The notes under the pieces were generated by a model that saw nothing but the letters and a program-made list of their open reading frames with translations, was not told where the DNA came from and did not search any database. A stretch of DNA of 64,000 nt from Isurus oxyrinchus (Eukaryota): positions 124,682,001-124,746,000 of the forward strand of contig JANJGN010000009.1 in NCBI GenBank assembly GCA_026770705.1, in the 5' to 3' direction. Positions within the stretch are counted from its first letter, which is position 1; each line of letters opens with the position of its first letter. A program made the position numbers and the translations under genes. Below are positions 1 to 64,000 of the stretch, piece by piece.

Positions 1-850
1 GATTCTGGAGCAGTCCAAGTCCAAATGCAGCAAGACCTAGACAATATTCAGGCTTGGGCTGACGTGGTAAATAACATTCGCACCTCACAAGTGCCAGGCA
101 ATGACCATCTCTTTCAAGAGAGAATTGAACCCTTTGCCCCTTGATATTCAATGGCATTACCATCACTGAATCCCCCACTATCAACATTTTAGCGGGGGTT
201 ACCATTGACCAGAAACTGAACTAGATGAGCCAAATAAATACTGTGGCTACAAGAGCAGGTCAGAGGCTAGGAATCATGTAAGTCACCTCCTGACTCCCCA
301 AAGCCTGTCCATTGTCTACAAGGCACAAGTCACGAGTGTAAAGGAAAACTCCCCACTTGCCTGGATGAGTGGAGCTCCCACAACACTCAAGAAGCTTGAC
401 AAGATCCAGGACAAAGCAGCCTGCTTGTTTGGCAACATATGCACAAACATTCACTCCTTCCACCACTGACGCAAAGTAGCAGCAATTTGTACCATCTACA
501 AAATGCACTGCAGGAACTCACTAAGGCTCCTTTGACAGCACCTTCCAAACCCATGACCACTACCATCTAGAAGGAGAAGGGCAGCAGACAGATGGGAACA
601 CCATCATCTGTAACTACCCCTCCAAGTCACTCACCATCCTGCCTTGAAATATATCACCGCTCCTTCACTGTTGCTGGGTCAAAATCCTGGAACTCCCTCC
701 CTAACAGCACTGTGGGTGTACCTAGTCCACATGGACTGCAGTGATTCAAGAAGGCAGCTCACCACCACCTTCTCAAGGGCAACTAGAGATGGGCAATAAA
801 TGCTGGTCCAGCCAGTGAAGCCCACATCCCGTGAACGAATAAAAAAAAAT
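1..850 (+). mobile_element. 3' fragment of a CR1/Zenon-like LINE (degenerate RT C-terminus and 3' tail)
   Basis: Remnant YKAQV..SPLAWMSGAPTTLKKLDKIQDKAA; 3' tail aagggcaactagagatgggcaataaatgctgg..cccacatcccgtgaacgaataaaaaaaaa. Same family as 12665-13185 and 32044-35302. Confidence 0.85.
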
Positions 851-859
851 TTTTAAAAG

Positions 860-1295
860 AGAGGGTGCCCCAGAAAAGATTTACAAGAATGGTTCCTGGA
901 ATGAGGGACTTCAGTTACATGGATACATTGGAGAAGTTGGGGTTGTTTTCATTAGAGAAGAGAAAATTGAGAGAGTGATTTAAAGTCATGGGGGATCTAA
1001 ACAGAGTAGATAAAGAGAAACTTTTCCCATTGGCGGTGAGGTCCAGGACTGGAGGTCACAGATTTAAACTGATTAGTAAAACCTTTTTAATACAGCGAGT
1101 AGTTACGATCTGGAATGCACTGCCTGGTGGTGAAGGCAGATTCAACCGTGGATGAGTGTGAGCACCTGAAGGGAAGAAATTTGCAAAGCTACAATGAAAA
1201 GGGCAGGGGCCTGGGACCAGCTAAATTACTCTTGCAGAGAGCTGGCACAGGCTTGACGGGCTGAATGTCCTCCGTCTGTTTTTATGATTTTATTC
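860..1295 (+). mobile_element. Degenerate 3' fragment of a CR1 LINE
   Basis: RFTRMVPGMRDFSY..LEKLGLFSLEKRKLR remnant and CR1 3' end (gggctgaatg..cct..tatgattttat); homologous to 20760-21230. Confidence 0.75.
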
Positions 1296-1303
1296 TTTTC
1301 CAT

Positions 1304-2010
1304 GGACAGGATTTTATGCATTGGTGAGTGGGGAGTGGGGGGAGGGGAGGCGTAAAATGACATGGGATGACGTCAGGCAGAACTCCCAACGTCACAGCGC
1401 CCCACTTAAGTTTTCAGTTCGGAGGGGTCGCAGTGAAATCAGCTGTGCGCCTGCCGACCTGTCAACGGCCAATTGAGGCCATTAACAGAGTCAATTAAGT
1501 AATTAAAGGGCCTGCCCATCCAGCCTTAAGGTCGGCGGGCAGGCCAGGAACCCTGGCGCGAATTAGAAAAAGCATCAAACCTCATCCACAGGCGGGATGA
1601 GGATTCATGTAGGTTGTAAAAAATTTTAATAAAGGTTTTGTATAAAATATTGACATGTCCCAACTCATGTGACATTGTCACATGTGGGGACAAGTTAGGG
1701 AAATTTTATTTTTCTATTTTTAAGCTTTTAACATTTAGAGCTGATCTCCCTGAGGCTGCACTTAACCTCAGGGAGATGAGTGCGCTCTTTTGTGCGCATG
1801 TGCGAAAGAGCGCCCTCTCGATTTCGGGATTCCCCCCTGCCCGCACAGGGAGCGCACAGCACTTCTGTGTGGACGTTATGCTGGGCAGGCCTTAACTGTC
1901 CCGCCCATGTAAAATAGCACCTCACCTCCAATCAGGGGCACCGTTCAGAAGCGCGCCTGTGCATGCCTGCTCTTCAACTTCATCCCCAACAGGGGGGGAA
2001 AATTCAGCCC
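1304..2010. mobile_element. Non-autonomous Harbinger-type MITE
   Basis: Terminal inverted repeats ggacaggatttt / aaaattcagccc of the GGGCWGRATTTT type seen on the coding Harbingers in this window; flanks cat/tat; no coding capacity. Confidence 0.65.
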
Positions 2011-3559
2011 TATTTCCCTAATCCAATTATTGTGATGTTGCCTTAGATTCATGAACTCAGCATGGACTAGACCTGCCATCTATCCAGTCTGATGGCTCCA
2101 TTACTCATTCACTCAACCAGAGGAACTATTTGGAGAGTATACATCATACTTTTAGACTGAAATTCAGTTTGATTAAATAAAATCCAATGGCATTGTAACC
2201 AATCTGCAACACTGACTTCTAACAACTCAGAGCTGTCCCTTCCAGAACTACCCTTAGTGAAAACAATCAGAGCTGCACTGTTCATTACCAGTAACTAATT
2301 GTACTGTCCTTGTGTGAAGAACATTCATAACGAAGGAGCCGTGACCAATTCTTCATGTAAATCGATTCGTGCACTTGAGCCAGAAACGATAACAATCCAA
2401 TTGGAAACCTTAATGAATGCTATAAGTAAAAACGCATTATGCCGTCCTAGCCAGAGACTGGGAAGGATAAGGAATCTATATTCCTACAGCTACTGTATAT
2501 GTGGACCTGTCTGCATCAATAGTAATTACATTGAGAGAATAATGGGTTGTAACAAACACACGAAGCAGCAGAAATAATGGCCATGAAATTCGATAATTCC
2601 TGATCAGGGATCATGATGCGCAATAAACCCTCACTGCTGCTTTCCGTGCAGGCACCATTCAAACTTCCTTCTGCCTGATCATTTAATGATTGTAGCTTGA
2701 GCCAATGGCAAATGTATTATTTGATACCTGAGCAGGGGGCACAAAATTGTGAGAGACTAGCCCGAACTGAAGCTAGCCGGTCATTACTTAAAGCTAGTCT
2801 GCATCTTTTAAAAGAGAGGTGTATTCTGGCTGGAGGAGCTGCTGCAATTTATTGCACAACTGATTTTCACCAGGAAAAGATGCACCACTGGCACAAGATG
2901 GCATGTGTGGGCTCGAAGCTTTTCTGACACTTCACAGGAGGTTTAGAATATGGAGAACAGGAGAGCTTCCATCTATCCACAGGGGGCCATGAGGCCCTCC
3001 AGACAAAACCTACAAAGGCAATGGGGCCAGATAGTTGTGGTATGATTCTAGCCCCGAGGACATGGATGCAGTGCCGCAAGAAGTTCAATGAACTCATACG
3101 AGTTGTAAAGGTCAGTGAATGTATTTTCAAATGCCATATCTCAGCAATTGCACCAATAGCCTTATACATTGCCAAATGCATCACACTACCATCATCCATC
3201 TCCCAAAAATCAATCAACTCACTCCTCACTTTCATAGCTTCACTTCACATGCACATACTTAACACTGCTGTAAGCCTCACCCCCACATCTCACAGCTTGT
3301 ACACATTGCCAGCGCTTCAGCCATGACAGCCACATCACCTAAATGCTTTGCTCTACAACCACCAACACACTTCCATCTCTCTCACATAGACTGGAGGCAG
3401 CACACTTAACCAATAGGAACAGGCATAGATCTGCATGATTGTGCTTCCTGCTTCTCTCTGACAAGACAGAATGAAATATGTTAAGTTCTCTTAGAATGCA
3501 CAGCCTCAGTAACTTCCCCTATACAACTGTGGACAACAAACTGGACAACAAATATCAAC

Positions 3560-3903
3560 TGTTCCTGCCTGGAAGGAATGAGATGCATAAAAGTTAATTT
3601 CCACGGTCACCTTCACAGCCACCAGCAATGCCGTTCTTGTACTGCTGTGAGGTTGCAGTTGGGCCTGCAGCAAGGGCAGATTTGATTGAGGACCTCCTTA
3701 GTGAAGCTGAGATGTCCGATACACTATTCCTCCCTATTCAGGTCAGAGAATTATTCCAGCAACATCCAGGATGGATATGGCATCCTGCTGAGAGCCCTTC
3801 TCCCCCTCCTTCCTCTTCAGCAGTTTGTCCTTTTCTGTATCTCCTCTGCTTATTCTCTCTGTCAGGTTGTAAACCAAGGGTGATGCTTATAATTGCACCA
3901 ATG
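3560..3903 (-). pseudogene. Harbinger (HARBI1-like) transposase N-terminal remnant
   Basis: Minus strand reads ..RRGRRALSRMPYP..TALLVAVKVTVEINFYASHSFQAGTVDIC, matching [15 protein letters not shown] in the transposases at 8177-9426 and 41860-43036; contains stops. Confidence 0.7.
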
Positions 3904-4004
3904 GTTGGGAACAAATGGTTTGCACAGAATCCTTGAATTCAAGACCAAATCCAAGGCATGTGCCATACCATTTGCTGCAGGCTTCTGTCAACCATGGTTT
4001 GGTT

Positions 4005-4337
4005 GGTGTGATGAGGTTCTGGGTTTAAGTCCCAATCTGGGATTTGAGCATCGAAAGCGAGGCTGACACTCCAGTGCAATACTGAGGGAGGACTGCACTG
4101 TTGGAGATGCTGTCTTTTGGATGAGATATTAAACTGAGGTCCCTCTGCGACGGATGTAAAAGATCCCTTGGCACTATTTTGAAGAACAGGGGAGTGCTCC
4201 TTGGGGTCCTGGCCGATATTTATCTCTCAATCAACATCACACAAACGGATTATCTGGTTATTATCATATCACTGTTCATGGGAGATTGCTGTGTACAAAC
4301 TGGCTGTGGCATTTTCCTATATTACAATATAGATGAC
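4005..4337 (+). mobile_element. Deu-domain SINE (SacSINE1/AmnSINE1-like), 5' part; interrupted
   Basis: ggctgacactccagtgcaatactgaggga..ggatgtaaaagatccc.tggcactatttt..gtcctggccgatatttatc Deu-domain-like core; breaks at 4337 and resumes at 13711. Confidence 0.75.
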
Positions 4338-5768
4338 AGGCGGAATCATCTCTTCCCATCAGTGGTGGGATTCAAGGCGGGCGAGGGCGGAAGATATGTC
4401 GGAATGTGAAAAATCGGTTTCCCGAGGGCGGGATCTTGTTCTCCTGACTTTCACAGTGGGCTGACTTTCCCATCGAAGCTCGTCGGGAACCCGGTTTGAA
4501 CCTCATTCACACTCATTAACACCCAGAGAGGCCGGATCTTCTGCCCCTGTCGAATCATCCGCCCCGACAGAGGGAATTTACGCTGTTTAGTCTCACGACC
4601 TGACAAATGTGGCATGCACCCAGCGAGGGAGAATTTTGGAGCACTTACTTTACAGTCAGCGCTGCCTGCACCACTGGAGGTGACCGCAGGTACGGTACAC
4701 ACGGAAGACACAAGGGAGGTTGGGGGGATGTGGGGGGAGTGGGGGTGGGGGGGGGGGGGTCCGGAGGTGACAAAGGGAGGGGTGGGTGGAAGGGTGGAAG
4801 GTGCAGCGAGAGGGAGGGGTGGGGAAGGAAGGTGTGAAAGGGCTGGGGGAAGGAGGAAAAAATGAAGGGAAAAGTGGGGAGTGAGCAGGGAGGAGGTTGT
4901 GGGGGCCGAGTGTTTCAGGGGGAGGGGTCCGTTGAGTTCATGTTGTAATCCTGGGGAAGAAGTGAGGCTGCAGATCGTAAGAATGGACGGTGCCTGTGAG
5001 AAGGTGAAATGGGATGTGCTGGGGTGATATGCTTAGGGTTTAGGTATGGTGGGTGTAGTTTACATCTGGAGAATCATTGAGGGAAACAAGGATGGCAGCA
5101 CAGATTACAGGAGTGGGGGGTATCAGGGTGGGCACGGGGATGGTGACAGGTGTGCTGTCAGCGATGATGGAAGGCATGCTTAGTTTGACTGTGATAGTGT
5201 CCAGGGTGATGGAGTGAGGTTCAAGGGTTACAGAGGGGAGAGTGAAGGTCACATTGTGGGGGTTGATAGTGATGGGGGGGGTGTTAGTGGGTGACAGGGG
5301 GAGGGTAAAAGTGGTGGAGATCATCTGATACATGGCACGCACCATCCTGCGACAGAGGCAGCTCCAGACCAAGGCAATGCCTTCGATGCCCAACTGCAAA
5401 ACATTGATGTGGGGAGAGGGTCTTCTCGATTGGGTGGAGTTGAAGGTCAGCACAACTGGACAACTAAGAGGAAACCCGAATAATCATGGGGAGACTGTGG
5501 GCAGAATTTTCCCAGAATTGCACTAAGTGCAGTAGCGGATGGGTAAAATGGAGTCCTAGTCACCAATGAAAATGGCGGGTTTTTACACTTCCCGAGCCCA
5601 CCTCATTATATATTCACTCCCGCGAAACACACCGTTTCCATGGCGGGCAGACTCTCATTTGCCCACTCGCCATCACCTCACTGTAGCATCACGCCAGCTG
5701 CCATCTTTAAAAGGCAGCCACCAGCAAAGCGCTCATCACCACCAGCTCACCACCGCTGCCTAGGAGAC

Positions 5769-7463
5769 ATGACCAGCAAAGGAAAAAAGACTGCAGCCCC
5801 CCACTTCAATAACCGGTCCCTCGAGTGACTGGATGCCATGGATGCCCGCCGGGATGTGCTCTACCCCCGCACTGGCCGCAGAATGGACAGCAAAGTCACC
5901 AACCCAGCTTGGGAGGCGGTGTCAGGGCTGGACCTGCAGAGGAGGACAACCGCCCAGTGTCGCAAAAGGATGAATGATCTCCGTTCCGCCAGGGTAAGTC
6001 ACTCATTTCATCACTCCCAACTCGCACACTCACAAACCCATCACACACCCCCAGGCCCCTCACTCACTGCCAGTGCAAGGGACATCACCATTCACTCTCA
6101 CACACACACACACACCACCATTGTCCTCATCCCGTCCATGGGACCACACACCACCCACACAGGCCAGGCACATGTATCATCTGGCCCGGCAGGCATCCTG
6201 ATACCCTCTCCCCATCTCTATTCATGCAGGACAAACTGGCTCACAACAGGAGGGAAAGGTCACAGACAGGTGGAGGGATGCTAGATATCAAAGTTCTGAC
6301 AGAATTCGAAAACAGAGCCACCCAGCTGGCCGGCAATGACCGGGACCGGTCCTGTGCTGACAATGAGGTCAGCGCTGCTCTACCAGGTGAGGAGCCAGCA
6401 GTGCAACATCCATCAGACAACCATGCTGTGAGTGATGTGTCCTGTTTCACAGGCCACTGCCATGTATTAATTATCTCCCCTTGCTTTCACAGGCACATCT
6501 GGGAAACAGCCGACAGAGTCCATGATCCAGAGCCCCCAAGCAAGCCCCGAAGAAACCTCTGAAGAGGAATCTGGAGGCACCGTCCTTGAAGTCCCATCAC
6601 AGCGCTCACCCATACCCTCCATCAGTGCAGAGACACACACCTCAGTGGGACCTAGCTTTAGAACAGCCCTGGGATCACAATCTAGTGAGCACATCGCACT
6701 GTCTGATCCACAGCAGGCGGAGGCAGGGACTTCCCAGGTCTCCGGCACTTGGAGGACTGCTGGAGGCCAGAACTTTGCTGAGTTCGAGTCAGATGACGAG
6801 CCTCTGGGCTCGGTCATGTCACAGTTGCTGGAGCTGCAAAGACAAGCAGACAAGCTCGGGAACATCAGGAAGGGATGTCCACTGCACTCCTCAGATTGCA
6901 AGGCACGACGGAGAAGCCCGTCCATTTTCAGGCTGACGTGATAGTATCGGCATTGCAACACACCGAGGTCAACCCTGGCAGGATGGTGGCCGCCATGGAG
7001 ACCTTGGTTCAGGATGTCACTCCTGCACTGCTGTGCAGGCTTAACTCCATCGCTGATGCCATTGTTGGCCTCCAACAGTGTGTACGCATGAGTGGTGCTG
7101 GGCAACTCAATCTCACTCCAGCTACCCCTTCAGCTCATGGAGTCAGCCAGGAGCCCTCGGACACCCATAGGGTGGAGGATCAGCAGTTGCACACTCCGGG
7201 GTCATCCACTCAGGTGACCCTGGGAGTGACCGGCCCCTGTAACTCCCCTCTTCCTGTGACCCCTGCAGATCCAGGTTCAGACTGACATACAGCAGGACCC
7301 TGAAAGCAGGTCAGAGCCCTCCAAGTCTCGGCCCTCCAGAGGACGCCTGCCAAAGTTATCACAGACAGGGCATCACAGTTAGCAGGCTGCCTCCAGCTCC
7401 GCTGTGGATGTCTGGGGAGCACCAAGACATAGCAGCAGGGTAAGGGCAGTTAAGGAAAAGTAG
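5769..7463 (+). pseudogene. Harbinger Myb/SANT-like DNA-binding protein, three exons (5769-5993, 6230-6386, 6493-7463), with stops and a frameshift
   Basis: MTSKGKKTAAPHFNNRSLE*LDAMDARRDVLYP..AWEAV..RTTAQCRKRMNDL; donor AGG|gtaagt, acceptor atgcag|DKLAHNRRERSQTGGG, donor CCAG|gtgag, acceptor ttcacag; basic C-terminus. Confidence 0.85.
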
Positions 7464-8176
7464 TTGCACAGCCTGGCCGCGGGTGTTGATCACTTGTGCA
7501 TACTGTTCACTATTGGCAATAAACTAAGAATGTCTCCCTGCCTGTGGCTCCTTGTTCTGATGAGCAGTGTTCTTGTCACTCAGATGTGAGACACAAGATA
7601 AAAGGCAGGTGATTCAGTACAGGGCCTCTTCCCTGTGCTCTGTGCAGCCTTCAGACCAAAGTGATGGTCCGGCCTCACACCCCCTGGAAACATTACTGAT
7701 GCCTGTACCTCGGCAATGCTGGTCATGGCTGCCAGAATGTAGCGGGCAGGCGTCACAGAGTCCTCTCATTCTCTCTGTGTGCTCTCAGCACCTTTAAGGT
7801 GGGGCTGGCCCCCATCACACCAGCATCTGCGACCAGTGATGCTGTGCACCAGCTCCTGAAGGGCTGAGGTGCTGAAGGTGGACACAGCATCAGATGCATC
7901 TAAAGTTTCATGGCTGCATCTCTGAGATGGCCCTGATCACAGAGCAAAAGTGAGCTGCCCTCGGCCAGACAGGAGTCAGACATTCTCAGAGGCTATGTGA
8001 AGATCTATGAAGTGTCCTCACTGCATGTTGTCATCATCCTCCTGTAATCGAGTGACTATTAAGGACTCCAGTACATCTCCATAACAGGAGCATTCTCACA
8101 GAGGGTATTAGCGCTGCCATAAGCCAGACTGGAGTCAAACGTTCAAAACTGCGCTGTGAAGATCTATGGGAACACC

Positions 8177-9426
8177 TCACTGCATGTCGTCATCATCCTC
8201 TATAAATCAGGCATCTATGAGGGCTTCCCGAGAACGCCTGCCTCGTCTAGCCAGCGCGAAAGCCTAATCCCCGTCATCGTCACCACTGAGGACCCCTTCA
8301 CCCTTATCCCCGTCAGCATCCTCCTCATCGGAGGAGATGTGCAGCTCCTCCATCTCCTCCTCAGCCAGCTGGTCTCCCCGTTGTAGTGCCAGGTTGTAAA
8401 GGGTGCAGGAGACGACGACGACGATGTGTGACACCCTCTGCAGACTGTATTGCAGGGCTCCACCAGACTGGCCTAAGCACCGGAACTGCATCTTCAGCAT
8501 CCCGGTGGTCTGCTCCACCAAGTTGTGAGCTGCTGCATGAGCCTCATTATAGCATCGCTCTGCTGCAGTCTGAGGCCACCGCAAGGGTGTCATCAGCCAC
8601 GGCCTCTGTGGGTAGCCCTTGTCCCCAAAGAGCCAAACCTGCAGCCTCTATGGACCCAGGAAGACTGCAGGGATCTGCGAGCAAATCAGGATGTAGGCGT
8701 CGTGCACACTTCCTGAAAACTGTGCGCATACCTGCAGGATGCGTTTCTGGTGGCTGCATATTAACTGCACGTTTAGAGATTGGAAGCCCTTGCAGTTGAT
8801 GAAGTCCACTGAGTGTAGCGATGGAGACATGAGCATCACATGAGTGCAGTCAATCGCACCCTGCACCTGTGGGAATCCTGAGATCAGGGAAAATCCAATG
8901 GCCCTTGCATCCTGACTGTCCCGGTCCTGGGCGAAATGAACAAAGTTGTATGTCATGGAGAAGATGGCACCTGTGACCTAATGGGTGCATTTATGGGTGG
9001 CAGATTGTGAAATCCCACAGAGATCACCTGTGGATCTCTGAAAGGAGCCACTGGCATAGAAATTGAGCGCTGTGGTTACTTTCACAGTCACTGGCAGTGG
9101 ATGCCCTCCATGTCCCCTCGGCGCCAAGTCCTATAGTAAGTGGCAGATGTGAACTACCAGGACCCTAGAAATGTGCAGTCATTGGTGACACTGGTTCTCA
9201 GTCATCTGCAGGAATGGCAGGTGGCATCTATAGACCCTGGGTGTCACTAGGCGCTGACCAGCCACGACTCGCTGTCGTTCCTGGGCAGTGTGTGCTGGAG
9301 CCTCAGCTGCCCCTTCGTGAGGTTGCTGCTCCTGCCTTTGCACAGCCAGGACATCAGTCGCGCTCTTCTCCATTTTCTATGGTCTCTGTAGGCCATCAGG
9401 CATACAGCTAGATCACCAGGATCCAT
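8177..9426 (-). pseudogene. Harbinger (HARBI1-like) DDE transposase, disrupted
   Basis: [80 protein letters not shown], acidic tail; several in-frame stops. Confidence 0.92.
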
Positions 9427-10314
9427 GATCCTGACGTGGTCTTCCTGCAGCATGAAAGAGACAGGGAGAGACGTGGTTATCATGGCTGTACTTAGCATCC
9501 TTTCCTGGCCCTGTGTGACTGCCCCTTAATGCTTCCCGGAGAGTACTGGTCACCCCTCAGATGGCCAGAGATGAGTGCGCTGCATGGCTACCCTGTCAAC
9601 CTGCGACATGGGGGACACTGGTCCAAGCCGGGTGCTGAGATTGCAAGGGGCTGAGAGCACTTCCAGCAGTGACTGCTACATGGCCAGCATTGGCGAGGAG
9701 ATTGTACAACATGCGCAGCCCAACTGCTCTGCAGTCCAAGTGGTGGCGGACTCCAAGCCTGTGCCAGGATGGTGGGGTTGTGGGGGGTGGGGGAGGGTAA
9801 GGTATGGAGCAATTGGTGGCACTTTGGTGCCTCGGCAATGCTTGCATGGGTGGGTAGGCTTGGAGCCCGACCTCAATCATATCACTGTTGCTGCGGCTGA
9901 TCTGTCTTAGTTGTGGAGGCAGGGTCAGTTTATACAGGTGTCCCTAATGCGTGGCCATTTCCCACGCTTACCCTGCCCCCACCTCGATTGCCTGTGCGTG
10001 GGATGCAGCGCCAGGGCAGCACTTGATCCATCCTCCTCTGCCACCCCCCCCCCCCCCCCCCCCCCACCTCAGCAGTCGCCTCCAAGGCTGGCCAGCACTT
10101 GCCCCTGGACAGCAACTCACCCCGCCACTAACCCCCCTCAGCAGTTGCCTTTGGGACCAGGCATCAGCTGCACCCACCTCCTCTCCCAACCCATGGCACC
10201 CCTGAGGCCTGTAAACAGCAGGCGAGCTGTGGAAAACGCTGCTGCTCACTCTCTTCAGTTCCCCCAAAGTGAAGACCGCCAAGTGCACTTTGCCTGCGTG
10301 CTGTTGTGAAACAT

Positions 10315-10662
10315 GGGAATTGATGGCATAGTGGTATTGTCACTGGACTAATAATCTAGAGACCCAGGATAATGCTCTGGGGACCTGGGTTTGAATCCCA
10401 CCATGGCAATTGGTGGAATTTGAATTCAATAAAAGTCTGCAATTAAAAATCTAATAATGACCATAAAACCATTGCTGATTGTTGTAAAAATCCATCTGGT
10501 TCACTAATTCCCTTTAGGGAAGGAAATCTACTGTCCTTACCTGGTCTGGCCTACATGTTACTCCAAACCCACAGCAAAGTGGCTGACTCTTAAATGCCCT
10601 CTGAACTAGGGAAGTTAGGGATGGCCTAACCGGTGATGCCCACATCCCATGAATGAAAAAAA
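10315..10662 (+). mobile_element. tRNA-derived SINE matching the 5' head and 3' tail of the CR1/Zenon-like LINE
   Basis: A box tggcatagtgg and B box ggtttgaatcc; body matches the reverse complement of about 35010-35302; tail gcccacatcccatgaatgaaaaaaa matches the LINE 3' end (about 820-850 and 32044-32110). Confidence 0.85.
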
Positions 10663-11526
10663 TGTTGGCATGCTTTTCTGCTGATGCATGTGGATGACAT
10701 GGCGGAGTTCCACAAGCCTGGGGGGATGACCTTTTAATTATATGCTTATGTATTACAATTAGCTCCCTGCCGACCAATGGCGGGAAATGTGGCCCATCAT
10801 TGGCGGGCTGAGCAGACAATCGCGACTTGCCATCACGCTGCCATGAAGCAGGTTGCGCCATATTTTCCATGCATGCCACCTATCACGCCCGCTGCCAGCG
10901 GGCTTGGAAAATTCCACCTCGAATGAGAGCTTTGAGATTTGCAAATCCTCACTGTCTGGTGAAGGACACATGACAGCAGGTCTGGTCCAGAGGGTTCTCA
11001 TTATAATGAGATCCCAGCAAGGTGAAGAGCTGCTGTTCACTCTGCACCATTGGCCATTAGCTCTAGGCAGAGTTAGGGAAGAAGGGAGGGAGGGAGGGAG
11101 AGGAATGCCTACAAGGAGCATGCAGGTTAATAGTAGCCAGCTCGCGACTACAAACATCCATTATCCGGAGGGAATGGACGTGCCTGACAAGGGCTCATGT
11201 GGTTCGTTTTTCTATTATGACAAGGCGAAGGTCTCTCTATAGAGTCTTGAGGACAGTGGATGTAAGTGGAATCATGTGAGTGGGAGGCCTCTCGCACATG
11301 GCTTTCATCACCCTTGTCAAAGAGCAATGTCTCTGTGTGCAGGCATGTATTAGGAGGATGAAGAATCATCCTTTGTCTTCGCTGGAAGGGGTGGAGTGCA
11401 CCCAACTATTTAAACAACTAGCAGCAAGAATGAATCCAGGAGGTTTCCAATCAGTGCAAGCTAACATATATTTACAAGTGCCAAAAATATGTATAATGAT
11501 TGTACACTCATGCCACCAATGTTCAT

Positions 11527-13393
11527 TCACAACTTCTTAATTTTCCTCAGTCTACCACTTTGTCTAGGTGCGTTCCCAACATCCACAGTAGAGGTGGAGG
11601 CAGCCTACTGATGACCATGCCCTCTTGTCTGTGATGGCTTTGGCAGGCATCCTCTGGAGGTCTGAGGCCTGGAGGGCTTCAGCTTTCTTTGCATCTCCTG
11701 TTCAGGGGCAGGTCTACCTTCTGAGGGCTCAGAAGCTGGAGCTGATGGGGTCACAAGTAGAGGGGATTGGGAACACCTGGATACCCTTGGAATGTTCTGG
11801 GTGGATGCCCCCGAGGTATCCGCCTGATGCTCCTCCTCCCTTTGGGTGCCTGAAGTCCACAACAACACAGAATATGCGAACACACTCCTCCATCTCTCAT
11901 GCTGCTCTGTTGAGGGCCTCTGACAGCTCTGCCTGATGTTCACCTGCATCTCTTTGATGCTCCAGCATCTTTTCCATGACCACTTCCACAGGCTTGTCAT
12001 CTGACTCAGGTTTAGCAGGAGCCTCTTCTCCAGCAGTCCTCCGAGTGCCAGAGACCTTGGCTCTCACTGCCTCTGCCTGCTGCAGACACATGTCTGTAAG
12101 GTGACCATTAGAGTGTGAGCCTGAGCCTAAACTAGATATATGACCCACCGAGGTGTGTGTCTGTGGTCTGGTGGAAGGTGCTGGTGAACACTGTGATGGC
12201 TGTACAGGTGTGAAGTCTTCGTCATCTCCTTTCTCTGAGACGTTCTGGGGGCTGGGGCTTACTTTTGGGGCAGAGGCTGCCCTCCCCCTCTTCCTGCTGG
12301 CACCTAGAATGGAGAGAAGAGAGAATGAGTGACTGCCCAGGCTGGCTCAATATTGAAAACATCAATCACCTTGATTTTCCAAGATCCTTGGAATTATGCA
12401 TGCTTCCTCACTAGATGCTTGGGGAGGCCGACCTCGCCCTCAGCACAGGCACAATCACCATCCTCTCCACTAGCTCAGCAACCTGCTGCTCAAATTGAGT
12501 GAGTGGCTTGAGTTCAGGCATCCCATCTCCTGTCTTCTCTCTTTCTCCCTCCTGTTTTGGGCTACCTTCTCCTGCATAAAGATGGATTGTGAACACCTAC
12601 GATGAAAGAGCAAGTTGCAGGCTGCTAATTCTGTGGCTAATAACTGACTTCGTGACTTCCCAAAACCCGACCACCATGTGCAAGGCACAAGTGAGGAGTG
12701 CGATGGAATACTCTCCACTTGCCTGGATGAGTGCAGCTCCAAAAACACTGAAGAAGCTGGAAACCAATCAGGACAAAGCCCCCTGCTTGATTGACACCTC
12801 ATCCACCATCCTCAACATTCACTCTCTCCACTGCCGACAGTGGCAACAATGTGTATCATGGTCAAGATGCACTGCAGGAACTCACAAAGGCTCCTTCAAC
12901 AGCACCCTCCCCATGAGCTCTACCACCTAGAAGGACAAAGGCAACAGATGCATGGGAACAGCACCACCTGGAAATTGCCCTCTACTCCACATCCCATGGC
13001 TGTGCCTTCACTGTGGCTAGGTTAAAATCCTGTGGTTGCCTCTGTAATAGCACAGCACTTGGACTGCAGCAGTTCAATAAGGCAGCAGCCCACCACCTTC
13101 TCAAGGGCAATTAATGACAGGCCACAGAAATGCTGGCCTTGACAGCGACACCCACGCCCACATCCCAAGACAGAAACATAAAATGAATGTTGGGGGAGCA
13201 GAGTGTTCACTTATCCTAGCGGAGTGGATGAGATCATTCATCCATTTCCTACACTGCAGGGCGATCCTCCTCTGGAGCCCATGGGCACTGACCTCCTGGC
13301 AACCAACTCCCAGGCCACCGTGGTCAGTCAGGTGGGCCTCCTACTGCCATCGCTTGGGAACTGGACTTTTTCTACCTTTCGTTTCTTTGACAT
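11527..13393 (-). pseudogene. Harbinger Myb/SANT-like gene remnant (three exons; intron 1 carries a LINE fragment)
   Basis: MSKKRKVEKVQFP..RIALQCRKWMNDLIHSAR; exon 2 atgcag|EKVAQNRREKER..LKPLTQFEQQVAEL; exon 3 colinear with 6493-7463. Confidence 0.75.
12665..13185 (+). mobile_element. 3' fragment of the CR1/Zenon-like LINE
   Basis: KAQVRSAMEYSPLAWMSAAPKTLKKLETNQDKA..NIHSLHCRQ and the family 3' tail. Confidence 0.85.
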
Positions 13394-13710
13394 CCTAGAG
13401 GAGATGTTCCAGAGAAGCATCGCTAAACCTGGGGGCCAAAGCTTGCTGTCTTCTCCTGTTCGTCTTTGTTCCAGGGACTTGCTGCTGTTAATGATTGGCT
13501 GCCAGGTGCCTTTTAAATATGGCACCCGACATGACAGTGGAGCAGCCAACTTTCTGCCTGTCCCGCCATGAGACTTGACCACCCACATGCATAAATAACA
13601 AGACGGGGAGCGCACGATTTCACTAACAGTCTGCCCCATTTCACGGCGGGAGTCAATCCAACTTTCTAGAACTGCTACGGAACTTAGGATGGGAGGGGAC
13701 CATTGCACCC

Positions 13711-13796
13711 ATAAATTTCAAAAAGTACTTCATTGGCATTGCTTCATTGAGATATGCTGCAGTTGTGAAAGGTGCTGTATAAATGCAATTCTTTCT
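13711..13796 (+). mobile_element. 3' tail of the Deu-domain SINE begun at 4005
   Basis: ttcaaaaagtacttcattggc..gtgaaaggtgctgtataaatgcaattctttc, the continuation expected after ..cctatattacaa..gac at 4337; compare the minus-strand copy at 47805-47910. Confidence 0.7.
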
Positions 13797-16179
13797 AACT
13801 CTGGAAACCACCAAACACTCATGCAATTTCTGTAAGAACCAATAGAATTGAATCAGCAACTACCCTGAAAGTAATTGATGACCCCTTTAAACATCACTGG
13901 TGGGGGGGCGGTGAGAGGGTCCTTCCAGCTGTCGAATGTGTGTTCAGCTGTTTGAGATTTAGAAAGGGCATTAGCTGGAGCTCTGAGCTCCAAAATGGGA
14001 ACACTAGCGTCAACCGCACACTCATTATCACGGTTTTCCTGTCCTGCATACTTCCAGTGGACATGTTTGCCAATGGCTTCACGAAAAATGGTGCCCAGCT
14101 CAGCCACAACTAGAAATGTGCATGCGCGTTGCGGACTCCATTTTGGAGATAAAGCCGCACTCATTGCATTGGCAAACCAGAGGCTGGATTTCATGGCCAA
14201 TAACTTTGTTTTGCCTTTTTTCACTCCTTACTGTCTGAAATGCTTTGTGCATTTGATCTAGGGTAGATTTAACATCTTAACATTAATGGGACAGATTATG
14301 TAACTCTCCAGTTAAGTCGTTTACCACAATTTTTCATATCTTAAAAAATGTAGATATAAAGTAGGCCACCACAACTAGTATGTTATTTTGTTTTTGAAGA
14401 GTTTTTAGCCTACTCATTTGCTCACTTTCTCTCTATTCCTCAAACAGACATGGTTCTGCACATTTTATGAATACCAGTGAACAATTGCCTCGTCCATTAA
14501 CTCATTGTTGATAATGGGGTGCACAAATTAGCTGCTCACTTCCCTACATGGTAAGTAACTGCATTTGTACTTCTGTTCACTGACCACAAAATGTTTTGGG
14601 GCATTGAGGTTATGATAGCAACTAGATAAATACAAGCCTTTCTTTCCACAGAGGCAGCACGGCTGAATCTAGTGCTGTCCTTGCCGAAAATTGGGATTTG
14701 TGTATTTACTGTAGGGCTTTAGGGGATAGTAATTATGGGCAGTAATCTTGGCTGATTTCCCTCCTTATCAGCTCCTCCTTTAGCCCAGGACTGGTAAACC
14801 CAGTTTTTGGTGCCTTTACCACCGGGCTGACTGAAATCAGTAGACTTAGTGCAGACTGAACCTGTCCTGCTCCTAATGGCTCGACTGATCACTGCTTTAG
14901 CTAAGCTTTTGGCAGCAGGAGCTGGATGGAATGAACTCAAACCCCTGTTCCAGCCGTTCGCACATGGCTTTTCAGTGTCCTAACACACTAAATAATCTTT
15001 ACCTTCTTAAATAAAATAATATTTGCTACTTTTATATACACTTGCGTGATAGAAATCATACTGCATATCCTATTGATGGTGCTTTGCGTTGAAATTTGAT
15101 TAATTTTCATTATGAAATAACTGCTTTTTTCCCCAGGAGTTGCTGCTACCTTGTTTTTTCCTTTAACTCCGAGGGGTAATAACTAGTCACCTTCATTCTA
15201 TTTAGAAGCAACAACAGGTATGGCTTCTGAGGAAAGCTGCTACAAACCAATTGCACAATATGAAAATGTCTCCTTTTTGCCATGTGAGACCATTGCTTTG
15301 ATATACATTTTAAACAGAATAGGATGAGAAAGTTCCATTTGCGTCTTTTGCAGACCATGTGCAATCTGCCCTCTTGCTGATTCAGCCTCACCTATTCAGT
15401 CTCCTGAAAATTCTGCATAAAAAGTGCTAAAATGGGAAAGCAAAACTCTAGGATATTCCTCCATTCCAATATCCCCACCATTGAACCTTGGCTTACTGTA
15501 TCCTAGTTCTCTCACCACTACCTATCCACCCCAAACAGCACAGGAATTAACATTTCAGGACAGTCCCACCTCTATAAGTTCCAATCTCATTCCCAACCAG
15601 AGTTTTATGCAGCTTCCTTTTCTGTAAAGGGAGAACACAGAGTCATCCACCCAAAGAATGATGGACATAGGATGGACCTCTGAGTAGAATAGTGTAGGTA
15701 AGACCACAGGAATCATGGGTGCCTTGATGGATAGGGTTGGGGAATGTCTGTTTTGTTTTTCTGCATGGATGAGCAAAGGTTTGTCAAATGACCTTCCTCA
15801 TCTGGGTCTTGGGAATTGTTTTTTGTGGGATCAGGTTCAACTTAACGGAAAACATGGGGTGAAAAACAAACCTTCCAATTTTTTTTTAGCCATGGGCAGT
15901 GGGCGGGGGCAATGAGGTGTTTGTGAGCCAACACTGCGAGAAGATAGGTTCAGGCTGGACCACAATGCTCTCCACAGTTAGCTATCCTACCTACCATCAC
16001 TTGTTATCTTGAGTTTTTACATGAAGAATGGCTGCTTTGCAAGCAACTGTAACTTGGTTGGCATCTGTAGAACTGTACTTCAGGACCACAGGAGAGAAGG
16101 GGAAAAAATTAGCAGGGAAGAGGTGGGAGGTGTCTGTGTACCATCATGGGACTGTTTAAGGGAGAGAGCTATTGAAAAC

Positions 16180-17250
16180 AAAGCATAGTACCGGAAATCT
16201 GAAATATAAACAGAAAATGTTATGAACACTTTGCAATTTGGGGAGTATTTGTGGAGAGAGAAACAGAGTTAATGTTTCAGGTCAATGACCTTTCAACCGA
16301 ACTGGGGAAGTTAGAAATGCAACAGGATTTAGGCCAAAGGGGAGAGGGTTGAACAAGAAACAAAGGGAAAGTTTGTAATAAGGTAGAAGGAAAAATTAAA
16401 TGGCAGAAGTGTTAATGATGCAAGGCCAAAGGGAATGTTAATGGGATAAATAAAGAAATAAAAGATGTGTCTATGGGAGGTGCGAATGGCAGAATCATGA
16501 ACAGCTGCTGCCCAAGAAAAAAAAACTAGAGACAAATAAGAATAAAACCAAAACAAAGGGGAAGAAAGAAACAAAACTGGGGCAGACATTATGGTCTGAA
16601 ATTGTTGAACTCAGTGTTGTGTCTGTAAGGATGAGCTGCTGTTGCTCAGGTTTACATTGAGCTTCATTAGAATAGTACAGGAGGCCGAGGAGAGAGAGAC
16701 CAGCATGAGAATAAGGTGGAGAATTAAAATGACGGCGACCAGGAGCCCAGGGTCATGCTTGCAGATTGAACAAAGATGTTCTGCACACTCAATCTGTGTT
16801 TAGTCTCCCTAATGTAGAGAATACCACACTGTGAGCAGCAAATACAGTATACTAAATTAAAAGAAGCACCTGTTCCACCTTGAAGGAGAGTTTGGGGCCT
16901 TGGACAATGAGGAGAGAGGGGGTAAAAGGGCTGGGGTTAATTATTCTGCAGTTGCATGGAAATGTGCCATGGGAAGGGGAAGACTTAAAAGCAAATTACT
17001 GTGGGTGCTGGAAACCTGAAATAAAAGGAAGGGTTGTTGGGGCTGGTTGAGTAGTGGACCAGGATGTCATGGAGGGAACATGCCCTTTGGAATGTTGAAA
17101 GGGAGAAAGATGTGTTTGTTGGTGGCATCATTTTGGAGGTGCCAGGGTTGGTAGAGGATGATCCATTGAATATGAAGGCCAGTGGGCTGGAAGGTGAAGA
17201 CAAGGGGAGAATGTGTTCAAGACCTGAGGTTTATGATGGCTGGCGATTTT
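16180..17250 (-). mobile_element. Degenerate Penelope-like element 3' portion (GIY-YIG remnant and pLTR)
   Basis: Reverse complement resembles 26850-27437 (LVYCICCSQCGILYIRETK..) and includes a decayed hammerhead motif at about 16265-16305. Confidence 0.75.
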
Positions 17251-17619
17251 GAACAGGAAGCACTAATGTTGTATGATTAGTGCTTAGTCAAATCAGATAA
17301 GGAGGGCCTGATCCAACCAAGCCTGTACCCTGCAGTGAGTTGCAGTGAGGAGATGAGCAGAAGTTGAGTTAGGGGCTGATGAAGGACAGCGAATGAGGCA
17401 TTTCCTGGGAAAATGGAGAGGAAACGTAATTTCAATGTTGATTAGCAGTGGAAGCCTCTGGGTAATAATGATATAAAGGCGTTGCTGTCAATTTGAGTTC
17501 TGTAATTTAAGCTGTTGAGCCTGATCTGTGATATCCTGCCCCATAAGTGCTTTACTGTAAACTGGCAAAATGTGAGAAAGAGACTGATGAAAAGCTATTA
17601 CACTCATAGAGTGATTGTC

Positions 17620-18250
17620 AACAATAGGTATACCATTTTGGATACTGTTGGTGGGGACGACCGACCAGGGACAAGTTGTAGTGGTCGCGTCTCTGGCACC
17701 AAGGCTAGACCCTCAGCTCAGAAAGGAGGGAGGGAAAAGAGGAGAGCAGTAGTGATAGGGGATTTGATAGTTAGGGGGACAGATAGGAGGTTCTGTGGGA
17801 GAGATCGAGAATCCCGAATGGTCTGTTGCCTCTCTGGAACCAGGGTCCGCGATATCTCGGATTGAGTTCTCAGTATTCTCAGGAGGGAGGGTGAGCAACC
17901 AGATGTCGTGGTCCATGAAGGGACCTATGACGTGGATAGGAAGGAGGAGGAGGTCCTGCAAAGAGAGTTTAGGGAGTTAGGTGCTAAGTTGAAGGACAGG
18001 ACTTCCAGGGTTATGATCTCAGGAGTGCTACTCGTGCCACGTGTTAGTGAGGCTAGAAGTAGGAAGATAATGCAGCTAAATACATGGCTAAGGAGATGGT
18101 GCAGGAGGGAGGGCTTCATGTTTCTTGACAATTGGGCTCTGTTCCAGGGAAGTTGGGACCTGTTCTGACAGGACGTTTTGCACCTGAACTGCAGGGAGAC
18201 TAACATCCTTGTGGGTAGGTTTGCTAGTGCTGCTCCGGGGCGTTTAAACT
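17620..18250 (+). pseudogene. CR1 ORF1 SGNH/GDSL esterase domain, disrupted
   Basis: VVIGDLIVRGTDRRFCGRDRESRMVCCLSGTRVRDISD, VVHEGTYDV, LNTWLRRWCRREGFMFLDNW, DVLHLN. Confidence 0.85.
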
Positions 18251-18329
18251 AGATTTGCAGGGGGAGGGGAACAAGGGTGTTAGAGCAGATAGTGAGGTGG
18301 AGGAGGATGAAGGTCAACCGAGGAATGCA

Positions 18330-21155
18330 TGTATAAACAGAAATCAAGGGTCCGTACGTGATAGAAATGTTCTCAGGTGCATCTATTTCAATGCAAGGAG
18401 TATTGTCGAAAAGGCAGATGAGCTTAGGGCGTGGATTGGCACATGGGATTACGACATTATTGCTATTAGTGAGACTTAGTTGTAGGTGGGCCAGGATTGG
18501 CAGCTCAATGTTCCGGGGTTCCGTTGTTTCAGACGTGATAGAGGGGGAGGGATGAAAGGGGAGGAGTGGCATTACTAGTCAGGGAAAATATCACAGCTGT
18601 GCGTAAGCAGGACAGTCCGGAGGGCTCATCTACAGAGGCCATATGGGTGGAGCTGAGGAATGGGAAAGGTGTGACCACACTAATAGGGTTGTATTATAGA
18701 CCGCCCAATAGTCAAAGAGAATCAGAGGAGCAAATCTGTAGAGAAAGCAGACTGATGTAAGAAACAGAAAGTTGTGATAGTAGAAGATTTTAACTTTCCA
18801 CATATTGACTGGGATTCCCATACTGTAAAAGGGCTGGATGGCTTGGAGTTTGTCAAATGTGTTCAGGAAAGTTTTCTAAATCAATATATAGAGGTACCAA
18901 TGAGAGAGAATGCAATATTTGATCTCCTATGAAGGAACCAGACAGGTCAGGTGACAGAAGTATGTGTGGGCGAACATTTTGGGTCCAGTGACCACAATGT
19001 CATTAGTTTTAAGCTAATTATGGATAAGGATAGGTCTGGTCCTCGAGTTAAGATTCTAAATTGGAGAAAGGCAAATTTTGTGGAAATGAGAAAGGATCTA
19101 GGAAGAGTGGATTGGCATAAGTTGTTTTCTGGTAAGGATGTGTTCAGTAAGTGGAAGGCATTCAAAGGCGAAATTTTGAGAGTGCAGAGTTTGCATGTTC
19201 CTGTCAGGATTAAAGGCAAAGTTAACAGGCATAGAGAACCTTGGTTTTCAAGGGATATTGGCGATCTGGTTAAGAAGAGAGAGGTGTATAGCAGGTATAG
19301 GCAACAAGAAGCAAAAGAGGTACTTGTAGAGTATAGAAAATGTAAGAAAATACTAAAAAAGGAAATCAGGAAGGCAAAAAGAAGACATGAGGTTGCTTTG
19401 GCAGATAATGTGAAGGTAAACCCGAAGGGTTTCTACAAGTATATTAGGAGTAAAAGGATAGTAAGGGACACAATTGGTCCCCTTGAAGAGCAGAGTGGTC
19501 GTCTATGTGTGGAGCCTCACGAGATGGGGGAGATCTTAAACAGTTTTTTTGCATCAGTATTTACTCAGGAAACTGGCATAGTATATAAGGAAGGAAGGGA
19601 AACAAGCAGTAGTTTCATGGAGCATATAGAGATTAAAGAGGAGGAGGTGCTTGCTGCCTGACAGCGAATAAAGGTAGATAAATCCCCCGGGCCTGACATG
19701 ATATTCCCTCGGACCTTGAGAGAGATTAGTGTAGAAATTGCAGGGGCCCTGGCAGAAATATTTACAATGTCCATAGCCATGGGTGAGGTGCCGGAGAATT
19801 GGAGGGTAGCTCATGTTGTTCTGTTGTGTAAAAAAGGCTCCAAAAGTAAACCAGGTAATTATATGCCAGTGAACCTGACGTCAGTAGTAGGTAAATTATT
19901 GGAAGGTGTTCTGAGAGATCGGATATATAATTATTTGGACAGCCAAGGATTAAAGTCAGCATGGCTTTGTGCATGGTAGGTCGTGTTTAACAAACTTGTA
20001 GAGTTTTTCGAAAAGGTTACTAAGAAAGTAAATGAAGGAAAGGCTGTGGATGTTGTCTGCATGGACTTTAGTAAGGCCTTTGACAAGGTCCCACATGGGA
20101 GGTTAGTTCAGAAGGTTCAGACACTTGGTATCCATGGAGAGGTTGTAAACTGGATTTGAAATTGGCTGTGTGGGAGAAGACAGAGAGTGGTAGTGGATGA
20201 CTGCTTAGCAGACTGGAGATCTGTGACTAGTGGTGTGCCTCAGGGATCTGTGCTGGGACCATTGTTGTTTGTTGTCTATATCAATGATTTGGATGATAAT
20301 GTGGTGAATTGGATCAGCAAGTTTGCTGATGACACAAAGATTGAAGGTGTTGAGGACAGCGAGGAAGGCTTTCAAAGCCTGCAGAGAGATCTGGACCAAC
20401 TGGAAAAATGGGCCAGAAAATGGCAGATGGAAGTTAATGCCAAAAAATGTGAGGTGTTCCATTTTGGAAGGTCAAACCAAGGTAGAACGTACACAGTAAA
20501 TGGTAGGGCACTGAGGAGTGCGGAGGAACAAAGGGATCTGGGAGTTCAGATACATAGTTCCCTGAAAGTGGCAGCACAGGTAGCCAAGGTTGTAAAGAAA
20601 GCTTTTGGCATACTGGCCTTCATAAATCAAAGTATTGAGTATAGGAGTTGGGATGTTATGGTGAGGTTGTATAAGACATTGGTGAGGCCAACTTTGGAGT
20701 ATTTTGTGCAGTTCTGGTCGCCTAACTACAGGAAGCATATCAGTAAGATTGAGAGAGTGCAGAGAAAATTTACTAGGATGTTGCCAGGTCTTAAGGAATT
20801 GAGTTACAGGGAAAGATTAAACAGATTAGGACTTTATTCCTTGGAGCGTAGAAGAATGAGGGGAGATATGATAGAAGTTTACAAAATTATAGACAGAGTA
20901 AATGTGAGTAGGCTGTTTCCACTTAGATTAGGAGAAATAAACACGAGAGGACATGGCTTTAGGGTAAAAGGGGAAAGGTTTAGGGGGAACATTAGGGGGA
21001 ACTTCTTCACTCAGAGAGTGGTGAGAATGTGGAACAAGCTACCTTCTGACGTGGTAAATGTGGGCTCACTCTTAAGTTTTAAGAATAAATTAGATAGATA
21101 CATGGATGGCAGAGGTCTGGAGGGTTATGGACTAGGTGCAGGTCAATGGGACTAG
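18330..21155 (+). pseudogene. CR1 ORF2 (APE endonuclease and reverse transcriptase), with stops and frameshifts
   Basis: RCIYFNARSI..IIAISET, GLYYRPP, SSDHN, GVPQGSVLGPLLF, KFADDTK, RLGLYSLERRRMRGD. Confidence 0.92.
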
Positions 21156-21292
21156 AGGAATAATATTTCGGCACAGACTAGAAGGGCCGAATGGCCTGTT
21201 TTCTGTGCTGTAGTGTTCTATGGTTCTATGGTCAGCGTCACTGCTTTTCTCTAAAAATGAACCAGTCACCAGTTCTAATCATATTGATACCT

Positions 21293-21530
21293 TTTAAAAA
21301 ATTCTTTCATGCGACATGACCATTGCTGGCTAGGACAGCATTTTTAACGCCCATCCCTAGTTGCCCTTGAGAAGGTGGTGGTGATCTGCCTTCTTGAGCC
21401 GCTGCAGTCCACGTGGTGTAGGTACACGCACAGAGCTGTTTGGAAGGGAATTTCAGGATTTTGACCCAGCGACAGTGAAGGAACAGTGGTATATTTCCAA
21501 GTCAGGGTGGTGAGTGACTTGGAAGGACCT
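21293..21530 (-). mobile_element. Short 3' fragment of the CR1/Zenon-like LINE
   Basis: gcccatccctagttgcccttgagaaggtggtgg..; colinear with 32044-32280. Confidence 0.8.
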
Positions 21531-21717
21531 TATCTGTTTTCCTTCACCCAACTGCTTACCACTCACGTGCTTAGCTAAGCAATAATGCTGTCCTGGCCAG
21601 CGATGGTCATGTCCCGTGAAAGAACTTTTAAAAAGGTATCAATATGATTAGAACCGCTCACCATCAGGACCATGGGAAAGGAGGAATATAATACCAAGCC
21701 CAATCCTATCCTCACAT

Positions 21718-22270
21718 GACACTCACTCACACACACTCGCACTCACATACATACTCAGTCACACACATCACTCACATTCACACATACACACTCAGTCACA
21801 CATGCACACACTCAGTCACACTCTCACTCACACTCCCATTCACACACACATACACGCACTCAGTCACACACACTGACTCACACACACACACACGCTCAGT
21901 CGCACACACACTCACACACATTCATTCACTCACACAAACTCACACACACACACACACATTCTCACTCACACACACACTCCCTCACCCAAACTCACACACA
22001 CACAAACACTCACTCACTCACAGTCACTCATTCACTCACACAAACTCACTCACAGACACGCTCACTCACTCACACACACACACACACTCACGCTCACACA
22101 CATACTCACTCACACACACACACACACACTCACACAAACTCACACAAACTCACTCACATAGACACACATTCACTCACTCACTCACTCAAACTCACTCACA
22201 CTCTCACACACACACTCACTCACTCAAACTCACTCACACACACACTCACTCACTCTCACACACACACTCC
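21718..22270. repeat. Degenerate (CA)n/(CACT)n microsatellite, about 550 bp
   Basis: Directly visible; it produces the spurious T/H/S-rich ORF 21716-22348. Confidence 0.97.
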
Positions 22271-22419
22271 GTTACATCCTTTCCACAAGGGTACCAGATA
22301 GCGAACATGAGTGGAAATGTACCTGGCTTTATTTTCTCACCTCACTAATCTAGGAACTCTGAAGCCAACTGTATCATCACTGTAATATTATTTCAGTCTG
22401 CCCCAGCTCCACTGACCTG

Positions 22420-23925
22420 ATCTCTTTTTATTTTTTTCTTTCCTCATCCAGTCTCTTCCCAGTTACATCTGTGACTCTTCTGTCACACTCCATCACTTTC
22501 AGAGTTTCCAGTTTCCTGACCCTAACTGTCTCCTCTTCAGCATGGACCATCCAATCTCCATCCTCCATCAGGATGGTCTAAGGGCTCTGTGTTTCTTCCT
22601 GGAACAGAGGCCCATTCAGTCCGCATCCATCACCACCCTCCTCTGCTTGCAGGGCTGAACTTGTTCTCACCCTGAAAACTCCTCCTTTAACTCCACTCAT
22701 TTCCTTCAAATAATGAGTTGTTATGGGTCCCTGCAAGGTTCCGAGCTTTGCCTGCCTTTTTATGGGATATGTAGAATATTCCCTGTTTCAAGCCCTATCG
22801 CTCTCTTTTTCCAGTATATTGATGACTATATTGGTGCCGTTCCCTCCCGCAATGTGAACTGGAAAACTTCATCAACTTTCCTTTCAATTTTCGCCCTTCT
22901 CTCCCTTTCACATGGTCCATCTCTGACTCTTCTCTACCTTTCCTTCACTTCTCTATTTGCATTTCTAGGGATAGGCTAACAGCTAACATTCACTATTAGC
23001 CCACTGACTTCCACAGCTACCTGAGCTACATTTCCTCAATTTTCTGTATCTGCTCCATATCATTCTCCCAGTTTGTCTGTTCTGATGGTGCAATCTTCCA
23101 TTCTAACACTTCTGATAAGACTTCCTTTCTCCTCAACCAAAGATTTCCCCCACTGTGGTTGACAGGGGTCTCAACTGTTTCCATCCCATTTCACATACTT
23201 CTGCTCTCACCCCGACCCCTCCCTCCCAGAACTATAATGGTGTTCTCCTTGCCCTCACCATCCACCCTCAAGCCTCCAAGTTCGACGGGTCATCCTCCGA
23301 CATTACTACCACCTCCAGCGTGATGCCACCACCGAATGCACCTTCCACTTTCTGCATTTCAAAATGACCATGACCCACTGGTCCACCCTTCAATCATCCC
23401 CAACAGCCTTTACTATCCCGATACCACCTTTCCATGCAAGCTCAGGAGATGCAACACTTTCCCTTTTTACCTCCTCCTATCTCACCATCCAAGGACCCAC
23501 ACATTCCTTCTGCCATTTTGTTTCCTTTATCTTTGCACGTTTGGTTTTACTCTCTTGTTCTTTTTTTCTTTTTCTTTTTTGCTTTTGGGCTGCAGCTGTT
23601 CAGAATTCTGCCATTCACACCTCCTCTCGGCTCATCTTTTGTTTCTTTTCTTGTCCCATTACCACTCCCTGCACCTCCAACACTCCTAACAATTAATCTC
23701 CGCTGTCTTCCACCCTATCGCAGACTTTCCCTTTCGCTCTTCTTCCCACCCTTCCCCACCCCCCCCCTTTCACTTTCTTAACACCGGTTACATCTCTAAC
23801 TTTTCCCAGTTCTGATGAGAAGTCATCAGCCTGCAACTTTAACCCTGTTTCTCTCTCCACAAACGTTGCCAGATCTGCTGAACTTTCTGTTTTTATTTCA
23901 GATTTCCAGCACTCTGCTTTGTGTC
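22420..23925 (+). mobile_element. Old, deleted Penelope-like element (RT remnant and pLTR)
   Basis: FFQYIDDYIGA, HQDGLRAL.FFLEQRP and FPCKLRRCNTFP remnants colinear with 25950-27110; decayed hammerhead agttctgatgagaagtcatcagcctgcaac at about 23808-23845. Confidence 0.85.
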
Positions 23926-24025
23926 ATCTCCTCCACTGCCCCAGTTGAGATTGGCTAAACAAAAACAAAAACAGAATTACCTGGAAAAACTCAGCAGGTC
24001 TGGCAGCATCGGCGGAGAAGAAAAG

Positions 24026-24064
24026 AGTTGACGTTTCGAGTCCTCATGACCCTTCGACAGAACT
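24026..24064 (-). ncRNA. Minimal type I hammerhead ribozyme variant (inverted pLTR)
   Basis: Reverse complement agtt-ctgtcga-a-gggtc-atgag-gactc-gaaa-c-gtc-aact. Confidence 0.65.
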
Positions 24065-24501
24065 TGAGTTCAAGTCCAAGAAAGAGTTGAAATATAAGTT
24101 GGTTTAAGGCGTGTGTGTGGGGGGCGGAGAGAGAGAGAGAGAGAGAGGTGGGGGGGTTGTGGTTATAGGGACAAACAAATTATTATATAAAGATTTTCCT
24201 ATTCCCACCTATTTCCATTATTTTAAATAAAAAAAACCCCACTAGAGCTATACCTTGAGTGCCCTACCATCCATTCTTAATTAGCACATTCGTTTAGATA
24301 ATATCACCAACTTTAACTTTAACACCTATGTGTTCTTTTGTACCATTGTCGCTGACATCTTTTGATGATCTGCTTCTATCACGGCTTGTTTGTCCCTACA
24401 ACCACACACCACCCCCCCACCTCTCTCTCTCTCTCCGCCCCCCCCCCCCACACACACCTTAAACCAGCTTATATTTCAACTCTTTCTTGGACTCGAACTC
24501 A

Positions 24502-24540
24502 AGTTCTGTTGAAGGGTCATGAGGACTCGAAACGTCAACT
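24502..24540 (+). ncRNA. Minimal type I hammerhead ribozyme variant (5' pLTR)
   Basis: Stem I agtt/aact, core ctgttga, stem II gggtc/gactc, GAAA, palindromic ACGT in place of stem III, GUC triplet. Confidence 0.7.
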
Positions 24541-24679
24541 CTTTTCTTCTCTGCCGATGCTGCCAGACCTGCTGAGTTTTTCCAGGTAATTCTGTTTTTG
24601 TTTTTGTTTTGGATTTCCAGCATCCGCAGTTTTTTGTTTTTATCTCTGTGTTTGACTGACTGCCACTGCTCTTCAAGAA

Positions 24680-27437
24680 ATGCCTACCTCCTTGAAGAAG
24701 TTCTGTTCTTTTCTGCGACAAGATTTCCGTTCCTCTCTTTTGCCCTGCTCACCTTCCTTGCTTTCCATTTCCCTCCTGGTGTTTGACAAGGTGTTTACTA
24801 AAACCCGCTTTCACAGCCATATCTCCTTTCTCAGTGACTGTCACCGTCTCCGAATTACCCCACGTGGATTTCAACTGAAATTCCACCCCTCATGTTTCGA
24901 ACCCACCCAGGATTACAGGTATCTCCGGGACATAAAACGTTTCTCGTACTGCTGTTCCCGTCACATTCTGAAATCCACACTCAGTGCCATGCGCCGCCAT
25001 ATGAACACACTCGACTTCTCCCTCCAGCAGCACCGCCGTACTCTTTTTCAAAGCTGCGCGTGCCCCCAGTTTCATTTTATCCTTCGGCTCATCCGACGCC
25101 TCAACAAGAAACTTTTCCTCTTTCTCTCAAGTGCTAAGGAACGCAAGCTCCAACAACTCATCGACACCAACACTCATCTAGGACCCTCCACCCCTGCCTG
25201 TCCCGCCGTCCCCACCCTTTCTTCCAATCCCAACCCCAGCCGTGTATTCACTATACCCCCTGACCTTCCCCTCTCTGATGCTGAACGTTCAGTGCTCAGC
25301 AAAGGACTTAGTTTCATACCCTTACGCCCTCACCTCAATGAATTTCGGGCACGGCATGATGCTGAACTCTTCTTCCACCGTCTTCGTCTCCGGGCTCACT
25401 TCTTTGGGCAGGAGTCCTCTCCCAGTTCAACGGATCCTTTTACCCATCTCCAATATTCTCCCTCCACCTGGACCCCTCCCTCTGGATTCTTACCTTCTCT
25501 TGATCTTTTCATTGAGAACTGTCGGCGCGACATTAGTCGTCTCAATTTCTCTGCTCCTCTCACCCATTCTAACCTGTCTCTCTCTGAACTTACTGCACTC
25601 CATTCTCTCAGGTCCAACCCTGACATTGTCATCAAACCCGCTGACAAGGGTGGTGCTGTTGTTGTCTGGCGCACTGACCTCTACCTCGCGGAGGCTGAGC
25701 GTCAACTCGCAGACACTTCCTCCTACCTCTCCCTGGACCATGACCCCACCACTGAACATCAAGCCATTGTTTCCAGGACTGTCACTGACCTCATCTCCTC
25801 TGGGGATCTCCCTCCCACAGCTTCCAACCTGATAGTCGCCCAACCTCGGACGGCCCGTTTCTATCTCCTACCCAAAATCCACAAACAGAACTGCCCCGGT
25901 AGACCGATCGTCTCAGCTTGCTCCTGCCCCACAGAACTCATTTCTCGTTATCTTGACTCCCTTCTCTCTCCCCTTGTCCAGTCCCTTCCCACCTACATCC
26001 GTGATTCCTCTGACACTTTACGTCACATCAACAATTTCCAGTTCCCTGGCCCCAACCGCTTCCTCTTCGCCATGGACGTCCAATCCCTCTACACCTCCAT
26101 CCCCCACCAGGATGGTCTGAGGGCCCTTAGCTTCTTCCTCGAACAGAGGCCCGAACAATCCCCATCCACCACTACTCTCCTCCGTCTGGCTGAACTTGTT
26201 CTCACGCTGAACAATTTCTCCTTCAACTCCTCTCACTTCATCCAAATAAAAGGTGTGGCTATGGGTACCCGCATGGGTCCCAGCTATGCCTGTCTCTTTA
26301 TGGGGTATGTGGAACATTCCTTGTTCCAGTCCTACTCCAGCCCCCTTCCACAACTCTTTCTCCGGTACATCGATGATTACTTCGGTGCCGCTTCATGCTC
26401 TCGTCGGGACTTGGAAAAATGTATTAATTTTGCTTCCAATCTCCACCCCTCCATCATTTTCACGTGGTCCATCTCTGACACTTCCCTTCAACTTCCTTGA
26501 CCTCTCTGTCTCAATCTCTGGTGATAGACTGTCCACCAATATCCATTACAAATCCACTGACTCCCACAGCTATCTCGACTACAGCTCCTCACACCCCGAT
26601 TCCTGTAAGGACTCCATCCCATTCTCTCAGTTCCTTCGCCTCCGTCGCATCTGTTCCGATGATGCTACCTTCAAAAACAGTTCCTCTGACATGTCCTCCT
26701 TCTTCCTTAACCGAGGTTTTCCACCCACGGTCGTTGACAGGGCCCTCAACCGTGTCCGGCCCATCTCCCGCGCATCCGCCCTCACACCTTCTCCTCCTTC
26801 CCAGAAACATGATAGGGTCCCCCTTGTCCTCACTTATCACCCCACCAGCCTCCGCATTCAAAGGATCATCCTCCGCCATTTCCGCCAACTCCAGCATGAT
26901 GCCACCACCAAACACATCTTCCCTTCACCCCCCCTATCAGCATTCCGTAGGAATCGCTCCCTCCGGGACACCCTGGTCCACTCCTCCATCACCCCCTACT
27001 CCTCAACCCCCTCCTATGGCACCACCCCATGCCCACGCAAAAGATGCAACACCTGCCCCTTCACTTCCTCTCTCCTCACGGTCCATGGACCCAAACACTC
27101 CTTTCAAGTGAAGCAGCATTTCACTTGCACTTCCCCCAACTTAGTCTACTGCATTCGTTGCTCCCAATGTGGTCTCCTCTACATTGGTGAGACCAAACAT
27201 AAACTGGGCGACCGCTTTGCAGAACACCTGCGGTCTGTCCGCAAGAATGACCCAAACCTCCCTGTCGCTTGCCGTTTTAACACTCCACACTGCTCTCTTG
27301 CCCACATGTCTGTCCTTGGCTTGCTGCATTGTTCCAGTGAAGCCCAACGCAAACTGGAGGAACAACACCTCATCTTCCGACTAGGCACTTTACAGCCTTC
27401 CGGACTGAATATTGAATTCAACAACTTTAGGTCGTGA
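24680..27437 (+). CDS. Penelope-like RT and GIY-YIG endonuclease; single +1 frameshift near 26490
   Basis: IKPADKGGAVV, FYLLPKIHK..PGRPIVS, MDVQSLYTSIP, GVAMGTRMGPSYA, RYIDD, FLDL, Cys linker PCPRKRCNTC, VYCIRCSQCGLLYIGET..RFAEH..GLN. ORFs 24680-26500 and 26253-27437 join at ..TSL(P)FLDL. Confidence 0.93.
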
Positions 27438-27812
27438 GCTCCCTCCCCCATCCCCACCCCCTTTCTGTTTCCCCCTTCCTTTTTTTTCCAATAAATTATA
27501 AAGATTTTCCTTTTCCCACCTATTTCCATTATATAAAAAAAAACACCCCCACTAGAGCTATACCTTGAGTGCCCTACCATCCATTCTTAATTAGCACATT
27601 CGTTTAGATAATATCACCAACTTTAACTTTAACACCTATGTGTTCTTTTGTACCATTGTTGCTGACATCTTTTGATGATCTGCTTCTATCACTGCTTGTT
27701 TGTCCACACAACCACACACCCCCCTCCACCTCTCTCTCTCTCTCTCTCTCTGCCCCCAGCACACACACCTTAAACCAGCTTATATTTCAACTCTTTCTTG
27801 GACTTGAACTCA

Positions 27813-27851
27813 AGTTCTGTCGAAGGGTCATGAGGACTCGAAACGTCAACC
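27813..27851 (+). ncRNA. Minimal type I hammerhead ribozyme variant (3' pLTR)
   Basis: agtt-ctgtcga-a-gggtc-atgag-gactc-gaaa-c-gtc-aac. Confidence 0.7.
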
Positions 27852-29714
27852 CTTTTCTTCTCCGCCAATGCTGCCAGACCTGCTGAGTTTTTCCAGGTAA
27901 TTCTGTTTTTGTTTTTGTTTTGGATTTCCAGCATCCGCAGTTTTTTTGTTTTTATCTCTGTGAGATTGGCTACCTCTGTTCAATGGAACAGTTGACTCTG
28001 GGACTTCTGATTCTTTAAGGTTGGGCAGTGTAGTTGTCAACTAAAACATTAGCAGTAATGGGGTCTTAAAATATAGAATTGGTGTCTGATACACAACTCA
28101 ATGCAGCCTTCTGCTTTGTCATGAGGACTTTGCTCTTCGCACCCAAAGCAAGAGGACAAACTGGAGAAACAAGTCGCTAGAAAGCATTTTGTTAGAAAAA
28201 ATTGTACTGGGACAAGATCAACAGGAAGAAGTGAAGGGCAAAAAAAACCCACAGTGAGAACACTGCTTTGCTCCAGCTTCCCCAACAACGAGCAAAGCAG
28301 TGCATTGAATCAGGTGCAGTGAGGCAATAAGGATCAGATAAGACTAAATCGGAAATTCAAGCTGTTGCCTCCAGACCAGTCACTCCGATGTCAAGTATAT
28401 GGAGTCCCGGAGCTGCCTGTCAATGCAGCTCATGTTCACTGGTTGGCTGGGTCTTGTCAGGTCTCCAGCAAGTGATGGGGGGAGAAGCAAGCGAAGGATG
28501 CTGTCAGAACCAGACTCATCTCACTTGTATTATAATTCTGTCAACTTGCTGAAGATCTTTGATCTTGGTGCTGAAATCTCAAGCCAAAAGCATTCAATCC
28601 TGCTAGCTGTATGGGCTATTCATTGGAGGTGGTGGGGGGGCGGGGGGAGAGCAAAAATGGGAAACCATTGAATTTGGCTACAAATCCTTATTCGTAACAC
28701 TAACCAACTTCTCAATTTGTGCTAAATATATTTCTGGAAATGCACACAATTAAAACATTAATTCACAGGCAGGAGGAGCACGTGGGGCTGGGGATTAAAT
28801 CTGGCAAAAATGTGAATGGATGAGGAAACCGATTCCAAACCACTATATCACTCCAGTGCGTTCAGGTGTGTGTGAGCAACCCCGAGGAAAGGCTTCTGTT
28901 CAATTGACTTATGTTAATCAGTCAGTTAGAACCTGCTGCAAGGATGCACCTCGCCTCTCTCCTGTGGAATTGCAGACCTGATACTGCTGTTGGTCACATT
29001 GATCCACATCTAAGGTCCAATCAGTGTCCGTGGCACTCATGAATCGATTGACTGATGCTCCAAAGTGGAAATCAGAACTCCAATATGAACTTGAGATGCC
29101 CAACATGTGTCAAGTAACCTTGTAGCGTAAATACTGTTAACAAGGCTTTTCATGCGAGCAGGTAACAAAGCAGCAATGAATGCTGTCCATGTATTGGCAT
29201 TTCTTTCCTGCTGTGGCCTCAGTCCCTCAATTCACACCATGTTCTCACCAGCGAGTTCCAGGAAACCTGTGAACCCACAGTTAATGTACAAAATCCATGT
29301 CTCATGTACTTGTTGGCCATCGCCTGTGAAATTCTGCAAATGTCTGGGAAAAAGCCCTGGAAGAATCAGAGGCAAAGAAATGAGGGTTGTGGTGACTTTG
29401 ACAGACATTGTGATCCCCAGGTCAACATGGCAGCAGCTCTTGTTCCAGAGGCTGCAAATGTCTCCACCACCTAGGAGGCCAGATCACAAATTTAAAAAAA
29501 TATCCTGCACACAGGCAGAGGATAAGTTTCCTTGACATGTCAGAGCACCAGTGACTCAGGATGCTCAGAGTGTCATGTCATGTCACACCTCCTTGACCAA
29601 TCGGGTAGGAAGGGTAGGATGATGTCGCCATTTTGTCAGAGGGAGGATTTCTAATTAAAGGGACCATGCTATGTTTCAGAGAAGATCACCAGGACAGTTT
29701 TACGCTGCCGGAAT

Positions 29715-29985
29715 GGTGAGGAGGCCTAGGAAGGCTGACCCCCATGTCTCTGACTCTTACCTGGAGGTACAGCTGAGAGAGATGAGGGGCTGCAGTGAGG
29801 TGAGCTCTCACAAGGGATGGAGGATGTGCACAGCTTCTTCAACCAAACAGTTGTGGATAGAAGTGGAAGTGGCCGAAGAAGTGAGCAGCAGCAGTATGCC
29901 ACTGCTTTTGCCTGCTCCCTCCCCCAACCTGAAGACAGTGAACTAGGAGGATCCAGGACATCAGGAGGGCTTGTCAGGTGAGTGC
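29715..29985 (+). pseudogene. Highly decayed Harbinger Myb/SANT exon
   Basis: RKADPHVSDSYLEVQLREMR..TKQLWIEV..AEEVSS followed by a cag|gtgagt donor; element ends not resolved. Confidence 0.5.
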
Positions 29986-32043
29986 GCAACTATGTCAGGT
30001 GTCAATGCTCCACACTATGACTTGCCCAGTATTCTTCTGCACAGCACTCATCATGGCTACACATTACGGCTCCACTCATTCCTCTCTCTACAAGCACCTC
30101 AGATATCCCTTTGGGCTGCCTACCCTCACACTCACCCAACTATCTTCTTGCACCCCTGCCTCACAGGCAGCATACACAAATATTGCCCTTCACCCCTCCC
30201 CCCCACTGAACACAAACCGTTTCTAACAGTCCCACCTTCCTGCTTTCTATCCTTGTAGGAAAAGAAACTTGGTGAGAGTCAGGGATGCAGGGTTTTGGGG
30301 GCAGGGCTGGTCACTTACAGTGAAAGACAACTATTTGGGCACTGACAATGGGGGCTGCCTGGCTCCACCATGAATGTGATCTGGCATTACGAGGATGCAG
30401 AAATCAGCAGTGACCTGCTGTGACAGCCTGAGGTTCAGGTGCTCGCACACTTCGGGATAGCTGGCCCACTGTCATTAGACCTTCTGGGGGTCTTCCATCT
30501 GCATCTTGGTGCCCATTCCCTCTGCCCAGTGGAGGGGCATGTGGCTGTGTAGAAGCTGGAGTTGCTGTAGGTGGTGCTCCAGCAGCAGTTGGATGATGTT
30601 TGCAGTGGGCCCTGCCTTAGACCTTCACCCACCAAGCAGTGGTAGTGCTTTCTGGCAGAATCAGTGCTATGCAAGGTAGCCACCAAGTCTAGCCAGTTCT
30701 GTATCTGTTCAGTGCAACTGATCAAAGCTTTCAACTGCTTATCAGTTTCATGGAGGTGGTCCCTCCCACTGTACTCTCACCTCCTCACTACCAGATTGTG
30801 AAAACGTCATGAGATTGCTCCCCTATTGGTAAAGAGGGATTCATTGGGACAATCCTTATTTGCCTCCTTAACAGGTTCAATTGGTTTCCTGCTGCTGGGA
30901 AAAGCTGGAGGAGGCAGGAACATGTTGGGATACCCGTCCATCAGCATTTTTAACTTTCTTCATCTCCATGGGCCTAGACACTACCCCCAAATAATAAGAT
31001 TGCATTTTAAGTGATAATTACAATGCTTTATACTATACAGCAGAAAATTGGCCATGTGGTCATGCAACACAGCAAGCAGCAGGCTAACAGCATAAGCAAC
31101 AATAGATACTCAGAAAGACAGGCTATAGTAATGAATTGGTCCATTCAATACATTTAACATTGTCAAGGTTACACTGGCAATTTTGCTATGTACAACAGAC
31201 ATGTTCAGATGCTTATGTGTGCTGAAATTGTGAGTGTGCACTGATATGACCCACTCTAATTAAATACTTTCCATATTGCCAGTACCACTGAAATAACGCT
31301 AAACTGATCAGACTTGTTTATTTAATTTTTAACACCATTTCAATTTGGTATGTTGTAAAGGGAGTTTATGCTGGTGTGGGATTGATTTTCTACCTGCCAA
31401 GTTCCTGATCTGGGACGTGCAGTTTGGGGAGGGCAAGCAGTGAGGTTATGGCATTGGCTAGGTGATGAGGGCATGGGGAGATGTTCGAGAGGATACTGAA
31501 CTTGATCGGTGCCGTTGCGATATCCAGGAGGGATGACCATTGATAGAGGCCTCAGCTCCTATCGTGCTGTTAGGTAGGAGGAGCAATGACAGTCAGTGGA
31601 GGGGAGGGTTGTGCAGTTAGAGGACTGATAGCATAATGAAAGAAGTGCAGCTGAATGACTGAGCTGCTCTCATACTTTTCTAACACCTGCCTGCCTGCAT
31701 TCTATCTTGCATTAATTTCCACTCGAATATCAACCTCCTCATTTACAAATCACCCCACAGCCCCATTCCTGCAACCTTATGTGTTGGCACAATCCCTCTG
31801 CTCTCAGGTTGGCCTCCTCCCTGCTTCTCTCCATCCTTGGTGTCACAGCTTTCAGCCTTTATGCCCCTTCACATTCTCTAAACTCCTCGGACTTGTTCCT
31901 GCAGATCCACCTTCGAACTGACCTCTTCAGCCATGTCTTCAGTCATCACCCCAACTCCTTCCTAGTATGTTTTTGTTTCCAGGATGGCCAAGGTACTAAA
32001 TAATTAATTGTTGATTGCATATCGGTAGAGGCCAAAGAATCAC

Positions 32044-35000
32044 TTTTTTATTCATCCACGGGATATGGACTTCGCTGGCCAGGCCAGCATTTATTGCCCA
32101 TCCCTAGTTGCCCTTGAGAAGGTGGTGGTGAGCTGCCTTCTTAAACCACTGCAGTCCATGTGGTGTAGGTACACCCACAGTGCTGTTAGTAAGGGAGTTC
32201 CAGGATTGTGATTCAGTGACAGTGACGGAACGGTGATATATTTCCAAGTCAAGATGGTGAGTGACTTGAAGAGGAATTTCCAGGTGGTGGCGTTCCCATT
32301 TATCTGCTGCCCTTGTCTTCTAGGTGGTAGTGGTCGTGGATGTGGAAGGTGCTGTCTAAGGAGCTTTGGTGAATTCCTGCAGTGCATCTTGTAGATGGTA
32401 CACACTGCTGCTATTGTGCGTTGGTGGTGGAGGGAGTGAATGTTTGTGGATGTGATGCCTGTCCACCAGACTGCTTTGTCCTGGACAGTGTCCAGTTTCT
32501 TCAGTGTTGTAGGAGCTGCATTCATCCAGGCAAGTGGGGAGTATTCCATCATGTTCCTGACTTGTGCCTTGTAGATGGTGGACAGGCTTTGGGGAGTCAT
32601 GAGGCGAGTTACTCGTCACAGGAATCCTAGCCTCTGACCAGCTCTTGTAGCCACGGTGTTGATATGACTAGTCCAGTTCAGTTTCTGGTCAATGGTAACC
32701 CCCAGGATGTTGATAGTGGGGGATTCAGTGATGGTAATGCCATTGAACATCAAGGGTCAACATTCCCTTGTTGGAAATGGTCAATGCCTGACACTTGTGT
32801 GGTGTGAATGTTACTTGCTACTTGTCAGCCCAAGCCTGGATATTGTCCAGGTCTTGCTGAATTTGGACATGGACTGCTTTGGTATCTGAGAAGTTGCGAA
32901 TGGTGCTGAACATTGTGCAATCATCAGTGAACATCCCCGCTTCTGACCTTATGATGGAAGGAAGGTCATTGATAAAGCAGCTGAAGATGGTTGGGCCTAG
33001 GACACTACCCTGAGGAACTCCTGCAGTGATGTCCTGGAGCTGAGGTGACTGACCTCCAACAACCATAACCATCTTCCTTTGCGCTAGGTATGACTCCAAC
33101 CAATGGAGAGTTTTCCCACTGATTCCCATTGACTCGAGTTTTGCTAGGGCTCCTTGATGCCACACTTGGTCAAATGCTGCCTTAATGTCAAGGGCAGTCA
33201 CTCTTACCTCACCTTGGGAGTTCGGCTCTTTTGTCCATGTTTGAACCAAGGCTGTAACAAGGTCAGGAGTTGAGTGGCCCTGGCGGAACCCAAACTGGGC
33301 ATCAGTGAGCAGGCTAAGCAAGTGCCATTTGATAGCACTGTTGATGACCCCTTCCATTACTCTACTGATTATGGAGAGTAGGCTGATGGGATGGTAATTG
33401 GCCGGGTTGGATTTGTCCTGCTTTTTGTGTACAGGACATACCTAGGAAATTTTCCACATAGCCGAGTAGATGCCAGTGTTGTAGCTGTACTGGAACAGCT
33501 TGGCTAGGGATGTGGCAAGTTCTGAAGGACAAGTCTTCAGTACTATTACCAGAATGTTGTCAGGCCCCATGGTCTTTGCAGTATCCAGTGCCATCAGCTT
33601 TATCTTGATATCATGTGGAGTGAATCGAATTGGCTGAAGACTGGCATCTGTGAGGCTGGGGACCTCCGGAGGATGCCGAGATGGATCATCCACTCGGCAT
33701 TTCTGGCTGAAGATTGTTGCGAATGCTTCAATCTTATCTTTTGGACTGATGTACTGGGTCCCCCTATCATTGAGGATGGGGATATTAGTGGAGCCACCTC
33801 CTCCAGTGGTTGTTTAATTGTCCACACCATTCACGACTGGATAGGGCAGGACTGCAGAGCTTAGATCTGATCCGATGGTAGTGGGACTGCTTAGCTCTAT
33901 CACTTGTTGCTTATGATGTTTGGCACACAAGTAGTCCTGTTTTATAGCTTCACCAGGTTGACACCTCATTTTTAGGTATGCCTGGTGTTGCCCCTGGCAT
34001 GCCCTCCTGCATTCTTCATTGAACCAGAGTTGATCCCCTGGCTTGATGGTAATGGTGGATTGGGGGATATGCCGGTCCATGAGGTTACAGATTGTGTTGG
34101 AGTACAGTTCTGCTGCTGCTGTTGTCCCACAGTGCCTCATGAATGGCTAGTCTTGAGTTGCTGGATCTGTTCAAAATCCATCCCATTTAGCACGATGGTA
34201 GTGCCACACAACATGATGGAGGGTATCCTCAATGTGAAGGCGGGACTTCATCTCCATAATGACCGTGTGGTGGTCACTCCTACCGATACTGTCATGGATA
34301 GATGCATCTGCAGCAGGCAGGTTGGTGAGGATGAGGTCAAGTATGTTTTTCCCTCTTGTTGGTTCCCTCACCACCTGCTGCAGACCCAGTCTAACAGCTC
34401 TGTCATTTAGGACTCAGCCATCTCAGTCAGCAGTGGTGCTACTGAGTCACTCTTGGTGATGGACATTGAAGCCCCCACCCAGAGTACATTCTGTGCCCAT
34501 TCCACCCTCAGTGCTTCCTCCAAGTGGTGTTCAACATGGAGGAGCACTGATTCATCAGCTGAGGGAGGGTGGTACTTGGTAATCAGCAGGAGGTTTCCTT
34601 GCCCATGTTTGACCTGATGCCACAAGACTTCATGGGGTCCAAAGCCGATGTTGAGGATTCCCCAGGCAACTCCCCACTGACTGTGACTGTGCCACCACTT
34701 CTGCTGGGTCTGTCCTGCCAGTGGGACAGGACATACCCTGGGATGGTGATGGCGGTGTCTGGGACATTACCTGTAAGGTATGATTCCATGAGGATAACTA
34801 TATCAGACTGTTGCTTGACTAGTCTGTGAGGCAGCTGTCCCAATTTTGGCACTAGCCCCCAGATGTTAGTAAGAAGGACTTTGCAGGATCGACAGGGTTG
34901 TGATTGCCATTGTTGTTTCCAGTGCCTAGGTCGATGCCGGGTGATCTGTCCGGTTTCATTCCTTTTTTGTGACTTTGTAGCGGTTTTTTACAACTGAGTG

Positions 35001-35302
35001 ACTTGCTAGGCCATTTCAAAGGGCATACAAGAGTCAACCACATTGCTGAGAGTCTGGAGTCACATGTCGGACAGACGAGGTCAGGTAATGACAGATTTCC
35101 TTCCCTAAATGACATTAGTGAACCAGATGGGTTTTTACAACAATTGACAATGGTTTCATGATCATCATTGAACTTTTAATTCCTGATTTTTATTGAATTC
35201 AAATTCCACCATCTGCCATGGTGGGATTCAAACCCAAGTTCCCAGAGCATTACCCTGGGTCTCTGGATTACTAGTCCACTACCACTACGCCATAGTCTCC
35301 CC
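32044..35302 (-). mobile_element. Apparently full-length (about 3.26 kb), ORF1-less CR1/Zenon-like LINE with a tRNA-derived 5' head; ORF decayed
   Basis: 5' ggggagacta-tggcgtagtgg (A box)..ggtttgaatcc (B box); EN motifs NIWGLVPKLG..DIVILMESYL, PTRGKNILDLIL, SDH; RT motifs QFGFR, ALDIKAAFD, GVPQGSVLGP, FTDD; family 3' tail. Confidence 0.88.
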
Positions 35303-35940
35303 TTTACACCCACTTGCCACATGGCTGAGGTTTAGTGCAAGTTGTATATATTTGTATGCATTAAGTCTCTTTCACATGAAAAGTAAATGACACAAATGCC
35401 GTAAATTCCAGCCTATTGTTTACTGAAACTATTTCCTAAGGGGTTGGCGTTATTTGGATAAACCATGCGTTAGATAATAGAATGCTAGTAGCCAAAGGGT
35501 TAAACTAACTGGAGAATGCTGCTAAGGTTTGGACTGCTTGTCTATTCCAATGGCTGTAGGAGTTCTATCTCAAACTAGTCCCTAGTCAGCATGGGTCTGC
35601 AGCCCTAAACTAGCCAGATTAGTACCTTCAATCAGACACCACAGGATAGCTGCTATAGCAAATGGAAATGATGCCAGCAGACTTTGCCTTTCAAAGTCAG
35701 GCCTGAGACACGTCATTAGTGCAGAGTAAAGGTTGTACGATCTTTGAATTGGGAGTAGTAGTTGCTGGGTGTGTGAAATTAAAAGAATTCCATCTTCGTG
35801 ATGAGCTGATAAAGAAACCCCCCAAAAAGATGAATGTCTAAAGAAAAAATCGTTCAGCAAGATTTATTTGTAAAATGTTTTCAATGAAGATCTTTTTGAA
35901 GAGTCAATGGATAATCACAGAACTTGATGTGGTACTCAGC

Positions 35941-36262
35941 AATACAGACCGGGAATGGCCGAGGTTCCATACAGACCGGGAATGGCCGTGGTTCCATACA
36001 GACCGGGAATGGCTGTGGTTACACATGGACTGGGAATGGTCATGATTCCATACGGACTGGGAATGGCCCTGGTTCCATACAGATTGGGAATGGCCTGGTT
36101 CCTCACAGACCGGGAATGGCCCTGGTTCCATACAGATCGGGAATGGCCCTGGTTCCATACAGATCGGGAATGGCCGTGGTACTATACGGACCGGGAATGG
36201 CCCTGGTTCCACGTGGGCCGGGAATAGCCCTGGTTCCACGTGGGCTGGGAATGGCCCTGGTT
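35941..36262. repeat. 27-bp minisatellite (cgggaatggccctggttccatacagat), about 12 units
   Basis: Directly visible tandem units; 9-aa periodicity in the ORF track. Confidence 0.95.
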
Positions 36263-37008
36263 CTGTCTCCACATTTTGTAGTGTTGACTGAATTTTGTCA
36301 GGGGGCAGTGAGGTTCCACTCTTGGCCACAATGTTGCTGGAGTAGAGAGATGAAGAAAATAGCTTGGATTCCTGTTCCTGATTATTATCCAAGGAATTTT
36401 GCTGGAATGATATGACTGTGAACGCAAGGACAAGAAAGGTGCAGTTGTGACACCCTTTACACATATTAACCAGGCTCAAACACTAATATTGATGGGCTGG
36501 TAAAGAACCAATAGTGGCCTTGAGCATGAGCTGCAATCTTCAGTGTGAGGGGTGTCTGCCGGTATCAATGGTTAACGTATACATTGTGCATCTTAGCCAA
36601 CATTCCCAGTTATCTCTGTTTCAAGTAATTAAAGCTTGGAAATTGTTGCTGTTGGGGTGATTGACTAACATATAGGAAAAGCCTTGTGTTACCATCCATT
36701 ATCCAAGGTAGCAAGGCTGGGTTTGAACAGAAAATGGGCTCTTCTGATTTGGGCTTTAGCAACTTTTTTTGAAAATTGTATCATCAATTTAGTTGAACAA
36801 ATTGCCTCATTATCCAAATATTGGAAGGGTGGACAAGACACAAATTTTAATTATCTTTTGAGGCAGATCTAGTGGCTCACAATTGCAAATAAATTGCTGT
36901 GTAAACAAGGATCTCGGTGTTTGCTAAGAACCAAGTTTACTTACAAGGTAGGAAATATAAGGGATGTGCTCTTTAAAATAGCAGGCCTGTTATTCACTGT
37001 ATGTCATG

Positions 37009-37302
37009 TCAGCAAGATTTATTTGTAAAATGTTTTCTATGAAGATCTTTTTGAAGAGTCAATGGATAATCACAGAACTTGATGTGGTACTCAGCAATAC
37101 AGACCGGGAATGGCCATGGTTACACATGGACTGGGAATGGTCATGATTCCATATGGACCGGGAATGGCCCTGGTTGCATACAGATTGGGAATGGCCCTGG
37201 TTCCTCATGAACCAGGAATGGCCCTGGTTCCATACAGATCGGGAATGGCCCTGGTTCCACGTGGGCTGGGAATGGCCCTGGTTCCACGTGGGTTGGGAAT
37301 GG
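37009..37302. repeat. Duplicate of 35854-36262, with a shorter array (about 7-8 units) of the 27-bp minisatellite
   Basis: tcagcaagatttatttgtaaaatgtttt..gatgtggtactcagcaatacagaccgggaatggcc is almost identical at both sites. Confidence 0.93.
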
Positions 37303-38120
37303 CAGACATTTGCAAAGGGAATTTGTTGGATTGAATGATTTGGCAAAACTGTTGTGGGTAAAAGCTTAATGTGGAGAAGCGAGAAGTTATCCCCCTCGGA
37401 CCAAAGATAGATCACAGTACTTTCTAAATGGTGAGAAGCAAAGGAACTATGGAGGAGTAGGTGGATATACCAGTCCAAGTACAGAAATCACTATAAACTA
37501 CGAAATATAATTCAAAGGGATAACATAAAGTGGGCTTTTATCTCAAAGGCACTAAAATACAAAGAGATGGAAGTTATGTTATATAAAGATCTAGTTAGAT
37601 CCTACTTCATGTACCAATTTCAGTTCTGGGCACCATGCCTCAGGAAGGATGGATGGAGTTGGATGGAGGTCTTGGATGGAGTTCAGTGGCAATTCACCAG
37701 AATGAACTGTGGTTAATAGGATTAAACTTTGAGGGAAGTTTGCACAAACTAGGCTTATATTCCCTTGTGTATAGAAGATTAAGGGTGATTTAATCGTTGT
37801 TTAAGTTGATTAAAGGAATTGATAGTTTCTCTCTGTCTACCCTATTTTCTCTGGTAGAGGAATGCAGATCAAGGGACCATAGCCTTAAAATTAAAGAGAG
37901 TGAGGTTTTAGGGGTGATGGCAGAAATCACTCTTCACACAGAGGGAACTCTGTCCCCAAAAAGCTATTGAAGTTGGGTCAATTGAAGATTTCAAAACTGA
38001 GATTAATAGATTGTTGTTAGGCAAGGATTACAGAGCCAAGAGAAGTAGATGGACTTAAGAGACAGTTCAGCCATGACTGAATTGACTATCGGAACAGACT
38101 TGAAGGGCTGAATGGCCATC
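37303..38120 (+). mobile_element. Degenerate CR1 3' fragment
   Basis: YKDLVRSYFMYQFQFWAPCLRKD..QWQFTRM remnants and a gaagggctgaatggcc 3' end. Confidence 0.7.
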
Positions 38121-39261
38121 CTTCTCTTATACCCAATTAATTTTAACATAACATGTGCTAGAGTTGATTAATCACTGCCAGTGTGGGAACAGTGTAGGAA
38201 CATCCTGGTACATAGCACCTCTGCTGCACATCTCTTGTAATCAACATAGACCCGATTCAGTTCATTAAAAACAAGCTTAATTTGGTTTAATTCAGCCAAA
38301 CTGAAATTCTTTTTTCAAAAAGCAAGTATCAACAATTGAGAAAATTCTACATAGCACCTGAGCAACACAGCTGGAAAAGATATCTGTTATACAATGAATG
38401 CTCACAATCTTTCATGGTCAATCAACATGGAATAATCCACTCTATACATGTATATTTCTTTCCCCTCCCTAGGAAGTCCAGTGTCACATATATTTCCTTG
38501 TCTGTGAATGAAGTAGGTGATTTGCTCCCAGACTCCAACATTGCCAGATCACACTCCGCTTACTGGCTGCTGAGCAGTGACAGAGATCCGGATTCATCCA
38601 TTCAGCTCCTTCTGAATGGGGATATAGTTTGTCTTTTTAATCCACTTGACCTCTGTAGTACAATGGGTTTGGACACTGATGGTGCTTATTTTAATAACTT
38701 GCTGCTGGGATCATTTAAGAGCTGAGGTGTGGCATGCCTTGAAGGGCCAGTTCTTGCCACTGTACCCACCTGAGTCATGGCATCAGCAGTGGGCACTGAA
38801 TGGAGGTCAAGTATTTCTCCATGAAGAGGGTGCATCAGAAGTCAGTTTGAATTGTCCTGCTCTGATGTCCCTCTTAGCATCCAGATTAAAACAGGCAAAG
38901 ACCAGCAATTAAGTGGTTGCCTGTCTTTGACAGTGGGACAGTGACAAAGGATAACCACTGGGAGAAAGGGTAACAAAATCAAAACAAAGTCAAGTATACA
39001 ATCCTATAACTAATACAGTTGCTAATGGCTAAAATCCATTTAAAAAATCCATCGCTGGTGTATTTTGTAACTAATATAATTCATAATAAAAATCCCACAA
39101 CTATGATAATCAGGAACTTTGCTGGTGTTGGTAATCAGCCAACAATATTTACAGTAGGATTGTAAGATAAAAACAGAACCTTCTGAAAACACAAAACAGC
39201 TGCAGCATCTGAGAAGAGGGAAACAGAATTTTGCATTTTGCTTTGTCATCTGAACAACACC

Positions 39262-40396
39262 TTGATTAGGAACTGCACCTGAACCGGATCGGGAATCACA
39301 AACGAAATCTGAACCTGATCAGGAATTGTACCCAAAATCTGAACCGGATCAGGAATTGCACCCAAAATCTGAATCGGATCAGAAATCCACCCAAAATCTG
39401 AACCGGATCAGGAATCGCACCCAAAATCTGAACCCGATCAGGAATCGCACCCAAAATCTGAACCCGATCAGGAATCACACCCGAAATCTGAACCTGATCA
39501 GGAATTGCACCTGAAATCTGAACCGGATCAGGAATCACACCCAAAATCTGAGTCTGATCAGGAATTTCACCTGAAATCCGAATCTTATTGGGAATCACAC
39601 CCGAAATCTGAACCAGATCAGAAATCGCACCCAAAATCTAAACTGGATCAGGAATCACACCTGAAATCTGAATCTGATCAGGAATCGCACCAAAATCTGA
39701 ACCTGACCGGGAATTGAACTCGAAATCTGAACCTGATCAGGAATTGAACTCGAAATCTGAACCTGGTCATGAATCGAACCCAAAATATGAACTAGATCAG
39801 GAACTGAACATGAAAGCTGAACCGGATCAGGAATTGCACCGAAATCTGAACCTGATCAGGAACTGAACTCAAAATCTGAACCTGATCATGAATCGAAGCC
39901 AAAATATGAAGTAGATCAGGAACTGAACATGAAAGCTGAACCGGATCAGGAATTGCACCGAAATCTGAACCTGATCGGGAATCACACCCAAAATCTGAAC
40001 CGGATCAGGAATTGCACCCAAAATCTGAATCGGATCAGGAGTCGCACCCAAAATCTGAATCGGATCAGGAGTCGCACCCAAAATCTGAATCGGATCAGGA
40101 ACGGCACCCGAAAACTGAACCAAATCAGGAATTGAACCTGAACCCTGAACCTGATCAGGAATCGATTCCAAAATATGAACCTGAAGAGGAATCGCACCTA
40201 AAATCTGAACCAGATCGTGAATTGAACCCAAAATCTGAACTGGATCAGGAATTGCACCTGAACCCTGAACCAGATCAGGGATTGCACCTGAAATCTGAAC
40301 CTGATCAGGAATTGAACCCAAAATCTGAAACGGATCAGGAATCGCACCTGAAATCTGAACCAAATCGTGAATCGAGCCTGAAATCTGAACCTGATC
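39262..40396. repeat. 30-bp tandem repeat (gatcaggaatcgcacccaaaatctgaaccg), about 38 units
   Basis: Directly visible; 10-aa periodic ORFs (ESHPKSEPDQ / GAIPDPVQIL). Confidence 0.97.
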
Positions 40397-41859
40397 TTCA
40401 CCCTTTCAGGATCTGCAGTGTATTTTCAGAAATTTCCATTTTATTTCAGATATCCAGCATTCCCAGTTTTTAACCCCTGCAGTAAAAATGATCCAGCCTG
40501 TTCTAACACATCACTAACTGCCTACAACCTGCAAAAGGCATAAAGAACAATGAAGTAAACATGAAACAAAAAGTGTAGCTAAGATTAATAGTTTAAAGCA
40601 AAATCAATGAATAGGTTTGTCATATGAACCTGATTACGCAGCAATCCTTGATGCTCATTAGCTTGGAAATTCTCTCCCTTGCCCCCATACGGAGAATCTG
40701 TTTATCACCTCACGCAAGCTTATTAAAAATGATAGTGCAATTAAAATATTTACAGGCTGCCTTTTCATCGCCTGCTCCAGTAGGAGCCGGCAAGCGAGGG
40801 TCAGGTAGATGTTCCTTGCAGAGAAGCAGACCAGGAGCTCGGCCAGATTCACACTTGGCAGAAGGTAGCATAGCATGTTTGGAGGTAACGTTGCTTTCAA
40901 AAGTCCTCTTGGTGATTTATCGCTGTTCAGGCACAAGTGGACAAGCTGTGATAAGAGAAGGCCGTAGTTCCAACCAGTTCAAGATGAATTGTTTGGTTTT
41001 TGCTGGTACAAGCAATAGACTGGAAGCAGAATCACAAACAATTTTTCAAAATCTATAGCCTCAAAATTATGCCATGCGACAGCATGGAGCAAGTTTTAAA
41101 TGTGCATGTACAATTACTGTTACTTTACTTGAAAAGGTTAATGTTGGTGTGAAATTACTATTTCATGACAGCGTTAACATTAACATGAAATTTTTAAGAT
41201 TAATGTCTCCATTAAATTACACGGAATAATTTTGTATGTCACATGGATACAGTTGCACATAAGAAACTATTCGCAAAAGTTAAAGCCCACTGGAATGGAA
41301 GGCAAATTATCGACCTGCAAGAGATTGGTTAGGCAGTGGAAAACCAAGAATAGAGATAATGGGCAGAATTTTACGTCTCGTGGGCGGGTACGCTACCGAC
41401 CCGATCGGGCATAAAATCGCACAAGAAGACATCGGGCGAGTGTCTCGATGTCACCCCACATGTGTGCAATCTTTAGGTTGGTGGGCGCCTGTGGGTGTCA
41501 GAACCATCTTCACCATCAGTGATAAGGCCACTTAAGGTCCTTAAAAACCCAATTGATCCAGATTTTACATTGCTTGTGTGATTTTGCGCTTGTCGAACAG
41601 GCAGGCGGGCAGCCTACATTTTTCAAAACCTCATCCAAGGGTGGGATAAAAAGTGTCAGCAGCATTGCCATTGTGAGTAGTGAATAGCTCAGGAGATAGT
41701 TTTCTGCTGGTTGCTTATTTGAACTTCATCTCTGTTCTGAGATTCATTCTTAGCATTTCTAGGCTTCATTTCAGGACTCATTGATGTCGCCAAGGCCCCT
41801 GGAGGATTTTGACCATATGGATCCTTCCAGATACCAGACAGCCTTCTGTTACCCTGGTT

Positions 41860-43036
41860 ATGGGGATTGTGGTCTCTGCTGGAGGCACCTCCTCTGAGGA
41901 GGAAGAGAGGGGCAGGTGTTCCTATGCAGCTTCCAGGGGAGTGACTTGTGGGAGGAGAGGCGCAGGGACAAGGGCTCAAGGCCAGCAGGTAGTCCAAAGT
42001 GGAAGAGGCTGCAGTAGATGCCACCAACCTGCTGCCAGGGTTTATAGGCAGCGGTGCAGCTACCTCAACATGTCTGAGATGCAATGCCGAAGGAGGATCC
42101 GCCTCTCCAGGGAGACTGTGACCTCCATCTGTCAGATGATTGGGTCAGTGGCTCTAAAGGTCACAGTGGCCCTCAACTTCTATGCCTCTGGCTCTTTCCA
42201 GGGGTCAGTGGGGATCTGTGTGGAGTCTCCCAATCAGTTGTCCACAGTTGTATCAAGCTGGTGACAGAAGCTCTGTTCAGGTGGGTAATGACATTTATTC
42301 ATTTCTATACAGAAGAGGCCAGCCAAGCAGAGTGAGCCAGAGGGTTTACAGTGATTGCTGGGTTCCCCCACATCCAGGGTGCAGTCAACTGCAAACATGT
42401 GGCCATCAAGGCGCCAGCGGGTCAGCCACGTGCCTTCATCAACAGGAAGGGATTCCACTTGATGAACGTCCAGATAGTTTGTGACCACAAGACGCAGATT
42501 CTGCAAGTTTGTGCAAGGTACCCTGGCAACTCCCATGATGCTTATATCCCCCCCAGGCACTCCCAGGTGCCAAGGCTATTCAGTGCTCCAGCCCAACTGG
42601 ATGGATGGCTGCTGGGTGACAAAGGCTATCTTTTGAAAATGTGGCTTATGACATCTTTCCACCACCCAAGAACAGAGGCAGAGCAGCGTTATAATAGGAG
42701 TTATGCCTCCACAAGGGTGGTGATAGAGAGGACCATAGGTCTGAAGATGCGCTTCCGATGCCTGGACCATTCAGGGGAAGCACCACAATATCCCCAGAGT
42801 GGGTGCCACTGATAGTGGTTGCATGCTACGCTTTCCACAATCTGGCATTGGCAAGGGGAGACCCACTGGAGGAAGAGGACCTTGAGGCAGCTCCACAGGC
42901 CACAGAGGATGAATCCAGTAGTGAGTCAGAAGAGAAGCACAGTGAGGAGAATGCTGAAGGCATAGAGGCAGACCTCTGTATACTTCAGAGAGGCAGGGAC
43001 ACCAAGAACACCTTGGTTCAACGCTCTTTCAGCTAG
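41860..43036 (+). pseudogene. Harbinger (HARBI1-like) DDE transposase, frameshifted
   Basis: [89 protein letters not shown]. Confidence 0.92.
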
Positions 43037-43366
43037 GCTGCCAAAAATCTGCTTCTACCTCATGCCAGGGCTGCCACCTCCATCCAAGATGTCTGTAATG
43101 ACCCTTTCATTTGAACCCAAAGTCCTCTCAGTGCCTGTGCAATAAAGTTCTAGAGTCACTCACATCTAGCATTACCTACTGGTGTACCCTGCACCAAAAA
43201 AAAAAGACGAAGTAGACTCAAACCAGAATGATAAAAACAAAAACTTATGTAATTTTCACATTCAAAGCACAGTAACATTACCATCTCTGGTGTTAATTTC
43301 CACCCCAGTAAACATATAAACAAGATATAACAGAACAGAAGACTGCCTGTGAACAGTCCCTCGTGC

Positions 43367-45156
43367 TCATGGTGCCTTAAACTTACGTTTGCGAGTGCTA
43401 CGTCTTGGTGCCTCCCCCTCATTGGCAGCGGCATTGGAGGCAGCCTGCTGACTCTGCTGTCTTGTTGGTCTTGATGACCTCGGCAGTTGTCCTCTGGCCT
43501 ATGGAGCCTGTGCTGACCCCACCTGGTAGGGAACAGCCAGTGCCACGGGCTGGCATTTCCCCAGTCATCTCATCAGGTGCCACAGTCACTGACAGAGGAG
43601 CAGAGGAGCTGCTGCTGTCATCCAGAGCGCCCTGAGAAGAGTCCACAGAGATGACAGGCAACTCATATGCCAACATGAAGTCGCTCTGGACCTCCCTGCT
43701 TGCCATTGATGGACGGGCACTCAGCTGGGATACTGGGTGGCTCATCCATCTCCCACACTGGCACTAACCATCTAAGGTCATTGACTGTGTGAGGGTTTAC
43801 AGGTCCGAGCACAACCCCAAGAACCCCTGATTCTATCCCTGGAGTTGCCTCTCCATGAGAGTCGCCACTGTCTCATTGGAGGAGGCAGTGCGCTCGGCCA
43901 TGAGGGTCAACGCAATGCTCATGCTCCGCATGGACTCCTCCACAACAGAGACCTTGGCACGCATATCCTCATGGATCTCCACCAGATCCTCCCGCACATC
44001 TCACTGAACATTCAGCATCTGCCACCTAATGGATGACTCCAGAGGCTCATCATCTGCCTTTGACTGAGCATCGTCCTGGTCTATAGCAACCCTCTGACAG
44101 CTGGTGCCCTGGGCACTCCTTGCACCTTAAGTGAGCGTGAAGTGCCCTCACTGCTGTGCTCCAACATTCTATCCAAATTCGCCCTCCGAGGTGCTGGTCC
44201 TTTGGCATCAGGGGTGACTCTTCGGTGTCCTGCGAATGAGTGCATGTTGGCGAATCTAAGGGAGAACAACGACACATCATTAGTTTAAGTCATCCATCAC
44301 ACTGTCACTGTGCATGCCAGACACCCTGGTGAGACAGTGGAGATCTGCATCGTGGTGCCATCCTCTTTCAATGATCAATGGGAAGTCCAGTTTTGAGGCT
44401 CCCATCAATGATGAGACGACACAAAAATGTTTGCACCATCTGAAACTCTTACCTATGTGCCCTGCATTCTTACCTTCATCTGACACCCCTGTCTCTCCCC
44501 AACCAGCTGAATAAGGTGCATGCCGGCTCTCCATTTCCAAGGCGTCCTGCTCAAATTTAGAAGTTTTGGGGGCCCCCGCCTGTCCATGACCTCTCAATGC
44601 TGTTGTGGCTCATCTTCTCCTGAAAGTATAGAGGAGCAAAGATTAGCTGACTCTCTACCTGCAGCGCCATTGCAGCCTGGCCAACCCCACCTGAGGAACA
44701 CCTCACAGGGCACATCTGAGTCACGAACCTCGAGCTGCAAGGCACTCGGTCCAGGGCTCACCCCCTTGGCCAGCTCCGGCGTCATTGACAGCTGGCGCTT
44801 AGACCCTAACACACCTAAGCTCCATGGGGATGGCCAGCCCTAAACACTTCACCACACTGATCCATACCAATGCGGTACTCACTGTTCCTGAGCGCAGCAG
44901 GTTGTTAAAGCTTTTGCGGCACTGCACCCATGTGTGCTGCACAACGTCGTGGCTGCTGACCTGCGCTGCCACCTCCTCCCAAGCTTTTTTTGTAAGGTAT
45001 GGTGGCCTCCTCCTTCCATCTCTGGGGAATGCCATGTCCCAACCTGGCAGCCACCTCCTCCAGGAGGACTATGTGGCACCCATCCAAAAGCCGGGAGGCT
45101 GAGTGCCCACCCAACCTGCCCTCCCGTCTGGCGTCTCCAACCGCTGTTGAGGCCAT
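43367..45156 (-). pseudogene. Harbinger Myb/SANT-like gene, three exons (exon 1 45156-44883, exon 2 44619-44474), decayed
   Basis: FPRDGRRRPPYLTKKAWEEVAAQVSS..HTWVQCRKSFNNL|gtgagt; tttcag|EKMSHN..TGGG; C-terminus APRRSTRKRKFKAP*. Confidence 0.85.
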
Positions 45157-47303
45157 AGCTTCACTCTCCAGAATGCAGAATATATGATTCTTCCCTGGCA
45201 GCCTTCAAGGAGCTGCCTGTGCCATTTTGAAACTGCCCACTTGGGTGCCATTGGACCTGGCGTCCGACAGGCCCCCACCCAGCCCTTCCCGACCATTGGG
45301 AAAACGTGTTTCACGCTGGGCAGGCTTTAATTGGCCAACCTGTGTGAAATCACGGTTGGGAGCTGATTGTGGTCGGGGGATGTTTCCTGGCCTGTCTCGG
45401 GCCCGCCAATTGCGCCTGCCCGCCAAGGATAAAATTCAGGCTAATGTGTATGTAATCAAATTGGAAGAAAATCCTACCTGGATCCACAATGGTGCCTCAA
45501 TTATTCACTATCATTATTAATAACTTAAATAACACAATGTAGAGTTATATATCCAAATTTGCCAATGACACAAGGATTGGTGACAGAGTAAGCAATGCAA
45601 ATGGGGGGAAAAAAATTACAAAGAGACATTGATAGACTAACTGAGTGCACAAAACAGTGGCAGATGGATTTGAATGTAGGTGAGTGTGAGGTCATTCGTT
45701 TTGAACCAAAAATAGATAGACTTGAGTATTTTTTGAAATAGTAGTAAGTTAGGAGCAGTGGTGGTCAAAGGAGATTTTGGGGTCCACGTACATAGAACAC
45801 TAAAATGTAGTGGCCAGGTACAAAAAAAAAATCTCAAAGGCTAATGGGGATGTTAGTCTTTATATCTAGAAGGCTGAAATATAAAGGGAAGGAAGTTTTG
45901 CCAAAGTGTACAAAGCTCTGGTTAGATCATATCCGTAGTACTATGTTCTACGTTCTGGGGCACTGCACCTTAGAAAGGATATATTGGCCTTGGAAGAAAT
46001 GCAGTGCACATTCATCAGAAATTAACTAGGCTTCCATGAGTTAACTTATGAAGACAGAATACATAAACTAAGCTTGTATTCTCTGCAATGTAGAAAGTTA
46101 AAGGATGATCTGATTTTAGGCTTTTAGCATTTTTTTTAAAATTGATAGGCTTGAGAAGGCTAAACTTTATCCATGGTTGGGAGAGTCTACAACAAGGAGA
46201 TATAACCCAAAAATCATTGCCAGACAATTCATGAGACAAGTTAGGAAATGCACAGAGGGTGGTAGAAATGTGGACTGACCAAAAGCAGTAGATGTTAATT
46301 AGCCCAATTACTAATTTTAAATCTGGAATTGATAAATTTTTGCTAGCCAAGGGTATTAAGGGAAATGCACAGCAGGTGTATGGAATTAGGATACAGATGA
46401 GCCTTGAGGGGCTGAATGATCTGTTCCTCTTCATTTGCTCTTAATATCAATATTGTGTCATTTTGAAGTGTGAGCATCCATATTTGGCACTTAGAACCAT
46501 GGAGGAGATGAAAAGGGGTTTTTAATCGTCTGTCTTTTCCTTAACATATTCTGAAGTATAAATATTCATGTCTAGTCATGCATTTGTAACCGTGTTGATA
46601 ACTAGCCAGTACACCAGATACCTTTTAACAGTTGAACTGGAAATAGATTGACATACATTGACACCCCAAGTTGCCATGACAGGATTCTAAATTGGGGCCT
46701 CAGATTTTCCTACATGGTGTGTTCCCAATTGTACCAGTGAAGCCGGGGGTGGGGGTGGGTGTGGGTGTGTAGAGTGTTGGGGTGGAGGTTGACAAGCTTT
46801 CCCATCAATCAGCAACTGGATGATGCTAACGCCTGCCTCTTAGTGGCTTCTGGCTGCAGAACTGGTGAGGAGGTTCTGCTTTAAAAACTTGTAGAAGAAA
46901 AGAAGGGTGTTTCAGTAGGAGGTTTTTGTTGAATCTTTAAAGGGGTCATCACAATTTAGGGGAGAAATTATCTGGCTGGTTCTGTAGCATTGTCATTTTG
47001 CCATCAAGTGTTGTTACAACAGAAATAACATTACATTGTTTGTTTAATAAAACATGGTCAGTATTTCAACCTACGCTGATTGTAGAATTGATGTGTTATT
47101 TGTCAGAGAATGTATTTATAAATTTCAACATTTAAACAATAATTTTTATATCCTTTTCAATCCTGTCAAAATGCAAAATATGTCTAAATCTATAACTTCT
47201 ATTTTTGGATTTAGATGTAGTTTCTTGAATTACCAGCTGACTGTTAGTTTCTTCAGGTTGGTGTGAAAGATTAAATTCAAAATGTTCATATTGTTGGACT
47301 TGA

Positions 47304-47316
47304 TGCCACCTGCTGG
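47304..47316 (-). promoter_or_regulatory. CTCF core consensus motif (CCAGCAGGTGGCA)
   Basis: 13/13 match to CCASYAGRKGGCR; binding not demonstrated. Confidence 0.45.
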
Positions 47317-47804
47317 TGCAACATCAGTTTACAAAAAGCTTCAATCTGTTTGCATGACTCTGTGGGCTGAGGAATCATCATAAATGGGCAGAGATTCTTC
47401 AACTTTAGATTTTTAGTATTTGTTTAAAATGTTAAACATATCTCGCTGAACCGTGTAGTCATACAAACTCTTCCCACCGAATCACTGCATTACTCATTTA
47501 TTCTCCATCCACCACCTCCTGCCCAATGCTGTGAAATGGAAGGGAGTGGGTTTTCAGCTGTTGAACACTCCTGGCTTGGAGATGACTGTGCAAACCACTC
47601 AGCTTTTACTCTCCTAATCTGCGCACCCCGAGGGATATATTGCAATCTGTAAGATGCTTCCACATTTCCTCATTGCTGTTTGGCAACATTGTTCACGCAG
47701 AACAGCTTCTGTCTTTTGCGTGTTACAACAATCATTGAAGACCCCCAAAAGTAAACTGCTGTGAGACGTTTCCCAATCTTTTATGTAAATTTGTTTGCAA
47801 AAGA

Positions 47805-48395
47805 AAAAAAATGCATTTATATAGCATTATCGATACCTCCGGCATGCCCCAAAGTGCTTGACAGCCAATTAAGTTTTTTTTTCAAACAAAATGCAGTCAC
47901 TGTTGTAATGTTGGAAATACAAGAGCCAATTTGTGCACAGCAAGCTCCTATAAACAGCAATATGATAAAGACCAGATAAGCTGTTTTGTTGTTGGTTAAG
48001 CAATATTAACACTGGTCAGGAAACTGGGGCACAACCCACTGCTCTTCTTCAAAACAATGCCATGGGATACAAACAAAAAATGCTGGAAAATACTCAGCAA
48101 GTTAGGCAACACCTGTGTAGAGAAATAAACAGAGCAAATGTTAACTCCATTTCTCTCTCTACCTAGATGCTGCTTAAACTGCTGAGTTTTTTCCAGCATT
48201 TTCTGTTTTCATGTCAGGTTTCCAGCACATGCAGCGTAGTGCTTTTTGATTAATGCCGGGGGGATATTTTACATCCACCTGAGAAGGCGGACAGGGCTTG
48301 GGATTAATGATTCTTCAGAAAGACAGCACCTCTGACAGTGCAGTACTCCCTCTGGACTGCACTAGTGTGTCAGCTCAGATTTTGTGTTGAGGTTC
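47805..48395 (-). mobile_element. Deu-domain SINE interrupted by a fold-back mini-element
   Basis: Reverse complement of the 4005-4337 plus 13711-13796 SINE (gacagcacctctgacagtgcagtactccctc; tgcatttatatagc tail). Confidence 0.75.
48069..48251. mobile_element. Fold-back mini-element made of two Penelope pLTR 3' ends
   Basis: aaaatgctggaaaatactcagca.. and ..tgctgagttttttccagcatttt inverted around gttaac; TSD-like aatgccatgggat / aatgccggggggat. Confidence 0.7.
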
Positions 48396-48468
48396 CTGCA
48401 TTTATACACTGCTGTCTCTATCATTTGATGGGACCAAGGTTATTATAATATTGGACAAGTTCTGTTTA

Positions 48469-48481
48469 CCACTAGATGGCA
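48469..48481 (+). promoter_or_regulatory. CTCF core consensus motif (CCACTAGATGGCA)
   Basis: 13/13 match to CCASYAGRKGGCR; binding not demonstrated. Confidence 0.45.
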
Positions 48482-48611
48482 TCTGATGAATATACTTACA
48501 CAAAACATCAAATGTCTCCTCCAATAGAAAGATCAGTAGAAACAGATTACAATTTTAAACAAGCCTTTAATGGGTTACTACAGCATTTCCCTCAGCATTA
48601 TCCTATGCAGC

Positions 48612-49454
48612 GGGCCCAAATTTCTCTGGAAGGGCAATCAGCATTGGATTGCCTCTCTGTGCCCAATTACTTAGGCTAATCTTTCTTTGATCCTACTCAG
48701 GCTGGGCGAGATCCAGGCAGTGCAGTGCAACCCCAGGGCCCAGCATCGAAGTGCCGGAGAGTCCAAGTGAAGGAGACCACGCCCCCTTTTTCTACGGTAC
48801 TAGCTGCCATAACCCAAGTAAGTTTAAAGGTCCAGTGAAATTTAAAGTTCCTGGACAGGCCAGGGAGAAGATAAGTGCCTAAGGTTGGTCGATAAGATTT
48901 GGGGGATCGGGGGTCGGAAGTCAGGAAGGTCGGAGGTCAGAGAGGGGTTGGGCCTTGAGGAGGGGTGTGTGGTGATAGTCGGGCCTTGGGTCGGGTCTAG
49001 TTGGGCCACCGGGGGTGGCGGGGAGGAATACTGCAGGGGAATAGTGGTCAGGGTGTGGTGCCTGTTGGGGGTAGGGGTTGGAAGGGAGTGGGGGAATCCC
49101 CTGGGGTGGTCAGGACATGAGGCTAGTCCCATGGGGGAGAAATTTGAGAGGTCAGGGTGTGAAGGTAGTCTCATGGGGGGTTTCTGTATAATAGTGACCC
49201 AGAAGTTAGAAGTGGTTTCAATTCTTCTAACTTTTTCTGGGTAACTGTTGGTGTAACCCAGTCTCAACCATCTGAAGCTTGTGAATTATATTGCATTTTC
49301 AGATGGTTCCCAGTGCAGGCCAATGGCCCAGGGCCCATTTGCACTTCCAAGCAATTGCCATGCAAACCTTACCTGTGAACTTCCGAAGGGGATTCCTCAG
49401 CGCATCTTTGGGGTACTCCTCAATCCGAGCTGGGGAGATTGAGAGTTAAGGCCC
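48612..49454. mobile_element. Probable Harbinger-type MITE
   Basis: Ends gggcccaaattt / gagttaaggccc, flanks agc/aac, GC-rich block with a G-rich core like the other MITEs here. Confidence 0.45.
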
Positions 49455-50671
49455 AACATATTGAGGGACCCAGGTTTTCCCCTTTGGGTGACTTTCTAAT
49501 GGCAGGGCTGTCTGGAAGTCAATTATGTGGGTGAAAACTGAGCACGTTCATCCATTCTGTTATTGAATGGACACAGAGGATCAACTGGTCAGTACAATGC
49601 CAGACTACAGCTAGAATACCTGTCTTGGTATTAATTTAGATCAGATGTAGAATGATGTTCAGAGATTGTTCACTAGCAGCAGAGTGTGGGGGATGAAGGA
49701 AAGAGAAAGGTGAATGGAGACCAGGCCAGGGCCTGTATTCCACAACTAAATAATATTAGTACAGTAATCAGGATCACTGGGTCAGAACGCACTCTTAATA
49801 GAGAGTCATTTATTTGGGAGCATTTTACAAATTGGGGCAGAGTTATTTATACAAAGAAACAGACAGTTGTCTCCCCTCTTATCCCAGTAAAACTAACATT
49901 TACTGGATGTGCTTTATTTATGAAGGTCAATTATAATAAAACCTGTTAATGTAGTAGCTTCATTCATACTGTGTCTGGGTGGAACCATTCTAATATACTT
50001 TGAATGCCTTTGTTGAGGTCCATAAGGGCACAAGCAAAAGGCCCTTTGAGCCTGCTCTATCATTCAGTAAGATCAGGGATGACCTTCTACTTCAACTCTG
50101 CCTTCCTGTACTATTTCTTTCATTCTTAGTACTCAAAAGTCTATTAATCTCTGTTCTGAATATACTGAACAATGGAGCATCCACAGTCCTCTGGAGCTGA
50201 GAAATCCATAGGTGAGAATGACAGTGTTTTGCGGTCTGGCAAGGTGAAACCATGGCAAAGGTTCCTAAAGCCGATAAGCGCAATCAGCCCACGAGTAACA
50301 TATATTCGCACACAATCTAAAGGGCATCCAAGTCATGCTGGGAATAGACTGCCTACTTTCCCTCTTATCCATGAAAAATATATGGTACATGGAGATCCAA
50401 CAATAGGGAGTAAAAACAGAAAAACAAGTTTGCTTTTCAATGATTATTAATAGTTGCCAATAGCTATTAAGGTACCAGAATATTGGATGTAATGGGAGTT
50501 ATGTTTCTTGGATAAAACTACAAGCACTTTTACTATCCTGAGCATTTTATGTAATTCTAGGTGCACCCTGGCTAAAAGGACAGGGTTAAGATGTTGCCTC
50601 AGATATTGCTTCTTCACTTCTAACATTTTTGGTCCTTACCCAATGACCTACCGTAGTTCTTGCTTTCAGAC

Positions 50672-50901
50672 TCAGCGAGAGTCCATCCCGGCATCAGCGT
50701 CCATGAAGAGCAGCTTCACCAGAATCCCTGAGTAATAGGGTCCAAACACCATCCTGTTGTGGTGCAGTATACGACTAAAAATGCAGCCAATCTCCTTGAG
50801 CTCTGCCTGAACTGGAGCAAGCCCCCCTGGGAGAGCAGGAAGGCAGTTCTGTGGACCCGGGAAGTTGAGAAAACCCTTCAGGTATGAGTGGATCCGCTCA
50901 C
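50672..50901 (-). CDS. TCP11: TCP11-family protein, last coding exon
   Basis: tttctgtag| (G)ERIHSYLKGFL..PALPGGLAPVQAELKEIG..HHNRMVFGPYYSGILVKLLF..TGA; phase 1 matches the upstream exon. Paralog identity uncertain. Confidence 0.93.
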
Positions 50902-51639
50902 CTACAGAAAGAGATTTTGGACAATGAGACCAGCTAAATAACAACAAATAGGAGTCCAGCAGCGTAGGGCCTAGCAAGGCATGGTCTAGCAGGCAGTGCA
51001 GAAGAAGATTAAAGAAAAACTATGAGTATTAAAAAGTGTGAATTGTTCTCAGATAATATATGAAACACGTTTCAATATAAATACAGTGATTGCAAAATAT
51101 ATTTACCTTCAAGCAGGAATTTGGTGGGGTCTTGAGCCCAGAGACTAAGATCTGGGAAATGGTGGAGATATAAACTGCGCAGATGTTTGGATCATGTTTG
51201 GTTGAATTATCCAGATGTTTGGATTGTTTTGCAACGAGCAAGATCTGTGGATAGTTACCTCTTGTGCCAAGATCAATGGGAAAAAACGTATTGGTGAACA
51301 TTCCCTACCTACAGCATATTCCTAATTAATGGTGTGAATGTTGATAATATTTCTCATAAGCCCTTGATTCTGTTTGTAGAAACTTACTGTAAGCTGTTGT
51401 TCCCTCTGCTCCATTTTCTGCTCTAGGCTCTGACCTGTACTGGGGTTCAGCTCTGCAGATGTCAGTGTCTTTTGGCATTTTACCAATTTTACGTCTGATC
51501 AAAGACAATTGTGACAGGCTGGGAGGGCAGAGGGCATCATAACTGATGGCTGGGAACCCTGACTGATTTTCTCTCCTATATGGGCTTTATGGCCAATTTG
51601 CTGCTCTGCCTGAGGTCAACTCATTCAGCACAGTGTGCT

Positions 51640-53455
51640 TGTGACAGGTGTCAGGTAGAAAATACAATCGAGAACAAAGCAGAATGCAGGAAGTTCAGAG
51701 GAGAGGTGAAGAAACTATTAAGAGAAGCAAAGACTGGCAGCCAACATAAAGGGGAATCCCAAAGTCTTCTATAGGCACATAAATAGTAAAAAGGTGGTAA
51801 AAGAAGGAGTATGACCGATTAGGGACCGAATGGGGGATTTACACATGGAGACAGGGGGCATTGCTGAGGTATTTGGATCTGTCTTTACCAAGGAAGCAGA
51901 TGATACCCAGGCCAAGATGACAGAGGAGGAAACTCTTGTCGCGAGAAGGATTCAAAATGGATAAGAAGGAAATATTAGATAAACTGTCGGTACTTAAAGT
52001 TGACAAGGCACTGGGATCAGATGAGAATATTGAAGGAAGCGAGAGTCGAAATTTCAGGGGCACTGGCCATAATCTTTCAGTCTTCCCTAGATTCGGGGAG
52101 GTGGCGGAGGACTGGAGAATTGCAAACATTACGCCCTTGTTCAAAACAAGTTGTAATGATAAGCCCAGCAATTACAGACCAGTCAGTTTAACTTTGGTGG
52201 TGGGGAAGCTTCTAGAAACAATCAATTTGGGTTGGTTAGGAAGAGCCAGCATAGGTTTCTTAAGGGAAAGTCATGTTTAATTAACATACTAGAGTTGTTG
52301 AGGGTAAAGCTATTGATGTGGTGTATAAGGACTTTCAAAAGGCATTCGATACAGTGCTGCACACAGACTTGTGAGAAAAGTTATAGTTCATGGAATAAAA
52401 GGGACAGTATCAATGTGGATGCAAAATTGACTGAGGAATAGGAAACAGCGAGTAATGGTTAATGGATATTTTTCAGGCTGGAAGGAGGTTTGTAGTGGAG
52501 CTCCCCAGGGGACGGTATTGGGACCCTTGCTTTTCCTGATATATATTAATGATCTAGGTCTTGGTGTGCAGGGGGCAAGTGTGGATGATACAAAACTGTG
52601 AAACACTGTGAACTGTGAAGAGGACAGTGTAGAACTTCAAAAGGACATAGACAAGTTGGTGGAGTGGGCAGATAGGTGGCAGATGAAGTTCAATGCAGAG
52701 AATTGTGAGGTGATTTATTTTGGTAGGAAGAACATGGAGAGCCAATATAAAATAAGGGGTACAACTCTAAAGGGGGTACAGGAGCAGAGGGACCTGGGTG
52801 TATATGTGCATAAGTCATTAAAGGTGGCAGGACAGGTCGTGAGAGGAGTGGATGTATACAGTATCCTAGTCTTTATTAATAGGGGCATAGAGTACAAGAG
52901 CAAGTTGGTTATGCTGAACTTGTATCGGACACTAGTTAGACCTCAGCTGGAGTATTGTGTACACTTCTGAGTGCCAAACTTAAGGATGGATGTGAACGCA
53001 TTAGAGAGAGATGAGAAACTTCAGTTATGAAGATAGATTGGAGAGATTGGGACTGTTCTCCTTGGAGAGGAGAAAGCTAAGGGGGGATTTGATAGAGGTG
53101 TTCAAAATCATGAGGGGGTGGGAGATCGCAGATAGCTTGTAAAAGGATCAAGAACGAGAGGGCATAGATTTAAAGTGATTTGCAAAAGAAGCAACTGCGA
53201 TGTGAGAAAAAACTTTTTCACACAGCAAGTGGTTTGGGTCTAGAAGGCACTGCCTGGAAGTGTGGTGGAGGCAGGTTCAACTAAGGCATTCAAGAGAGCA
53301 TTAGATGATTATTTAAGTAAAAACAATATGCAGGGTTATAGGGAAAAGGAAGGAGGATGGCACTGAGTCATAATGCTCATACGGAGATACCGTGCAGACA
53401 CGATGGGCTGAATGGCCTCCTTCTGCACCGGAACAATTCTGTGTGATTATGATTC
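51640..53455 (+). mobile_element. Degenerate CR1 ORF2/3' fragment in a TCP11 intron (antisense to the gene)
   Basis: VAEDWRIANITPLFK..PSNYRPVSLT, GAPQGTVLGPLLF, LQKDIDKLVEWADRWQMKFN, CR1 3' tail. Confidence 0.88.
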
Positions 53456-53733
53456 TGAGAATCAAAATCTATCCTGGAATCGTGCTGGTCAGTGTGCTTC
53501 AGTTCCACAATGGGCGTAGCATGAACTAGCTGAGCCATTCTGGACATTATTAATGCTGATTATAAATGGAAATTTTGTTATAATTCACATCAGCTCTGAG
53601 TAAAGAACAACAACACATTTTTTTTAAGTAGCGATGACAAGACAGCTTAATATCATTCAAAAAATTGCCTCAGCTTCACTGATCACACTCCAGGAGTACT
53701 TGGCTTACTTTGAAAATTGTACAAAAGACTCAC

Positions 53734-53894
53734 CTATCAGGTTACGAATGACATTGTCTCTCTGTGTAATGCTTCTGATTTGTCCTTTTAAAATGGCTTC
53801 TTGCTCGCTTGTCAGAGGAGTGCATCCATGTTCAGGAAGTGACTTGACCTCTCTATATATCTGGTCGCTGACTGCAAGTAGAGATTCTTCTAAC
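53734..53894 (-). CDS. TCP11: TCP11-family protein, internal exon (161 bp)
   Basis: attcag| LEESLLAVSDQIYREV..PLTSEQEAILKGQIRSITQRDNVIRNLI |gtgagt; phases 2 and 1. Confidence 0.92.
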
Positions 53895-54691
53895 CTGAAT
53901 ATGGTGGAGATTAACAGGAGCAGCAAAACAAGAATCTTTTAATCTACTGTTTTCTGTTGATAATGATGGAGAGGGATCCTTTGGTTATATCACCTTTTCA
54001 GGATTCAAAATCAAAGCCTCAGCTGTTTGAGGCTGTAAAGATCAAAGCTTCAATTGGGTTTGTGATTTGGGAAGAAAACGGCAATGACAGGAAACCTCCT
54101 CCCTTCAAACGTCTATCCTCCTGTTAGCGATCCAAACAGGTAAAAGGAACAGAGCCCAGATGGTCCCTTACACTGAACGGAACACGGAACATGGCCATAG
54201 GACTAGGAGGAGGGACTTAAAATAGGGGCAAGGAGGAAAACAAACAAAAGAAATCTGGTTTAAGTTAACATTTTTTAAAATATGTGTGAGAATACTCCCA
54301 ACAAGAATCTCAGAATGAAGGCAGCTTTCTCCTCATGCATGTTTGTGGGAAGGTTGTAGGAATGAGTAAAAATCTGATGATGGGTCCAAGCTGTTGCCTT
54401 GAGGGCCCCTGCAGAGGTTTGGCATCAGATTTAAGTTGTTTTAAGATATAAAATATTCTGGGAGAATTAAAAATTACCCCCTAATTTCCAAAAACAAAAC
54501 CTCCCTAACAGTGAAAATAACTCCTATTTTGAAACTATTGTGCACAAAAGAGAAGAGAAATTAGTTTATATCGAAATGTGAAGCAGGGGTTGCTCTATAT
54601 CCAAGTATCCATTTTCCCAGCAGTGGCCATTTTGTTTTCCTCAGTTGTCAACACAGCCCACTCTGATGCAAGGTCTTTGAGCTAAACCATT

Positions 54692-55374
54692 GGGCTGGAT
54701 TTTACCAGCCCCATGGCAACGGGCTGACATCTTCCCTTCACCCGCAGCAGGAACCTCAAAGGCCAGGGCCTCTACCGGGCAGTCAATTCAGGCAATTAAG
54801 GGCACAAGTAAGGGCCACCTCCTGCCCCTGCTGGCATTCTGTTGCCATCGGGTGGGGCCATTGCCATGTGGAGAGACAGCCAGGTAAACTCCGACAGTCT
54901 CCCAGCAAGTTCACAGGCGTCCTTCTTTATGGTTGTTCCATGGCTCACAGAGGCGACCCCTCCCAACAGTAATAGCTGCCTCCATGGCTGTGGCTCCGCT
55001 ACTTGAAGATGCCGCCACCCCCACCCCACCGCCGGGGCCTGCCTTCCTGCCCTGACTCTGGCTTGCTGAAAAGAATGTACTTTGTCTTTGAGGGGATCTT
55101 GTCATGGAGGTACCCTCTCCTTTATAATGTAGTGTCAGCAGTGGCCACCTCTAGTGGTGGCGCTGCTGAGGCTGTTAGCCCTCTGATTGGGCCAGCAGCT
55201 CTGGGAGTAGACTGCTGCCCCTAATTGCACAGCAGTCCCAGCGGGTGGGTGGCCTCTTAATTAGCCACCATCAGTAAAATTCCTCCCTAGGGTTCCACAT
55301 CCCGCTGGCACCGGGTCAACTTCCGCTTTACGTCCTGGTGGTAGGACTTGTTCCCTGCTCGAAAAATTCAGCCC
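54692..55374. mobile_element. Harbinger-type MITE
   Basis: TIRs gggctggatttt / aaaattcagccc with an ATT TSD on both sides. Confidence 0.85.
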
Positions 55375-55699
55375 ATTAACTCTGTTTCCCTCTCCACATA
55401 TGTTGCCTGGGCTTTTAAGGTTGTTTCCAGTAATTTATGTTCTAAATACCGTCCAATTAGCTGGATGATTGGTTTATTGGTTCGAGCTGATTGGAGGTGT
55501 GTTTCGCAACTGGGACCAACTCCCAGGCAATCCAGAAAAAGAGAAGAGAATCATAACTCGAATTAACAGCTGTAGATATTTCCACTTAATACCTCATCAG
55601 AGGTAAGCACCAAGGGGCCTAGATGTGCCACATAAGTTGTGGGTCAGAAAGCATTGGTAAGGTTAAGTTCTGTAATGTTTCTTGATTTATATGAGAATT

Positions 55700-56040
55700 C
55701 TGTATTCTGCCCTTCTTACATAGATTATGACAGGTTTAGATAAGGTAGACAAAGAAATGTTGTTTCCATTAGCTGATGGTACGAGGACTTGGAGATACAG
55801 ATTTAAGGTTTTGGACTAGAGATGCAGGGGTGATGTGAGATCTTTTTTACACAGCAAGTGCTAATGACCTGAAACTCACTGCTTACTGGTATGGTGGAAG
55901 CTGAGATAATGAATAATGTCAAGCTCTCGAGGGAAATACAGGGCCGTGGGGATACAGCAGGGGAAGGGGAATGATTGGATTACTCAATGGAGAGCCAGTA
56001 TGGGTTGAATGGTCTCCTTCTGTGCCTTAATGGCTCTATA
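55700..56040 (+). mobile_element. CR1 3' fragment
   Basis: IMTGLDKVDKEMLFPL..TRTWRYRFKV remnant and gggttgaatggtctccttctgtg tail. Confidence 0.7.
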
Positions 56041-56981
56041 TATCCTTATGTTTGTCAAAGTTTTTGACCAGCATTTCAGTCTTTTGATGACCTACTTTGC
56101 TTATTGCACCTAAAACACATCTAAATTCATGAACAATCATGTATCCTTGTTATATATATGCAAGTCCCATGCCCACCTATGTTGGGCAAACAATTATAAG
56201 GTAAGTGACATTCCAAAGGTTCGATAAAAAGACTGGTTCTGAGCCTATTACAGTCAACCTTCAGTTACACTTTTTAGCTTTACGCTCCAAAATGTCTCTG
56301 ATAGCCCTGAAAGTGAATGAACCTGGGAAGGTTTTCTTAGTTTAAAATGAGGTTAACCATCCACATTTGATAAATGAAGTAGGGCCTTTACGACCAGGTT
56401 AATTTGCTAGCAAAGCAGGTGTGGTGGGATCATTAACATACAAAGCCTGAACTGAGAAGGTGAGCCAGGATAATGAGGCCCATGGCTGATGAAAGTCAGA
56501 GAGAACATGGATCTCCCTGGCTGGAGAAGGCAAGACTAAATAGCCCAAGCTTGGAAGGATTTCTTTACATAGACAATGATTGAAAGCTGCAACGTGTTGC
56601 TTGATGGAGTGTTAGAGGCCAGGACTGCACATTTAAGACACTTCAATGCTGAAAAGGGAAGGCTGTAGAATTAGTTTTGGAATGATGGAATCAAATAGGA
56701 CGAAAGACCCTCCTACTTCCAACCCTACTATTTGATCCTAACACAAGGTGAGACTGAAACTAGAGATGCTGTGCATTAGGCTGTCAGCCTTCCACAGTTA
56801 CTGTGAAATAGTGGACCACACAGGTGTCTCTCTATACTCTCACAGCTGAAAGTTGTTTTGCACCTTGCAACATTTTCACTTGCGTACACTGAAGGTATAG
56901 AGTTGTAATTATAGCAAGCGTTGAAAAATATTCCATCTCTGCTGTCACTTCCTGGAGACACAGGTGGTCAGATTAACTTAC

Positions 56982-57163
56982 TTGTGGTTCAGCCCATCCA
57001 ACAAGGCACAAGTGACCTGCTTTACTTTATCTACAAACCCAGGCAAACCACAAATGGCTGCTCCTATTGTATTACTGGTTACCAATAGGATGGAGGCCAC
57101 CAGGGTCAGCTGGTTGACTCTCTGTTGCAGTTCCTGTAGACGTGATCTGTCCATCAGCACAGT
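56982..57163 (-). CDS. TCP11: TCP11-family protein, internal exon (182 bp)
   Basis: cacacag| TVLMDRSRLQELQQRVNQLTLVASILLVT..FVDKVKQVTCALLDGLNH |gtaagt; phases 0 and 2. Confidence 0.93.
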
Positions 57164-59395
57164 CTGTGTGGGGAGGAAAAAAAATGTGTTGGTTCATGTT
57201 ATTTATCAACGGGAAGACTGTAACTCCCAATAAATCACTGTTGTACAGTGGAATTGAGGGATCGCCTGAGCAGTGTTAGCTCATTTAAAAAGTCTTAAGT
57301 CAGTTAAGTCAGTTAAGGCTGTCTTCATTTCATGTCAGTGATGATTAACTAGAACCATCCAGCCCAACTGTTGCATTTGTTAGAAAAGGACCAGGCAGAC
57401 TATGGACTATGGGGACATGAGTAGGGAGGGAAACCAATAACTGATTGTCATTGAATGATCTTTGCTGGACAACATACGGTGTGCATGTTGAGACTGTTAT
57501 TTGCTGTGATCTATGAATAGCTTACTAACACCCACAGCATGGACTCACACCCGAAGGGCCACATGGTCACGATATCAAAAAGTCTGCCAGCACCCAGGAA
57601 CTGTGTCCTGGACCTTCAGGAAAAGAAGGGAGATAAGAGCAACACAAAGAAAAACCTGGCCTGATAAAAGTGTTTATCCCTCCGAAAGTAACCTTGGTGA
57701 TAAGTGAAGGTTTTGCCATCTTTGGGGAAGAATGCAATTTGGCACCTCCAAACCCAGAGCAGTGTTTGATTGTGCTGAACTTTATTTTCAGAACAACTTT
57801 TCTGTCAGAGACAGTGAAGATGGAGAAGTTCCCGATTTGCAGGTGACTTCAATTATATTTTGGAGGTTGTATTCCTGAGCGGTTTCATTTCTCCATTTTA
57901 ATCGTTTTTTTCCCATCTCAGTGCTTTACCCCTCCTCCATCACAATCTGCAAATAATTTCATTTTGATACTCTGTTTACGTAGAAAGGGAACTCATTCTG
58001 ATAAAACTGGTAGGAGCGGGGAGACGAGGAGCCAACAATGTTAATTTTCTTTTCTGTGGGTGCAAGCAGGTGTGATGTTGGCTCCAGAAATGATGGACAG
58101 TTTCAGGTGCAGACAGTACCATTCATTTACTCTTAATAGATGACTTGAAGCACCCTATCATCAAAATAAACCTGAACTTTAATGACTATTTTGAATTTAA
58201 ATTGTTGGAGGAATGATCTGCATGAGGCAGACAGCCTCCCAGCTTCTTGACAAGGGATCAGGAAACCCATTCGCCGTTGTTGTACTTGGAGTGAGTCTTG
58301 CCATCAGTGCTGCCAACTGCCAATTGCAAAAGTCAACTGCTAAATAGATGCTATTTTATTTCTTTCAACTTGTTTATTTTTCTCATGTTCGATGGCCTTT
58401 CGGGATTAATTGTGCAGAAGGTATTATGGAACCTGACACTATCTCCAGAGATGGCCTTGCATTTTACAAAGCCCTATGGAGCAAAAGGTCATGAGGCCCA
58501 CCTCACAGTTGATCAGCAAATATGGGCCTTATATGCAATTGCCAAGAATAGTTCTATTTTGTTCAGGGGACTAGGCTGAGTCTGACTCTAGGCCTCGTCC
58601 CCCAGTCTCTCCCTGAAGCCACATGAAACGCTCCCACCTGTCAATAGGAATTATGTACAAGACCACACCAGAACAATGCCAGAGCATGACTGAGTAGGGG
58701 AAGGTGAGAGAAGGAGAGAGCTCAGTTCCATCACTGTCATGACAAACTGGCTCCACACATGCATACCAATTGGACTGAGAGTGTCCTACAAAGGCTGTGT
58801 ATGTCCTTGTCTTCTCATTACATGTGTTTTTTTCCATGTTGCTGCTCTGCTGAAGTTAACATGTGCATTCATACAATAATGTGGAGCTGTTAGGTCATGT
58901 CGACTTTATGTGTCCTGGGTCAAAGAGATCGTAAGTGAAAGGGCCAAGAAGACCTGCACAGGTGTAGTTGAGGAGCAGAGAATGAGGCTGTATGTTACCA
59001 AATTGGCAGCATAGGCCTAAGGCTGGCCTTAACTTAAAGTAACACAATCACTCAACAACATGATTGTCTATTGATACTAATTCAGTCCCTACGTACCATA
59101 TGATGCAATACCCTCTATTAATTAGAAGTTATAGGACTAATTTAATTGATTCTGGCACACTTACAGCATCTTAAACGAGGAAATGGAGAGGTGGTGTATA
59201 AGGTACTTCAGTTAAGTCCATGAACTTTGTCCTGTCAGTTTATGGTTGTTCACCTTTATTGAGAGTACTGTCCACTTGCAGCACAGAGCAGGCTATCCGC
59301 ATACCCCAGCCTGGCAACAACAATAAGTGAAGGGCACAGCACTTCTTAACATGTTTGAATAGGCATTCTCCGCACACTGGTGACCTACAGCTTAC

Positions 59396-59565
59396 CTCTG
59401 GATAAGTATCGGTGACTTGGTCCCATTTCAGCAAATTCATGAAGCCTTGATTCAACACCATTATTGGGCTCACCACTGCTGGATAGTTGCCATGAGATGA
59501 TGAGACTGAATTGACAGTTTCTTCTGTTGCTGCCTTCAGCCATGCAGTCGTGTGCTCCAAAGCAT
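59396..59565 (-). CDS. TCP11: TCP11-family protein, internal exon (170 bp)
   Basis: ttctcag| (N)ALEHTTAWL..SPIMVLNQGFMNLLKWD..YPE |gtaagc; phases 1 and 0. Confidence 0.93.
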
Positions 59566-60345
59566 CTGAGAAGTGGGGAAAGGAGGAAGGTAACAATGGC
59601 ATGATAGGAAACTACTGTTACACAGGCTCAATTACCTGTTGCCTTTACCAACTGAGCCATATAGACCCAAAAGGTCCATGGTTTGATTCCTGACCTGTGA
59701 AGAGATCTGCAAACAATTTTAGATCTTGTGGGGGAAAGAAATATAACAATGCAATGTTGGTCAGGATACAATATCTTTTTTTTAGGTGGCATGTGGGGGG
59801 GCTGTTGAAATTGAACTGAGGATCTGATTCTGAAAAATGATTTTAATCCATGGGGTCAAGAACAATTTAAGCTCATATGTATCAAACGTTAAGGCCTAGT
59901 TTACAGTGTGAAGCCTCAGCTCACACCAGACCTTCACCACTACTTCCCTTGATGCCTTTCATCTGATTTATTTTAGTATGTAAGGCTGTAGGTAGAGTCT
60001 TAGCAAATTTAAAAGTTGGATTTACTCTGTCTCTTAAATATCCACAAAATAATTGTATTTAACTCTTCTTTGGAGGAGGGAGGAATCACTCTGACAACAA
60101 TATGTGCAGCAACATTGCAACTGCATCCGGAAATAAGGCATTAACAATTTAACAACCAGAGCAATTCATTCCTCACTCCCCACCCCCTCGTCTCCACATT
60201 CTCCCTTCATTTTGAGCACACAACTCCTGCTTCCCAGTTCTCAGGCAATTCTTTGCATGAACTCTCTTTAGTCCCTGCAGCTTATCTTCTCAATAGCTCA
60301 GTGCCAGAACCGGCTGAGCAATGAGCCCTTCAATGAGTTGCTTAC

Positions 60346-60482
60346 TGGGCTGTTTGTCGAGGAACTCCTGGAACTTGCTGCGTTCGTATTGGATAGACTC
60401 TTGTTGTAGATGAGGCTTCAAGGTTTTCATGGTGAAGTTTGCCATGTCGATCTTCATCAAGTCAAGCACACGGAAGATTTCC
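60346..60482 (-). CDS. TCP11: TCP11-family protein, internal exon (137 bp)
   Basis: cacttag| [45 protein letters not shown] |gtaagc; phases 2 and 1. Confidence 0.94.
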
Positions 60483-62039
60483 CTAAGTGATGATAAAGTC
60501 AGACCGATTAGAGATTTCATTCCTCTCTTGGCATTATAGGCTGTTTCACTCTGATATGCTTAGTGTACACCTAAGCAGAGTTACTAACTGCAGAGAAAGC
60601 AAACAAATTGTGAGACGTTTCACCAGGTGATCTCTTGAACATATTTAAAAACGAATGAACATAAGAGGCCACAGATGATTTGTTATGAAGTTTTACTGTG
60701 AAAGTTTAACATCCTTTAACAGTGTAGAATTACAAGGTTCTGACCTAATCAATTAATTTAGATGGCTTATACTGATAACACTGCAGCCTAGGGTTGATAA
60801 TCCCACTAGTGGATTTGATGACTTTATAAAGTGCATGGGTATATAGCGAATGTATAATAATCATCATCGGAAGAGCTGATCCAGAAGAGATTGTAACTGG
60901 AAATGTGGTAGAACTTAGAGGATGCAGCTTGTGTTTGAAGGGACAGCTCCGATATTTACTGGGCTGGGTTTTGGGAGCAGAGGGAGGGGAGTTTTGATTG
61001 GAAGTTCAGGTTTTTCCACCACTGTGAAGTTTTTTGGGGTAAGCTTTGAGATTTTTAAAATTTTAACTTCCTATCCAATCCAAACACACTTGCTTTTTGG
61101 GCTTAAAGTTGCTCCATTATTGCAGTGAGCGAGTGGCCAAACTATGGAACAGGATTACTAGGGAGATGGTGGAAGAAGACGGTATTGATTCATTTAAATG
61201 CAAATGAGATTTCTTTCAATATTACTATTTTTGGATACAGTAAATGAGTAAGTTGAGGTAGGGCATATGGTAATTGTAGCATATTTGGGAGGAAAAGGCG
61301 ACTATGGATCTATGGTTCCCAAAGCTTACTGCCACTGGAGATTTCCTCACCTCATGGCTAGGTCTGTGATAAACTAATTGATAGAGATTAATTGCTAAGG
61401 AGTCATCAACAACTCCATTACTGTTTTATCATGCAACGGCCAGGAACTGATGGTCTGAATGACCTGTTTCCATGCCCTACGTTCTTTCTAATGGATGGAT
61501 CTTTCTCTTCTTTTGTGTAGCAATTACTATATTCCTAATGAAATTGTTTCCTTGGTATGTGGGAAACTTCTAGAATTGATTATTACAAATTGGTTGAACA
61601 TTTATGGAGATATAAACAATCTGGCAAAAGCAAGCATAGATTTACAAAAGGAAATCACACCTGACTTAGTATAAGGATCCAGAACATAAAGGGTTAATGT
61701 GGAACTGAGTACAGTACTGCCCACACAGTGATGTAACACTAGAGGTCAGTATAATTGTTGGACAGAGCCATGTGTAGAAGCAAGCATGGAGATAGCTCCT
61801 AGCTTGGACCTTCGTATATGGTTTCTAGTAGTTAATAAATACTTACTGTTGAACTACCTAAGTCTGTGAATACCTTAATAATATCTACTGAACTTTGCCC
61901 AACACCTTGCAAGATGACTAACAGCAGAATTTTGTGATAAAGTAACTAAAGGTGAATATGTGAGGGAAGTTTGCACGCAGTTTATTTGGATTTTATGTGA
62001 ATAGTTGCAAGAATATTGCTTGATCTGACTGCCTTGGAC

Positions 62040-62210
62040 AACAACAACTTGCATTTATATAGCACCTTTAATGTAGCAAAGCACCTCATGGCACTCCGCA
62101 GGAGGGTTAACAAACAAAACCTGACACTGAACCACATAAGGAGATAGCAGGACAGGATCAAAGAGGTACACTTTGAGGATTGTCTTTGAGGAGGCAGAGA
62201 GGCCTAGGAA
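62040..62210 (-). mobile_element. L2-like LINE 3' end fragment
   Basis: caacaacttgcatttatatagcacctttaatgtagc is a reverse-complemented L2/DeuSINE-type tail. Confidence 0.5.
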
Positions 62211-62270
62211 GGAAAGTCATAAGAAGAAACAACATCATACCCTCACACGTCCTCCCCCCTCCAAACATAC

Positions 62271-62491
62271 CTGAAGAGCGATACAGTCCCTGTGAGGCCT
62301 TTCAGCTTCTTAATCTCTGCATCCCTGACTGGCGCACACAGATTTGCCATCATGCCTATGATGAAGCTGGACAATTGCTGGATATCCAGTGCATTATGCT
62401 GAGCTTGCTGCTCAATCAACTCCATGTCCAGCATTTCACCGATCTGGGTCCGTAAACGGGTGTGACCAGGAAGCAGGAGAGCCAATAGTGA
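62271..62491 (-). CDS. TCP11: TCP11-family protein, internal exon (221 bp); upstream exons outside the window
   Basis: ctctttag| SLLALLLPGHTRLRTQIGEMLDMELIEQQAQHNALDI..MMANLCAPVRDAEIKKL..LFR |gtatgt; phases 0 and 2. Confidence 0.94.
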
Positions 62492-62891
62492 CTAAAGAGA
62501 AGAAAAACAGCAATAAGTAAGTTTCAGTTCAAATCAGCAGCTCTACTCCTCTCTGACACATCTCTTCTTTTGTTAAATTCCCAAGATATAGATTCATGGA
62601 TCCAACTGTGAAGATTATGTACCTTGTAACACCTTAACCTGGCAATGATTGTGTGATAGTCTGGTCTCCTGCTTGGATGGCTTATACATTTCAGGTTTGA
62701 TATTATGTGTTTATCAAGAATCAAGTGTGTTGTGTGTTTTAAAAGAAGTGCCAGTTTTATCTTATTGATAAACCTATGAAGGCAAAGGTCCACAGTGCAA
62801 GACAGCTTCCCAATTAAAAACAATAAGACAGAAATGAGCATAAAATGAAACTATCATGATTAGATGAAACATTCTTGGGTTGCAAGACATT

Positions 62892-63712
62892 GGGCTGAAT
62901 TTCATGGGGGCATGGGGTGCGCATTGCTCGCCCCTCCATTCCAAGAGTCGCAGGTGATGGAGCTAAAAAACAAGCCTGCCCGTTAATGATAATGCACTGC
63001 CAGCAGGTTAAACAGGCTGAGAGTGGGACTTCTGGCTCTCAGTCGGAGGAAATCCTGCCCTCGAGGTCTGCCAGACAATCTGATTGGCTGGCAGCTCAAG
63101 GAGTCCCTGCAGTGCCGGGACAGAGTAGTGGGCGCAGCTGGGACTGCAAGCAGGCCCACAAAGAACATGCATGCATCACAGAACCAGTGGAGTCCCTGGC
63201 TTTTAAGGCAGGGAAGGGATTGTGCAGTCTAGTGGGGGTGGGTTCTGGAAGCCAGGTGGGCAGGAACAAGGGCTGAGGGGGTTATATCTTGGGAGGGCTG
63301 GGGGGGGGGGGGGGGGGGGGGGGGGGATTGCTGCCAATGCACAAAAGGCACCCCCCAAATGCCATGCCCCCTTACTGCCTTTCTTCCAGCCTTTCCAAAA
63401 CTTTTTTTCAAAAGTGGGCTCCCCACTCCCACTTACCTGTGCACGTCAACCATTTTAGGACGTGGGCAGTGTGAAATATGGGTCAATGAGCTTGGTAACA
63501 AGCTCAATTGCCCGTTAATTATTTTTGCAAAAATGGTGGGCATGGCACCAATTTTGCCACCTGCCCACCAACTGTATTATGGGGACCGGGACTGGGTCAG
63601 GGATGGATGGGAAGGTGGTAAGCTTTCCACCCCTCGTATTTTAAGTGACCCCACCCCCAGCCCGCTGAAAGCATGACCAGTGGGGGTGAGGTGGGACTGT
63701 AAAATCCGGCCT
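62892..63712. mobile_element. Harbinger-type MITE
   Basis: TIRs gggctgaatttc / aaaatccggcct; flanks att/ctt; internal poly-G. Confidence 0.7.
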
Positions 63713-64000
63713 CTTGTAGATTGTAGAAAGGAAATAATACTGCAGGAATTAAGGATTGGTCCAATTTTGAGGTTCTGGAAAAGAATAATTTTGAGTTGGA
63801 GATGAGGTTTTTATTGCTGTTCTGAAGAAGGGTTGGACAATCCTCCCTGAATCGGAGTCTTTTGATTTTGCCTCTGGTCCCCTCTAGCCACTGGCTGGCT
63901 TATCTCATTTGCATGTGACCTGATGTATGGTATAGGTCATTGCACATTGAAGACATCAAGACAGATTTGAAAGAACTGGACCAAGACAGCCAGGAAAATG

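Follow-up and report, generated by a model that had tools for sequence, protein, structure and literature searches.

The LINE at 32044-35302 on the reverse strand of the window (the whole stretch of 64,000 nucleotides analysed here, from Isurus oxyrinchus) is, judging by its sequence, a member of the elasmobranch Zenon family, the same as CarCar_Zenon-1 and its kin. At the level of this family our comparisons show that the 5' end of the LINE is, as a fixed feature, a tRNA-derived, putative internal Pol III promoter. The best explanation, to which we give a probability of roughly 0.68, is that these LINEs form an autonomous family, over whose full length Pol III would transcribe an uncapped RNA that is then translated with no in-frame AUG. 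It is generally accepted that LINEs are transcribed by Pol II and that what Pol III makes is short and non-coding (PMC10886601); a headed LINE whose 3.2-kb ORF is free of terminators, kept across sharks and a ray, would, if our reading is true, break both rules and provide a natural Pol III mRNA. It would open questions on the range of Pol III, on translation without cap or in-frame AUG, and on the origin of the conserved bodies of SINEs, the body being possibly, in the present case, the working part of the LINE 5' end. What is new is the promoter on the LINE; the absence of ORF1 and the internal-deletion derivatives of Zenon were already known. Among the papers listed by our literature searches, none states a LINE with a tRNA-type promoter as here; Repbase and Dfam may already note the head.

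The head-to-endonuclease junction

The anatomy of the head-bearing LINE is nearly certain (Table 1). At 34882, some 420 nt into the LINE, lies the start of the endonuclease (tblastn with residues 12-81 of P0010, 39% identity; the Pfam endonuclease domain begins at residue 17 of P0010), and the reverse transcriptase (RT) follows. No ORF1-sized frame was found ahead of the endonuclease in this element, and the sequence-only reading, which had the endonuclease directly after the head region, was right on this point. The copy itself is dead: it has some five frameshifts, and its 6 frame segments contain 8 stops. No target-site duplication is evident by eye. It nevertheless displays what defines a Zenon, i.e. 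a single ORF joining an APE endonuclease and an RT, no ORF1, and a poly-A tail, short here (32049-32044) and present also in the second copy of the window. In a quick RT tree holding no labelled Zenon reference, the LINE stands apart from the CR1 of the window and falls in a 44-row clade of short-leader EN-RT proteins (SH-aLRT 96).

Table 1. Position of the LINE, of its parts and of the related copies in the window.
Feature	Position	Strand	Remarks
Elasmobranch Zenon (CR1-group) LINE, full-length decayed copy	32044..35302	-	5' 400 nt ~90% identical to CarCar_Zenon-1 by eye
tRNA-like head with long variable-arm hairpin	35205..35302	-	5' end 10 nt ahead of A box; fold z -2.27
A box	35282..35292	-	
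B box	35224..35234	-	one C-to-T change vs three consensus rows
Conserved body, common to LINE and SINE	35015..35204	-	contains a stem with a loop that is complementary over 7 bp to that of the hairpin behind the B box
Candidate start element (hypothesis)	34979..35013	-	4-bp stem and 7-nt anticodon-like loop (34999-35013), A-rich spacer, GCT (34981-34979)
35-codon ORF from an AUG out of the endonuclease frame	34852..34959	-	overlaps the endonuclease start
Apurinic-type endonuclease domain, frameshifted here	34270..34882	-	in-frame, Arg-rich, AUG-less stretch ahead
Reverse transcriptase domain	32833..33423	-	Pfam RVT_1 E 1.1e-31
3' tail, comprising the final codons of ORF2, its stop (32093-32091), a stem-loop and a short A tail	32044..32116	-	part shared with the SINE
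SINE, LINE head and body joined to LINE tail	10315..10662	+	
Second LINE copy, 3' part, cut by the window edge	1..846	+	84% over 848 nt
Older 5'-truncated 3' fragment, same or sister family	12631..13160	+	71% over 561 nt
Short 3' fragment of the family	21301..21521	-	84% over 221 nt

Seven consensus sequences of elasmobranch Zenon LINEs, of 2,886-3,314 nt, have been given for five species, namely white shark, whale shark, catshark, spiny dogfish and stingray (Stuart et al. 2026, PMC13343379). They compare well with our LINE: a length of ~3.25 kb, a single EN-RT ORF, no ORF1, an A tail and a near-identical 5' 400 nt. The same paper states that ORF1 is missing from all Zenon and that they terminate in poly-A, so that the missing ORF1, ordinary for Zenon, cannot be taken as a novelty. 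On the other hand, the main text of PMC13343379 leaves the head, the terminator depletion, the missing AUG and the matching SINE unremarked, and holds 0 occurrences of “tRNA” or “polymerase III”; the head is thus already in print as sequence, but unremarked in this main text.

Head, body and linker open all seven elasmobranch Zenon rows (by eye, on the first 400 nt of each), and are shared by none of the three rows from hagfish (2) and coelacanth (1), read by eye over the same 400 nt. The endonuclease start is visible within these 400 nt in two of the elasmobranch rows. Six variants of the B-box motif match 6 rows of ~1,003, all of them elasmobranch Zenon; in the stingray row the B box is degenerate. 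The A box is canonical in 7/7 elasmobranch rows, in which 5-10 nt separate it from the 5' end of the consensus (by eye). Such a distance ahead of the A box is the spacing expected of a tRNA-type promoter. The conserved internal boxes at start distance that characterise a Pol III unit are thus carried by the LINE as a whole.

The junction was also reached through proteins. An HMMER protein search, whose query was the off-frame ORF lying across the junction, returned 7 proteins: P0002, an independent record, tracks the window through the body, the body end and the linker into the endonuclease start, and P0007 spans the linker to the endonuclease. Word-indexed protein searches with the junction ORF and with the endonuclease start gave no match, and an exact 25-nt scan of GTDB contigs for stray shark DNA gave 0 matches. 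A junction unique to this locus would have pointed to the chance insertion of a SINE next to a truncated LINE, and consensus sequences extended automatically and by hand, as those of PMC13343379, might conceivably have fused abundant SINEs to LINE ends. However the same junction is present in the raw window, in P0002 and in the five independently built species sets (7/7 elasmobranch rows), and at this point no SINE tail is seen. As the junction recurs, such an artefact is refuted, with hardly any probability left to it.

The boxes of the head lie where the sequence-only reading had put them. In the whole window a loose A box-B box pattern finds two sites only, the LINE head and the SINE head (10324), for 0.08 expected per shuffled window. 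The tRNA fold is weak in these decayed copies: ARAGORN calls the LINE and SINE heads at the 90% threshold only, among 10 calls (0-3 in shuffled windows), and when relaxed draws the anticodon, variable and T arms of the SINE head. This SINE head retrieves tRNA-Sec from Rfam with 15 bits and an E of 1.1, and for the LINE head Rfam gives no tRNA match. Searched by blastn against the best 80 of at least 549 related LINE loci, the 5' 420 nt gave no match, and among these 80 loci a strict A/B pattern occurs in L064 only, far from its ORF; this absence of A/B heads is a weak negative, because many of the loci are cut close to the ORF.

The elasmobranch Zenon families comprise 59-2,313 copies each, with 0-3 intact ORF2 copies per family in six rows, one cell of the table being garbled (PMC13343379); the almost complete absence of intact ORF2 makes the present activity of Zenon doubtful. 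Together with the lack of an in-frame AUG, the near absence of intact ORF2 among thousands of copies might also be the mark of a passenger: the head-bearing 3.2-kb element would then be a Pol III-transcribed, non-autonomous giant SINE, its tail being a whole LINE, mobilised in trans by a conventional, head-less Zenon. We hold this for very improbable, the head being present in all 7 elasmobranch Zenon families reported in PMC13343379, where a head-less partner is not listed. In addition, the synonymous bias at the endonuclease start (by eye, see below) and the maintenance of a full-length ORF in sharks and ray point to translation.

Terminator motifs on the sense strand

A LINE transcribed by Pol III should be depleted of TTTT terminators on its sense strand, as the sequence-only reading had foreseen. 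With T4 and TVTTT as terminators, the shortest vertebrate ones reported in PMC8466645, the sense strand contains 1 motif in 3,253 nt for 10.3 expected, and 0/400 shuffles were as low; the antisense strand contains 23. Two other elements of the window, its CR1 and a Penelope-like element, contain 28 in 3,615 nt and 19 in 2,782 nt respectively. This full-length copy thus shows, in its sense strand, the lack of terminators of a Pol III unit. Within the ORF the 1 motif compares with 5.3 when synonymous codons are permuted (P 0.007).

As controls we used the best 80 of at least 549 confirmed related LINE loci in GTDB contigs, most likely host contamination; these belong to other hosts, and most of their ORFs have a higher T content, with a T match in only 3/78. 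With respect to these 80, the observed/expected ratio of terminators is 0.19 in the LINE ORF and 0.65 in the lowest control, and their density 0.31/kb against 1.75/kb in the lowest control. The depletion extends to shorter runs: TTT runs number 8, where permuting synonymous codons gives 15.8 (P 0.0015), the CR1 control having 40 versus 43, and both TTT runs and TT dinucleotides are lowest in the LINE when compared with the 78 control loci of at least 1,200 nt, drawn from the same best 80 of at least 549.

T4 runs taken alone are less telling. The sense strand has a single one, where base shuffles give 5.9 (P 0.014) and dinucleotide shuffles 2.4 (P 0.28); the window's CR1 has 17, and L001 and L070, two of the control loci, also have 1 in the matched ORF, so that T4 alone fails to single out the LINE. 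Three motif definitions were tried, T4, T3, and T4 with TVTTT, and the test rests on one full-length copy. The sole T4 of this copy precedes a G and could thus stem from CpG decay. The depletion that was predicted is found in the decayed full-length copy (1 vs 10.3), and not in the second, partial copy (1-840), which has 3 terminators for 2.5 expected; the T runs of the latter fall where the two copies differ.

Since the sense strand is purged of T4 and TVTTT, Pol III may well run through the whole LINE. It would start ~5-10 nt ahead of the A box, transcribe the full 3.2-3.3 kb and stop at the first T4 or TVTTT signal met in the flanking DNA. The proposal of an autonomous LINE with a SINE-type Pol III promoter, made from the window alone, is strengthened by the family-wide junction and by the depletion of terminators, from which we infer the transcription by Pol III.

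The main alternative, which we consider unlikely, is that the head is a captured SINE fragment on an RNA made by Pol II, from which ORF2 is reached by scanning, by re-initiation or by a frameshift of -1 after initiation at the 34959 AUG. The head might then act as a Pol II promoter or lie under one, or a tRNA-processing enzyme might excise it from Pol II read-through transcripts. This would agree with the view that LINEs are Pol II transcripts and with the poor processivity of Pol III (PMC10886601); besides, a relative, L001, is also T4-poor within its ORF. Yet L001 has 7 terminator-like motifs overall, including T5 and T6 in its 3' UTR. Transcription by Pol II also leaves unexplained the strand-specific loss of T4 and TVTTT, which affects neither the CR1 nor the Penelope-like element of the same host, as well as the position of the element's 5' end, which in 5 species lies at the distance of a Pol III start.

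A Pol III promoter is also known from retroelements that are not SINEs, the TRIMp3 elements Cassandra, Helenus and Ajax. These, however, are non-coding LTR derivatives of 311-1,263 bp, whose autonomous partners are expected to need Pol II (PMC10886601).

Proposed translation without in-frame AUG

No AUG opens the endonuclease frame of the LINE: those at 35026 and 35014 are followed by a stop within 6 and 2 codons respectively, and the next, at 34789, is already inside the endonuclease domain. In the first 400 nt of the HypSab consensus, no in-frame AUG is visible ahead of the endonuclease either. A conserved AUG (34959) lies one base out of the endonuclease frame, with the same offset in P0002 and in HypSab_Zenon-1 (stingray). 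With a purine at -3, it occurs in 6/7 Zenon rows (by eye), and in SquAca_Zenon-2 a deletion brings it into the endonuclease frame; both facts would suit a Pol II transcript read from this AUG. Against such a reading, no conserved slippery heptamer of canonical type was seen by eye on the way from this AUG to the endonuclease. We considered a read-through of the AUG-GCC-stop at 35014 as start of ORF2, and discarded it because both this copy and Squalus have another stop behind the first, and RhiTyp has a different phase. A 2A-like motif was not seen by eye in the linker.

Upstream of the domain, the in-frame Arg-rich stretch resembles the short leaders of the closest relatives, but those start with Met. 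Compared with SquAca_Zenon-3, the endonuclease start shows 5 synonymous differences and 1 amino-acid difference in 15 codons (by eye), the pattern of a sequence under coding constraint. As the RNA would have neither a normal cap nor an in-frame AUG, the single EN-RT protein would be produced by cap-independent, non-AUG initiation, possibly directed by the conserved structured body.

Uncapped LINE RNAs with IRES-like translation have been proposed for R2 and L1Tc, whose HDV-like ribozymes, by contrast, create the 5' end by self-cleavage (PMC3383444). Searched against Rfam, the LINE 5' region matched no ribozyme family, a decayed copy being one that could be missed. Another system that starts without AUG is the intergenic IRES of dicistroviruses (type 6, ~165-190 nt), in which an anticodon-loop:codon mimic places GCU or ACU first (PMC10275262). 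In the LINE, the likeness is limited to the 3' (PKI) domain, by eye: the body ends with a 4-bp stem and a 7-nt anticodon-like loop, whose central triplet is complementary to the in-frame GCT at 34981. GCTA is found within the variable A-rich spacer in 7/7 Zenon rows (by eye). The GCT is in the endonuclease frame in the window copy and in 4/7 rows; it is out of phase, as printed, in 2 Squalus rows, and 1 row is undecidable. In the whale shark row the difference amounts to 1 nt ahead of the GCT and 3 nt past it.

The anticodon-like hairpin is not part of the minimum-energy fold of the window copy, and the duplex between its loop and GCT reaches only -2.7 kcal/mol. The complement between the loop of the hairpin behind the B box and the body loop has 7 bp and -8.2 kcal/mol, a value for which no null was computed, and one pair of the body varies as A-U, G-U and G-C across species (by eye). 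This complement and this series of pairs suggest a real structure in the 5' region. The fold of the 5' 433 nt, taken as a whole, is no better than shuffles (z -0.25), and minimum-energy folding does not single out the body (z -0.36). From 34800 to 35500 no IRES family of Rfam was found at E up to 10, and the PKII/PKIII and the L1.1, SLIV and SLV motifs of type 6 IRESs were not seen by eye. We do not class the LINE 5' region with the type 6 (IGR) IRESs.

A start of viral type, by codon:anticodon mimicry, thus appears as a weaker lead. That the autonomous LINE makes a 3.2-kb Pol III coding RNA whose start would be factor-independent and tRNA-mimicking, like that of the dicistrovirus intergenic IRES, seems to us rather doubtful, with about one chance in five or slightly better. 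If it were true, the SINE body would be the ribosome-binding RNA of the LINE, and the copy that we call SINE would have been cut immediately ahead of the codon mimic.

The SINE, its origin and the related systems

The SINE of the window (10315-10662) aligns through 10306-10605 with the first 290 nt of the LINE over 305 columns, of which 247 are identical, and its tail scores 53 with the LINE tail, the best of 1000 shuffles reaching 32; it keeps the last 60-70 nt of the LINE. The description of this SINE as LINE head, body and tail is thus borne out by the alignments, except that the point of the join may shift by a few bases. With A and B boxes at its 5' end, a non-coding sequence of ~350 nt (SINE2 elements having 100-700 nt) and a tail common to its partner LINE, it is a probable SINE2 (tRNA-derived SINE). 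We did not assign it to HE1, SacSINE1 or CmiSINE, compared through their published descriptions, which give other partners. Another SINE form seems to exist: P0001 and P0004 read, as inferred from the peptides, as a SINE with a body ~20 nt longer before the same tail, and one of the two forms may derive from the other.

Most simply, the SINE would be an internal deletion of the LINE that kept promoter and recognition signal and dropped the ORF. We consider this origin as the simplest because the LINE contains no internal SINE tail and because Zenon of Lepidoptera repeatedly yields such derivatives. The reverse order, in which an older SINE gave the LINE its head (and body) by template switching or recombination, is the less likely of the two. 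It has for it that the exchange of SINE modules and the addition of heads to bipartite LINEs are documented (PMC5786205), and that, the P0001/P0004 form having a longer body, one SINE form may derive from the other. But a jump onto the 3' end of a SINE RNA would leave a SINE tail inside the LINE, where none is seen, and repeated deletion from Zenon is what is known in Lepidoptera (PMC6740152). Both orders, deletion and capture, may even have occurred in turn.

These precedents temper two premises of the sequence-only reading, in which a LINE of this group without ORF1, and a SINE sharing more than the tail of its partner, were both out of the norm. Such premises were overstated: all Zenon lack ORF1 (PMC13343379), and derivatives sharing both ends of a LINE are known (PMC5786205, PMC6740152). 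In the Persaeus SIDE of the lepidopteran Zenon, an internal deletion at microhomologies has united the two ends, 5' and 3', of a Zenon with a single ORF, as could be the case here; however Persaeus has neither tRNA homology nor Pol III promoter (PMC6740152), when here the LINE and its derivative both bear one. The bipartite SINEs of RTE and Vingi LINEs (Bov-tA, AfroSINE, SINE2-1_EC) share with ours a tRNA head, a LINE-derived middle and a LINE tail, but there the head is on the non-autonomous form only and the LINE is of Pol II type (PMC5786205), in contrast to the present LINE, which bears the head itself. [quoted passage not shown]

The tail shared by LINE and SINE fits the last step of the proposed cycle. 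The EN-RT protein would bind the 3' stem-loop and copy the RNA by target-primed reverse transcription, as is established for CR1-group LINEs. In the flank of the LINE, a few bases past the A tail, there is a TCTTT; it fits a termination in the flanking DNA and may be due to chance.

An early AATAAA and the CR1 of the same host

By eye, an AATAAA stands in the Zenon LINE at window 35200-35190, some 105 nt from the element's 5' end. Inspected in the same manner, most rows of the published elasmobranch Zenon consensus sequences display an AATAAA at about the same place. Such an early motif would be awkward in a Pol II transcript, though as evidence this is weak. As a same-host control for the Zenon LINE we took the canonical CR1 of the window (see the table); its start, judged by eye, apparently lies within ORF1, so that no 5' UTR is visible.

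Related LINEs filed in GTDB assemblies

Eukaryote-type LINE proteins are encoded in at least 549 stretches of bacterial and archaeal GTDB assemblies, pointing to host contamination of symbiont genomes. Two loci among the best 80 of these are detailed here. L001, whose contig is filed under a Clostridia assembly, encodes a protein identical to the record P0041; it has an AUG in frame and an A tail, and its 5' sequence is only 39 nt. The LINE of L070 is 29% T, yet its ORF contains one T4 run versus 8.5 expected; TVTTT motifs do occur, and the terminator-like motifs amount to 11 in all. With the 5' end lost, L070 might conceivably represent a second LINE of Pol III type.

Other repeats of the window

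The two transposase fragments are probably of PIF/Harbinger type, and the stretch at 4062-4327 is related to the palindrome. The Penelope-like element has direct repeats on either side (465 nt, 94% alike) and is accompanied by an inverted partial repeat at 23957-24178. Six of the ten relaxed ARAGORN calls in the window fall on the 30-bp satellite, probably owing to a minus-strand word that resembles a B box. The 27-bp arrays lie about 640 nt outside the 5' end of the Zenon LINE (35302).

Features of the window and of two related LINE loci
Feature	Location	Strand	Remarks
DDE_Tnp_4 transposase fragment	window 8267-8647	-	E 6.5e-15; in GC-rich block
DDE_Tnp_4 transposase fragment	window 42336-42809	+	E 5.5e-24; in GC-rich block
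Imperfect palindrome	window 48071-48208		138 nt, MITE-like
CR1	window 17617-21231	+	ORF1 fragment esterase-type (Lipase_GDSL_2, E 5e-6)
Penelope-like element	window 24186-27962		RT and weak GIY-YIG match
Fragments related to Penelope-like element	window 22447-23509 and 16178-17208		
30-bp satellite	window 39279-40396		37 copies
Two arrays	window 35942-36263 and 37102-37303		one common 27-bp unit
LINE	L070 3001-5060		5'-truncated, 5' end missing; A tail
LINE	L001 1-3008		intact single-ORF relative
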